Made by a program: the position numbers and the translations under genes. Under the pieces are notes generated by a model. That model did not search any database. It saw only the letters and a program-made list of their open reading frames with translations, and was not told the origin of the DNA. A stretch of 22,911 nucleotides of DNA from Geobacterales bacterium (GTDB lineage: Bacteria; Desulfobacterota; Desulfuromonadia; Geobacterales; DSM-12255). The DNA lies in assembly GCA_038206285.1 (NCBI GenBank), contig JBBRBA010000051.1, forward strand, positions 1 through 22,911, read 5' to 3'. Positions within the stretch are counted from its first letter, which is position 1. Each line of letters opens with the position of its first letter. Positions 1 through 22,911 of the stretch are shown one piece after another.

Positions 1-724
1 GATTATTGGTCAGGGTGACGTTGGTCAAAACAGGGCTGCTCCGCAGGCTGTAGATGCCGCCCCCTTCGAACCAGGCCTGATTGTTGCTGATGAGCAGATT
101 GGTCAGTATCGGGCTGGAACCCAGGTTATAGATGCCGCCGCCGGTGAGGGCGGCGCTATTGCCGGTAATGACGAGATTTGTCAGGGTGGGCGCGGCGTTG
201 ACGATGTAAAAACCGCCGCCGTCGCTGTTAACGCCCGCACCGTCGGCAGTGCCGCCGCTGATGGTGAAACGATCCAGCACCGCGCTGCTGTTGACGCCAT
301 TTGCCACCACCACATGCCAGGAGTTGTCACTTGTGTTCCCCGGCACGCCGATGTCGCCGCTTAAGGTAGTGACGTTGCCGCTGGCAGGCCGCTCGCTCCG
401 GGCGGCCTCACTGCCGCTGAAGCCGCCGTAGATGGCGACGCCGCTCTTCAGCACAAAGGAAACAGTCCGGTCAGCGCCGCTGGTCGGCCGATAGGTACCG
501 GCCTTGACCCAGATCTCGTCACCGGCGCCGGCCAGGGCAATGGCACTCTGCAGGTCGCAGGCGCTCCCCCAGGCGGCGCAGACGCCGCTGGCAAGGCCGC
601 CCGGCTGGGCAAAGCGGATGGTGGCAGCAGCCGGGGTGAAGGCGCCGCTCCAGAGGAGCAGGCAGAGAGCGGTCAGGAACAGTCCGGCAGCGCGGTGGGA
701 ATATTTTGTCTCGTTATGGTTCAT
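1..724 (-). CDS. Secreted right-handed parallel beta-helix repeat protein (Pmp-like / choice-of-anchor-Q-like). Only the N-terminal ~241 aa are present and the gene continues past the left edge of the window.
   Basis: I translated this myself. It is absent from the ORF track because no stop codon lies inside the window. ATG at 724-722 gives MNHNETKYSHRAAGLFLTALCLLLWSGAFTPAAA (signal peptide), then IRFAQPGG..CDLQSAIALAGAGDEIWVKAGTYRPT..FVLKSGVAIYGGF..TTLSGDIG..DNSWHVV..LDRFTISGG. Periodic repeats follow: GGGFYIV..SPTLTNLVITGN / GGGIYN..SPILTNLLISNN / GGGIYS..SPVLTNVTLTNN. A GAGG Shine-Dalgarno (SD) sequence lies about 10 nt upstream. Confidence 0.8.
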   Translation of the reverse strand, partial: MNHNETKYSHRAAGLFLTALCLLLWSGAFTPAAATIRFAQPGGLASGVCAAWGSACDLQSAIALAGAGDEIWVKAGTYRPTSGADRTVSFVLKSGVAIYGGFSGSEAARSERPASGNVTTLSGDIGVPGNTSDNSWHVVVANGVNSSAVLDRFTISGGTADGAGVNSDGGGFYIVNAAPTLTNLVITGNSAALTGGGIYNLGSSPILTNLLISNNQAWFEGGGIYSLRSSPVLTNVTLTNN

Positions 725-772
725 GGCATCAGCCTCGTCATCATGGTTTCGGCAACAGTTGTGCAGCTCGTA

Positions 773-2353
773 TTACGGCGTCTTCCTGGTATCCGGGTTC
801 TTCAACATAAGCTCCTGCGGTTTTTTCTCCACCACCCCGGTTGTGTCGAAAAAAATCTGCACCCTGTCGTATTCCCGCCCGGTGGGGGCAGTCAATACAA
901 CCCAGCAGAAGTGGCTGCCGGTCAGGTCAACGCTGCTCCGCAGCGGAACGGCAAAGGTCACCTGCTCGAGCGGAGCTATTGTGCGTGCCTGGGGGGAGAC
1001 CGCTTCAATCCCTGGTTGACAACCGGTCAGAGCCACAATGTAATCCGCGGTGGTGCTGCCGACGTTTTCAATAACGACATTCATCACCCCCTGCCGCGTG
1101 AGTGAGTTGAACGGAGTGGCGCTCGCATCCTTGATCCAGCCGACCGCTTCGTAGGTGGTAGTGCCGGACTGGGCCGCATCCAGCTCAAGAGCCACCCGCG
1201 AGCTGACCGGCTCAGTTTCTACGACCTTGAGAGCCAGACCGGTCATCTCTGCCAGCCCGGACTTGAAGAGCTTCTTCCCCCGGAGCAGGTAGTCGGTTTC
1301 CGCCTCCGGGTTGGCGGTCAGCAGCGCCAGATCCGCCGCCAGGAGCTGCTTCAGCTGATTCCCCAGACAGGCGCCGGCCACGCTTTTATCCGCCCCGGCC
1401 AGCTGGCTGCGAAAGGCGCTGTAACCGGTCCCCACCTTGTCGCAGTCACTGCCGTCAACCGAGACCAGCTGCCGTGGCAGCAGCAGCGCGCTGTTCCAGT
1501 CGGGCTTGCCGTTGACCAGGGCTGTCGGGAGATAGACGATAGAGCCGGAAAGATCAGGTGGCGCCTGCCCAGCATCGCCATCAGCGGTTAAGGTGGCATG
1601 GACCGGGTGCGCAGATATGTCAAGCCATACGGGAATGTCCGGGGAGAGGGAGAATGTAAATAATGTGGCAGCTGCTTTAGTGACAGTGAAGTTGATGCGG
1701 TAGTCACGGCGGGGCGGGTCGATCTCGTAGCCACGGTAGCTGACCCCGCTCTGGCGCAGGCAGTGGCCGATGGAGAAGGAATCGGTCAGGGTGGACTGTG
1801 CCGCCAGCTCTTTCTCCCCCCGCCACCAGGCGGCCGGGTCGCTGCTGCTTTTCAGCTGCAGAAGGCTGCGGTTGCTGCAGAATCCCTGGGAATCGGCGAT
1901 CCTGTTGCCGCCGCCATCAAGCTGCCAGCCACAGGTGGGGGCAGCAGCAGCGGAACCGTCACTGCAGGCGGCTATGCCGGGACGGCTGTTATTCACCCTG
2001 ACCAGTTCCTCATAGGGGGCAAAGTCCACCGTCTGCAGGTAGCGGAGCGGATAGCTCCAGACCGGCCGGGTCTTGACAAGATTAATAGTGATCGGCTGTT
2101 CCAGCGTGATCTTCCCTGTCGAAGAAGTATCCATGTACGCCACATCCAGATTAGCGGTGAGGCCAAAGGCGATGTCCAGGCTAAGCCACAGCTTATTCTC
2201 GCAGCTAATGTCCGAATCCGTGCTGACACAATATTTGATGGTCGTACCGATTGGCTCGCCGGCGCTGGCCGGCCGCTCCATGACCGGCGCCAGGGCCAGC
2301 AGGAGCAGCAGCGTAAGACAGCGGCGAAAGGCTGATGTAGGTAACATATCCAT
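773..2353 (-). CDS. HAP2/GCS1-like (fusexin-like) secreted protein, paralog 1 (526 aa). Has a signal peptide and no TM anchor.
   Basis: Complete ORF with TAAGGAG directly upstream of the ATG. N-terminal signal peptide RRCLTLLLLLALAPV..ASA. Ten Cys in the mature part are conserved across the three paralogs. Motifs I recognise from eukaryotic HAP2: C-x8-C-ENK near the N-terminus, PVWSYPLRYL, CGWQLDGGGNRIADSQGFC, HCLRQSGVSYRGYE, and the HAP2-GCS1 (PF10699-type) signature LLLPRQLVSVDGSDCDKVGTGYSAFRSQ..ACLGNQLKQLLAADLALL. The C-terminal Ig-like domain reads VMNVVIENVGSTTADYIVALTGC...C..VL. Confidence 0.78.
   Translation of the reverse strand: MDMLPTSAFRRCLTLLLLLALAPVMERPASAGEPIGTTIKYCVSTDSDISCENKLWLSLDIAFGLTANLDVAYMDTSSTGKITLEQPITINLVKTRPVWSYPLRYLQTVDFAPYEELVRVNNSRPGIAACSDGSAAAAPTCGWQLDGGGNRIADSQGFCSNRSLLQLKSSSDPAAWWRGEKELAAQSTLTDSFSIGHCLRQSGVSYRGYEIDPPRRDYRINFTVTKAAATLFTFSLSPDIPVWLDISAHPVHATLTADGDAGQAPPDLSGSIVYLPTALVNGKPDWNSALLLPRQLVSVDGSDCDKVGTGYSAFRSQLAGADKSVAGACLGNQLKQLLAADLALLTANPEAETDYLLRGKKLFKSGLAEMTGLALKVVETEPVSSRVALELDAAQSGTTTYEAVGWIKDASATPFNSLTRQGVMNVVIENVGSTTADYIVALTGCQPGIEAVSPQARTIAPLEQVTFAVPLRSSVDLTGSHFCWVVLTAPTGREYDRVQIFFDTTGVVEKKPQELMLKNPDTRKTP
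848..1156 (-). repeat. Near-identical segment shared by paralog 1 and paralog 3 (encodes the Ig-like C-terminal domain). The partner copy is at 4064-4372.
   Basis: My hand alignment is ungapped at an offset of 3216 nt. It shows about 17 mismatches in 309 nt, including a perfectly identical 119-nt run (1008-1126 = 4224-4342). The corresponding region of paralog 2 is much more divergent. Confidence 0.85.
1621..1780 (-). repeat. Near-identical segment shared by paralog 1 and paralog 2 (central region). The partner copy is at 3230-3389.
   Basis: My hand alignment at an offset of 1609 nt shows 4 mismatches in 160 nt. Weaker but still high similarity continues to about 2068/3677. Paralog 3 is less similar here. 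Confidence 0.85.
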
Positions 2354-2363
2354 GGAAAACTCC

Positions 2364-3962
2364 TTACGGTGTCTTGACGGTGGTATCGCTGTTTTTCAGC
2401 ATCTTCTCCAGCGGCGTCAGGTCACTGACGGCACTTGGGGTGAAGGAGACCAGCTGCTGGGCATATGGCAGCCCGGACGGGGCAGTGAGCGTCACCAGAC
2501 AGCTGCGGCTGCCGCTCTGACCGTTCTCTGCCGTCAGGTTAAAGAGAAACCCGGCCTGGCCACCCGGCGCCAGAGTGCTGGCCTGGGGAGGGATGCTCCC
2601 GCGGATGCCGGGCGTACAGCCGCTCACCGTGACCAGGTAATCGGCAGTGAGCGGACCGCTGTTGCTGACGATCACCTTCAGTGAAGCATCCCGCGAGGTG
2701 ACGCCATGGGGGACTACGCTGGCCGAAACAATCACCCCGGTGGATTCGCTGCTGCTGGCGCCGACCTGAGCGGCGTCAATCTGCAGGCTGAGGCTGGAGT
2801 AGACCAGCTCCGGGGCGATGACGGTCAACTTCTGGCCGGTAAGGGTCGCCAGACCGCCCTTGAAGAGCTTTTTGCCACGCACCAGATAGTCGGTCTCGGC
2901 ATCCGGATTGGCCGCCAGCCGCGCCAGATCCGACGCCAGGAGCTGCTTCAGCTGATTCCCCAGGCAGGCGCCGGCCACGGATCTATCAGCCACCCCCGCC
3001 TGACTGCGAAAGGCGCTGTAGCCGCTCCCCACCCGGTCGCAGTCGCTGCCGTCCCGCGACACCAGCTGCCGTGGCACCAGCAGCAGGTTGTTCTGCCAGT
3101 CGAGCACCTTCGGGTCGTTGGCCGGGGCGCTCGGCACATAGAGGATAGAGCCGGAAAGATCGGCCGGCTGGCCGGCCGGCTGGTCTTCCCCGGTCAGGGT
3201 TGCCTTGATCGGGTGCGCAGACGATCTGTCAAGCCATACGGGAATGTCCGGGGAGACGGAGAATGTAAATAATGTGGCAGCTGCTTTAGTGCCAGTGAGG
3301 TTGATGCGGTAGTCACGGCGGGGCGGGTCGATCTCGTAGCCGCGGTAGCTGACCCCGCTCTGGCGCAGGCAGTGGCCGATGGAGAAGGAGGCTGCCTGAG
3401 TGGACTGCGCTCCCAGCTCCTTTTCTCCCCGCCACCAGGCGGCCGGGTCGCTGCTGCTTTTCAGCTGCAAAAGGTTACGGTTGCTGCAAAACCCCTGGGA
3501 GTCGGCGATCCTGTTGCCGCCGCCATCAAGCTGCCAGCCGCAGCTGGGGGGGGCAGCAGCAACGCCATCCACGCAGGCAGCAATGCCGGGGCTGCTGTTG
3601 AGCACTTTTGTCAGCTCCTCATAGGGGGCAAAATCCACGGTGTGCAGGTAGCGGAGCGGATAGCTCCAGACCGGTTGGGACTTGGCAATATTAATTGTGA
3701 ACGGCGCTTCCAGCGTGGTCTTCTCTCCCCCACCTTTTTGCGTGACCGTCTCCATGTACGCCACATCAAGATTAACGCTATCGCCGAACCCGACCCGCAT
3801 CTGCAGATTGACCTTATTCTCGCAGCTAATGTCCGAATCCGTGCTGACACAAGCGGTATGTACGCTTGTCAGCGGCGCCGGCGCCGCTGACAAGGGGAAC
3901 GGCAGGGCCAGCAGCAGAGCCAGCGGGCAGAGTAACGTAAAGAGACTATTCTTGTTATTCAT
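2364..3962 (-). CDS. HAP2/GCS1-like (fusexin-like) secreted protein, paralog 2 (532 aa). Has a signal peptide and no TM anchor.
   Basis: Complete ORF with an AAGGAG SD upstream of ATG 3962. Signal peptide LFTLLCPLALLLALPFPLSA. It carries the same motif set as paralog 1: CVSTDSDISCENK, PVWSYPLRYLHTVDFAPYEEL, CGWQLDGGGNRIADSQGFCSNR, AAWWRGEKE, HCLRQSGVSYRGYEIDPP, LLLVPRQLVSRDGSDCDRVGSGYSAFRSQ..ACLGNQLKQLLASDLARLA. Its C-terminal Ig-like domain is divergent (LKVIVSNSGPLTADYLVTVSGC...SC.VTL). Confidence 0.78.
   Translation of the reverse strand: MNNKNSLFTLLCPLALLLALPFPLSAAPAPLTSVHTACVSTDSDISCENKVNLQMRVGFGDSVNLDVAYMETVTQKGGGEKTTLEAPFTINIAKSQPVWSYPLRYLHTVDFAPYEELTKVLNSSPGIAACVDGVAAAPPSCGWQLDGGGNRIADSQGFCSNRNLLQLKSSSDPAAWWRGEKELGAQSTQAASFSIGHCLRQSGVSYRGYEIDPPRRDYRINLTGTKAAATLFTFSVSPDIPVWLDRSSAHPIKATLTGEDQPAGQPADLSGSILYVPSAPANDPKVLDWQNNLLLVPRQLVSRDGSDCDRVGSGYSAFRSQAGVADRSVAGACLGNQLKQLLASDLARLAANPDAETDYLVRGKKLFKGGLATLTGQKLTVIAPELVYSSLSLQIDAAQVGASSSESTGVIVSASVVPHGVTSRDASLKVIVSNSGPLTADYLVTVSGCTPGIRGSIPPQASTLAPGGQAGFLFNLTAENGQSGSRSCLVTLTAPSGLPYAQQLVSFTPSAVSDLTPLEKMLKNSDTTVKTP
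3230..3389 (-). repeat. Partner copy of the 1621-1780 repeat (paralog 2 central region).
   Basis: See 1621-1780. Confidence 0.85.
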
Positions 3963-3985
3963 TGGATACTCCTTGGCAGGCGCCG

Positions 3986-5602
3986 CTACGGCGCCTTGAC
4001 CGTGGTGTCGCTATTTTTCAGCAGCAGCTTGTCTGGCGCAGTTTCACTGACAGCGCTTGTGGCGAAGAAAATCTGCACCCTGTCGTATTCCCGCCCGGTG
4101 GGGGCAAGCAATACAACCCGGCAGAAGTGGCTGCCGGTCAGATCGACGCTGCTCCGCAGCGGAAAGGCAAAGGTCACCTGCTCGCGCGGAACGATAGTGC
4201 GCGCCTGGGGGGAGACCGCTTCGATCCCTGGTTGACAACCGGTCAGAGCCACAATGTAATCCGCGGTGGTGCTGCCGACGTTTTCAATAACGACATTCAT
4301 CACCCCCTGCCGCGTGAGTGAGTTGAACGGAGTGGCGCTCGCCTCCGGTATCCAGCCGACCGCTTCGTAGGTTAAAGCGTCGACCTTGGATGGAGCCATC
4401 TCCAGGGCGAGGGTGGAATAGGTGAGCTCCGGGCTTTTGAGCAGCAGCGACGGCTTCCCCAGAGTGGCCATCTCTGCCAGACCGGCCTTGAAGAGCTGCT
4501 TGCCGGAGAGGAGATAGTCGGTCTCGGCAGCGGGATTGGCGGCCAGCCGCGCCAGATCGGCCTGATGGAGCTGCTTCAGCTGGTTCCCCAGGCAGGCGCC
4601 GGCCGCACTCCTGTCCGCCACCCCCCCCTGCCGCCGGAACGCCCCGTAACTGACCCCCACCTTATTGCAGCCGCTGCCGTCGCTGGTCACCATGGTGCGC
4701 GGCACCAGCAGCAGGTTGTGCGTCCAGTCGATCACCTTGGGATCATCGGCAGGCTCAGACGGTACGTAGAGGATGGAGCCGGAGAGGTTCAGCGGCACCG
4801 GCTGCGGAGATTCCCGCCCCACCAGGGAGATCTGCAGCGGATAGGTGACGCTGGCCGGGTCATCACGATAAAAAGGCTTGTCAACAGAGAGCGCGAAGGG
4901 GCTGAGCAGGGTCTCGCCGCTGTAGACGCCGCCGCTGATGTCGAACTCCCGCACCGGCGGATCGATCTCGTAGCCACGGTACTTGACCCCGGACTGCCGC
5001 AGGCAGTGGCCGATGGAGAAGGAGTCGGTCAGGGTGGACTGCGCCCCCAGCTCTTTCTCCCCCCGCCACCAGGCATCGCCCGGCCCACAGTTCTGCAGCT
5101 GTAACAGGTCGCGGTTGCTGCAGAATCCCTGGGAATCGGCAATGGGACTGCCCCCGCCATTAAGCTGCCAGCCGCAGGTGGGGGCGACAGCGTCCGAAGC
5201 ATCAACGCAAGAGGCAATGCCGGGGCGGCTGTTGACCACCTTGACCAGCTCCTCTTTTGGCGCATAATCCACGGTGTGCAGGTAGCGGAGCGGATAGACC
5301 CAGGAGGGCATGCTCTTGCTTACTTTGAGGGTTTCAGCCACGCTACCGCGACCGGCGGCGCCGCTGTAGTTAGCCATCAGGACAGCAGTGACCCCATTGC
5401 TCACCCCGACATTCACTGCCTGCCGGGGGGTACAGACCGTCCTGGTGACGGCCGAATACGACTGCTGGACGCACTTGGTGAAGCTGTTGCTGCCGATGAA
5501 CAGCGCGGCATCTGCCGGACAAGGGGGGCAGAGTGCGGCTGTCAGCAGCAGTAACAGGAGAGCAACGAAATGTGCCCTGGTTGTGATGTCAATAATCTTC
5601 AT
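3986..5602 (-). CDS. HAP2/GCS1-like (fusexin-like) secreted protein, paralog 3 (538 aa). Has a signal peptide and no TM anchor.
   Basis: Complete ORF with a GGAG SD upstream of ATG 5602. Signal peptide HFVALLLLLLTAAL. The N-terminal ~95 aa are divergent. After that: WVYPLRYLHTVDYAPKEEL, CGWQLNGGGSPIADSQGFCSNR, GDAWWRGEKE, HCLRQSGVKYRGYEIDPP, LLLVPRTMVTSDGSGCNKVGVSYGAFRRQ..ACLGNQLKQLHQADLARLA. The Ig-like C-terminal domain is nearly identical to that of paralog 1. Confidence 0.78.
   Translation of the reverse strand: MKIIDITTRAHFVALLLLLLTAALCPPCPADAALFIGSNSFTKCVQQSYSAVTRTVCTPRQAVNVGVSNGVTAVLMANYSGAAGRGSVAETLKVSKSMPSWVYPLRYLHTVDYAPKEELVKVVNSRPGIASCVDASDAVAPTCGWQLNGGGSPIADSQGFCSNRDLLQLQNCGPGDAWWRGEKELGAQSTLTDSFSIGHCLRQSGVKYRGYEIDPPVREFDISGGVYSGETLLSPFALSVDKPFYRDDPASVTYPLQISLVGRESPQPVPLNLSGSILYVPSEPADDPKVIDWTHNLLLVPRTMVTSDGSGCNKVGVSYGAFRRQGGVADRSAAGACLGNQLKQLHQADLARLAANPAAETDYLLSGKQLFKAGLAEMATLGKPSLLLKSPELTYSTLALEMAPSKVDALTYEAVGWIPEASATPFNSLTRQGVMNVVIENVGSTTADYIVALTGCQPGIEAVSPQARTIVPREQVTFAFPLRSSVDLTGSHFCRVVLLAPTGREYDRVQIFFATSAVSETAPDKLLLKNSDTTVKAP
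4064..4372 (-). repeat. Partner copy of the 848-1156 repeat (paralog 3 C-terminal domain).
   Basis: See 848-1156. Confidence 0.85.
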
Positions 5603-5624
5603 GGTGAACTCCGTTGTATGAGCT

Positions 5625-5831
5625 TCATAGCTGTTCCTTTGACGTTTTCCGGCGCTGCCGTTTGCCTGCGCCCTGGTTCAACACTGCCGCCAGTTCATTC
5701 AGATCGGTAAAAGGGGTCCGACTACTGCTGCCGTCCAGCATCTCCACCTGACCGGTGAGCTTGTGCGGATTTTCGCTGTCGTGGCGGTAGATTCTTACAA
5801 GGTAACTTTGTGCGGTCGATAGTTCGGTCAT
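5625..5831 (-). CDS. Small hypothetical protein (68 aa from ATG 5831; the ORF track extends it to a GTG at 5870).
   Basis: The ORF sits 22 nt upstream of paralog 3 on the same strand. Sequence: MTELSTAQSYLVRIYRHDSENPHKLTGQVEMLDGSSSRTPFTDLNELAAVL followed by a basic tail GKRQRRKTSKEQL. No convincing SD precedes either candidate start. I do not recognise a named family. Coding status rests on length, position and the lack of an alternative. Confidence 0.45.
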   Translation of the reverse strand: MTELSTAQSYLVRIYRHDSENPHKLTGQVEMLDGSSSRTPFTDLNELAAVLNQGAGKRQRRKTSKEQL

Positions 5832-5853
5832 GATGACATGGTGGCACACGCCT

Positions 5854-5874
5854 ACCCACAGATGACCCACAGAT
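5854..5874 (-). promoter_or_regulatory. Tandem 10-bp direct repeat with 11-bp phasing. Candidate regulator-binding site upstream of the small ORF and fusexin-like block.
   Basis: The plus strand reads acccacagat-g-acccacagat (5854-5863 and 5865-5874). On the minus strand this is ATCTGTGGGT-C-ATCTGTGGGT. It lies between the regulator stop (5943) and ATG 5831. Confidence 0.3.
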
Positions 5875-5942
5875 TGGAAAATAACTAAAGAATGGAATAT
5901 GTATTGATCAGTTTTGCGCGGGGAAGAGCGGCAAATGCGGCA

Positions 5943-8900
5943 TTATTGCTGTTGAATGATGGCGGTATAGACGGCGGTGGTTTCCGGGGAGGGCTCGATG
6001 CCGAGTTCGCTCTGAAGCAGGCTGCGGCAGCGTTTGTAGCTCCTGACGGCGTCGGCGTGGTTGCCGAGCCGCTTTTGACAGATCATCAGGCGGCGGTAAA
6101 ACTCTTCGGCCAGGCTGTCGGTCTCGATCCCTTTCGTGTACAGCTCAGAGGCCTTTTCCCACTCACCGACCCGTTCATTCTGACGGCCCGCTGCAAGAAC
6201 GATGCGCAGCAGCCGGTTCTTAAGGGTTTCACGACTGGAGAGTACCCACGGCAAGGCGGAATCAGCAGGGAGGAAAGCTCCTTTGTTCAGACCGAGTGCC
6301 TTTTCGCACGACAGCACGGACTGGTCGTCCGCGAGCGCTTGCGCCCGGTCGAAAATATGTCGGAGCGCCAGGCTGTCCACCCAGCAATAAAGGGGATTGA
6401 TGGTCAGCTGGCGAGTCCGGCAGGTGACGACGTCATCCCTGCCGAGCAGCCGCCGCAGCCGGCTCAGGGTGGTTTCGAAGGACTTGCGGGCCTGGTCGCC
6501 ATCGGCATCGGGCCAAAGGACATCGGTCAGTCGCTCCTCGGGCACGTCCCGGCCGCCGAAGGCGATCAGGCTTTTTAGCAGTTCCAGCGGCTTTTTCTGC
6601 TCCTTGCCGCTAAAAGGCAGCGGCTCGCTGTCCCTGATGATCTCGAAACGGCCAAGGGTATAGACCTTGACCGGATAGGGCCATTCCTCCAGCAGCGCGG
6701 CAGACGGTTCGACACCGCTGTCTGTCACTGGCGGCGCCAGGTGAAGCTTCCTGATCAGCCCCTTCACGTACTCCGGCTCGATCCGTTCCTCCAGCGCCGT
6801 GGCACAGAGAAAGCCCATGACCGCTGGCTGATAGAACTCCAGATGGAGATAGCCGTGCCGCCGCCCCAGCCCGAACCCGCGGTGCAGCGCCAGCAAACCT
6901 TCGCTTCGCATGCCGTCCTGCAACAGAAACCAGGCTTCGAGCAGCAGCGAGTACCACTCCATGACCTGGCTCTTCATGCTCAGGCTGATGCGGTGGGCCG
7001 TCCGCACGAGCGTGGTCGCCTCGCCGGTGCGCCCCTGCATGAAAGCGGCCTGGGCCATGCCGATATGCCATAATGCGCGGTAGTAAGGGGTTCCCATCCG
7101 TTCGATCTGCCCGGAGACGGCCTCCAGGTGCCCGGCGGCACGCGACGGGTTGTTGCAAAGGAGCGCCAGCCAGGAGGCATTGACGTGATAGAAAAAGACG
7201 TTCAGCGCATTCTCCATGCCGAGCAGGGAGCGCAGCTGCTGTTGCAGCGCCAGTTCAGCGTTCGCCAGGTTGCCGGGCGCCAGCTCCGCCGCCGCCTTGA
7301 AGCTCCACAACAGGGAGTCGTAAATATGGACGCCGCTGTTCGCGGAGATCTCCAGCCCTTCGGTGAGGACCTGCAACGCCTCCTGATACCCGGCGGTAAT
7401 CCAGCAATGGATACCTTTCATCAGCTTGATGCGGATGAGCGCAAAGGGGGACGGCTGGCGATGACGAACCTCGACCGCCGCTCGTTCGAGCAGCAGAGCA
7501 TTCTTGTCGTACTCTCCCCGCCAGAGATAATAGATGCTCATACAGAAGACCGTATCCATCTGGATATCAAAGGACGGTTTCAGTTGCAGCAGGCCGGTTA
7601 CTCGCTGCAGCCACAACTCTACCCTGTGCGGCTGATCGGTTTTTCTCAATGTGAGTGAGAGGAGCATTCGCGATGAGACGATCAGTTCGGTGTCCAGGGT
7701 TGGAAATGATGGAAAGCTGCGCTGCAGTTCGTCAAAATCCACCAGGCAGTCATCCAGAGGCTTCCACTCGTCCCCGAAGACATGGGTGTCGACGATGGCC
7801 GCCCACGCAAGATAGCAGCCGGAGGGATCGCCATCCGCCCTGAAAGCTGTCAGGGCCTTTTCCAGAAAACTCCTGCTACGGGGGAGGTCAAGCGGAAACG
7901 AACTGATACCGTTCCAGTACAAAAGCCAGGGGTCATGATCCAGAATTTCGCCGGGGATACAGGCGAGCCATTCTGCCAGGGTCCGGCTCCTCCCCTGGAG
8001 GAGCAGTTCCCTTCCGTGACAGGCCACCATCCTGGCCAGGCTGTCATGGTCTCCGGATTTTGCGTACAAAAGCGCTGCGTCGTCCCGCTGCCCCGACTGT
8101 TCCAGCAGCAGTGCGGCATCTCTTTGCAGCCGCGCCACTCTATCAGCACTGAATTCGCTCACAGCCCTGCTCAGAAGAAATTCCCTGAAGAGAGGATGGT
8201 AGCGATAGTCCTGCCCGCTGCCGGACAGTTTTTCGGTAAAATAATGATGGCGGTTCAGGCTGGCGAGGATATCCCCGGCAGCTGCGAGTCCGGTCAGCTT
8301 TTCGGCCAGAGAAACGCTGAGCATGGGGAGCATGGCGGTTTTCAGCAGAAATTCCTGAATATCTTTCTCTTTGTGATTGAACAGCTCTCCGGCAAAATAA
8401 TCGAAGACCCTGTCTGAAGCCAAGTCCGCGAAAGATGTGATCCCGTCCCATTCCAACCCTGCCCGCTCCTGCATCAGGATTATCCCGGCAACCCACCCTT
8501 CGGTCCGCGCATGCATCCGTACGACCAGTTCCGGGTCAGGAAGCGGTCGGCGGCGCGCCATCAGTTCGCTGGATTCGTCGACGGTGAAGCGGAGATCATT
8601 ATTGTCGAGGGTTGCAATTTTGCCGTTGGACTGCAACCGCGCCAGTGAGGGGGGCGGCAGCTCCCGGCTCAGGACTACAACATGAATGTCGGCGCAGATC
8701 GAAGTCAGTGCGGTGGCGATCATGTCGTGGAACGCGGCCTCGGTCGGTACGTCCTGGTAGTTGTCAAGGACGATGACAAACCCGGGCAATCTCCCGTCTG
8801 TTGCCGGGGAAGGCTGGAGGCGACTGCAAAGTATTTCGAAATAACGACGGGTAAAGGTTGGGACGCCGGCAAGATATTCCGGAGTCAGAAGCGGCAGCGG

Positions 8901-9182
8901 TTTCCTGTGGCGCGGTGCGGCAAGCTTTGCTGCCAGCCCCATGTAGTAGAAAAAGGTGGCGAGGTCTGCATCCCCTTCATCACATTGATACCAGATACAG
9001 GGAAGCTCCTGCGCATCAAGGTAACTGGCGACAAGGGTCGATTTGCCCGAACCGCCAGGCGCAGTTATCCAGGTAACCGGATGCTGTGCCGCTGAATCAA
9101 GCAGTGCAAACAGTCGTTCCCTTTGGACCGGCTTCGTCAGAGTCGGTCGCGCTAATTTTGCCAATGCCGCTTTAGTAGCCAT
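5943..9182 (-). CDS. Large STAND-type signal-transduction ATPase regulator (1079 aa). It has a MalT-like N-terminal P-loop NTPase, a helical/TPR-like middle region, and a C-terminal OmpR/PhoB-type winged helix plus BTAD (SARP-type) module.
   Basis: N-terminus LAKLARPTLTKPVQRERLFALLD..VTWITAPGGSGKSTLV (Walker A). FVIVLDNYQDV (Walker B-like). A long helical repeat region follows. The last ~242 aa (about 5946-6671) read VKVYTLGRFEIIRDSEPLPFSGKEQKKPLELLKSLIAFGGRDVPEERLTDVLWPD..ARKSFETTLSRLRRLLG (wHTH), then ELYTKGIETDSLAEEFYRRLMICQKRLGNHADAVRSYKRCRSLLQSELGIEPSPET (BTAD). Confidence 0.85.
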   Translation of the reverse strand: MATKAALAKLARPTLTKPVQRERLFALLDSAAQHPVTWITAPGGSGKSTLVASYLDAQELPCIWYQCDEGDADLATFFYYMGLAAKLAAPRHRKPLPLLTPEYLAGVPTFTRRYFEILCSRLQPSPATDGRLPGFVIVLDNYQDVPTEAAFHDMIATALTSICADIHVVVLSRELPPPSLARLQSNGKIATLDNNDLRFTVDESSELMARRRPLPDPELVVRMHARTEGWVAGIILMQERAGLEWDGITSFADLASDRVFDYFAGELFNHKEKDIQEFLLKTAMLPMLSVSLAEKLTGLAAAGDILASLNRHHYFTEKLSGSGQDYRYHPLFREFLLSRAVSEFSADRVARLQRDAALLLEQSGQRDDAALLYAKSGDHDSLARMVACHGRELLLQGRSRTLAEWLACIPGEILDHDPWLLYWNGISSFPLDLPRSRSFLEKALTAFRADGDPSGCYLAWAAIVDTHVFGDEWKPLDDCLVDFDELQRSFPSFPTLDTELIVSSRMLLSLTLRKTDQPHRVELWLQRVTGLLQLKPSFDIQMDTVFCMSIYYLWRGEYDKNALLLERAAVEVRHRQPSPFALIRIKLMKGIHCWITAGYQEALQVLTEGLEISANSGVHIYDSLLWSFKAAAELAPGNLANAELALQQQLRSLLGMENALNVFFYHVNASWLALLCNNPSRAAGHLEAVSGQIERMGTPYYRALWHIGMAQAAFMQGRTGEATTLVRTAHRISLSMKSQVMEWYSLLLEAWFLLQDGMRSEGLLALHRGFGLGRRHGYLHLEFYQPAVMGFLCATALEERIEPEYVKGLIRKLHLAPPVTDSGVEPSAALLEEWPYPVKVYTLGRFEIIRDSEPLPFSGKEQKKPLELLKSLIAFGGRDVPEERLTDVLWPDADGDQARKSFETTLSRLRRLLGRDDVVTCRTRQLTINPLYCWVDSLALRHIFDRAQALADDQSVLSCEKALGLNKGAFLPADSALPWVLSSRETLKNRLLRIVLAAGRQNERVGEWEKASELYTKGIETDSLAEEFYRRLMICQKRLGNHADAVRSYKRCRSLLQSELGIEPSPETTAVYTAIIQQQ

Positions 9183-9212
9183 CGCATCCGTAGATTATTG
9201 AAGTTGGCAATT

Positions 9213-9230
9213 CACTAATGAAAATTAGTG
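9213..9230. promoter_or_regulatory. Perfect inverted repeat CACTAAT-GAAA-ATTAGTG in the leader/promoter of the STAND regulator gene.
   Basis: Seen directly about 31 bp upstream of ATG 9182. Two further palindromes follow: ATGTTGCAACAT at 9246-9257 and GAACA-N6-TGTTC at 9264-9279. Confidence 0.3.
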
Positions 9231-9300
9231 TACAGCAGCTGTCGCATGTTGCAACATAAACCGGAACATGATCCTGTTCTCTGCCGGCAAAAATGTCTGC

Positions 9301-9342
9301 AGACACAAAACGCCCCCCACTCTGGCAAGTGAAGGGCGTTTT
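9301..9342 (-). terminator. Rho-independent terminator downstream of frr.
   Basis: The minus strand reads AAAACGCCC-TT-CACT-TGCCAG-AGTG-GG-GGGCGTTTT followed by GTGTCT. This is a GC-rich interrupted stem ending in a T run, about 33 nt after the frr stop. Confidence 0.65.
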
Positions 9343-9374
9343 CAATTCTACGTAGAAAGCTGCGAGGGGCTGAA

Positions 9375-9932
9375 CTACACCTCCATGACCTCTTTCTCTT
9401 TATGGCCAAGCACTTCGTCAACTTTGGCAACGTGCTTGTCAGTCAGGTCCTGGACCTCTTTTTCGACCCGCTTCAGTTCGTCTTCAGTAATCTTCTTGTC
9501 CTTTTCCAGCTTCTTCAGCTTGTCGATGGCATCACGGCGAATGTTGCGCAGGGCGATCCGGTCATCTTCGGCTTTTTTCTTCAGATCCTTGACAATATCC
9601 TTGCGCCGCTCTTCGGTGAGCGCGGGGAGTATAAGGCGGATCAGCTTGCCGTCGTTGGAGGGGGTCAGACCGATATTCGCGTTAAGAATCGCTTTTTCTA
9701 TCAGGGCGATCAACTTCGGCTCCCAAGGGGAGATGGTGATGGTTCTGGCCTCCGGCACTGCCATGTTGGCAACGGCGCTGATCGGTGAAAGGTTGCCGTA
9801 ATAGTCAACTTTTATGTCATCAAGCAGCGCTGTAGAGGCTCGCCCGGTCCGGATTTTTGCATATTCACGGCGAAGAGTGTCAATAGTCTTGACCATATGA
9901 TCTGTCATGTCTTTGATAATATCTTTTGTCAT
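9375..9932 (-). CDS. frr: Ribosome recycling factor.
   Basis: 185 aa. Contains IRTGRASTALLDDIKVDYYG..SPISAVANMAVPEARTITISPWEP, LTEERRKDIVK and RNIRRDA, the typical RRF sequence and length. The SD GGGGAG lies inside the pyrH 3' end. It follows pyrH by 2 nt, the classical gene order. Confidence 0.97.
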   Translation of the reverse strand: MTKDIIKDMTDHMVKTIDTLRREYAKIRTGRASTALLDDIKVDYYGNLSPISAVANMAVPEARTITISPWEPKLIALIEKAILNANIGLTPSNDGKLIRLILPALTEERRKDIVKDLKKKAEDDRIALRNIRRDAIDKLKKLEKDKKITEDELKRVEKEVQDLTDKHVAKVDEVLGHKEKEVMEV

Positions 9933-9934
9933 AA

Positions 9935-10663
<729 letters not shown>

Positions 10664-10820
10664 CTAGCCCAGGAACTGGATAAGTGCGTTAACGAAATTA
10701 TTTTCCGATCAGCCCCGAAGGCGGGATAAGTACGTGCACAAAATAACTTCTGGAAAAACGCAGAATTGATTTTTAACGTACTAAAAACGCAGAAAGTAAT
10801 TTCTAACTTACTAAAGGATG

Positions 10821-10849
10821 AAAAAAAGGCCGACCCTGAAGGTCGGCCT
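10821..10849 (-). terminator. Rho-independent terminator downstream of tsf.
   Basis: The minus strand reads AGGCCGACC-TTCAG-GGTCGGCCT followed by TTTTTTT. This is a perfect 9-bp GC-rich stem, about 8 nt after the tsf stop. Confidence 0.85.
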
Positions 10850-10856
10850 GAATCAA

Positions 10857-11753
10857 TCAGTTGCCAGCAGCAGCTGCAACTTCGGCAGCAAAGTCACACT
10901 CTTTCTTCTCTAACCCTTCGCCCAGCACGAATCTGGCAAAGCGGATTACCGTGACATCAGCCCCGGCAGCCTTGAGAAGCTGCTGGATGGTTTTGTCGGG
11001 ATCCTTGACAAAGCTCTGCTCAAGGAGGCAGACTTCACCGTAGAACTTGCCGATCTGACCCTCGATGATCTTCTCGACGATGTTCTCCGGTTTGCCGGTC
11101 TGTCTTGCCTTGTCACGGTAGATGTCCTTCTCGCGTTCGAGAACATCTGTTGAAACCTCTTCACGGCGGACAAATTGCGGTGCGGCAGCGGCGACATGCA
11201 TGGCTACGTCTCTGGCAACAACTGCCAGATCGCCGGTGCCTGACAGTTCTACCATTACACCTATTTTGCCGCCGGCATGAATGTAGGAACCGATAAACCC
11301 TTCAGTTGCAAAGCGGGCAAAGCGGCGAATCTGCAGATTTTCGCCGATAACGGCAATCGCTTCGTTAAGGGTGGTCTGCACGGTTTTGCCAGGCACTTTG
11401 ACAGAATCCTGAGAAAAGAGGGCGTTATTGTCAGCCGGAGCGGCAACCAGTATCTGGTTGGCAACATCGGCAATAAATGCCAGGAACTTGTCGGTCTTGG
11501 CGACAAAATCTGTTTCGCTGTTTATCTCAACCAGCGCACCGCTTTTACCGTCAGCAGCTATCAGTGCGGCAACCAGCCCTTCGGTTGCGGCTCTGCCGGA
11601 CTTTTTGGCGGCAGCGGAAAGGCCTTTCTTGCGCAGAAAATCTACCGCCTTCTCCATATCGCCTTCGGTCTCTTCAAGGGCCTTTTTGCAATCAAGCATG
11701 CCGGCGCCGGTACTTTTACGAAGTTCATTAACCTGTGCAGCTGTAATACTCAC
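10857..11753 (-). CDS. tsf: Translation elongation factor Ts.
   Basis: Contains [80 protein letters not shown] and [11 protein letters not shown] place the start at GTG 11753 because AGGAGG (11764-11759) sits 5 nt upstream and EF-Ts normally begins M-SITAAxV. The ORF-track ATG at 11771 is the alternative. Confidence 0.95.
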
Positions 11754-11802
11754 CTTATCCTCCTGGGTCATAGCGGCAGATGCCGCAAGCCGGTAAATTT
11801 TC

Positions 11803-12573
11803 TTATTCGGCAGACGCTTCTTCTACCGCATCTTCCGGGCTGCCTTCTTCAACAGCATCACCTTCATTGTAGTTCTGCAGCTGCTGGTCCCTGATTTCGC
11901 GACCTTCGATGATTGCATCGGCAATCTTGCTGCTCAAAAGGCGGATGGCGCGGATTGCATCATCGTTGCCGGGTATTATATAGTCGATCATGTCCGGATT
12001 GCAGTTGGTGTCAACAATTGCGACTACCGGAATGCCAAGTTTCTTGGCTTCACAGACGGCAATCTCTTCATTCTGCGGGTCAACTACAAAGAGGACACCC
12101 GGCAGCTTGCCCATACCTTTGATCCCGCCAAGGGTCTTTTCAAGTTTTTCACGCTCTTTATCAAACTGGAGACGCTCTTTCTTGGTATATGCCTCGATAG
12201 AGCCGTCAGCAAACATGCTGTCGAACTTTTTCAGGCGTTCGATGCTCTGCTTGACCGTGGAAAAATTGGTCAGCATGCCGCCGAGCCAGCGCTGATTCAC
12301 GTAATGCATGCCGCAGCGGCTTGCCTCTTCGGCAACGGCGTCCTGTCCCTGCTTCTTGGTGCCGACAAAAAGGAATGTTTCGCCTGCCCTGGCAGCTTCG
12401 GTGACAAAGTTGTAAGCGTTCTTGAAAAGGCGGACGGTTTTCTGCAGGTCAATGATGTAGATGCCGTTTCTTGCTCCGAAAATGTATGGCTTCATCTTCG
12501 GGTTCCAGCGTTTTGTCTGGTGACCGAAATGAACACCGGCCTCCAGAAGCTCCTTCATGGTAATACTGGACAT
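11803..12573 (-). CDS. rpsB: 30S ribosomal protein S2.
   Basis: [46 protein letters not shown].. is the typical S2 sequence. The start is set at ATG 12573 (AAGGAGAG SD upstream). The 29-aa N-terminal extension in the ORF track (to 12660) has no S2 counterpart. Confidence 0.95.
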
Positions 12574-12775
12574 TTTTGCTCTCCTTGGATTTGGTTTTTC
12601 CCCTCCGCATACCCATAACCATGGGATCCTTTGCAGGACACCCCCCATAGCCGACGGCAAGCGTGTGAAATTTCTACAGCGAATTTATATAACACAATCG
12701 ACCTGTTACAGGCAAGAGAAAACGAAAGCAGGCGGAGCCGTTTACATCCTTTCCGCCTTGATGTATGATGCCGCC

Positions 12776-13936
12776 ATGCCGCCGATTCTTTACCGTTATC
12801 TTGCAAAAGAGATCTTCTCACCGTTTCTGCTCGGACTTTTCGTTTTTACCGGCGTTCTGCTGATGGGGCGGATGCTGAAACTTGCCGACATGGTTGTCAG
12901 CAAGGGTGTGCCGGTCTCTGAAGTGTTTTTGCTGATTCTCTATCTGTTGCCGAATTTTGCAATCATTACCCTCCCCATGGCGCTTCTTCTGGCCGTTCTT
13001 ATCGGCTTCAGCAGACTTTCGGCAGACAGCGAGATTATAGCCATGAAGGCCAGCGGCATAAGCCTGTACCGGCTGCTCCCTCCGGTTTTGCTGATCGCTC
13101 TCTTTGCCTATCTGCTCACGTCATTCAATGCAATCTATCTGCTGCCGAAGGGAAATGCAGCCTTCAAGGAGATGCTTTACCATGTTATTCAGGGGAGATT
13201 GAACCTGAGTCTCAAGGAGCAGGTGTTCAACACCACTATTCCGGGACTGCTCATCTATATTGAAAAAAATGATGGCCAAAAGGGAAAGCTCTCCGGCTTG
13301 ATGATCCAGGATGAGCGCAAGCCGGAAGAGGTATCGACGATATTTGCAAAAACCGGCTCATTGGGAATGGATGAAAAGGACAAAAAACTCTACATTCATC
13401 TCTCAGACGGCAGCATTCATCAGCCACGTCCGAAAGGGATCTACCGCCAGCTTGATTTTCAAGAATATGCGCTGTCGATTGATCTGGCAAAAACAGGGAC
13501 TGCATTTGAAAAGAATGAAGCAGATATGACACTTGCCGAAATACGCCAGAATATGAAGAGGGGTATTTTCTCCACCAAGGTGCTGACAGACATGGAACTT
13601 GAACTGCATCGCCGGTTTGCGCTTCCGTTTGCCTGTTTTATATTTGCAATCGTCGCTCTGCCGCTCGGTATTCAGAACCGGCGATCCGGCAAGTCTGCCG
13701 GATTTTCTCTCGGCATTGCGGCGCTGCTTGTCTATTATATTGTACAGTCGCTCGGCCGGACACTTGGCGAGAAGGCTGTCTTGCCGCTGGCTCTGGCTGC
13801 CTGGCTGCCGAACATCATATTTCTGTCAGGCGGCATCTATCTATTGTTCAAGGCCGCCAGGGAAGAGCGCATCTGGTTGTTTGACCGGGGCAGTCTGCTG
13901 CTGACAACTTTATTCAAACGGCGCGGCGGGCGATGA
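12776..13936 (+). CDS. lptF: LPS export ABC transporter permease LptF (YjgP/YjgQ family).
   Basis: MPPILYRYLAKEIFSPFLLGLFVFTGVLLMGRMLKLADMVV.. with multiple TM segments, a periplasmic middle domain, and C-terminal TMs. It pairs with the downstream lptG through a 4-nt ATGA overlap. The start is uncertain: ATG 12776 or 12761. The ORF-track start at 12557 overlaps rpsB and is implausible. Confidence 0.85.
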   Translation: MPPILYRYLAKEIFSPFLLGLFVFTGVLLMGRMLKLADMVVSKGVPVSEVFLLILYLLPNFAIITLPMALLLAVLIGFSRLSADSEIIAMKASGISLYRLLPPVLLIALFAYLLTSFNAIYLLPKGNAAFKEMLYHVIQGRLNLSLKEQVFNTTIPGLLIYIEKNDGQKGKLSGLMIQDERKPEEVSTIFAKTGSLGMDEKDKKLYIHLSDGSIHQPRPKGIYRQLDFQEYALSIDLAKTGTAFEKNEADMTLAEIRQNMKRGIFSTKVLTDMELELHRRFALPFACFIFAIVALPLGIQNRRSGKSAGFSLGIAALLVYYIVQSLGRTLGEKAVLPLALAAWLPNIIFLSGGIYLLFKAAREERIWLFDRGSLLLTTLFKRRGGR

Positions 13937-15027
13937 ATATTCTCAGTCGCTATCTTGTGCGTACCTATCTGGGGATGATTGCCACTTGCCTGGGAGCATT
14001 TGTTGCCATTTATCTCCTCGTCGATTTCATGGAAAAGTTTGGCAAATTCAGCCGCGCCGGCGCGCCGCTGACATCAGTTCTGCTCTACTTCCTCTGCAAG
14101 ATTCCGGAGATCATCGCCCAGACAACTTCGATGGCGGTTCTTATGGGAACGATCCTGGCTATCGGCACGCTGTCAAAAAACAGCGAGATAACCGCCATGC
14201 GGAGCAGCGGTATAAGCCTTGTGCAGATCGGCAGACCGCTGCTGGTTACGGCCGCTCTTTTCAGCCTCATGCTGCTGCTGATGCAGGAGTTTGTTACGCC
14301 GGCATCCAATGAGAAAATGCGCCACATCGAACAGGTGGAGATGAAGAAGGTGCAGCCGCAGGAATATGAGAAGTGGACTCTTTTCCGCTGGAACAACATC
14401 TGGCACCGGGATGATAACCTGATTCTGCAGGCAAAGCTCTTCAATCCCGACACTTCAACCCTTTCCGGAATCACGTTATGGGAGGTTGACCGGGAATTGA
14501 GGCCTGTCTCAAGGATTGATGCTGCAACGGCTATCCCGGCTGTCAACGGCTGGCAGTTTCAGAATTTGACCAAAAGAGTTTTTACTCAGCCTGGTGGCGT
14601 TGCGGTATCGAGCAACAGTAAGGAATTTGTCAAACTGGATCTTGTGGTTGCCGATCTGAAAGTCGTTGCCAAATCTGCCGAAGATATGGGGTTCCGCGCG
14701 CTGTTACGCTACTGCGAGACAGTAAGCGCCAGCGGTTATGATGCAACCCACTACCTGACCCTGCTGCATGCAAAACTATCGCTGCCGTTTGCCGCCCTGA
14801 TCATGGCTTTCCTCGGGATACCGTTTTCGCTGAAGGATAATCGCTCCGGAGGAGTATGGATAGGGGTCGGCATCAGTATTCTCATCGGTTTTTCCTACTT
14901 TATCATCAATGCGCTGCTGCTGTCATTGGGACAGGCCGGAGCGCTCCCGCCGCCGGTTGCCGCCTGGGCGGCAAATCTGCTGTTTGCCGGGGCGGGATTA
15001 TGGTTTACACTTACGGTAGACTCTTAA
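13933..15027 (+). CDS. lptG: LPS export ABC transporter permease LptG (YjgP/YjgQ family).
   Basis: MNILSRYLVRTYLGMIATCLGAFVAIYLLVDFMEKF.. with the same TM / periplasmic domain / TM architecture as lptF and translational coupling to it. Confidence 0.88.
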   Translation: MNILSRYLVRTYLGMIATCLGAFVAIYLLVDFMEKFGKFSRAGAPLTSVLLYFLCKIPEIIAQTTSMAVLMGTILAIGTLSKNSEITAMRSSGISLVQIGRPLLVTAALFSLMLLLMQEFVTPASNEKMRHIEQVEMKKVQPQEYEKWTLFRWNNIWHRDDNLILQAKLFNPDTSTLSGITLWEVDRELRPVSRIDAATAIPAVNGWQFQNLTKRVFTQPGGVAVSSNSKEFVKLDLVVADLKVVAKSAEDMGFRALLRYCETVSASGYDATHYLTLLHAKLSLPFAALIMAFLGIPFSLKDNRSGGVWIGVGISILIGFSYFIINALLLSLGQAGALPPPVAAWAANLLFAGAGLWFTLTVDS

Positions 15028-15048
15028 CGGTAAATCAGGGAGCACTTT

Positions 15049-15915
15049 ATGCGTCAAATCATAACGGCATTAATTATGGCACTGGTATTGTGCACAACTG
15101 CTTTTGCTGAAGACGAGTCGATGCAGTCTCCGCCGATACTGAGCATAATTCCCGGGCAAGGGGCTCCAGCTACAAGAGTAGTTATCTCCGGGACAGGCTT
15201 TACTCTGGAGACGGTCCTGTATCTCGGTATCGAAGCGGTTCCGGTAAAACTCCTGTCGTCACGGCAGCTAAGCTTCGAAATTCCGCAGATTGCTGCCGGG
15301 AACTATGCCCTCTATCTGCGCCAGAATGGAGGCGAAAGCGGCAAGGCATATTCGTTTGCGGTCGTGCCGGTAAAGCCGGTCGCGACTTCGGTTTCGCCGG
15401 ACAGCATTGCGTACTGCGCATCAGGAGATGACCGGAAGGTAGCTGTCAGAGGGAAAAATTTTCTTGAAGGGGCGCAAGTTGTTTTTGACGGCGCCATGAT
15501 AAGAAGCAGCCGCATTTCCGGCGAAGAGATGACCTTTACCGCACCGCCGGTTCCCGGAGGGCTTCATCAGGTGCAGGTCAAAAACCCGGAGGAGACTCTT
15601 TCCGGGGCGGTAGCCCTGTTGGTAAACAACCGGCCGGAACTACGCAACGTCAGCCAGGGGGCTGATTATGTTAACTATTACGATTTGAATATTGAGGGGA
15701 TCAATTTCCAGCAGGGATCCGTCCTGGTAGTTAACGGGAAGACGGTCCAGATGGGTTATTCTTATTATGGAGTGCAGGACAGCCTGGCCTTTGTAAGTTG
15801 CACCAGGCTGATCTATCGGCGCTATCCTTACGACCCGACATCAAAAAACCTGGATATTAGGATAGTTAATCCCGGCGGCGAAGAGAGCAGCAGCTTTACG
15901 GTGACGGCGCCCTAG
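15049..15915 (+). CDS. Secreted IPT/TIG-domain repeat protein.
   Basis: A GGGAG SD precedes the start. Signal peptide MRQIITALIMALVLCTTAFA. Repeated modules of about 85-90 aa follow, of the type P.I.SI.P..G...T.V.I.G.GF........G...v......s...l.F..P, for example PILSIIPGQGAPATRVVISGTGF and PVATSVSPDS..KVAVRGKNFLEGAQVVFDG..EEMTFTAPPVPGGLHQVQVKNP. Confidence 0.75.
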   Translation: MRQIITALIMALVLCTTAFAEDESMQSPPILSIIPGQGAPATRVVISGTGFTLETVLYLGIEAVPVKLLSSRQLSFEIPQIAAGNYALYLRQNGGESGKAYSFAVVPVKPVATSVSPDSIAYCASGDDRKVAVRGKNFLEGAQVVFDGAMIRSSRISGEEMTFTAPPVPGGLHQVQVKNPEETLSGAVALLVNNRPELRNVSQGADYVNYYDLNIEGINFQQGSVLVVNGKTVQMGYSYYGVQDSLAFVSCTRLIYRRYPYDPTSKNLDIRIVNPGGEESSSFTVTAP

Positions 15916-17653
15916 CCCTTCCGGAAAATTTGCGAATAACGGCCAGATTCTCTGCTGCCGCCTGGTAATCGGGCTGCAGGCGTAATGCCTGCTCAAAAGA
16001 TGCTTCTGCCTCCTGAAGACGACCCAGTCCCGCATAGGCGAGTCCGAGATTGAACCGGGTGGCTGCCGTAGTCGGCGAAAGTTTTGCCACCTGCAGCAAC
16101 TCTCTGACAGCTTCATCATACCGCTTCTGCTTGAGATAGATCGCGCCGAGATTGTTCAGCGCGATATGATCCGTTGGCGAAAGTCTGACCGCCTGCCGGT
16201 ACGCCACTTCGGCATCATTCAGCCGTCCGCTTCGCTGATATGCATGGCCGAGCGCTCCATACCCTCTCCCTTTTGCCGGACTTTTTCTGACGACATCCTC
16301 CCAGAGAGTCACTTCACTCTGCCAGACACGGTTGCGCTGCACTGTCGCTACTCCCAGCAGAAGCGCTATTATGCAGCCGACCGCCAGAAGACCCTTCGCC
16401 GTCTTTTTCGTATCACTGCCCAACCATCTGTACACCGCCCGCCATCCGGCCGCAGCAAGGCCTGTCACCAGCCCGACAGACGGCAGATAAAGCCGGTGTT
16501 CGAACATGACATCACGAATGGGTATGACGCTTGATTCGACCAGGAGCGCGATGAAAAACCAGGCGATGCCGAATGCCGGGAGCGCCAAGAGACCGGTCCT
16601 AGCGTCAGTTGCGCGTCGTGCCGAAAGCCATGAGCCGATGCCGGCGGCAACAACAGCTGCCAGCAGCAGAATTGATAGAATTACCGGAGGCTGGAGCAAG
16701 CTATTATGTAGCGGAAAATCGTGGTCAAGATTCTGCCCTGCCGGGAAAAAGAAGAGCCGCAGATAGGAAACGATCACCGGAAACTGGGTCAGGAGGTAGG
16801 TCATTCTCGGCGGTGCGCCGCTTTCGGCAGTCAGCCGACCCACTTCGTCAAGCATGTCGGCAGAGAAACCGATTTTACCCAGCAGAAGTATGGGCGCTGC
16901 CAGCAACGGCAATAGATACCAGACAAGAGGCAGCAGCCGGCTGCGCAGTTCGCCCCGGAAAAAAGTCACTTCAAAGAGCAGAATTACCAGCGGGATTGTT
17001 ACTGCGTTTTCCTTTGCCAAGACTCCGGCCAGAGCCAGCAGCAGTGAGAGTCCGAGCAGGCCTGTTGCTGCCGGACGCCTGGAAGAGAGCCTGGAACCGG
17101 CATAGCAGAGCAGGGCGCCGAGATAAAAGGATGTTGCCATAACGGCAACCCGCTGGGCAAGATAGGTTACTGCCTGGGTCTGCAGGGGGTGGGTGACAAA
17201 GATTAATGCTGCCACAAAACCGATAGTAACCGGCGCAGAAGATTCCTGCCCCGGTTTTTCTCCGGCAATACCGGCCAGAAGCGGCGTACGAAAAATCATT
17301 TGCACCAGAGAATAGACGAGGCAAGCGTTCAGCAGATGCAGCAGCAGGTTGACAACATGGTAACCAGCCACCTCGAAACCGCCCAGTTGATAGTTGAGGG
17401 CAAAGGAGAGGTCGCCGAGGATACGGGTCTTGAGCCTGAAGTCGAAATTTTTGACCAGCGGGTTGGTCAGGATGGAGGTGACGTCGTCGAGCACAAAGGG
17501 GACGGCAAAGCTGTTGGCGTAGACCAATCCCCCGGCTGTCAGGATGCAGAAAATTGACAGCAGATGGAAAACCGCCGGCGACAGCGCCATCGCCGGCCCG
17601 GCAGCAGACTTTGCCGCAGTCGCGACTGATTTACCTGCTCTTTTTTTACTCAT
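15896..17653 (-). CDS. GT-C-type polytopic membrane glycosyltransferase with C-terminal TPR repeats (TMTC / PMT_2-like architecture).
   Basis: Many TM helices. The first-loop acidic motif FAVPFVLDDVTSILTNPLV matches the F-x-F-DD-x-x-I-x-x-N motif of TMTC/DUF1736-type O-mannosyltransferases. The C-terminal ~150 aa are TPR-like (GYGALGHAYQRSGRLNDAEVAYRQAVRLSP..NNLGAIYLKQKRYDEAV..FNLGLAYAGLGRLQEAEASFEQALRLQPDY). I place the start at ATG 17653 (MSKKRAGKS). The ORF-track extension to 17818 crosses the ahcY terminator. Confidence 0.7.
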   Translation of the reverse strand: MSKKRAGKSVATAAKSAAGPAMALSPAVFHLLSIFCILTAGGLVYANSFAVPFVLDDVTSILTNPLVKNFDFRLKTRILGDLSFALNYQLGGFEVAGYHVVNLLLHLLNACLVYSLVQMIFRTPLLAGIAGEKPGQESSAPVTIGFVAALIFVTHPLQTQAVTYLAQRVAVMATSFYLGALLCYAGSRLSSRRPAATGLLGLSLLLALAGVLAKENAVTIPLVILLFEVTFFRGELRSRLLPLVWYLLPLLAAPILLLGKIGFSADMLDEVGRLTAESGAPPRMTYLLTQFPVIVSYLRLFFFPAGQNLDHDFPLHNSLLQPPVILSILLLAAVVAAGIGSWLSARRATDARTGLLALPAFGIAWFFIALLVESSVIPIRDVMFEHRLYLPSVGLVTGLAAAGWRAVYRWLGSDTKKTAKGLLAVGCIIALLLGVATVQRNRVWQSEVTLWEDVVRKSPAKGRGYGALGHAYQRSGRLNDAEVAYRQAVRLSPTDHIALNNLGAIYLKQKRYDEAVRELLQVAKLSPTTAATRFNLGLAYAGLGRLQEAEASFEQALRLQPDYQAAAENLAVIRKFSGRARAPSP

Positions 17654-17676
17654 GTTAGCATAAGTAACGTAGCGCA

Positions 17677-17701
17677 CGTAAAAAGGCAACCCGAAGGTTG
17701 C
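17677..17701 (-). terminator. Terminator-like hairpin in the leader of the GT-C/TPR gene. It could be a second ahcY terminator or an attenuator.
   Basis: The minus strand reads GCAACC-TTCG-GGTTGC followed by CTTTTTAC, about 25-50 nt upstream of ATG 17653. Confidence 0.35.
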
Positions 17702-17800
17702 ATGTTTGCGTGCCAGCAATCGCTTCCTGATCTGAAACAGGTTGATACTGCTAAAGCAGGTCCTTGACATCCCTGCCGCCGGGAGTTCCGCCGGGCAGAT

Positions 17801-17834
17801 AAAAACTGGCGGCCTCATCGACTGAGGCCGCCAG
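17801..17834 (-). terminator. Rho-independent terminator downstream of ahcY.
   Basis: The minus strand reads CTGGCGGCCTCA-GTCGA-TGAGGCCGCCAG followed by TTTTTAT. This is a perfect 12-bp stem, about 42 nt after the ahcY stop. Confidence 0.88.
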
Positions 17835-17876
17835 TAAAAGATACGCCGGCTTATGGCAATCTAAAGCTGTTCAGGG

Positions 17877-19271
<1,395 letters not shown>

Positions 19272-19305
19272 TGTTTACGCTCCTTTGGGTGATATTTTAT
19301 TCAAA

Positions 19306-20715
19306 TTACTGGTCAACGGTAATCGGCCAGGGTTCAGATATCCGGATCTCGTCAATGTCTGTTTCCCCCCAGAAAACATTGATCAGATAAGCCTGTTGCC
19401 CCGGTTTACGCTGATATTTGTCCGGGTCTGCGATCCAGGTTATGGACGGATTACGGTAATAGGCTCTCATTGCCTGCTGAACAAAAGCGCGTCCTGTCGG
19501 TCGATTATTCACATAAATAAAAGAGTCCGGCGGGAAAGCCGGTACGATTTTACCCAGGGCGTTAAGATACTTTTCTACCGGCGCAGCTTCTTCCTTCCAC
19601 TCACGTCCGCGGTACTGGATATTTACATAATTAATCCAGCAAAAAATGCCGACGGATGCAGCGGCAACAACCCAAAAGAATTTGCCGCTTAACCGCTCCT
19701 GCAGATTGGTCAGGAGGGCAGCATAAACCAGAGCCGGTCCGATCGAGACGATATAGAGATAGCGACTGATGGAATTGGCAAAGTTTTCCGGCGAGAATTG
19801 CCCCAAAGATGTCAGGCTTTGTGGCAAAAATGTCATTATGACCCAGCAAAAGGCAAAAACGAGAATCTTTCTGTCTTTGACCAGGAGCAGGCTTGCAGGA
19901 ACTGCCAGGGCGGCGAAATAGGCCAATGGGTTGATGCTGCGCGCTATCCCTGTTGGCGGGAGGAAAAATGCACTTAATCCGCCGGCAAGAGAGTACACGG
20001 GGCGGATTGCGTAGAATTTGGCCAGCTCAGGCGGAGCCAGAGCCAACCAGCTGAATACCAATTTATGCAGAAGCAGATAGCAGCAGATAATTGCGCAATA
20101 AGGGAGCATGCGCAGAAATATCGTCTTCAATCGTTCTCCCGCGGGGAAAAGATATTCGATCACCAGGATGATGCCAGGCAAAGACGCTGCCTCTTCTTTG
20201 CTGAACATGGCAAACAGATAAAAAAAGAGTGACATGAACAAGTATTTCCGCTGCTTGTTCTCGCGAAAGCGTAGATATGCCAATAATGTCAGTAAATAAA
20301 AACAGAGACAGAGCAAGGAATTACTGGCACATTTCCATAATACGGCATCAGCGCCGACACTGCTTAAGACAAAAAAAAGGCCGGCAGTAAATGCCAGTGT
20401 CCGGTTCTTGAACAGGTTAAGGATGAAGTAGAAGAAAATGACGGCGTTGACTGCATAGAGCGTAATGTTGAACAGGTTGTAGCCGACAGGGTTGAAGCCG
20501 AACATATGGTAGAGCGGGACCCAGATAACATTGCTGACCACCCGGAGTGTGTTGTAACCAAGCAGCGTCTGTTTCAGTCCCTGGAAGATGTTTTCAATAT
20601 AACGGAAATCGTCAAAACAGAAATAATTTTCAATAGAGCGGCCAAACAGCAGAAACGATATCCCGAGAGCCACGAAAGGGAATAGCGGTATTTTCTTCAG
20701 AATCGAACCGTTCAC
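19306..20715 (-). CDS. Polytopic membrane protein. Putative GT-C-type glycosyltransferase (PMT_2/TMTC-like N-terminal loop) with a C-terminal soluble domain.
   Basis: 469 aa from GTG 20715, with an AGGAGC SD 7 nt upstream. About 11-12 hydrophobic helices. The first-loop motif ENYFCFDDFRYIENIFQG resembles the DD motif of the 15896-17653 protein. The non-TM C-terminal ~110 aa have no family I recognise. Confidence 0.55.
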   Translation of the reverse strand: MNGSILKKIPLFPFVALGISFLLFGRSIENYFCFDDFRYIENIFQGLKQTLLGYNTLRVVSNVIWVPLYHMFGFNPVGYNLFNITLYAVNAVIFFYFILNLFKNRTLAFTAGLFFVLSSVGADAVLWKCASNSLLCLCFYLLTLLAYLRFRENKQRKYLFMSLFFYLFAMFSKEEAASLPGIILVIEYLFPAGERLKTIFLRMLPYCAIICCYLLLHKLVFSWLALAPPELAKFYAIRPVYSLAGGLSAFFLPPTGIARSINPLAYFAALAVPASLLLVKDRKILVFAFCWVIMTFLPQSLTSLGQFSPENFANSISRYLYIVSIGPALVYAALLTNLQERLSGKFFWVVAAASVGIFCWINYVNIQYRGREWKEEAAPVEKYLNALGKIVPAFPPDSFIYVNNRPTGRAFVQQAMRAYYRNPSITWIADPDKYQRKPGQQAYLINVFWGETDIDEIRISEPWPITVDQ

Positions 20716-20730
20716 GTTAGCTGCTCCTGA

Positions 20731-21756
20731 TTATTTGCTGTATCTGCCCGGTGTAAGCAGCAGCGCAGTATCTTCGTTCCATGCCGTCAGTAACTCGATC
20801 TCCTTCTCTCCCACGAGCCCCATTGCAACCAGCTTTTCATAGCATTTCAGCAAGTTCACTGCCAGGTGTTCTTCTCCCGGCACCAGCTCAAGCCGCGCCA
20901 ATTCCCGACAGATGGCAGAATTGTGGAGATAGCCCGGGATCTCTTCGCTGAAATCCTGCAGCAGATTATGTTCGTTGCGCTCCTGCCAGACGGTCGGCGC
21001 ATGAAAATGAATATGCCAGCCATTGAGCCAACAGATTCTCTGGGCAACAAAACTGCGCCAGATGTCGGTCATACGGAAACTGCAGAATGCCGGCAGGTAG
21101 AGGAGCGGGAAAGCCTGTCTAAACCAGGTGGTATTCTGACTGTTGAAGGGGCACCAGCTTTCGGCTCCCAGGGCAATACTGGCCATCTTGTCAAAACTCT
21201 GGGGAAGCGGAGAGGTCAGGCGGTAAACAGCGTCGACATCAGGATTGACATCTGCCAGCCCTTGCTGGATCGGGCAGAATAGCTCCTGTGCGCCAGCAGT
21301 CACTTCAATCAACGGCTTCTGTAGAAACTCGAGGGGGAAACCGCGCGGCCAGATCCTGTTATCGGTAAAAAATCGATAAATATTGACCCAGTCGGCGCCG
21401 ATTACCGGCACCGCCTGTTTGACAGGCTTGCGTGGCGACCAGAAGCCGGCCCTGGCAAAGTTATCATCATCAGTTTCAATGATGATTTCCATGCCAGCGG
21501 CCATTGCTTGCAGGTAGCCAAGGTTCTTCCGCGCGTAGTGTCGCTCGGGCATGGAGCGGGCTAATGCAAAACTCATGGTTTGCTGCCGTTCAAGCGACCA
21601 GAAATCACACTGCTCCAGGGCAAAATCCTGCGGCGACTTGCTGTCGCCAATCAGGATGAAACGGCAACCATGGCGAGCAGATTGCTCGGCATAATTTTTC
21701 AAGGCGGCATTTGGCGGTGAAATGGAGGTTATGACCAAGGCTGTGTCGGTTAGCAT
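20731..21756 (-). CDS. Cytoplasmic protein, putative glycosyltransferase. Possibly STELLO/DUF288-like, which is a low-certainty family call.
   Basis: 341 aa with no signal peptide or TM. The N-terminus TALVITSISPPNAALKNYAEQS..GCRFILIGDSKSPQDF resembles, from memory, the start of STELLO-type GT-like proteins. It sits between a GT2 gene and a GT-C gene on the same strand with 10- and 15-nt gaps. Confidence 0.4.
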   Translation of the reverse strand: MLTDTALVITSISPPNAALKNYAEQSARHGCRFILIGDSKSPQDFALEQCDFWSLERQQTMSFALARSMPERHYARKNLGYLQAMAAGMEIIIETDDDNFARAGFWSPRKPVKQAVPVIGADWVNIYRFFTDNRIWPRGFPLEFLQKPLIEVTAGAQELFCPIQQGLADVNPDVDAVYRLTSPLPQSFDKMASIALGAESWCPFNSQNTTWFRQAFPLLYLPAFCSFRMTDIWRSFVAQRICWLNGWHIHFHAPTVWQERNEHNLLQDFSEEIPGYLHNSAICRELARLELVPGEEHLAVNLLKCYEKLVAMGLVGEKEIELLTAWNEDTALLLTPGRYSK

Positions 21757-21766
21757 TGTTTACCTT

Positions 21767-22504
21767 TCAATATATGATCTGGGCGCGACCGGTAATGCGC
21801 ATCCAGGCATAATGCAAGAGAACTTGCAGTGAGTTTTTGATAGCGTTTTTCGAAACCCTGGGAGATGGTGCCTGATAATGAATCGGTATTTCCGCAAAAC
21901 GGTGCTTCCGCAAGAGATAGCGGATCTCGGTCTGGTAAAAATGGGCTTTAGAGAGCAGCGGGAAGTTGAGGAACTTGCCGACGACATTTGAGTGAAACCC
22001 CTGGAATCCTGACGTCATGTCATACATGTTACTGTTCAATAAAGTGTTGGCCAAAAATGTCCCGAACCGGGAAAGAAGGCGCCGCCGCAGCGGTGAATCT
22101 GACATGGAGCCGCCATTAATGAATCTGCTGCCAAAAGCACATTCATTCCCCTCGTTCAAAACCCGCAGGAACATCGGCAGTGCGCGTGGATCGTGGGACA
22201 TGCCTGCATCCATTTCCACTATTATGTCATGTCCATTATTGAATGCTTCCCGATAACCGCGCAGATAAGCATCAACAACATTTCTGTTCTCTGGCGCCCA
22301 GATGGTCTTGAACCGGCTGTCCTTTGCCGAAATCTGATGACAGAGGTGAAGTGTATTGTCTGTTGAAGCGTTATCAACTACAAAATATACGGTGCCTCCC
22401 TGCAACCGGTTCAGGATGGTAACAAGTGCCGTGACAAAAGTTTCGAAATCCTGCTCTTCGTTGGCCATGGGAACAACTACTGCCCAATCATTATCGTAAT
22501 ACAT
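21767..22504 (-). CDS. Family 2 glycosyltransferase, polyprenyl-phosphate sugar synthase type (Dpm1/Ppm1-like).
   Basis: 245 aa. Contains WAVVVPMANEEQDF, YFVVDNASTDNT, DIIVEMDAGMSHDPRALP (the DxD..H.P region typical of dolichol/polyprenol-phosphate mannose synthases) and RFINGGS. Its ATG overlaps the upstream methyltransferase stop by 1 nt (TAATG). Confidence 0.8.
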   Translation of the reverse strand: MYYDNDWAVVVPMANEEQDFETFVTALVTILNRLQGGTVYFVVDNASTDNTLHLCHQISAKDSRFKTIWAPENRNVVDAYLRGYREAFNNGHDIIVEMDAGMSHDPRALPMFLRVLNEGNECAFGSRFINGGSMSDSPLRRRLLSRFGTFLANTLLNSNMYDMTSGFQGFHSNVVGKFLNFPLLSKAHFYQTEIRYLLRKHRFAEIPIHYQAPSPRVSKNAIKNSLQVLLHYAWMRITGRAQIIY

Positions 22505-22911
22505 TATCTGCCCCTAATCAGGAATACCGTTTCCTGTCCGCCAGACCCTTCGATTCGCTCAATATCAACAGCGCCAAACCCGGCAGCCGTGAGCCAGTTT
22601 GCTAACTCGGCCGCCTCAAATCCGAGCCACTGATCAGCCAGTTGGTCCCGCGCCGTCTCCCGTTCGTGCCGCGCCAGGTCTGCCAGCAGCAGCGTGCCGC
22701 CTGGTGCCAGTACCCGGCGGATCTCGGCCAGCACTGCGGGCGGGTTGGCGGCGTGATGAAGAACCATATTGGCGACAACAGCGCCAACAGAGGCATCAGG
22801 AAGAGGGAGATGGCTCATCTCGCCGAGGCGGAGTTCAACCGTGTCGCTGCCGTTCCCGCTGACCCGGCGACGGGCCTCCTCCAGCATTGCCGGGGAGTGA
22901 TCAACACCGAT
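22504..22911 (-). CDS. Class I SAM-dependent methyltransferase (Methyltransf_11-like). Only the C-terminal part is present and the gene begins beyond the right edge.
   Basis: The frame stays open to position 22911. My translation of the edge gives IGVDHSPAMLEEARRRV, the post-motif-I GxDxSxxML pattern. Then DASVGAVVANMVLHH..PPAVLAEIRRVLAPGGTLLLAD follows. The ORF-track Met at 22887 is internal. Confidence 0.8.
   Translation of the reverse strand: MGVDHSPAMLEEARRRVSGNGSDTVELRLGEMSHLPLPDASVGAVVANMVLHHAANPPAVLAEIRRVLAPGGTLLLADLARHERETARDQLADQWLGFEAAELANWLTAAGFGAVDIERIEGSGGQETVFLIRGR

Follow-up and report, generated by a model that had tools for sequence, protein, structure and literature searches.

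Three tandem bacterial genes for HAP2/GCS1-family class II ectodomains on a Geobacterales contig

Background

HAP2 (GCS1) is the sperm-egg fusion protein of plants, algae and protists. Archaeal Fsx1, a prokaryotic fusexin, is said by Moi et al. to carry an extra fourth domain and C-terminal transmembrane helices. The gene for Fsx1 (PDB 7P4L) is patchily distributed, on DNA that is mobile or accessory, and Fsx1 is the only prokaryotic fusexin in Moi et al. 2022 (PMC9259645). In algae and plants the action of HAP2 is preceded by that of the Ig-repeat adhesion proteins FUS1/GEX2 (PMC13601591).

The window analysed here is the whole stretch of 22,911 nt of contig JBBRBA010000051.1 (assembly GCA_038206285.1, Geobacterales bacterium). 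The original prediction, made from the letters alone, had placed on it three tandem genes for HAP2/GCS1-like class II ectodomains (A, B and C) and held that no bacterial HAP2 locus had been characterised. On the latter point a full-text literature search found no paper describing bacterial HAP2, and Moi et al. 2022 (PMC9259645) agrees.

The proteins share with eukaryotic HAP2 (PF10699; 5MF1, 6DBS, 6E18, 5OW3, 5OW4, 7S0K) full-length homology (E down to 1e-66), the three-domain class II fold, ten Cys positions, the Arg-Glu-Gln network beneath the fusion loops, a disulfide-bearing Ig-like domain III and a stem-like C-terminal segment. They differ from it in having no transmembrane anchor and no cytoplasmic basic tail, in lacking the eukaryote-conserved Cys at the FCCxC motif together with the partner in the ij loop, and in presenting a bacterial signal peptide, an operon of 1-3 tandem paralogues and a linked STAND/SARP regulator and beta-helix/Ig protein. 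Whereas eukaryotic HAP2 has variable tip loops, those of the bacterial proteins are short and highly conserved (WWRGE..LG.QST..SF). Fsx1 resembles them as a prokaryotic class II ectodomain on accessory DNA, but it is a remote relative (bacterial-clade profile E 0.15), the bacterial family falling within the HAP2 branch itself. In overall fold and domain order the proteins are also like flavivirus E, alphavirus E1, bunyavirus Gc and EFF-1 of C. elegans, all of which, unlike A, B and C, are membrane-anchored.

Table 1. Coordinates of the features described in the window
Feature	Position	Strand	Size	Description
HAP2/GCS1-family gene A	3986..5602	minus	538 aa	Pfam PF10699 E 2e-60
HAP2/GCS1-family gene B	2364..3962	minus	532 aa	Pfam PF10699 E 3e-58
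HAP2/GCS1-family gene C	773..2353	minus	526 aa	Pfam PF10699 E 2.7e-66
Gene-conversion tract, domain III of C	838..1137			94% DNA identity to 4054-4353 in A; repeat search and per-domain identities
Gene-conversion tract, C vs B	1614-1913			about 92% DNA identity to 3223-3522
Gene-conversion tract, C vs B	2192-2231			100% DNA identity to 3813-3852
Domain II tip (cd loop, fusion-loop region), C residues 159-198	1760..1879	minus		GFCSNRSLLQL...AAWWRGEKEL...SFSIGHC; from alignments
c1, 5' part	1..724	minus	241 codons, runs off the window	secreted beta-helix protein, PMP-like repeats
Small ORF	5625..5831	minus	68 aa	MTELSTAQSYLVRIYRHD...; between regulator and first HAP2 gene; conserved
Tandem direct repeat	5854..5873	minus		TCTGTGGGT-n-ATCTGTGGGT; just upstream of the 68-aa ORF; conserved
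Regulator	5943..9182	minus	1079 aa	MalT-like STAND NTPase, TPR repeats, C-terminal OmpR-type wHTH and BTAD (SARP-like)

Homology to HAP2 and conserved cysteines

The three genes lie in tandem on the minus strand where they had been placed (Table 1). All three products match the PF10699 profile (gathering score 27.4 bits), the matches spanning about positions 2-479 of its 515. With phmmer against the PDB, Trypanosoma cruzi HAP2 was recovered at E 6e-35 and Chlamydomonas HAP2 at E 1e-25; the match of B to 5ow4 (E 6e-35) extends across residues 38-507, and a profile of the bacterial clade recovers all solved HAP2 structures (E 7e-60 to 4e-39). This resemblance is far above chance. Mean identity is 41.7% within the bacterial clade and 25.6% between it and the eukaryote-type sequences. 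The motifs from which the family had been recognised were identified in the proteins: CVSTDSDISCENK in B and C, together with PVWSYPLRYL, CGWQLDGGGNRIADSQGFC, HCLRQSGVSYRGYE, DGSDCDKVGTGYSAFRSQ and ACLGNQLKQL. DLARLA was found in A and B but not in C, where the sequence is DLALLT.

Mature C contains ten Cys (42, 51, 130, 141, 159, 198, 304, 329, 445 and 483), all aligned to columns with Cys in 82-98% of eukaryote-type HAP2, and the tip loop of A (QNCGPG) adds an eleventh. The bacterial proteins lack three Cys that eukaryotes conserve, at alignment positions 160, 162 and 321. C304/C329 are kept or lost as a pair across subgroups, as are C160/C321. From the alignment and this co-variation we infer that five disulfides stabilise each protein, a subset of the eukaryotic set. 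The expectation of ten conserved Cys in five class II disulfides thus held for the number and the pairs, but these are only part of the eukaryotic complement, positions 160, 162 and 321 being missing. With these three Cys missing from the tip and ij-loop region, the tip may be built differently.

Predicted structure and the domain II tip

Protein C was modelled with AlphaFold (AF2; pLDDT 92.7, pTM 0.87; 86-96 in the C-terminal tail), and Foldseek gave as best superposition post-fusion Chlamydomonas HAP2 protomers (E 1e-40, TM 0.77-0.85), in line with the proposed class II fold. Fsx1 followed at E 2e-17 (TM 0.47, 12% identity), and EFF-1 and the viral class II proteins at E 1e-15 or weaker (TM <=0.5, identity 8-12%). 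The model adopts the post-fusion hairpin; this conformation is not independent evidence, because HAP2 structures were included in AF2 training and eukaryotic HAP2 in the alignment supplied to it.

Profile searches, predicted structure and fold search, mapping of Cys and key residues, and genomic context agree in bearing out the main claim. The three observations that the original prediction had named as fatal to it were all looked for, and the opposite was found in each case: PF10699 matches, a class II domain arrangement and HAP2-compatible disulfides. A, B and C are almost certainly true bacterial representatives of the fusexin (class II fusogen) superfamily, within its HAP2/GCS1 branch, and there is hardly any doubt that each comprises the whole ectodomain, D1, D2 and D3, followed by a stem-like tail.

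R178, E115 and Q333 of C are invariant and align with R185, E126 and Q379 of Chlamydomonas HAP2, the network that organises its fusion loops (PMC5332557). The alignment thus suggests that the Arg178-Glu115-Gln333 network is retained at the tip, where hydrophobic and aromatic residues (L164/L165/L167, W176/W177 and F193) and the motif WWRGE are also conserved. Over residues 177-191 the bacterial clade has a column entropy of 1.49, versus 3.06 for eukaryote-type sequences, and the tips of A, B and C are 73-88% identical. A protein rather than a lipid as partner could explain such high conservation.

Domain mosaic of the paralogues

Gene A has a domain I of its own type and shares its domain III type with C, whereas B shares its domain I type with C and has a domain III of its own; C is therefore a mosaic, like B in domain I and like A in domain III. 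By position, gene A is orthologous to the first gene in loci L007 and L010 (58% identity), and the 532-aa second gene in loci L006 and L007 is orthologous to B. Gene conversion, seen in the tracts of Table 1, swaps domains among the three genes and maintains the mosaic. The same arrangement (domain I, B with C; domain III, A with C) was identified in two organisms, a hint that the paralogues may form a hetero-oligomer.

Operon and neighbouring genes

Each HAP2 gene is preceded by a Shine-Dalgarno (SD) site (AAGGAG or GGAG), and gaps of 23, 10 and 48 nt separate the genes, as expected for the operon that had been proposed. The neighbouring frr, pyrH, tsf and rpsB were also correctly named, being recognised together with lptF and lptG on the contig by NCBIfam equivalog models. 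The locus follows a cassette recurring on independent contigs, formed by a MalT/SARP-type regulator, 1-3 HAP2 genes and a secreted beta-helix/Ig adhesin-like protein, the last represented here by c1.

The regulator was assigned from Pfam (BTAD 5e-22, AAA_16, TPR_MalT) and NCBIfam (MalT 6e-50 in the N-terminal part, AfsR/SARP 9e-12 in the C-terminal part); its counterpart upstream of the triplet in locus L010 is 67% identical, and L016 also has one. The 68-aa ORF, without match in Pfam, NCBIfam, PADLOC or PHROG, corresponds to a 68% identical ORF that occupies the equivalent place in L010, L015 and L007. The repeat upstream of it, conserved in place in L010 and L015, is a candidate operator of the SARP/BTAD-type regulator.

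c1 adjoins HAP2 in at least 5 loci; its identity is 65% with a 1637-aa protein in L006 and 51-55% with a 762/805-aa protein in L008. In full-length relatives this part is followed by Laminin_G, Big_3_5, fn3, He_PIG and cadherin-like arrays (Pfam), which points to an adhesin-like protein. The pairing of HAP2 with a large Ig-like-repeat protein recalls FUS1/GEX2 (PMC13601591) by analogy only, being functional there and genetic, within one operon, here; moreover c1 begins with a PMP-like beta-helix and is secreted, with no transmembrane segment.

Export and the missing anchor

Judged by eye, each of the three proteins begins with a segment that looks like a signal peptide and has an AXA site, in accordance with the export that had been predicted. 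No transmembrane anchor was found in the three proteins, and this N-terminal segment is the sole hydrophobic one in all of the about 50 bacterial-type clusters. The proteins end at the point where eukaryotic HAP2 enters the membrane. Canonical fusion by A, B and C acting alone is disfavoured because of the missing anchor. In neither the HAP2 proteins nor c1 was there a membrane anchor or recognised sorting signal that would bring them to the diderm surface or keep them there, and they could equally well be periplasmic.

Relatives P0030, P0032, P0033 and L003 have an N-terminal TIG domain and collagen triple-helix repeats fused to HAP2. In other relatives the position of the eukaryotic transmembrane segment is taken by C-terminal Bact_surface_Ig-like or dockerin domains; in the AT-rich relatives P0061 and P0072 a real transmembrane segment with a polybasic tail lies there. 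The collagen, TIG, Ig and dockerin fusions suggest an extracellular, trimeric state.

Possible function

In soluble form, class II ectodomains insert and trimerise and do not fuse membranes. The most likely function of A, B and C would be that of an exported, trimerising, membrane-inserting module. They would leave the cytoplasm by their signal peptides and act outside the cytoplasmic membrane as trimerising heads inserting into a bilayer, in this lineage probably as a hetero-oligomer of the three; co-transcribed c1 would supply target recognition or tethering and the adjacent MalT/SARP-type regulator would turn on expression. The target membrane would be firmly attached to, or perturbed, whereas full fusion would require an anchor that A, B and C do not encode. 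This mechanism is tentative, with somewhat less than an even chance of being right; the explanation as a whole, comprising identity, anatomy, mechanism and origin, is held with slightly more confidence than doubt. Neither the heterotrimer nor the adhesin partner is a general requirement, because many loci have a single HAP2 gene without c1.

It is unlikely that the proteins are non-fusogenic surface components, with the class II fold co-opted as a stiff scaffold rich in disulfides (matrix, S-layer-like or adhesin component) and the tip binding a protein or glycan rather than a bilayer. A tip conserved far above the eukaryotic level is what a specific ligand would produce, the anchor is absent, and the proteins are linked or fused with classic bacterial adhesin modules (collagen, TIG, Ig-like, dockerin and the beta-helix/cadherin-like c1); however, R178, E115, Q333 and the exposed Trp, Leu and Phe are retained across phyla, which is hard to explain without membrane insertion.

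That they are true fusogens is slightly less probable again. A partner (c1, LPS or a dockerin/cohesin-type interaction) would hold the ectodomains on the outer surface of the producer or on a membrane, and they would merge bacterial membranes by the canonical class II hairpin; candidate events are fusion between cells or outer membranes, fusion of outer-membrane vesicles, or fusion with the membrane of a eukaryotic host or prey. The full machinery is kept, with the tip network and stem-like tail, the hairpin appears in the model of C, dockerin/Ig C-termini or the P0061/P0072 anchors occupy the eukaryotic anchor site in other lineages, and the c1 Ig-array recalls, by analogy only, the adhesion step before HAP2 fusion (PMC13601591). 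The HAP2 ectodomain has been described to co-float with liposomes (PMC5332557). Yet the proteins of the window have no anchor or recognised tethering domain, which leaves them among the soluble forms, and the collagen-fused N-terminal variants would be constitutive trimers, a mismatch with a monomer-to-trimer fusion trigger.

Clearly improbable is a secreted membrane-attacking effector, in which c1 would bind a target cell (a grazing protist, an animal host or a competitor) and the trimer of HAP2-like proteins would insert into the membrane of that cell and damage it. In its favour, neither of the two secreted components has an anchor, and their accessory cassette is under tight regulation; a lectin-like Laminin_G_3 domain was recognised in one full-length c1 relative, which also weakly matches the clostridial neurotoxin receptor-binding domain, and one homologue comes from an animal symbiont. 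Against this, class II proteins are not known to act as toxins or pore formers, and the cassette is devoid of immunity genes, secretion-system genes and toxin domains.

Distribution and bacterial provenance

Homologues form about 50 clusters and come from Nitrospira, Planctomycetota, Desulfobacterota and Gammaproteobacteria MAGs, one of them the symbiont Olavius Delta 1. A bacterial HAP2 family in several phyla has direct bearing on the origin of the eukaryotic gamete fusogen. A, B and C are truly bacterial genes: viral or eukaryotic DNA mis-binned or mis-assembled into the contig, as might be suspected from a GC step of about 52% to about 62% near 9.2 kb, between frr and the regulator, and from the apparently metagenome-type assembly, was rejected and is effectively refuted by intron-free genes with SD sites, gaps of 10-48 nt and bacterial signal peptides, by bacterial-type genes on both flanks (the MalT/SARP regulator and the PMP/Big-type protein), by recurrence of the cassette across several assemblies that are independent of one another and across MAGs from four phyla, and by the lack of phage or defence matches. 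The cassette is a rare accessory element of patchy distribution, with matches in only 4 of 185,579 species genomes. It was probably moved by horizontal transfer, and its GC3 is higher than that of the flanks in five loci.

Family membership and predicted fold

The three tandem genes A, B and C encode proteins of the HAP2/GCS1 family, and every HAP2 motif quoted in the original prediction was identified in their reading frames. The Pfam profile PF10699, proposed there as a check, was matched with E-values of 2e-60 (A), 3e-58 (B) and 2.7e-66 (C), at 198-225 bits (curated cut-off 27.4 bits) and over profile positions ~2-479 of 515; NCBIfam contains no model for these HAP2-like proteins. Matches of the window proteins in the PDB (phmmer) were HAP2 ectodomains only: T. 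cruzi 5OW4 (6e-35), Chlamydomonas (1e-25) and, at 3e-9, Arabidopsis and Cyanidioschyzon. In the reverse direction, a profile built from the bacterial clade matched every solved HAP2 with 7e-60 to 4e-39 whereas archaeal Fsx1 (7P4L) reached only E = 0.15, which assigns the window proteins to the HAP2 branch proper.

The AlphaFold (AF2) model of protein C, built on an alignment of 148 sequences, was confident (pLDDT 92.7, pTM 0.87; C-terminal tail 86-96) and is to be read as fold compatibility and not as an independent conformation, AF2 having been trained on HAP2 structures and the alignment containing eukaryotic HAP2. It superseded a model from 15 sequences with a poor domain II tip (pLDDT 68). 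The predicted structure presents the three-domain build of class II proteins: a beta-sandwich domain I (D1), an elongated domain II (D2) with tip loops and an Ig-like domain III (D3). The closest structures in Foldseek were those of Chlamydomonas HAP2 (6DBS, 6E18, 5MF1; E 1e-40 to 1e-33, TM 0.77-0.85) and Arabidopsis HAP2 (E 4e-34), followed with probability 1.00 by Fsx1 (E 2e-17, TM 0.47), EFF-1 (E 2e-15) and the bunyavirus and flavivirus class II proteins Gc/E (E 1e-14 to 1e-10). The best viral predicted structure (BFVD) scored E 8e-16 and other BFVD glycoproteins were weaker. Structural homology places the model in the fusexin superfamily (HAP2, EFF-1/AFF-1, viral class II, Fsx1), and neither the profiles (E 0.15 vs 7e-60) nor the TM scores (0.47 vs 0.77-0.85) place it closer to Fsx1 than to HAP2.

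Cysteines and tip residues

All ten mature Cys of C fall in columns that are 82-98% Cys among eukaryote-type HAP2. Alignment positions 160, 162 and 321, which are Cys in 94-99% of eukaryote-type HAP2, have no Cys in the window proteins; these are the Cys of the FCCxC motif and one in the ij loop. Across bacterial subgroups C304 and C329 occur or are missing jointly, as do C160 and C321, a pattern that disulfide partners would show; the pairing is read from Cys co-variation rather than from coordinates. Protein A carries an eleventh Cys in its first tip loop (QNCGPG), seemingly without partner and also identified in the homologous proteins P0003, P0007, P0008 and P0020; this residue might be reactive or link two chains through a disulfide.

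Residues R178, E115 and Q333 of protein C are invariant in the 15-sequence alignment and align with R185, E126 and Q379 of Chlamydomonas. In that protein the Arg185-Glu126 salt bridge and the Gln379 network organise the fusion loops and are essential for fusion and liposome binding (Fedry et al. 2017, PMC5332557). The alignment thereby points to the presence of the same Arg-Glu-Gln fusion-loop network in the window proteins. The tip, with consensus GFCSNR-LLQL...WWRGE.ELG.QST...SF.I.HCLR, is among the best-conserved parts of the bacterial proteins, contrary to eukaryotes: column entropy over residues 177-191 is 1.49 in the bacterial clade vs 3.06 in the eukaryote type, and tip identity between paralogues is 73-88%.

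Gene organization and export

A Shine-Dalgarno sequence (AAGGAG or GGAG) precedes every start, as predicted, and the gaps of 23, 10 and 48 nt within the operon make it a tight one. Candidates for the anticipated signal peptides were also found, each protein having an N-terminal signal-peptide-like stretch that ends in an AXA site and is its sole hydrophobic segment. A lipoprotein anchor was ruled out by eye, the signal-peptide Cys having no preceding lipobox. The genes frr, pyrH, tsf and rpsB lie on the same contig, in agreement with the original prediction, and lptF and lptG were identified there as well, all of them above the NCBIfam equivalog cut-offs, which makes the host a diderm bacterium. 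Its RpsB may be of the Desulfuromonadia/Geobacter type of Desulfobacterota.

Coordinates of the HAP2 genes, of the elements next to them and of relatives on other contigs (L, homologous loci; P, homologous proteins)
Feature	Position	Strand	Description
HAP2 gene A	3986-5602	-	538 aa
HAP2 gene B	2364-3962	-	532 aa
HAP2 gene C	773-2353	-	526 aa
c1, first 241 codons	1-724		65% identity to L006 protein
Regulator	5943-9182		67% identity to L010 regulator
68-aa ORF	5625-5831	-	conserved, no family match, between regulator and first HAP2 gene; also in L010, L015, L007
Tandem repeat TCTGTGGGTnATCTGTGGGT	5854-5873	-	conserved, between regulator and first HAP2 gene; also in L010, L015, L007
P0061, P0072 HAP2 fragments	L011 1-1190 and L013 1-1712		very AT-rich short contigs, GC 28-30%, GC3 12-17%
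Collagen-stalked HAP2	L003 497-2656		Olavius-associated Delta 1 MAG; long collagen GXY repeats

Absence of a membrane anchor

Downstream of the signal peptide no hydrophobic segment was identified, either in A, B and C or in the ~50 clusters of bacterial type, and the C-terminal TM anchor with its usually basic cytoplasmic tail, a canonical trait of HAP2, is thus lacking in A, B and C; in eukaryote-type matches a hydrophobic segment lies at about residue 520-600. The window proteins stop ~20 residues past domain III, in a conserved tail (P.EL.LKN.DT..K.P). In the relatives P0061 and P0072 a TM helix follows the equivalent motif, SKYSWE.Q.KN, after ~25-30 residues, with a short Cys-rich segment in between and a polybasic tail after the helix. 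The window proteins thus correspond to ectodomain plus stem. P0061 and P0072 share 55-66% identity with the bacterial-type proteins and fall inside the bacterial cluster of neighbor-joining (NJ) trees with weak support; they could be the mark of another inter-domain transfer. Lacking the anchor, A, B and C are members of HAP2 by homology, as a non-canonical architectural variant.

Other relatives carry additional modules. In P0030, P0032, P0033 and L003 (Olavius symbiont) the ectodomain follows an N-terminal TIG or DUF7467 domain and collagen triple-helix repeats, a layout of stalk and trimeric head that resembles collectins and C1q. P0033 is encoded on a contig of 3.1 kb in an NCBI assembly (GCA_024449935.1) that is very fragmented. 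C-terminal Bact_surface_Ig-like domains were identified in P0021, P0028, P0038 and L002, dockerin-type tails in P0031 and P0035, and a dockerin-like motif in P0036, P0038 and P0165-P0170. Collagen serves as a stalk for trimerisation, and Ig and dockerin modules tether proteins outside the cell; the latter two occupy the place of the eukaryotic TM. Taken together, the fusions speak for an extracellular, trimeric and surface-associated role.

The recurring cassette

The HAP2 genes belong to a cassette in which a MalT-like STAND-TPR-SARP/BTAD regulator is followed by one to three HAP2 genes and by c1. It was identified in the window, in L006/L007/L010/L014/L015, in L016 and in L018/L019, and lacks the regulator in L008/L009/L017. 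The Pfam domains of the regulator are BTAD (5e-22), AAA_16/NPHP3_N, TPR_MalT and, weakly, Trans_reg_C; its NCBIfam matches to MalT (6e-50) and AfsR (9e-12) are partial and below the equivalog cut-offs. This domain content, a STAND NTPase with a TPR sensor and a wHTH/BTAD DNA-binding module, is that expected of a SARP/MalT-type regulator. The c1 product is a large secreted protein with a PMP-like beta-helix start followed by Laminin_G, Big_3_5, fn3, He_PIG and cadherin-like arrays, and neither a C-terminal sorting signal nor another recognisable anchor was found in its relatives. In the triplet lineage, where both are conserved, the tandem repeat may serve as a SARP operator and the 68-aa ORF may be an extra small component of the cassette. 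The regulator of L016 is in two pieces (385 and 721 aa) and the HAP2 gene is present as two ORFs (278 and 251 aa) in L018 (2526-4109) and L019 (321-1904); these split ORFs may be frameshifts, pseudogenes or assembly errors.

The triplet

The three-gene arrangement is repeated in a second organism (L006/L007), with proteins of 550, 532 and 538 aa, and the window and L007 share the same mosaic of domains. D1 is alike in genes 2 and 3: 64-70% identity between B and C, A being 35-48% identical to both, and 62-81% in L007. D3 is alike in genes 1 and 3: 91% between A and C, B being 38% identical to both, and 78% in L007. DNA tracts 92-100% identical between paralogues occur in proteins otherwise ~60% identical, which indicates ongoing gene conversion limited to particular domains. 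As the two organisms keep identical domain combinations, the three proteins are suggested to work together. Class II proteins function as trimers, and on this ground A, B and C may form a heterotrimer.

Distribution and phylogeny

An exhaustive profile HMM search across 1.84 billion cluster representatives yielded 1206 matches, where the best ~50 clusters were of the anchor-less bacterial type and were followed by typical TM-anchored eukaryotic HAP2. A genome scan with a single protein as query found no match, and the alignment-based scan identified four MAG loci, in a Nitrospira, a Planctomycetota, an Olavius-associated Delta 1 (Desulfobacterota) symbiont and a gammaproteobacterium. Another 35 loci came from metagenome scans, some of their contigs being 27-317 kb long. 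On average, sequences of the bacterial set share 41.7% identity with one another and those of the eukaryote type 29.4%, and identity between the two sets is 25.6%. Bacterial-type sequences form one cluster in the NJ trees, with weak deep nodes (bootstrap of the bacterial clade 49, C-terminal half), and these trees give neither the root nor the direction of transfer. Contigs L036-L040 (JAESGV01..., GC ~40%) contain intron-free HAP2 ORFs of ~697 aa with 26-28% identity to the window proteins, present as several copies on separate contigs of a single assembly.

The family was identified in 4 of 185,579 species representatives, and GC3 is 74-79 in the window cassette vs 55-68 in its flanks, being likewise raised in L006, L005, L008 and L001. 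Rarity and GC3 together point to a mobile accessory cassette. The GC content falls from ~60-65% in the cassette (1-9182) to ~50-53% in the housekeeping part (9375-22911), a step which suggests horizontal acquisition; neither a tRNA nor an integrase is present at the junction (~9183-9374). An explanation as phage, defence system or RNA element was dropped, there being no PHROG, PADLOC or Rfam match and no tRNAs.

Possible function and significance

The analysis establishes the homology and the predicted fold, a conserved tip network, an export signal, the lack of an anchor, conservation of operon and cassette, and domain-specific gene conversion. Beyond these, A, B and C would be exported, folded oxidatively and serve as trimerising heads, the tip of D2 would insert into or bind a target bilayer, c1 would supply recognition or tethering, and the STAND/SARP regulator would limit expression to a particular signal. 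As no anchor is present, a canonical hairpin cannot draw two membranes together, and attachment to or perturbation of membranes is likelier than fusion.

The rivals to this attachment or perturbation reading are a fusogen tethered by a partner, a pure adhesin and a secreted effector. For the first there are the fusion-loop residues and the modules that replace the TM in some relatives, and against it the missing anchor. A pure adhesin would share the surface-associated role argued from the collagen, Ig and dockerin fusions, and the fusion-loop residues would be set against it; an effector would share the export signal and lack of anchor. The most far-reaching combination holds that bacterial HAP2 are functional fusogens tethered by c1, dockerin or Ig and mediating cell-cell, outer-membrane or vesicle fusion, that their clade is sister to or source of eukaryotic HAP2 and not a late eukaryotic loan, and that the triplet is an obligate heterotrimer; taken jointly this is improbable. 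If true, the gamete fusogen of LECA would be of bacterial (or bacterial mobile-element) origin and the conserved triplet would provide the first example of a heteromeric class II fusogen.

HAP2 is taken to be the ancestral gamete fusogen of eukaryotes, and its viral, archaeal or cellular origin is debated. To our knowledge the prokaryotic relatives described so far are only the remote archaeal Fsx1 proteins, while the bacterial clade is much nearer to HAP2, and papers to mid-2026 still name Fsx1 as the prokaryotic fusexin. A literature search found no description of a bacterial HAP2 locus, as the original prediction had supposed, although a prior one is possible among the many subscription-journal papers outside its coverage. 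The HAP2 family itself is known; new here is its presence in a further domain of life, with new architecture and genetic context. Its branch thereby gains a third domain of life and fusexin phylogeny new outgroups for rooting, in a clade that spans several phyla with architectures of its own (anchor-less, collagen-stalked, dockerin- or Ig-tailed, triplicated). The ectodomains are small, intron-free and disulfide-bonded, and hence expressible and testable. The clade raises the possibility that class II proteins mediate attachment to, or fusion of, membranes in bacteria, and even if the proteins turn out to be adhesins they would exemplify a fusogen fold repurposed.

A separate gene cluster

The window also contains a cluster unrelated to HAP2, at 15049-15915 (+), 15896-17818 (-), 19306-20715 (-) and 20731-21756 (-), which includes a secreted TIG-domain protein, two large membrane proteins and a STELLO-like glycosyltransferase. 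One of the membrane proteins has C-terminal TPR repeats and the other a PMT_2-like domain, and they share 27% identity over 190 aa. This cluster may be a module for protein or envelope glycosylation.

What the first reader, a model, noticed from the sequence alone, without database searches (positions are those of the whole stretch)
1346..1489. Similarity to eukaryotic HAP2 is visible in the primary sequence, which raises a horizontal-transfer and direction question
The PF10699-like signature occurs in paralog 1 at 1346-1489, paralog 2 at 2937-3089 and paralog 3 at 4568-4714. It matches algal and plant HAP2 nearly residue for residue over stretches such as CDKVGTG(Y/F)SAFR.Q and ACL..QLK.L...DLAR. 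As I recall, archaeal Fsx1 was recognisable only through sensitive profile and structural comparison. Conservation this close between a bacterium and eukaryotes suggests either fairly recent inter-domain transfer, in either direction, or very strong constraint. The genes have no introns and use bacterial translation signals.
Basis: partly seen in the sequence, partly recalled or inferred. Interest (0 to 1): 0.7.

Follow-up and report, generated by a model that had tools for sequence, protein, structure and literature searches.

The report
Anchorless bacterial HAP2 gamete-fusogen homologues
A sediment-type bacterium (Geobacterales) carries three tandem, secreted copies of the protein that fuses sperm and egg in plants, algae and protists. 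They belong to a rare, previously undescribed bacterial branch of that family that lacks the membrane anchor, which bears directly on where the eukaryotic sex fusogen came from.

Summary
Minus-strand ORFs 773-2353, 2364-3962 and 3986-5602 are full-length HAP2/GCS1 homologues (Pfam PF10699, E 2.7e-66, 3e-58 and 2e-60). An AlphaFold model (pLDDT 92) superposes on Chlamydomonas HAP2 at TM 0.78-0.84. Archaeal Fsx1 is far more distant (sequence E 0.15, TM 0.48).

The "fairly recent inter-domain transfer" reading is not supported. Identity to eukaryote-type HAP2 averages 25% (max 33%). The best named eukaryotic hits are Malawimonas, Balamuthia and Andalucia, not algae or plants. In a distance tree, 41 bacterial-type sequences separate from 77 eukaryote-type ones with 100/100 bootstrap. 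The near-identical motifs are positions conserved across the whole family.

The bacterial proteins have Sec signal peptides but no transmembrane anchor or tail. They sit in a conserved six-gene, GC-rich cassette: a STAND/BTAD regulator, a 68-aa ORF, three HAP2 genes and a giant adhesin-like protein. This cassette follows frr where close relatives have uppS, and lies next to a 5S rRNA gene in another genome.

My best guess, by inference only, is a regulated, exported, trimer-forming membrane-insertion module that works with the adhesin rather than an autonomous fusogen. The direction of the ancient transfer is unresolved. I found no paper describing bacterial HAP2.

The parts
773..2353 (-). HAP2 paralog 1 (526 aa). 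It has a Sec signal peptide (cleavage probably after ASA), domains I-III and a domain II tip carrying W176, W177 and R178. It ends ...LKNPDTRKTP with no TM anchor. It is a mosaic of paralog 2 (aa 80-255) and paralog 3 (aa 400-490).
   Evidence: Pfam PF10699 E 2.7e-66. AF2 pLDDT 92, TM 0.78-0.84 to Chlamydomonas HAP2. No hydrophobic segment outside the N-terminus. Mosaic nucleotide identity.
2364..3962 (-). HAP2 paralog 2 (532 aa), exported and anchorless. Its positional counterpart is the middle gene of the triple in L006/L007 (58% identity).
   Evidence: Pfam E 3e-58. AAGGAG 7 nt before the ATG. Orthology by BLASTP.
3986..5602 (-). HAP2 paralog 3 (538 aa), the first gene of the triple, exported and anchorless. 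Its counterpart is the first gene of the L006/L007 triple (58% identity).
   Evidence: Pfam E 2e-60. GGAG 6 nt before the ATG. BLASTP.
1346..1489 (-). ACLGNQLKQ). The equivalent blocks are at 2937-3089 and 4568-4714.
   Evidence: In-frame translation. These positions are conserved in both the bacterial and the eukaryotic sets.
5625..5831 (-). Small conserved ORF (68 aa, MTELSTAQSYLVRIYRHD...GKRQRRKTSKEQL). It has no signal peptide, a basic tail and no family match. It is a cassette member of unknown role.
   Evidence: 67% identical to the ORF fragment just upstream of the HAP2 triple in L007. No hit in Pfam, PADLOC or PHROGs.
5943..9182 (-). STAND-type NTPase + TPR + BTAD/SARP-like transcriptional regulator (1079 aa), upstream on the same strand. 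It is the probable regulator of the cassette.
   Evidence: Pfam BTAD E 5e-22 plus sub-threshold AAA_16 and NPHP3_N hits. NCBIfam hits to MalT (E 6e-50, below its curated cut-off) and AfsR. A 67%-identical 1088-aa orthologue sits upstream of the HAP2 triple in L018.
1..724 (-). N-terminal 241 aa of a large secreted adhesin-like protein (signal peptide, PMP-type beta-helix repeats). It runs off the window end. Its orthologue in L006 is 1637 aa with Laminin_G_3, Big_3_5 and fn3 domains.
   Evidence: 65% identity over all 241 aa to the L006 gene directly downstream of the HAP2 triple. Domains. The same kind of protein lies directly downstream of HAP2 in other locus groups.
9183..9374 (.). Junction between the core genome and the cassette. 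The frr terminator hairpin is retained. After it, homology to close relatives (which continue with uppS) stops. GC rises from about 0.52 to 0.59-0.64.
   Evidence: Alignment with L015 and L016. Synteny of relatives. Composition.

Best explanation
Shown:
- The three tandem genes encode complete homologues of the ectodomain (domains I, II and III) of the eukaryotic gamete fusogen HAP2/GCS1. The domain II tip and the Arg that is invariant in eukaryote-type HAP2 are present.
- Each protein has an N-terminal hydrophobic leader that reads as a Sec-type signal peptide. None has the C-terminal transmembrane anchor or cytoplasmic tail.
- They belong to a rare bacterial HAP2 clade. All 41 representatives are anchorless. 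MAGs assigned to Desulfobacterota, Nitrospirota, Planctomycetota and Gammaproteobacteria carry members.
- This clade is separate from, and not nested within, eukaryotic HAP2.
- In this uncultured Geobacterales bacterium the genes are part of a six-gene, GC-rich cassette: STAND/BTAD regulator, 68-aa ORF, three HAP2 genes, giant adhesin-like protein. The cassette follows frr where relatives have uppS, and sits at a different site in another genome. It therefore moved between bacteria recently.

Inferred:
- The inter-domain split is old. The local near-identity to algal and plant HAP2 reflects family-wide constraint.

Mechanism (inferred, about 0.35):
- The regulator switches the operon on.
- The HAP2 proteins are exported and reach the cell exterior.
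- The co-encoded adhesin binds a target cell surface.
- The HAP2 proteins insert their hydrophobic, aromatic tip (L164, L165, L167, W176, W177) into that membrane and trimerise, as soluble class II ectodomains do on liposomes. With three conserved paralogs this may be a heterotrimer.
- Without an anchor they cannot pull two membranes together on their own. They would therefore act as membrane-binding or membrane-perturbing proteins, or as fusogens only if tethered through a partner.
For: Homology:
- Pfam E 2.7e-66, 3e-58 and 2e-60 over profile positions 2-479 of 515.
- Only HAP2 chains are hit in PDB.
- AF2 model pLDDT 92, pTM 0.84. Its best matches are Chlamydomonas and Arabidopsis HAP2 at TM 0.70-0.84 and rmsd 3.8-5.6 A. 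Next come Fsx1 (TM about 0.48), EFF-1 and viral class II proteins.
- 41 positions are co-conserved with eukaryotes, including R178, which aligns with the Arg invariant in the eukaryote-type set (by recall, Chlamydomonas R185), plus SQGFC, HCL and 10 cysteines.

Anchorless:
- The alignment ends about 25 aa after domain III with a conserved ...L.KN..T/S.. tail.
- A hydropathy scan finds a C-terminal TM segment in no bacterial-type sequence but in most eukaryote-type ones.

Separate clade:
-. The eukaryote-type clade includes named Malawimonas, Balamuthia, Andalucia, Blattamonas and Closterium sequences.

Bacterial context:
- Searches show bacterial genes around other members. The host is identified.

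Cassette and mobility:
- The same gene order with 53-67% identical products occurs in L006, L007 and L018.
- Relatives with 89-90% identical Tsf have frr-uppS-cdsA-dxr instead.
- GC3 is 0.71-0.79 in the cassette against 0.55-0.68 in most core genes. The L006 island shows the same contrast.
- In L018 the cassette is adjacent to a 5S rRNA gene.

Extracellular or adhesive role:
- The only recurrent neighbour across 34 non-redundant locus groups is a large protein with Chlam_PMP, Big_3_5, He_PIG, cadherin-like or LamG domains, found in 6 groups and directly downstream in 5 of them.
- Other members are fused to Bact_surface_Ig-like, collagen triple-helix (a trimeriser), TIG or TSP_3 modules.
Against: - No experiment or expression data exist for any bacterial member.
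- Secretion beyond the periplasm is inferred only from partner and fusion domains. No secretion system is encoded nearby.
- The trimer and heterotrimer ideas are untested, and most other lineages carry a single copy.
- The window's lineage has lost three cysteines that are near-invariant in eukaryotes (positions 160, 162 and 321).
- A 'tip-less' bacterial subfamily lacks the fusion-loop finger altogether. Membrane insertion is therefore not essential for every member.
- The trees are neighbour-joining only, unrooted, and needed two rogue sequences (P0128, P0054) removed. With them included, support falls to 38-65%.
- Taxonomic assignments of the other loci rest on MAG binning.
- The AF2 model may be biased towards the post-fusion shape of HAP2 structures that I believe were in its training set.
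Confidence: 0.55

Rival explanations
1. Indirectly anchored true fusogen. The proteins are tethered to the outer membrane or cell surface through the conserved C-terminal tail, the adhesin or another partner. They then drive real membrane merger: outer-membrane exchange, vesicle-cell fusion or cell-cell fusion between bacteria. This would be a bacterial counterpart of gamete fusion.
For: - The complete class II architecture is retained, with the fusion-loop tip and the invariant Arg.
- A conserved short tail follows domain III in most members.
- The pairing of an adhesin with HAP2 recalls adhesion followed by HAP2 fusion in Chlamydomonas (PMC13601591 abstract, seen).
- Tight regulation by a STAND/BTAD protein, or by a histidine kinase plus LytTR regulator in L012, fits a hazardous activity.
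Against: - None of the 41 bacterial-type representatives has a TM segment, and the window's three paralogs and their closest relatives show no lipobox by eye.
- No anchoring partner has been identified. The adhesin itself has no TM or recognised anchor.
- Established knowledge of class II fusogens is that hairpin-driven fusion needs anchoring in the protein's own membrane.
Confidence: 0.2
2. Non-fusogenic structural or adhesive surface protein. The class II fold has been re-used as an extracellular scaffold, for example a lattice, matrix or adhesin stalk, with no membrane insertion.
For: - A bacterial subfamily lacks the whole fusion-loop finger (profile positions 115-205 and 315-340) yet is conserved.
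- Frequent fusion to Ig-like, collagen, TSP_3 and dockerin-like modules, the last judged by eye from C-terminal sequence.
- Loss of the eukaryotic tip cysteines in this lineage.
Against: The window's three paralogs and most of the clade keep the tip with conserved hydrophobic or aromatic residues and the Arg that is functionally critical in eukaryotic HAP2. This is hard to explain without a tip-dependent activity.
Confidence: 0.15
3. Recent transfer of a HAP2 gene from an alga or plant into this bacterium, or the reverse.
For: - Motif-level near-identity to Chlamydomonas HAP2.
- Compositional oddity of the genes within the contig.
Against: - Only 25% mean and 33% maximum identity to any eukaryote-type representative.
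- No affinity to the green lineage. The top named hits are Malawimonas, Balamuthia and Andalucia, and Closterium sits inside the eukaryotic clade.
- The bacterial-eukaryotic split has 100/100 bootstrap.
- The bacterial clade is itself deep (down to 25% identity) and spread over four phyla.
- The GC-rich island also contains typical bacterial genes and recurs in another bacterium.
Confidence: 0.03
4. Artefact: a eukaryotic fragment mis-assembled or mis-binned onto a bacterial contig.
For: - GC shift at about 9.2 kb.
- The window's exact proteins are not on record in the contig look-up collection.
Against: - Shine-Dalgarno sites, 10-23 nt spacers and intronless ORFs.
- The regulator inside the GC-rich part is a typical bacterial BTAD/STAND protein.
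- There are 34 non-redundant loci. Every one whose neighbours were checked, on contigs up to 42 kb, carries typical bacterial genes, and the longest contig is 317 kb.
- The same cassette occurs on independent assemblies.
Confidence: 0.02

Closest known systems
Eukaryotic HAP2/GCS1 gamete fusogen (Pfam PF10699; structures 5MF1, 6DBS, 6E18, 5OW3, 5OW4, 7S0K)
   Same: - Full-length sequence homology of the ectodomain (E 1e-58 to 1e-66).
- Same three-domain class II fold (TM 0.70-0.84).
- 41 co-conserved positions, including the tip Arg, SQGFC, HCL, CDKVG..F and CL.NQL, plus ten cysteines.
- N-terminal signal peptide.
   Different: - No TM anchor and no cytoplasmic tail, with only a short stem of about 25 aa.
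- The window's lineage lacks three eukaryote-invariant cysteines (CCxC reduced to C, and position 321).
- Encoded in a bacterial operon as three tandem paralogs with a regulator and a giant adhesin-like protein.
- Forms a separate clade at about 25% identity.
Archaeal Fusexin1 (Fsx1; PDB 7P4L; Moi et al. 2022, PMC9259645)
   Same: - A prokaryotic class II (fusexin) protein.
- Carried on a horizontally mobile element.
- Raises the same question about the origin of gamete fusogens.
   Different: - Fsx1 is only marginally detectable by sequence (E 0.15 with the bacterial profile). Foldseek gives 12-13% identity and TM about 0.48.
- Fsx1 was crystallised as an ectodomain and has an extra domain IV and a six-helix bundle (PMC9259645). 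The proteins here have neither a TM segment nor a domain IV.
- The bacterial proteins are true HAP2-type, much nearer to eukaryotes than Fsx1 is.
Viral class II fusion proteins (flavivirus E, alphavirus E1, bunyavirus Gc) and C. elegans EFF-1
   Same: Same overall fold, recovered at Foldseek E 1e-10 to 1e-15. From established knowledge, soluble ectodomains of these proteins insert into liposomes and trimerise. That is the behaviour proposed here.
   Different: 8-12% identity. The viral and EFF-1 proteins are TM-anchored and sit in an envelope or plasma membrane. No viral contig in IMG/VR encodes a relative of the bacterial clade.
Adhesion-then-fusion modules of gametes (Chlamydomonas FUS1/MAR1 with HAP2)
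   Same: An Ig-like or lectin-rich adhesion protein is functionally coupled to HAP2. Here the coupling is genetic: a giant PMP-beta-helix/LamG/Ig protein is directly downstream in five locus groups.
   Different: No sequence relationship between the bacterial adhesin and FUS1 or MAR1 was tested or is claimed. This is an analogy only.

Membership tests
HAP2-GCS1 sequence family (Pfam PF10699) | Match to the family profile above the curated gathering score, over most of the profile | tested here: met
   198-225 bits against a 27.4-bit cut-off, covering profile positions 2-479 of 515. Reciprocally, the bacterial profile hits HAP2 PDB chains at E 7e-60 to 4e-39.
HAP2-GCS1 sequence family (Pfam PF10699) | Three-domain class II fold (domain I beta-sandwich, elongated domain II with a tip, Ig-like domain III) | tested here: met
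   AF2 pLDDT 92, pTM 0.84. Foldseek TM 0.78-0.84 and rmsd 3.8-4.6 A to Chlamydomonas HAP2. This is a predicted structure, not a solved one.
HAP2-GCS1 sequence family (Pfam PF10699) | Invariant Arg at the domain II tip and the conserved disulfide cysteines | tested here: inconclusive
   The Arg is present: R178 aligns with a column that is 100% Arg in 77 eukaryote-type sequences. Ten cysteine columns are shared. The eukaryote-invariant cysteines at positions 160, 162 and 321 are absent in the window's lineage, although some other bacterial members keep C160.
Class II membrane fusogen (functional class: HAP2, EFF-1, viral E/E1/Gc, Fsx1) | Anchoring in the protein's own membrane by a C-terminal TM segment | tested here: not met
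   The ORFs stop about 25 aa after domain III. A hydropathy scan shows no TM segment beyond the signal peptide in any of the 41 bacterial-type representatives, whereas most eukaryote-type ones have one.
Class II membrane fusogen (functional class: HAP2, EFF-1, viral E/E1/Gc, Fsx1) | Hydrophobic fusion loop(s) at the domain II tip | tested here: met
   The tip segment 160-195 carries L164, L165, L167, W176, W177, L183 and F193. The commonest residues at six of these positions (all but L165) reach 37-76% in the bacterial clade. Whether they insert into membranes is not testable here.
Class II membrane fusogen (functional class: HAP2, EFF-1, viral E/E1/Gc, Fsx1) | Trimerisation into a post-fusion hairpin, and sufficiency for membrane fusion | not testable with these tools
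   Only a monomer could be modelled. It adopts a post-fusion-like arrangement (TM 0.78 to 6DBS against 0.49 to prefusion 7S0K), which may reflect bias from structures I believe were in the AF2 training set.
Archaeal Fsx1 family | Detectable sequence similarity to Fsx1, and presence of domain IV and the six-helix bundle | tested here: not met
   Fsx1 scores E 0.15 (13 bits) against the bacterial profile, on domain III only. The model is 526 aa with three domains only. Foldseek TM is 0.46-0.52.
Anti-phage defence system or phage protein | Match to PADLOC or PHROGs models | tested here: not met
   No hit for HAP2, the small ORF or the adhesin. Only a weak TPR hit for the regulator.

The most novel reading that the evidence does not exclude
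The anchorless bacterial clade is not a eukaryote-derived offshoot. It would instead represent the ancestral stock from which proto-eukaryotes acquired HAP2, by a bacterium-to-stem-eukaryote transfer followed by gain of a TM anchor. The sex fusogen would then have a bacterial origin, rather than a viral, archaeal or eukaryotic one. The unrooted tree has bacteria and eukaryotes as reciprocally exclusive groups. The bacterial clade is deep (down to 25% identity) and spans four phyla. Both facts are compatible with this reading.
Probability: 0.2. Interest if true: 0.95.

Novelty: new variant of a known kind. Interest (0 to 1): 0.8.

Why it matters
HAP2 is regarded as the ancestral eukaryotic gamete fusogen. 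Its origin (virus, archaeon or eukaryote) is an open question. So far the question has been addressed only with very distant relatives (Fsx1, viral class II proteins) that cannot be aligned reliably by sequence (PMC9259645).

A bacterial clade that aligns with eukaryotic HAP2 over its whole ectodomain at about 25% identity supplies a close outgroup or sister group. Sequence-based phylogenetics and rooting become possible.

It also offers small, anchorless, intronless HAP2 ectodomains from bacteria. These are attractive for structural and biophysical work on prefusion-to-trimer transitions.

Finally, it points to an unknown bacterial cell-surface activity that couples a giant adhesin to a class II membrane-insertion protein.

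Tried and rejected
- Searching the 5.8-billion-protein index with a 42-sequence alignment returned only the 13 proteins already known. The word index did not reach further. The exhaustive representative search was the useful one.
- Looking up the window's own proteins in the contig index found nothing.
- Cluster look-ups of bacterial-type representatives gave no organism names. The taxonomic spread therefore rests on four GTDB MAG titles and on Tsf for the host.
- The first AF2 run with 15 sequences was poor (pLDDT 68). It was superseded by the 100-sequence run.
- IMG/VR scans with the bacterial alignment and with P0128 found no viral relatives.
- PADLOC and PHROGs gave no hits.
- tRNA scans found no integration-site tRNA.
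- The promoter and terminator scan was not above shuffled expectation.
- Apparent 'two-copy' loci L020, L022 and L047 are single genes split by frameshifts, not tandem paralogs.
- No ML tree software was available, so only NJ with bootstraps was possible. Rooting with Fsx1 was not attempted because only about 100 residues align.
- Several literature searches for bacterial HAP2 or bacterial fusexins found nothing.
Full report
**1. The observation**

The window has three tandem minus-strand ORFs: 3986-5602 (538 aa), 2364-3962 (532 aa) and 773-2353 (526 aa).

Each ORF matches Pfam HAP2-GCS1 (PF10699) across almost the entire 515-position profile. The E-values are 2.7e-66, 3e-58 and 2e-60. A single-sequence search of all PDB chains returns only HAP2 structures, from Trypanosoma cruzi, Chlamydomonas, Cyanidioschyzon and Arabidopsis, at E 1e-25 to 2e-16.

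GGAG or AAGGAG lies 6-7 nt upstream of each ATG. The spacers between genes are 10 and 23 nt, and there are no interruptions.

**2. The host and the contig**

The rest of the window is ordinary bacterial core genome:
- frr, pyrH, tsf and rpsB
- lptF and lptG, which indicate a diderm cell
- ahcY
- glycosyltransferases

Tsf is 82% identical to a 'Geobacteraceae bacterium' MAG protein and 66-67% identical to Geobacter and Trichlorobacter proteins. The organism is therefore an uncultured member of Geobacterales (Desulfobacterota).

**3. Structure**

A first AlphaFold run with 15 sequences was mediocre (pLDDT 68). A run with a 100-sequence alignment of bacterial and eukaryotic homologues gave pLDDT 92 and pTM 0.84.

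Foldseek against the PDB ranks the matches as follows:

| Target | TM-score | rmsd or E-value |
|---|---|---|
| Chlamydomonas HAP2 (6DBS, 6E18, 5MF1) | 0.70-0.84 | 3.8-4.7 A |
| Arabidopsis HAP2 (5OW3) | 0.70-0.81 | 5.6 A |
| Archaeal Fsx1 (7P4L) | 0.46-0.52 | E 1e-17 to 2e-16 |
| EFF-1 and viral class II proteins | lower | E 1e-15 to 1e-10 |

By sequence, the bacterial profile scores HAP2 chains at E 7e-60 to 4e-39 and Fsx1 at E 0.15. These are HAP2-type proteins, far closer to eukaryotic HAP2 than the known prokaryotic fusexin.

**4. What is conserved and what is missing**

In a 120-sequence alignment, 41 positions carry the same residue in at least 80% of bacterial-type and at least 70% of eukaryote-type sequences. 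They include:
- C42, C51, C130, C141, C159, C198, plus the pairs C304/C329 and C445/C483
- the SQGFC block and HCL
- K306, G308 and F314 of the CDKVG..F motif
- L330, N332 and Q333 of CL.NQL, and D341

R178 aligns with an Arg that is 100% conserved in the eukaryote-type set. From my own knowledge this corresponds to Chlamydomonas R185 at the domain II tip.

Two things are missing:
- The eukaryote-invariant cysteines at positions 160, 162 and 321 are absent in this lineage.
- Every bacterial-type protein lacks a transmembrane anchor and cytoplasmic tail. The ORFs end about 25 residues after domain III, with a conserved ...L.KN.(D/E)(T/S).. tail.

**5. Family size and phylogeny**

An exhaustive HMMER search of 1.84 billion cluster representatives found 1206 homologues at E<=1e-3 and 295 at E<=1e-30.

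The top 46 or so representatives are anchorless. From P0047 downwards, nearly all have a TM segment near residues 520-620 and a tail. Named members of this second group are eukaryotes: Malawimonas, Balamuthia, Andalucia, Blattamonas and Closterium.

Identity over 484 trimmed columns:

| Comparison | Mean | Extreme |
|---|---|---|
| Bacterial to bacterial | 41% | min 25% |
| Eukaryotic to eukaryotic | 31% | - |
| Bacterial to eukaryotic | 25% | max 33% |

In neighbour-joining trees, the 41 anchorless sequences separate from the 77 eukaryote-type sequences in 100/100 bootstraps. This held under three distance corrections and two trimming levels, after removing two rogue sequences (P0128, P0054). 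All 5000 sampled quartets support the split. With the rogue sequences included, support was 38-65%.

The bacterial clade is therefore not nested in green algae, plants or any other sampled eukaryotic group. 'Fairly recent inter-domain transfer' is not supported.

The tree is unrooted and distance-based, since no ML software was available. The direction of the ancient event stays open.

**6. Bacterial distribution and contexts**

A pattern-limited scan of 185,579 species-representative genomes found members in four MAGs at 33-35% identity:
- Nitrospira
- Planctomycetota
- the Olavius Delta 1 symbiont
- Gammaproteobacteria

A metagenome scan added 33 loci. Altogether there are 34 non-redundant locus groups.

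The neighbours are typical bacterial genes:
- TRAP transporters and toxin-antitoxin pairs
- RtcB and RtcA
- ETF
- Ser/Thr kinase with PP2C
- histidine kinase with a LytTR regulator

No relatives were found in IMG/VR viral contigs.

Some members are fused to extracellular modules:
- three Bact_surface_Ig-like domains (Planctomycetota and others)
- TIG plus collagen triple helix (Olavius symbiont; collagen alone in L039)
- TSP_3 repeats replacing domain III (the gammaproteobacterial MAG)

**7. The cassette**

In the window the gene order on the minus strand is:
- STAND NTPase/TPR/BTAD regulator (5943-9182)
- 68-aa ORF (5625-5831)
- HAP2 paralogs 3, 2 and 1
- a secreted beta-helix protein that runs off the window (724-1)

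Independent metagenome contigs L006, L007, L017 and L018 carry the same arrangement:

| Gene | Identity to the window's gene |
|---|---|
| Regulator (1088 aa) | 67% |
| Small ORF | 67% |
| Three HAP2 genes, same order | 53-58% to positional counterparts |
| 1637-aa protein | 65% over its N-terminus |

The 1637-aa protein continues with Laminin_G_3, Big_3_5 and fn3 domains.

The only recurrent neighbour family is a large protein of this kind, with Chlam_PMP, Big_3_5, He_PIG, Big_9, cadherin-like or LamG domains. It occurs in 6 of the 34 locus groups. It lies directly downstream of HAP2 in five of them.

**8. The cassette is a mobile island**

- Two relatives with 89-90% identical Tsf have the classical order rpsB-tsf-pyrH-frr-uppS-cdsA-dxr-rseP.
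- In the window, homology stops right after the frr terminator and the cassette follows.
- GC is 0.59-0.64 (GC3 0.71-0.79) in the cassette, against 0.48-0.59 (GC3 mostly 0.55-0.68) in the core genes.
- In L006 the cassette is 0.64-0.66 GC, against 0.48-0.52 in its flanks.
- In L018 the cassette lies next to a 5S rRNA gene, which is a different chromosomal site.

It reports recent bacterium-to-bacterium movement of the whole cassette, not a eukaryotic donor.

**9. Paralog dynamics**

Paralog 1 is a mosaic:
- Its DNA is 85-97% identical to paralog 2 in most 90-nt windows over aa 80-255 (one window dips to 73%).
- It is 90-97% identical to paralog 3 over aa 400-490.
- Elsewhere identity is 40-60%.

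This indicates gene conversion. It explains why the paralogs within one genome (56-63% identical; p1-p2 63%, p1-p3 about 60%) are about as similar as the positional orthologues (53-58%). The triple arrangement occurs only in this lineage. Other loci have one copy, and the apparent doubles are frameshift-split genes.

**10. Mechanism**

Shown:
- an N-terminal hydrophobic leader that reads as a Sec-type signal peptide
- a complete class II ectodomain with a hydrophobic, aromatic tip and the conserved Arg
- no anchor
- an operon with a regulator and a giant adhesin-like protein
- extracellular-type fusion partners in other members

Inferred from established behaviour of soluble class II ectodomains (they insert into liposomes and trimerise):
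- The proteins are released to the cell surface or the medium.
- They are brought to a target membrane by the adhesin.
- They insert through the domain II tip and trimerise. With three conserved paralogs this may be a heterotrimer.

Without an anchor they cannot by themselves draw two bilayers together. I therefore rate 'membrane-binding or membrane-perturbing module that cooperates with an adhesin' (about 0.35) above 'true fusogen tethered through a partner' (about 0.2) and 'purely structural or adhesive scaffold' (about 0.15).

The structural reading gains some support from a 'tip-less' bacterial subfamily that has lost the fusion-loop finger. The target (other bacteria, vesicles or eukaryotic grazers) is unknown.

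**11. Novelty**

Full-text searches of 8 million papers and preprints up to mid-2026 found no description of bacterial HAP2 or bacterial fusexins.

Moi et al. 2022 describe Fsx1 in archaea and mention, with caution, a few Fsx1-bearing MAGs binned as bacteria. NCBIfam has no model for these proteins.

I classify this as a new variant of a known kind: an anchorless, operon-encoded bacterial branch of the HAP2 family. Subscription-only literature was not searchable. The precomputed Pfam annotations attached to these database proteins already flag PF10699, so others may have noticed it informally.

Noticed in passing
window 773-5602 (-): Paralog 1 is a recombinant. Its nucleotide identity to paralog 2 is 85-97% in most windows over aa 80-255 (one dips to 73%), and to paralog 3 it is 90-97% over aa 400-490. 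Elsewhere it is 40-60%. This indicates gene conversion among the tandem copies.
   Followed up: yes
window 5625-5831 (-); L007 3-215: A 68-aa ORF with no family match (..SYLVRIYRHD..KLTGQVE..G....PFTDL.ELAAVL.. then a basic tail) is conserved at 67% identity just upstream of the HAP2 triple in another genome. Its role is unknown. It has no signal peptide, so a cytoplasmic or regulatory role seems likely.
   Followed up: partly
window 9183-9374; L015 12320-12445; L016 12234-12355; L018 1-105: The cassette occupies the position where close relatives have uppS-cdsA-dxr-rseP after frr. In L018 the same cassette follows a 5S rRNA gene. No tRNA, integrase or repeat border was seen, and the other border lies outside the window.
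   Followed up: partly
P0036, P0041, P0044, P0059, P0080, P0086, P0095, P0121 (390-440 aa); also P0037, P0039, P0043, P0046, P0050, P0052: A 'tip-less' bacterial HAP2 subfamily has a signal peptide and domains I and III. It lacks profile positions 115-205 (the fusion-loop finger of domain II). In the shortest forms it also lacks positions 315-340 (the CDKVG..ACL segment).
   Followed up: partly
P0128 (L011 5230-7464) and P0054: Two TM-bearing HAP2 sequences of unknown origin behave as rogue taxa near the bacterial-eukaryotic split. P0128 lies on a compact 9.6-kb contig whose called genes lie close together, alongside RCC1/WD40 and MORN repeat proteins. It could be a prokaryote, a giant virus or a protist. 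No IMG/VR match was found.
   Followed up: partly
L003 497-2656; L039 3613-6099; L004 3321-4895; L002 9944-12679; L032 6815-9511; L008 6527-8992: HAP2 is fused to other modules: TIG plus collagen triple-helix repeats (N-terminal), TSP_3 repeats (replacing domain III), or three Bact_surface_Ig-like domains (C-terminal). Collagen repeats are obligate trimerisers, which fits a trimeric HAP2.
   Followed up: partly
L001 5207-6226: In the Nitrospira MAG an IS110-family transposase lies about 1.5 kb upstream of the HAP2 gene. A 2332-aa PKD/TPR/SprB-repeat protein lies downstream on the other strand. The HAP2 gene is 7 GC points richer than its flanks.
   Followed up: no
window 15896-17818 (-) versus L015 5387-5794 and L016 5467-5874: Between ahcY and the TIG-domain gene the window has a 640-aa multi-pass membrane protein with C-terminal TPR repeats. 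Both close relatives have a 135-aa hemerythrin there. This is a second local gene-content difference in the same neighbourhood.
   Followed up: no
window 11803-12660 (-): The mechanical rpsB ORF starts at a TTG and adds about 28 N-terminal residues that overlap the divergent lptF ORF. The real start is probably the ATG giving [19 protein letters not shown] (near 12576). The relatives' RpsB proteins are 251-256 aa.
   Followed up: no
L020 2349-4115; L022; L047: In three metagenome loci the HAP2 reading frame is split in two by a frameshift. These may be sequencing errors or pseudogenes, and could indicate occasional decay of the gene.
   Followed up: no

Follow-up and report, generated by a model that had tools for sequence, protein, structure and literature searches.

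HAP2 (HAP2/GCS1) is the membrane fusogen of sperm and egg in plants, algae and protists. It is the ancestral gamete fusogen of eukaryotes, and its origin bears on the evolution of sex and on eukaryogenesis. Three adjacent genes on a contig assigned to a Geobacterales bacterium (assembly GCA_038206285.1, contig JBBRBA010000051.1), which we analyzed as a window of 22,911 nucleotides, raise the question of whether a bacterium encodes members of this family and, if so, what such proteins might do.

Three tandem genes encode members of the HAP2/GCS1 family

The three genes lie on the reverse strand, at 773..2353 (P0001, 526 aa), 2364..3962 (P0002, 532 aa) and 3986..5602 (P0003, 538 aa), consistent with the three tandem genes of about 530 codons described in the original prediction. 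P0003 is transcribed first and P0001 last, with intergenic gaps of 10–23 bp; the products are paralogs, P0001 and P0002 sharing 63% identity. The Shine-Dalgarno sites and Sec signal peptides claimed for the genes are likewise present, as a GGAG lies 8–12 nt 5' of each ATG and all three proteins begin with a hydrophobic signal segment.

A profile search places all three proteins in the Pfam family PF10699 (HAP2-GCS1), with E-values of 2.7e-66 for P0001 (model positions 2–479 of 515), 3e-58 for P0002 (2–474 of 515) and 2e-60 for P0003 (48–471 of 515), which rule out chance similarity. In phmmer comparisons with the PDB, P0001 aligns with the HAP2 proteins of Chlamydomonas (5mf1, 6dbs and 6e18), Trypanosoma cruzi (5ow4), Arabidopsis (5ow3) and Cyanidioschyzon (7s0k), all HAP2 matches falling between E 1e-25 and 2e-16. 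The motif pairs on which the family assignment had originally been based appear in these alignments as quoted; for example, bacterial CGWQLDGGGNRIADSQGFC lies opposite CGWFSQ-GGVRVADSQGFC, and DGSDCDKVGTGYSAFRSQ...ACLGNQLKQLLAADLA opposite DGLACDKVGTGFSAFRYQ...ACLSGQLKDLWEADLA. Moreover, a profile built from the bacterial homologs matches HAP2 crystal structures over the full length (E 7e-60 to 4e-39), compared with a match of only E 0.15 to archaeal Fsx1. These results support the membership of P0001–P0003 in the HAP2/GCS1 fusexin family, and, with the validated bacterial context described below, they uphold the central claim that these are bacterial genes for HAP2/GCS1 class II fusexin ectodomains; none of the outcomes proposed at the outset as refuting it was observed.

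The locus is bacterial and probably accessory

The contig also encodes frr-pyrH-tsf-rpsB and lptFG, and its EF-Ts identifies the host as a member of the Geobacterales (Desulfobacterota). The triplet had been described as contiguous with frr-pyrH-tsf-rpsB; the genes do share the contig, but a regulator gene at 5943..9182 (reverse strand) intervenes. Contigs from the Logan assembly of the source run, a sediment metagenome, join the third HAP2-like gene to this regulator gene and the regulator gene to frr, with 0 mismatches and at uniform depth. The stretch is present in one sediment metagenome sequencing run, and no RNA run is among its listed holders.

The GC content of the region is 0.62, against 0.54 for the genome, which places it in the top 0.6% of 5-kb windows. 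None of 40 relatives carries HAP2-like genes, nor does any of 400 genomes of the phylum. The best explanation for the locus is an accessory cassette acquired horizontally by a Geobacterales bacterium. A viral or phage source was considered and rejected: there are no homologs on IMG/VR contigs, no PHROGs matches, and no phage or plasmid matches by tblastn.

Fold and fusion-loop residues

The predicted structure has the arrangement of a class II ectodomain that had been anticipated, with a domain I beta-sandwich, an elongated domain II bearing apical loops, and an Ig-like domain III. Model residues 32–513 run along the three-domain HAP2 ectodomain with no domain left over, a correspondence of whole ectodomains rather than a domain-by-domain mapping; relative to the HAP2 post-fusion trimer, the arrangement of domains in the model deviates by an rmsd of 12–14 Å.

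In Chlamydomonas HAP2, an R185-E126 pair organizes the fusion loops (PMC6170185, PMC5332557). R178 and E115 of P0001 occupy columns that are invariant in the bacterial and eukaryotic HAP2 sets alike, and judging from the alignment they are most likely the counterpart of this pair. Hydrophobic residues of the cd-loop region are also conserved (L164, L167, W177, L183 and F193, P0001 numbering), and helices are predicted at 164–168 and 178–183; both these hydrophobics and the loop-organizing Arg-Glu pair show stronger conservation among bacteria than among eukaryotes. Another hallmark is only partly retained, as the position equivalent to the Q379 signature is glutamine in only 40% of the bacterial clade. 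The ten conserved cysteines noted at the outset are borne out as a count across the bacterial clade, and all ten lie at positions of conserved cysteines in eukaryotic HAP2, yet at least three further cysteines conserved in the eukaryotic proteins are missing from the bacterial ones.

Secretion without a membrane anchor

P0001–P0003 lack the stem, single transmembrane (TM) anchor and cytoplasmic tail of HAP2. No C-terminal hydrophobic or TM segment is found in them or in about 47 members of the prokaryotic clade, and no lipobox is seen in the three sequences. Nor is a C-terminal sorting or anchoring signal recognized in the proteins of the window, where NCBIfam PACE-CTERM gives a sub-threshold match only (E 0.018). 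On the evidence of their sequences, P0001–P0003 are predicted to be complete, soluble, secreted proteins, P0001 for instance comprising a signal peptide followed by a D1-D2-D3 ectodomain. Several bacterial relatives are fused to surface-protein domains, namely collagen triple helix with TIG, bacterial Ig-like and TSP3 domains, and in these fusions the stalk domains sit at the N-terminus.

Neighboring genes and a candidate regulator

Downstream of the triplet, at 2..724 (reverse strand), lies an incomplete gene that runs off the end of the contig and encodes the N-terminal portion of a large, secreted protein with repeats. Over 241 aa this product is 65% identical (E 3e-82) to that of L009:5236-8469, a 1078-aa protein that combines a LamG/ConA-like lectin domain with GLUG motifs and whose gene is directly downstream of another HAP2 triplet. 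The pairing is possibly non-specific, because the partner belongs to a generic, widespread family of repeat adhesins with about 20 paralogs in one Planctomycetota metagenome-assembled genome (MAG).

Immediately upstream of the triplet is a small conserved ORF (5625..5870, reverse strand, 81 aa, GTG start) that matches no Pfam family and has a homolog upstream of the L009 triplet. The regulator gene at 5943..9182, upstream of the triplet and co-oriented with it, encodes a 1079-aa AfsR-like SARP transcriptional regulator (Pfam BTAD/AAA/TPR; NCBIfam SARP AfsR). Its GC content is elevated, and it may possibly belong to the island and regulate the HAP2 cassette. A direct repeat with an 11-bp period at 5854..5874 (reverse strand), CTGTGGGT(n3)CTGTGGGT, is a possible candidate for the SARP binding site.

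Distribution and phylogeny of the prokaryotic homologs

The prokaryotic HAP2-like clade is found in MAGs of Desulfobacterota, Nitrospirota, Planctomycetota and Pseudomonadota. These homologs form a distinct clade rather than short branches within a eukaryotic lineage, and on other bacterial contigs they have bacterial neighbors and bacterial domain fusions; one, L008, sits among toxin-antitoxin genes. Another lineage of prokaryotic homologs lies close to eukaryotic HAP2 in the tree. A single clade of all prokaryotic homologs is rejected by the AU test, which points to at least two prokaryotic lineages in the family. Searches of the ESM Atlas by structure return the eukaryotic HAP2 cluster only, and searches by features return no informative relatives. 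We found no report of a bacterial HAP2 in the literature searched; metagenomic proteins annotated with PF10699 already exist in databases.

What might a bacterial HAP2-like protein do?

Our preferred reading, held tentatively and at a little under an even chance, is that the acquired cassette supplies secreted, soluble HAP2-family proteins that act as membrane-engaging modules beside the lectin/GLUG surface protein. The signal peptides would direct Sec export, and folding with disulfide bonds would presumably take place in the periplasm. Outside the inner membrane, the proteins would serve as trimeric modules whose hydrophobic cd-loop enters a target membrane, as the conserved loop residues and the Arg-Glu pair suggest, with trimerization on that membrane following insertion, as for class II ectodomains. 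In this way, membranes that the co-encoded adhesin has drawn together could be bound, perturbed or fused; these might be the producer's own outer membranes or vesicles, or the membranes of other cells. The proteins probably do not work as canonical, gamete-style fusogens with a TM anchor, since the whole clade lacks a C-terminal anchor and its stalks, where present, are N-terminal, a geometry unlike that of classic hairpin fusion. Counting against this reading are the missing cysteines, the weakly conserved Q379 position, the possibly non-specific pairing with the adhesin, and the lack of an anchor, which makes it difficult to see how a classic hairpin could drive the fusion of two membranes.

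The strongest competitor dispenses with membranes. It is somewhat unlikely, but deserves serious weight, that the fold has been co-opted as a structural or adhesive module. It would then form a rigid, trimeric head borne at the cell surface on a stalk of collagen, Ig-like or TSP3 domains and serve in cell-cell or substrate adhesion or in carbohydrate binding, by analogy with C1q-like or BclA-like heads on collagen stalks. Secretion without an anchor, the repeated fusions to surface-adhesin domains, N-terminal collagen stalks included, and a co-encoded lectin/GLUG protein from a common repeat-adhesin family are all consistent with this role. Under pure adhesion, however, the cd-loop hydrophobics and the Arg-Glu pair would be expected to drift, whereas their conservation in bacteria exceeds that in eukaryotes.

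Conserved fusion-loop hallmarks within a full class II fold argue for a genuine fusogen anchored via a partner, which would merge outer membranes, support mating-like exchange or fuse vesicles with cells in the manner of HAP2 in gametes and Fsx1 in haloarchaea. A prokaryotic precedent exists in Fsx1 (PMC9259645), and the host is a diderm with a periplasm and outer membrane, as LptFG indicates. We nevertheless consider this unlikely: neither a TM segment nor a stem occurs across the bacterial clade, N-terminal stalk fusions are the wrong geometry for hairpin fusion, and the patchy distribution speaks against a core mating system.

The proteins might alternatively attack membranes as effectors or toxins, inserting into and disrupting those of competing microbes, protist predators or hosts, with targeting by the lectin partner. 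Such a role would fit soluble, exported proteins whose hydrophobic apical loop is conserved, and the L008 homolog lies among toxin-antitoxin genes; but no pore-forming family or toxin hallmark was found, and class II proteins trimerize on membranes without forming pores. We regard this role as quite unlikely. Finally, the MAG origin of the contig and the likeness of its HAP2-like sequences to eukaryotic HAP2 might suggest an artefact, in which a contig of eukaryotic origin reached a bacterial genome by misbinning or misassembly. We reject this notion as having a negligible chance of being correct, because core genes occur on the same contig and its junctions are spanned by independent Logan contigs at uniform depth. 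It is further contradicted by the Shine-Dalgarno sites, the tight operon spacing, the bacterial settings of the homologs and their separate clade.

The prokaryotic clade makes it possible to ask directly whether membranes can be bound or fused by a bacterial protein of class II that has no TM anchor. Movement of fusexins between domains of life and co-option of fusion loops for adhesion become testable as well, and the HAP2-like genes are convenient for structural and liposome work, being small and having soluble, expressible products. A bolder proposal, which we put forward as a long shot, is that the diverse bacterial HAP2-family fusexins, in at least two lineages, are secreted fusogens or membrane-remodeling machines anchored via partner surface proteins, and that bacteria were a possible reservoir or source of the eukaryotic gamete-fusion machinery. 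If true, outer membranes or vesicles could be fused with partner or target cells.

Comparison with known fusexins and surface proteins

Unlike the eukaryotic HAP2/GCS1 proteins of Chlamydomonas, Arabidopsis, Cyanidioschyzon, Trypanosoma cruzi and Plasmodium, the bacterial proteins have no stem, TM segment or cytoplasmic tail, and are instead soluble products secreted by a diderm bacterium. Their cd-loop is shorter and more conserved, whereas eukaryotes carry large insertions there, and bacterial members are often fused to bacterial surface domains.

Archaeal Fusexin1 (Fsx1, PDB 7p4l) is the precedent for a prokaryotic fusexin family (Moi et al. 2022, PMC9259645). Eukaryotic HAP2 is far nearer to the bacterial proteins than Fsx1 is, in sequence (E 7e-60 for HAP2, 0.15 for Fsx1) as well as in structure, and membership in the Fsx1 family is rejected on both counts. 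The bacterial proteins also lack the multiple C-terminal TM segments of Fsx1 and, in a model alignment read as a whole rather than domain by domain, seem to lack its extra domain IV. The diverse prokaryotic clade described here, soluble and secreted, stands nearer to HAP2, Fsx1 being the more distant. Viral class II fusion proteins and the somatic fusogens EFF-1/AFF-1, all of them TM-anchored, are much more distant, with no sequence homology detected.

BclA-type exosporium proteins are collagen-stalked trimeric surface proteins. Some bacterial HAP2-like relatives resemble them in having N-terminal collagen triple-helix stalks with TIG domains, a parallel that suggests trimeric surface display, but they carry a class II fusexin fold in place of a C1q/TNF-like head.

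Results

The three HAP2-like genes lie in tandem on the reverse strand at 773–2353 (P0001, 526 aa), 2364–3962 (P0002, 532 aa) and 3986–5602 (P0003, 538 aa), with 10–23 bp between neighbouring ORFs, and all three have an upstream GGAG Shine-Dalgarno site and encode an N-terminal signal segment. The Pfam HAP2-GCS1 family (PF10699) matches each protein across almost all of its 515 model positions (E-values 2.7e-66, 3e-58 and 2e-60, respectively). In a phmmer search of PDB, P0001 aligns with HAP2 of Chlamydomonas, Arabidopsis, Cyanidioschyzon and Trypanosoma cruzi (E-values 1e-25 to 2e-16), and the motif pairs that the original prediction quoted occur verbatim in these alignments. A profile built from 15 bacterial and metagenomic homologs matches the same structures full-length (E-values 7e-60 to 4e-39), whereas archaeal Fusexin1 (Fsx1; 7p4l) is matched only at an E-value of 0.15. 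Chance cannot account for such similarity, which corroborates the claim of three tandem HAP2/GCS1-like genes: the encoded bacterial proteins are class II fusexin ectodomains of the HAP2 family, in a diverse, poorly described prokaryotic lineage.

When the bacterial clade is aligned with eukaryotic HAP2s of the transmembrane (TM) type, the columns of P0001 E115 and R178 show no variation in either group. By their alignment, these are most likely counterparts of E126 and R185 of Chlamydomonas HAP2, a pair that organises the fusion loops of that protein (PMC5332557, PMC6170185). Several hydrophobic residues of the bacterial cd-loop are conserved (L164, L167, W177, L183 and F193 in P0001), whereas the eukaryotic region is longer and less conserved. 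Ten Cys positions are common to both groups, but three further eukaryote-conserved Cys are missing from the bacterial proteins, and just 40% of the bacterial sequences have Q in the signature column of HAP2 Q379.

A GTDB scan recovered homologs in MAGs of four phyla, with loci in Nitrospira, Planctomycetota, the deltaproteobacterial Olavius worm symbiont Delta1 (L003) and a Gammaproteobacteria MAG (L004); the neighbours at these loci are all bacterial (e.g., IS110, MreB, ETF, RtcB, and a Ser/Thr kinase with PP2C). On a 41966-bp ENA contig (L008), a single HAP2-like gene neighbours toxin-antitoxin modules (HigB, HepT/Pol-beta) as well as a TRAP transporter, a setting that may point to a mobile island. 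A full-library HMMER search matched 1206 representatives, of which the top ~47 are about 520–560 aa long, with signal peptides, a conserved C-terminal motif of the YSWELLQKNEGS type and no C-terminal TM segment. Lower matches have C-terminal TM segments and include eukaryotic Malawimonas HAP2-like and Balamuthia GCS1 proteins. The tail motif directly follows domain III in most bacterial HAP2-like proteins, and could serve as a secretion signal or as a stem analog docking on domain II. In several homologs the HAP2-like region is joined to domains of bacterial surface proteins: an N-terminal TIG domain with a collagen triple-helix stalk, bacterial Ig-like domains at the C-terminus, or TSP3 repeats. 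The TIG-collagen arrangement precedes the HAP2-like domain in L003 and three further homologs (P0026, P0028, P0029), for which it suggests trimeric surface display on an N-terminal stalk.

In a maximum likelihood tree, read as unrooted, 47 prokaryotic sequences without TM segments form a clade (SH-aLRT 98) apart from the eukaryotic HAP2 clade. A small no-TM group that includes the Gammaproteobacteria locus (P0043, P0049, P0088 and L004:3321-4895) is basal to the eukaryotic sequences, and shows fusions to TSP3 repeats and DUF2341/MopE copper-binding motifs. A single clade for all prokaryotic homologs is rejected by the AU test (p 1.7e-88), so there are at least two prokaryotic lineages. Searches of viral contigs, PHROGs, phages and plasmids gave no homologs. 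The literature searched yielded no description of HAP2 homologs from bacteria; the 2022 paper on Fsx1 mentions only that bacterially assigned MAGs contain a few Fsx1 genes (PMC9259645).

The nearest relatives of the EF-Ts encoded on the contig belong to Geobacteraceae, Geobacterales, Geobacter and Trichlorobacter (82–89% identity), which places the host in Geobacterales (Desulfobacterota); its MAG comprises 3.08 Mb and is 81% complete with 1% contamination. The triplet had been described as contiguous with frr-pyrH-tsf-rpsB; it does share their contig, but an AfsR-like SARP regulator gene (5943–9182, reverse strand) intervenes. Within it, an antisense 228-aa ORF (5892–6578, forward strand) has no Pfam match and is probably spurious. 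Beyond rpsB lie LptF and LptG, whose presence implies a diderm cell with LPS, followed by a TIG-domain protein, a TPR protein, S-adenosylhomocysteine hydrolase and glycosyltransferases. A cluster at 19306–22887, made up of glycosyltransferases (PMT_2, STELLO-like, GT2) and a methyltransferase, has no link to the HAP2 cassette and could glycosylate surface proteins.

Logan contigs from the source sediment metagenome run cover the window with 0 mismatches at uniform depth, and independent pieces span both junctions, from P0003 into the SARP gene and from there into frr/pyrH, which rules out a chimeric assembly. One Logan contig joins 3178 to 4552, dropping 1373 bp between paralogs 2 and 3, probably through recombination or an assembly artefact between similar paralogs. 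The triplet region is an accessory cassette gained by horizontal transfer: its GC content is 0.62 vs 0.54 genome-wide (top 0.6% of 5-kb windows), and PF10699 was not found in 40 close relatives, 7 of them from the same genus, nor in 400 further genomes from the phylum.

Three tandem HAP2 genes also occur on another metagenomic contig (L009), the third 53% identical to P0001; positional orthology between the triplets is partial. Downstream of the L009 triplet, a secreted protein of 1078 aa combines a LamG/ConA-like lectin domain with GLUG motifs and an M26-N region; its N-terminus shares 65% identity with the product of a partial gene at 2–724 of the window, which is cut off by the contig end. 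Because the partner's repeat-adhesin family is widespread (one Planctomycetota MAG has ~20 paralogs), the pairing conserved here need not be specific. Just upstream of both triplets (2/2 such loci) is a small conserved ORF of 70–81 aa of unknown family (window 5625–5870, reverse; L009 3–215, forward), possibly a regulatory or leader peptide. Before it in the window, between the SARP gene and the cassette, two copies of CTGTGGGT form a direct repeat of 11-bp period (5854–5874, reverse strand), which could be a SARP operator.

Discussion

The bacterial proteins have Sec-type signal peptides and a class II fusexin fold that is soluble, lacking both stem and TM segment, alongside a conserved fusion-loop framework, surface-protein fusions and a co-encoded adhesin-like protein. 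Our best explanation, held tentatively, is that they are membrane-engaging, trimerising modules acting through the apical loop, which would insert in a membrane on which the proteins then trimerise. The outcome could be attachment to, perturbation of or merging of target membranes, for instance those of other cells or the outer membrane or vesicles of the producer itself, perhaps with help from the lectin partner.

Co-option as a purely adhesive trimeric head is a less probable alternative, since the conserved hydrophobic loop speaks against a solely structural role. We consider a bona fide fusogen anchored via its partners unlikely: HAP2-style hairpin fusion lacks its anchor here, and the stalks are at the wrong end. 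A membrane-attacking effector is more doubtful again, and an artefact is extremely improbable.

Bacterial members of the HAP2 family are directly relevant to how the gamete fusogen of eukaryotes evolved. The proteins described here differ from known HAP2 in being soluble, secreted and often mounted on surface-protein scaffolds; where HAP2 has an anchor its bacterial relatives have none, and the stalks that some of them carry are N-terminal rather than C-terminal.

Follow-up and report, generated by a model that had tools for sequence, protein, structure and literature searches.

HAP2/GCS1 is the sperm-egg fusing protein of plants and protists. A preliminary description of a 22,911-nucleotide stretch of DNA from a Geobacterales bacterium (JBBRBA010000051.1; termed here the window) reported three tandem genes encoding HAP2/GCS1-like class II ectodomains, which raises the question of whether this family of "eukaryotic sex" has a bacterial branch and what its members would do. 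The core of that report is supported here. The three genes are real homologues of the eukaryotic gamete fusogen and form part of a separate bacterial branch of the family, which, being anchor-less, probably does another job than eukaryotic HAP2. That no bacterial HAP2-like locus has been characterized agrees with the searchable literature. The features of the window are as follows:

1-9200, island part inserted between frr and uppS; its left end is off the contig
2-724, minus strand, 5' part of a giant secreted adhesin-like gene cut by the contig end; signal peptide and β-helix/PMP-like N terminus
773-2353, minus strand, HAP2-like gene c (P0001), 526 aa; PF10699 E 2.7e-66
2364-3962, minus strand, HAP2-like gene b (P0002), 532 aa; PF10699 E 3e-58
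3986-5602, minus strand, HAP2-like gene a (P0003), 538 aa; signal peptide, domains I-III, short conserved tail, no transmembrane (TM) segment; PF10699 E 2e-60
5625-5831, minus strand, 68-aa open reading frame between the regulator gene and gene a; no signal peptide, basic C terminus
5854-5874, minus strand, tandem direct repeat ATCTGTGGGT-N-ATCTGTGGGT, 11-bp period
5943-9182, minus strand, 1079-aa regulator; MalT-like STAND ATPase N terminus, TPR repeats and C-terminal SARP (winged helix plus BTAD) DNA-binding part
9375-9932, minus strand, frr, the first core gene beside the island, followed by pyrH, tsf, rpsB, lptF and lptG

Three HAP2-GCS1 proteins and their bacterial relatives

The three open reading frames lie exactly where the preliminary description had placed them, all on the minus strand. 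Each matches the Pfam HAP2-GCS1 profile PF10699 with an E value in the range 1e-58 to 1e-66 over nearly its whole length (positions 2-479 of 515), at 198-225 bits against a gathering score of 27.4 bits. The same family search gave no match in 14 control genomes, which excludes chance as the source of these matches. The motifs that had first suggested the assignment, CVSTDSDISCENK, PVWSYPLRYL, CGWQLDGGGNRIADSQGFC, HCLRQSGVSYRGYE, DGSDCDKVGTGYSAFRSQ and ACLGNQLKQL, are present in the second and/or third gene, and gene a carries variant forms of CVSTDSDISCENK and PVWSYPLRYL. Matches to solved HAP2 ectodomains are found at the sequence level as well, with Trypanosoma cruzi 5ow4 (E 6e-35 for gene b) and with the Chlamydomonas protein (1e-24).

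An AlphaFold2 model of the gene c protein (pLDDT 90.7, pTM 0.81) adopts the domain I-II-III arrangement of class II proteins, as the preliminary description had anticipated. In VIA-align, the model overlays with Chlamydomonas HAP2 5mf1 over 421 residues (Z 30.0, rmsd 2.3 Å, identity 26%) and with Arabidopsis 5ow3 (Z 27.1), compared with Z 17.9 for archaeal Fsx1 and Z 12-16 for viral Gc/E1. Foldseek likewise returns Chlamydomonas HAP2 as the top match (E 2e-39, TM 0.78-0.85), with Fsx1 (2e-17), EFF-1 and viral class II proteins behind. HAP2 is thus by far the closest structural match to the predicted model. The hairpin of the model is post-fusion-like, which may mirror the solved structures rather than biology.

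The ten conserved cysteines noted previously are all of the cysteines of the mature protein, and each aligns to a HAP2 cysteine kept in 93-100% of 27 eukaryote-type sequences. Four further cysteines, kept in 96-100% of the same 27, are absent from the window proteins in the alignment. These four staple the cd loop in eukaryotic HAP2, and the tip of domain II may therefore be differently built. The cd-loop region of the window protein contains a predicted helix, SLLQLK (164-169), and the segment AAWWRG; in the subclade of the window, 15 close relatives show no variation at L164 and L167 of the helix or at W177-R178-G179. By alignment alone, E115, invariant in 55 of 55 aligned sequences, and R178, kept in at least 90%, are the counterpart of the Chlamydomonas E126-R185 pair, a salt bridge that organizes the HAP2 fusion loops and is essential in Chlamydomonas (PMC5332557). 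Departures from this pattern occur within the clade: most of the cd-loop region is lost in two relatives (L041 and L042), which argues that membrane insertion is not a universal role of the clade, and the domain III disulfide is lost in several.

About 40 signal-peptide-bearing metagenomic relatives form one clan, which a 99/98 branch separates from anchored eukaryotic HAP2; support for the bacterial/eukaryote-type split was also obtained as 97. Among the carriers are metagenome-assembled genomes (MAGs) labelled Nitrospira, Planctomycetota, Olavius symbiont Delta 1 and Gammaproteobacteria. No isolate was found to be a carrier, every one being either a MAG or a metagenomic contig, and a HAP2-like gene was present in 0 of 1,160 other sampled genomes from three phyla. 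A pattern scan of a viral contig collection returned no homologue. Further bacterial contexts of the homologues include a TRAP transporter, PIN/HigB, a 7TMR-DISM kinase with a LytTR regulator, and a pseudopilin. In some relatives the HAP2-like region is fused to Bact_surface_Ig-like, dockerin or TIG domains or to N-terminal collagen triple-helix repeats, the last being an obligate trimerizing module.

Bacterial origin and organization of the operon

The contig is that of a Geobacteraceae-like sediment bacterium, and positions 1-9200 are part of a horizontally acquired island. The frr-pyrH-tsf-rpsB-lptFG region keeps its gene order in five congeneric genomes, at 82-91% identity. In these congeners uppS-cdsA-dxr-rseP immediately follows frr, and in the window genome those genes are located on another contig (C76). 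The preliminary description had the HAP2-like genes contiguous with frr-pyrH-tsf-rpsB; they do share one contig, but the regulator gene and a small open reading frame intervene before frr. The island differs from the genome in GC content (0.62 versus 0.54, 99.7th percentile) and in tetranucleotide distance (98.6th percentile). This composition, together with the source being an 81% complete MAG whose sequence is present in one sequencing run only, would fit eukaryotic DNA that had been mis-assembled or mis-binned into a bacterial MAG. Such an artefact is extremely improbable, given that a 3109-nt contig from an independent assembly covers 7595-10703 with 0 mismatches and an even depth of 9-12, bridging the regulator to frr/pyrH, that the operon occurs in several other metagenomes, and that its proteins fall in a clade separate from all eukaryote-type sequences. 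The genes themselves are intron-free, are preceded by Shine-Dalgarno sites and spaced as in an operon, and lie beside a MalT/SARP regulator of bacterial type. The window contains neither conjugation nor integrase genes.

The operon has a conserved order: a MalT/SARP-type regulator, a tandem 10-bp repeat, the 68-aa open reading frame, one to three HAP2-like genes and a giant Ig/LamG/β-helix adhesin, separated by gaps of 10-48 nt with Shine-Dalgarno sites. Matching neighbours are found again in three to eight loci. The regulator matches BTAD (5e-22), AAA_16 and NPHP3_N in Pfam, and MalT (6e-50, residues 8-420) and AfsR (9e-12, residues 839-1077) in NCBIfam; its homologues lie upstream of HAP2-like genes in loci L023 and L024. 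The tandem repeat, which occurs once in the 3.08-Mb genome, is identical in the window and L023 despite diverged flanking intergenic DNA and is a candidate operator of the adjoining SARP-type regulator. The 68-aa open reading frame has an orthologue in the equivalent position in L023 and L006 and a weaker one in L024; it has no match in Pfam or NCBIfam, and its closest Atlas clusters are unnamed small Thermodesulfobacteriota proteins. At the other end of the operon, the adhesin fragment is homologous to proteins of 1078-1637 residues encoded directly after the HAP2-like genes in L006, L022, L024, L025, L026 and L027. These homologues contain Laminin_G_3, Big_3_5, fn3, He_PIG, Big_9 and cadherin-like domains, and no C-terminal sorting signal or anchor is recognizable in the adhesin orthologues.

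Judged from their sequences, the three paralogues are non-redundant, with a gene order and mosaic pattern that are conserved across diverged loci. Gene a has an N-terminal segment unlike those of b and c and a domain III sharing 93% identity with its gene c counterpart, and it is orthologous to P0008 of L006/L023 (support 99/99). Gene b has its own domain III, orthologous to the b-type gene of L005/L006, and an N-terminal half homogenized with gene c. Gene c is a mosaic of a b-like N-terminal part and an a-like domain III. The a/b/c order and the mosaic pattern recur in loci that share only ~52% identity, and dN/dS between orthologues ranges from 0.17 to 0.76. As reported previously, Shine-Dalgarno sites and Sec signal peptides accompany each of the three genes; GGAG or AAGGAG lies 6-8 nt upstream of each start (AAGGAG at 6 nt for gene b), and the Shine-Dalgarno site of gene c overlaps with the gene b stop codon.

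Predicted secreted proteins without an anchor and their proposed function

At each N terminus, basic residues are followed by a hydrophobic stretch with an AxA-type end, as is typical of a Sec-type signal peptide, and this peptide is predicted to be cleavable. Hydrophobicity of the C termini indicates no TM segment after domain III in any of the three window proteins, which stop ~25 residues past this domain in a clade-specific tail. A motif, K-H-x3-Y-S/P-W-E/D-L-x2-K-N-E/D, is found in this tail in most clade members. The best 40 full-length relatives have an N-terminal signal-like hydrophobic segment, but 0 of 40 have a TM segment after domain III; in eukaryote-type hits a TM segment is found at ~520-630, followed by a tail. 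A type I membrane protein with a single C-terminal TM segment and a cytoplasmic tail was accordingly rejected for the window proteins and the 40 clade members. The term "ectodomains" used in the preliminary description is therefore literally right. Of the functions proposed there, canonical hairpin-driven cell-cell fusion is the least supported, since there is no anchor, and adhesion or membrane targeting fits anchor-less proteins better. A Sec signal by itself leaves a protein in the periplasm of a diderm, and the locus was found to encode neither a dedicated secretion system nor a surface anchor.

We give about an even chance to a secreted, trimer-forming, membrane-inserting module that provides membrane targeting or harpoon-like adhesion together with the adhesin and is not an autonomous cell-cell fusogen. 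The proteins would be exported, oxidized into disulfide-bonded monomers and assembled into class II-type trimeric rods, with the three conserved paralogues possibly combining into a heterotrimeric rod in this locus. The tip of domain II, with its short LLxL helix and the conserved Trp beside Arg, would be driven into a foreign lipid membrane, and this targeting or adhesion module would act together with the putatively co-transcribed adhesin. Because there is no C-terminal anchor, two bilayers would not be drawn together by the protein alone, which argues for an extracellular membrane-targeting module. The collagen, dockerin and Ig fusions of the relatives are counted as support for an extracellular, trimeric state. 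The soluble HAP2 ectodomain inserts into liposomes and trimerizes without an anchor or acid trigger (PMC5332557).

Three other functions were weighed against this one. One, which we consider rather unlikely, is that the class II fold has been co-opted for a surface role that is only structural or adhesive, as a rod, a spacer or a ligand-binding module that does not enter membranes. The dockerin, bacterial Ig-like, TIG and collagen fusions are typical of surface fibres and scaffolds, dN/dS is fairly high, like that of surface proteins, and the loss of most of the cd loop in two relatives and of the domain III disulfide in several would be in keeping with such a role; the invariance of the cd-loop residues in the 15 sequences of the subclade and the retention of the Glu-Arg pair that organizes a membrane-interacting tip are not. 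It is distinctly unlikely that the proteins are working fusogens, tethered to the outer membrane or vesicles of the producer via the adhesin or the C-terminal tail and driving outer-membrane, vesicle or cell-cell fusion, for example, among aggregated cells or with a syntrophic partner. The proteins have kept a proven fusogen's fold, Glu-Arg pair and hydrophobic cd loop, the clade-specific tail is conserved, and the conserved pairing with an adhesin echoes the gamete logic of adhesion plus HAP2 (PMC13601591). Set against such tethering, a TM anchor is found in none of the 40 clade members, and the adhesins have no recognizable anchor of their own. Lipopolysaccharide, which forms the outer leaflet of diderms, offers fusion loops a poor target, and the gene, absent from the 1,160 other genomes sampled in three phyla, is far too rare for core physiology.

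Secreted effectors against eukaryotes (grazers, hosts or algae), acting as a membrane-damaging trimer or as a soluble mimic through which HAP2-dependent fusion of gametes is blocked or hijacked, appear very unlikely. The patchy, island-borne distribution resembles that of conflict genes, Olavius Delta 1 among the carriers lives in symbiosis with an animal, and the proteins have a closer relative in eukaryotic HAP2 than in any class II protein of prokaryotes or viruses. The carriers, however, are mainly free-living sediment and lake bacteria, the locus lacks a secretion system, an immunity gene and any toxin-like partner, and nothing was found that points to a eukaryotic target.

Comparison with known systems

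Similar to the eukaryotic HAP2 proteins of known structure (5mf1, 6dbs and 6e18 from Chlamydomonas, 5ow3 from Arabidopsis and 5ow4 from T. cruzi), the window proteins are homologous over the whole ectodomain, domains I, II and III (24-31% identity, Z 27-30, rmsd 2.3-3.4 Å), and share the ten cysteine positions, the invariant Glu and Arg of the fusion-loop scaffold and the PF10699 signature segment DGS-C-KVG...AFR-Q...C-L-NQL. The main differences are that the window proteins have no stem, TM helix or cytoplasmic tail and end in the clade-specific motif where eukaryotic HAP2 has a GAQGG-type stem start, that they lack four near-invariant cysteines and have a Trp preceding the conserved Arg, that their genes are three differentiated tandem paralogues sharing a bacterial operon with regulator and adhesin genes, and that they form their own clan in the tree.

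Fsx1 (7p4l), whose relation to HAP2 was found through HMM-HMM comparison (Moi et al. 2022, PMC9259645), is likewise a class II fusexin of prokaryotes, and its gene lies on horizontally mobile DNA whose composition sets it apart from the host genome (PMC9259645). It is distant from the window proteins (Foldseek 2e-17, Z 17.9, 12-13% identity). Characterized Fsx1 carries three TM helices at its C terminus and brings about cell fusion when expressed (PMC9259645), whereas the window proteins have no anchor; Fsx1 is found in conjugative-type integrated elements of Haloarchaea, whereas the window proteins are HAP2-proper by sequence, with no conjugation genes nearby. Assignment to the Fsx1 type was rejected on these grounds (Z 17.9 versus 30 for HAP2, no TM segment, and no conjugation or integrase genes in the window). 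Viral class II proteins (flavivirus E, alphavirus E1 and bunyavirus Gc) and Caenorhabditis elegans EFF-1 share the three-domain fold and the hairpin-like model (Z 12-16), but their identity to the window proteins is 6-10% and all are membrane-anchored. A viral envelope protein was likewise rejected, given the bacterial chromosomal context, the lack of an anchor and the lack of a relative in the viral contig collection. We know of no bacterial adhesin family with a class II fusion-protein ectodomain as its head. The bacterial collagen-stalk and Ig-repeat fibres and surface adhesins nonetheless resemble this system in their parts: collagen triple-helix, TIG, dockerin and Bact_surface_Ig-like modules are found in the relatives of the window proteins, and the gene beside the HAP2-like genes encodes a multi-Ig/LamG adhesin.

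Sequence and fold of the HAP2-like proteins

The three HAP2-like proteins, lettered a to c from the first transcribed to the last, are encoded by ORFs arranged head to tail on the minus strand.

HAP2-like genes, with Pfam PF10699 E values
3986-5602, minus strand: HAP2-like gene a, 538 aa; E 2e-60
2364-3962, minus strand: HAP2-like gene b, 532 aa; E 3e-58
773-2353, minus strand: HAP2-like gene c, 526 aa; E 2.7e-66

The preliminary description had quoted HAP2/GCS1 motifs from the sequence alone. These motifs are present in the proteins, and the kinship is borne out by the profile search, in which the PF10699 (HAP2-GCS1) matches of all three span nearly the whole profile; among NCBIfam models, none matches a, b or c. 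Solved HAP2 ectodomains are matched by a plain sequence search, with that of T. cruzi first (6e-35), followed by those of Chlamydomonas, Arabidopsis and Cyanidioschyzon. The class II fold that had been proposed is also recovered by structure prediction. With the AlphaFold2 model of protein c (pLDDT 90.7, pTM 0.81, input alignment of 55 rows), Foldseek ranks Chlamydomonas HAP2 first (E 2e-39, TM 0.78-0.85), and then Arabidopsis HAP2, archaeal Fsx1 (2e-17), EFF-1, and the class II proteins of bunyaviruses and flaviviruses. VIA-align of the same model gives a Z score of 30.0 for HAP2 (rmsd 2.3 Å, 421 residues), 17.9 for Fsx1 and 12-16 for the viral proteins. The model resembles the post-fusion hairpin, with an rmsd of 26 Å versus the monomeric prefusion structure 7s0k, a likeness that may reflect which structures are solved.

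All 10 Cys residues of the mature proteins align with Cys residues that are kept in 93-100% of the TM-anchored, eukaryote-type rows. Four more Cys residues, near-invariant in eukaryotes, are mostly absent in the bacterial clan, and three of these map to the cd (fusion) loop region. E115 is invariant in 55 of 55 aligned rows and R178 nearly so, and their counterparts in Chlamydomonas HAP2 are E126 and R185. The salt bridge between these two residues organizes the tip that contacts the membrane, and neither fusion nor liposome binding occurs without it (PMC5332557). In the bacterial cd loop, SLLQLK is predicted to form a short helix, and the Arg is immediately preceded by a conserved Trp. In two metagenomic relatives (L041, 1480-3399; L042, 130-1917), most of the cd loop region, between the conserved SQGFC and HC(L/M)R, is lost.

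An anchor-less clan of bacterial relatives

When 1.84 billion cluster representatives were searched exhaustively with phmmer, there were 536 matches at E ≤ 1e-3, with 83 at ≤ 1e-30. The best full-length matches, approximately 40, share 33-52% identity, carry a signal peptide and lack any hydrophobic stretch beyond domain III. Most of these anchor-less relatives end ≤25 residues after domain III, in a common tail motif; whereas eukaryotic HAP2 has a GAQGG-type stem at this position, the bacterial clan has a motif of its own there and then ends. The remaining matches (24-31% identity) have a TM helix at approximately 520-630 and a cytoplasmic tail. Where named, these TM-bearing matches are eukaryotic HAP2 proteins, from Andalucia, Physarum, Malawimonas, Naegleria and Streblomastix, and two further ones lie in eukaryote-like gene neighbourhoods. 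A lipoprotein anchor was considered for the window's proteins and rejected: the sole Cys-containing signal peptide (gene a, AALC) misfits the lipobox and lacks conservation in the orthologue of a.

In a careful maximum-likelihood tree (LG+C20 PMSF, 78 rows, unrooted), 40 anchor-less rows fall on one side of a 99/98 branch, and the core eukaryotic rows lie behind another branch of length 0.63 with 100/100 support. A quick tree of 123 rows agrees. Because the tree is unrooted, it shows separateness and not the direction of transfer. The only eukaryote-type exception in the clan is P0143, an anchored row with a very long branch that is unresolved at the base of the anchor-less rows. The contig of P0143 (L057, 5230-7464) looks eukaryote-like, as it also carries RCC1/WD40 and MORN genes, and the placement of P0143 is either long-branch attraction or the mark of the bacterial clade's nearest eukaryotic relative.

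Members of the anchor-less clan occur in bacterial gene neighbourhoods, and also in MAGs whose labels are Nitrospira, Planctomycetota, Olavius-associated Delta 1 and Gammaproteobacteria. The clan reaches at least four or five phyla, its loci have a GC of 0.44-0.65 that matches each surrounding contig, and internally it is about as deep as the eukaryotic clan. Carriers are very rare: the searches did not find the gene in 60 relatives and 400 further genomes of the same phylum, in 400 genomes of the phylum of the Planctomycetota carrier or in 300 of that of the Nitrospira carrier. A single-protein scan of genome contigs gave no match, a two-peptide-pattern scan gave 4 genome and 35 metagenome matches, which are lower bounds, and a pattern-based scan of viral contigs gave no relative.

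The modules fused to the relatives are of extracellular type. C-terminal additions in some are Bact_surface_Ig-like domains or dockerins; N-terminal additions in others are TIG or DUF7467 with collagen triple-helix repeats. Collagen repeats enforce trimers. The copy from the Delta 1 symbiont of the gutless worm Olavius carries a TIG-like domain and collagen Gly-X-Y repeats N-terminal of the HAP2 domain, an arrangement that marks a subgroup of loci (L020, L038, L039 and L043) and proteins (P0025, P0026 and P0030).

Genomic setting, operon and paralogues

The source genome, a MAG, totals 3.08 Mb over 124 contigs (81% complete, 1% contaminated), and the window is its entire contig C51 of 22,911 bp. 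The right 13.7 kb of the contig carries frr, pyrH, tsf, rpsB, lptF, lptG, a TIG-domain protein gene, a TPR/glycosyltransferase-like protein gene and ahcY, in an order and orientation identical in five same-genus genomes (protein identity 82-91%), one of which is labelled "Geobacteraceae bacterium" at NCBI. The left 9.2 kb is compositionally foreign: its GC is 0.62, at the 99.7th percentile of 5-kb windows, versus 0.54 on average for the genome, and its tetranucleotide distance lies at the 98.6th percentile. In the congeners, uppS-cdsA-dxr-rseP directly follows frr, but here this cluster is found on contig C76, so that the HAP2 region belongs to a segment inserted between frr and uppS. On the far side of this gap, C76 carries further non-core ORFs at 14804-16588, which are putatively HprK-related-kinase-like and nucleotidyltransferase-like, and the island is thus larger than its part in the window. 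tRNA genes are common insertion sites of islands; no tRNA and no Rfam family was found in the window.

The stretch is present in one public sequencing run only, of DNA from a sediment metagenome; no RNA run was found to contain it. The independent Logan assembly of that run contains a contig of 3,109 nt over 7595-10703, from the regulator gene to pyrH, with 0 mismatches, and read depth (approximately 9-12) is even on either side of the island/core junction; together, these rule out an assembler chimera. The genes themselves look bacterial, with GGAG or AAGGAG 6-8 nt upstream of each HAP2-like start, intergenic gaps of 23 and 10 nt, and no interruptions.

Elsewhere on the contig, three glycosylation-type genes (PMT_2-like membrane protein, STELLO-like and GT2; 19306-22504, minus strand) lie between ahcY and a methyltransferase gene, which are directly adjacent in two congeners (L012 and L014); this stretch is a second small strain-specific insertion. 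The pyrH-tsf intergenic spacer (10698-10798) has several alternative sequences among the source run's contigs, a sign of strain variants. Over ahcY (18010-19343), depth climbs very high, to as much as 541, presumably because conserved copies in other organisms contribute.

In the window's subclade, the operon order is regulator, 68-aa ORF, one to three HAP2-like genes and a giant secreted protein, the adhesin. Two elements lie between the regulator gene and gene a.

Elements upstream of gene a
5625-5831, minus strand: conserved 68-aa ORF, between the regulator gene and gene a; matches no known family
5854-5874, minus strand: tandem ATCTGTGGGT repeat, 11-bp period, upstream of the 68-aa ORF

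The regulator joins a MalT-like STAND ATPase to a SARP DNA-binding end and is encoded upstream of HAP2-like genes in three loci. The window and locus L023 share an identical tandem repeat despite differing flanks; it is unique in the genome and is the proposed site of the regulator. Consensus scans near the operon found no sigma-70 promoter or terminator above shuffled expectation. The adhesin follows the HAP2-like genes in six loci (L006, L022 and L024-L027, with L006/L022 and L026/L027 being near-duplicate contigs) as well as in the window, where the truncated ORF at 2-724 is the start of its gene. It is a secreted protein of 0.8-1.6 kaa with a β-helix N terminus and LamG, Big_3_5, fn3, He_PIG, Big_9 and cadherin-like domains. 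A LamG/Big-domain protein is likewise encoded by one or more of the fsx1-carrying integrated elements of Haloarchaea (PMC9259645 Supplementary Data 2), a possible parallel to this adhesin. In L026 (2349-4118) and L027, which has the same genes, two ORFs of 278 and 251 aa together make up the HAP2-like gene, owing either to a frameshift or to an error in sequencing. A few genes downstream in L024 (14189-14521), L026 and L027 lies a 110-aa ORF that is identical in all three and, judged by its sequence alone, looks like a transposase fragment.

The same three genes occur in the same order in L005/L006, from other metagenomes. Protein a is orthologous between the loci (support 99/99) and has an N-terminal segment of its own, with 42% identity across loci versus 23% within a locus. 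In protein b it is domain III that is distinct (55% across loci versus 38-39%). Protein c resembles b in its N-terminal part (58% and 77% in the two loci) and a in its domain III (93% in the window and 80% in the other locus). This mosaic pattern is the same in the two distant loci, so the triplet is old and kept as three different proteins, and the segment pattern suggests that it was partly homogenized by gene conversion; the 93% identity of domain III between a and c in the window points to a segmental event. Such a pattern is expected of subunits of one assembly, although it is not proof of one. Co-folding prediction for mature c with a gave a median score of 0.31, against a mark of 0.32 and controls of 0.00, which weighs neither way on co-assembly.

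Proposed membrane action and the origin of HAP2

The HAP2-like proteins would be exported by Sec and folded oxidatively, would assemble into class II trimers, and would insert the tip of domain II into a target membrane. Trimerization and insertion are proposed because the soluble Chlamydomonas HAP2 ectodomain inserts into liposomes and trimerizes unaided (PMC5332557). A hairpin that is not anchored at its opposite end is unable to bring two bilayers into contact, and the most economical reading is that these proteins may serve as a membrane-seeking head that acts with the adhesin. By the known architecture of class II proteins, the stalk of the collagen-fused relatives would join domain I, opposite the fusion loops in the post-fusion form, and the loops would face away from the producer. 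In a diderm, placing a protein outside the cell takes more than Sec, and neither an anchor nor a secretion system was seen for the HAP2-like locus; these are weak points of the proposed mechanism. A further one is the loss of the cd loop in two relatives.

HAP2/GCS1 is the ancestral gamete fusogen of eukaryotes, and whether its origin is viral, archaeal or eukaryotic is debated. The bacterial branch bears directly on the source of this fusogen: it adds a fourth candidate reservoir and provides an outgroup or sister group, with which the origin becomes testable by a rooted, structure-aided phylogeny. The anchor-less clade could be an old bacterial HAP2 lineage and not a recent loan from eukaryotes, the eukaryotic fusogen having come from bacteria or from a mobile gene pool shared around eukaryogenesis. 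We regard this reading as rather unlikely; it is compatible with the data because the clan is single, has eukaryotic-like internal depth, spans several phyla and is matched in GC to its contigs. If the old-lineage reading were true, bacteria would employ a class II machine in a type of membrane interaction between cells that is not yet known. The clan is also a natural experiment, an anchor-less class II ectodomain that is sometimes collagen-stalked and sometimes present as three differentiated paralogues, and it can show the role of the class II fold when fusion cannot be completed. Since the ectodomains are small and naturally soluble, they may make it easier to study the triggering of HAP2 by structural and biophysical methods.

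Searches of the literature outside subscription journals yielded nothing published on HAP2-family proteins of bacteria. Prokaryotic fusexins in that literature are the archaeal Fsx1 proteins, which are distant from HAP2; three bacterial-labelled MAG entries of the Fsx1 family were suspected by their authors of possible mis-binning (PMC9259645). What is new here is a bacterial, anchor-less branch of HAP2/GCS1, a family already known, and this branch is by far nearer to HAP2, in both sequence and fold, than is archaeal Fsx1.
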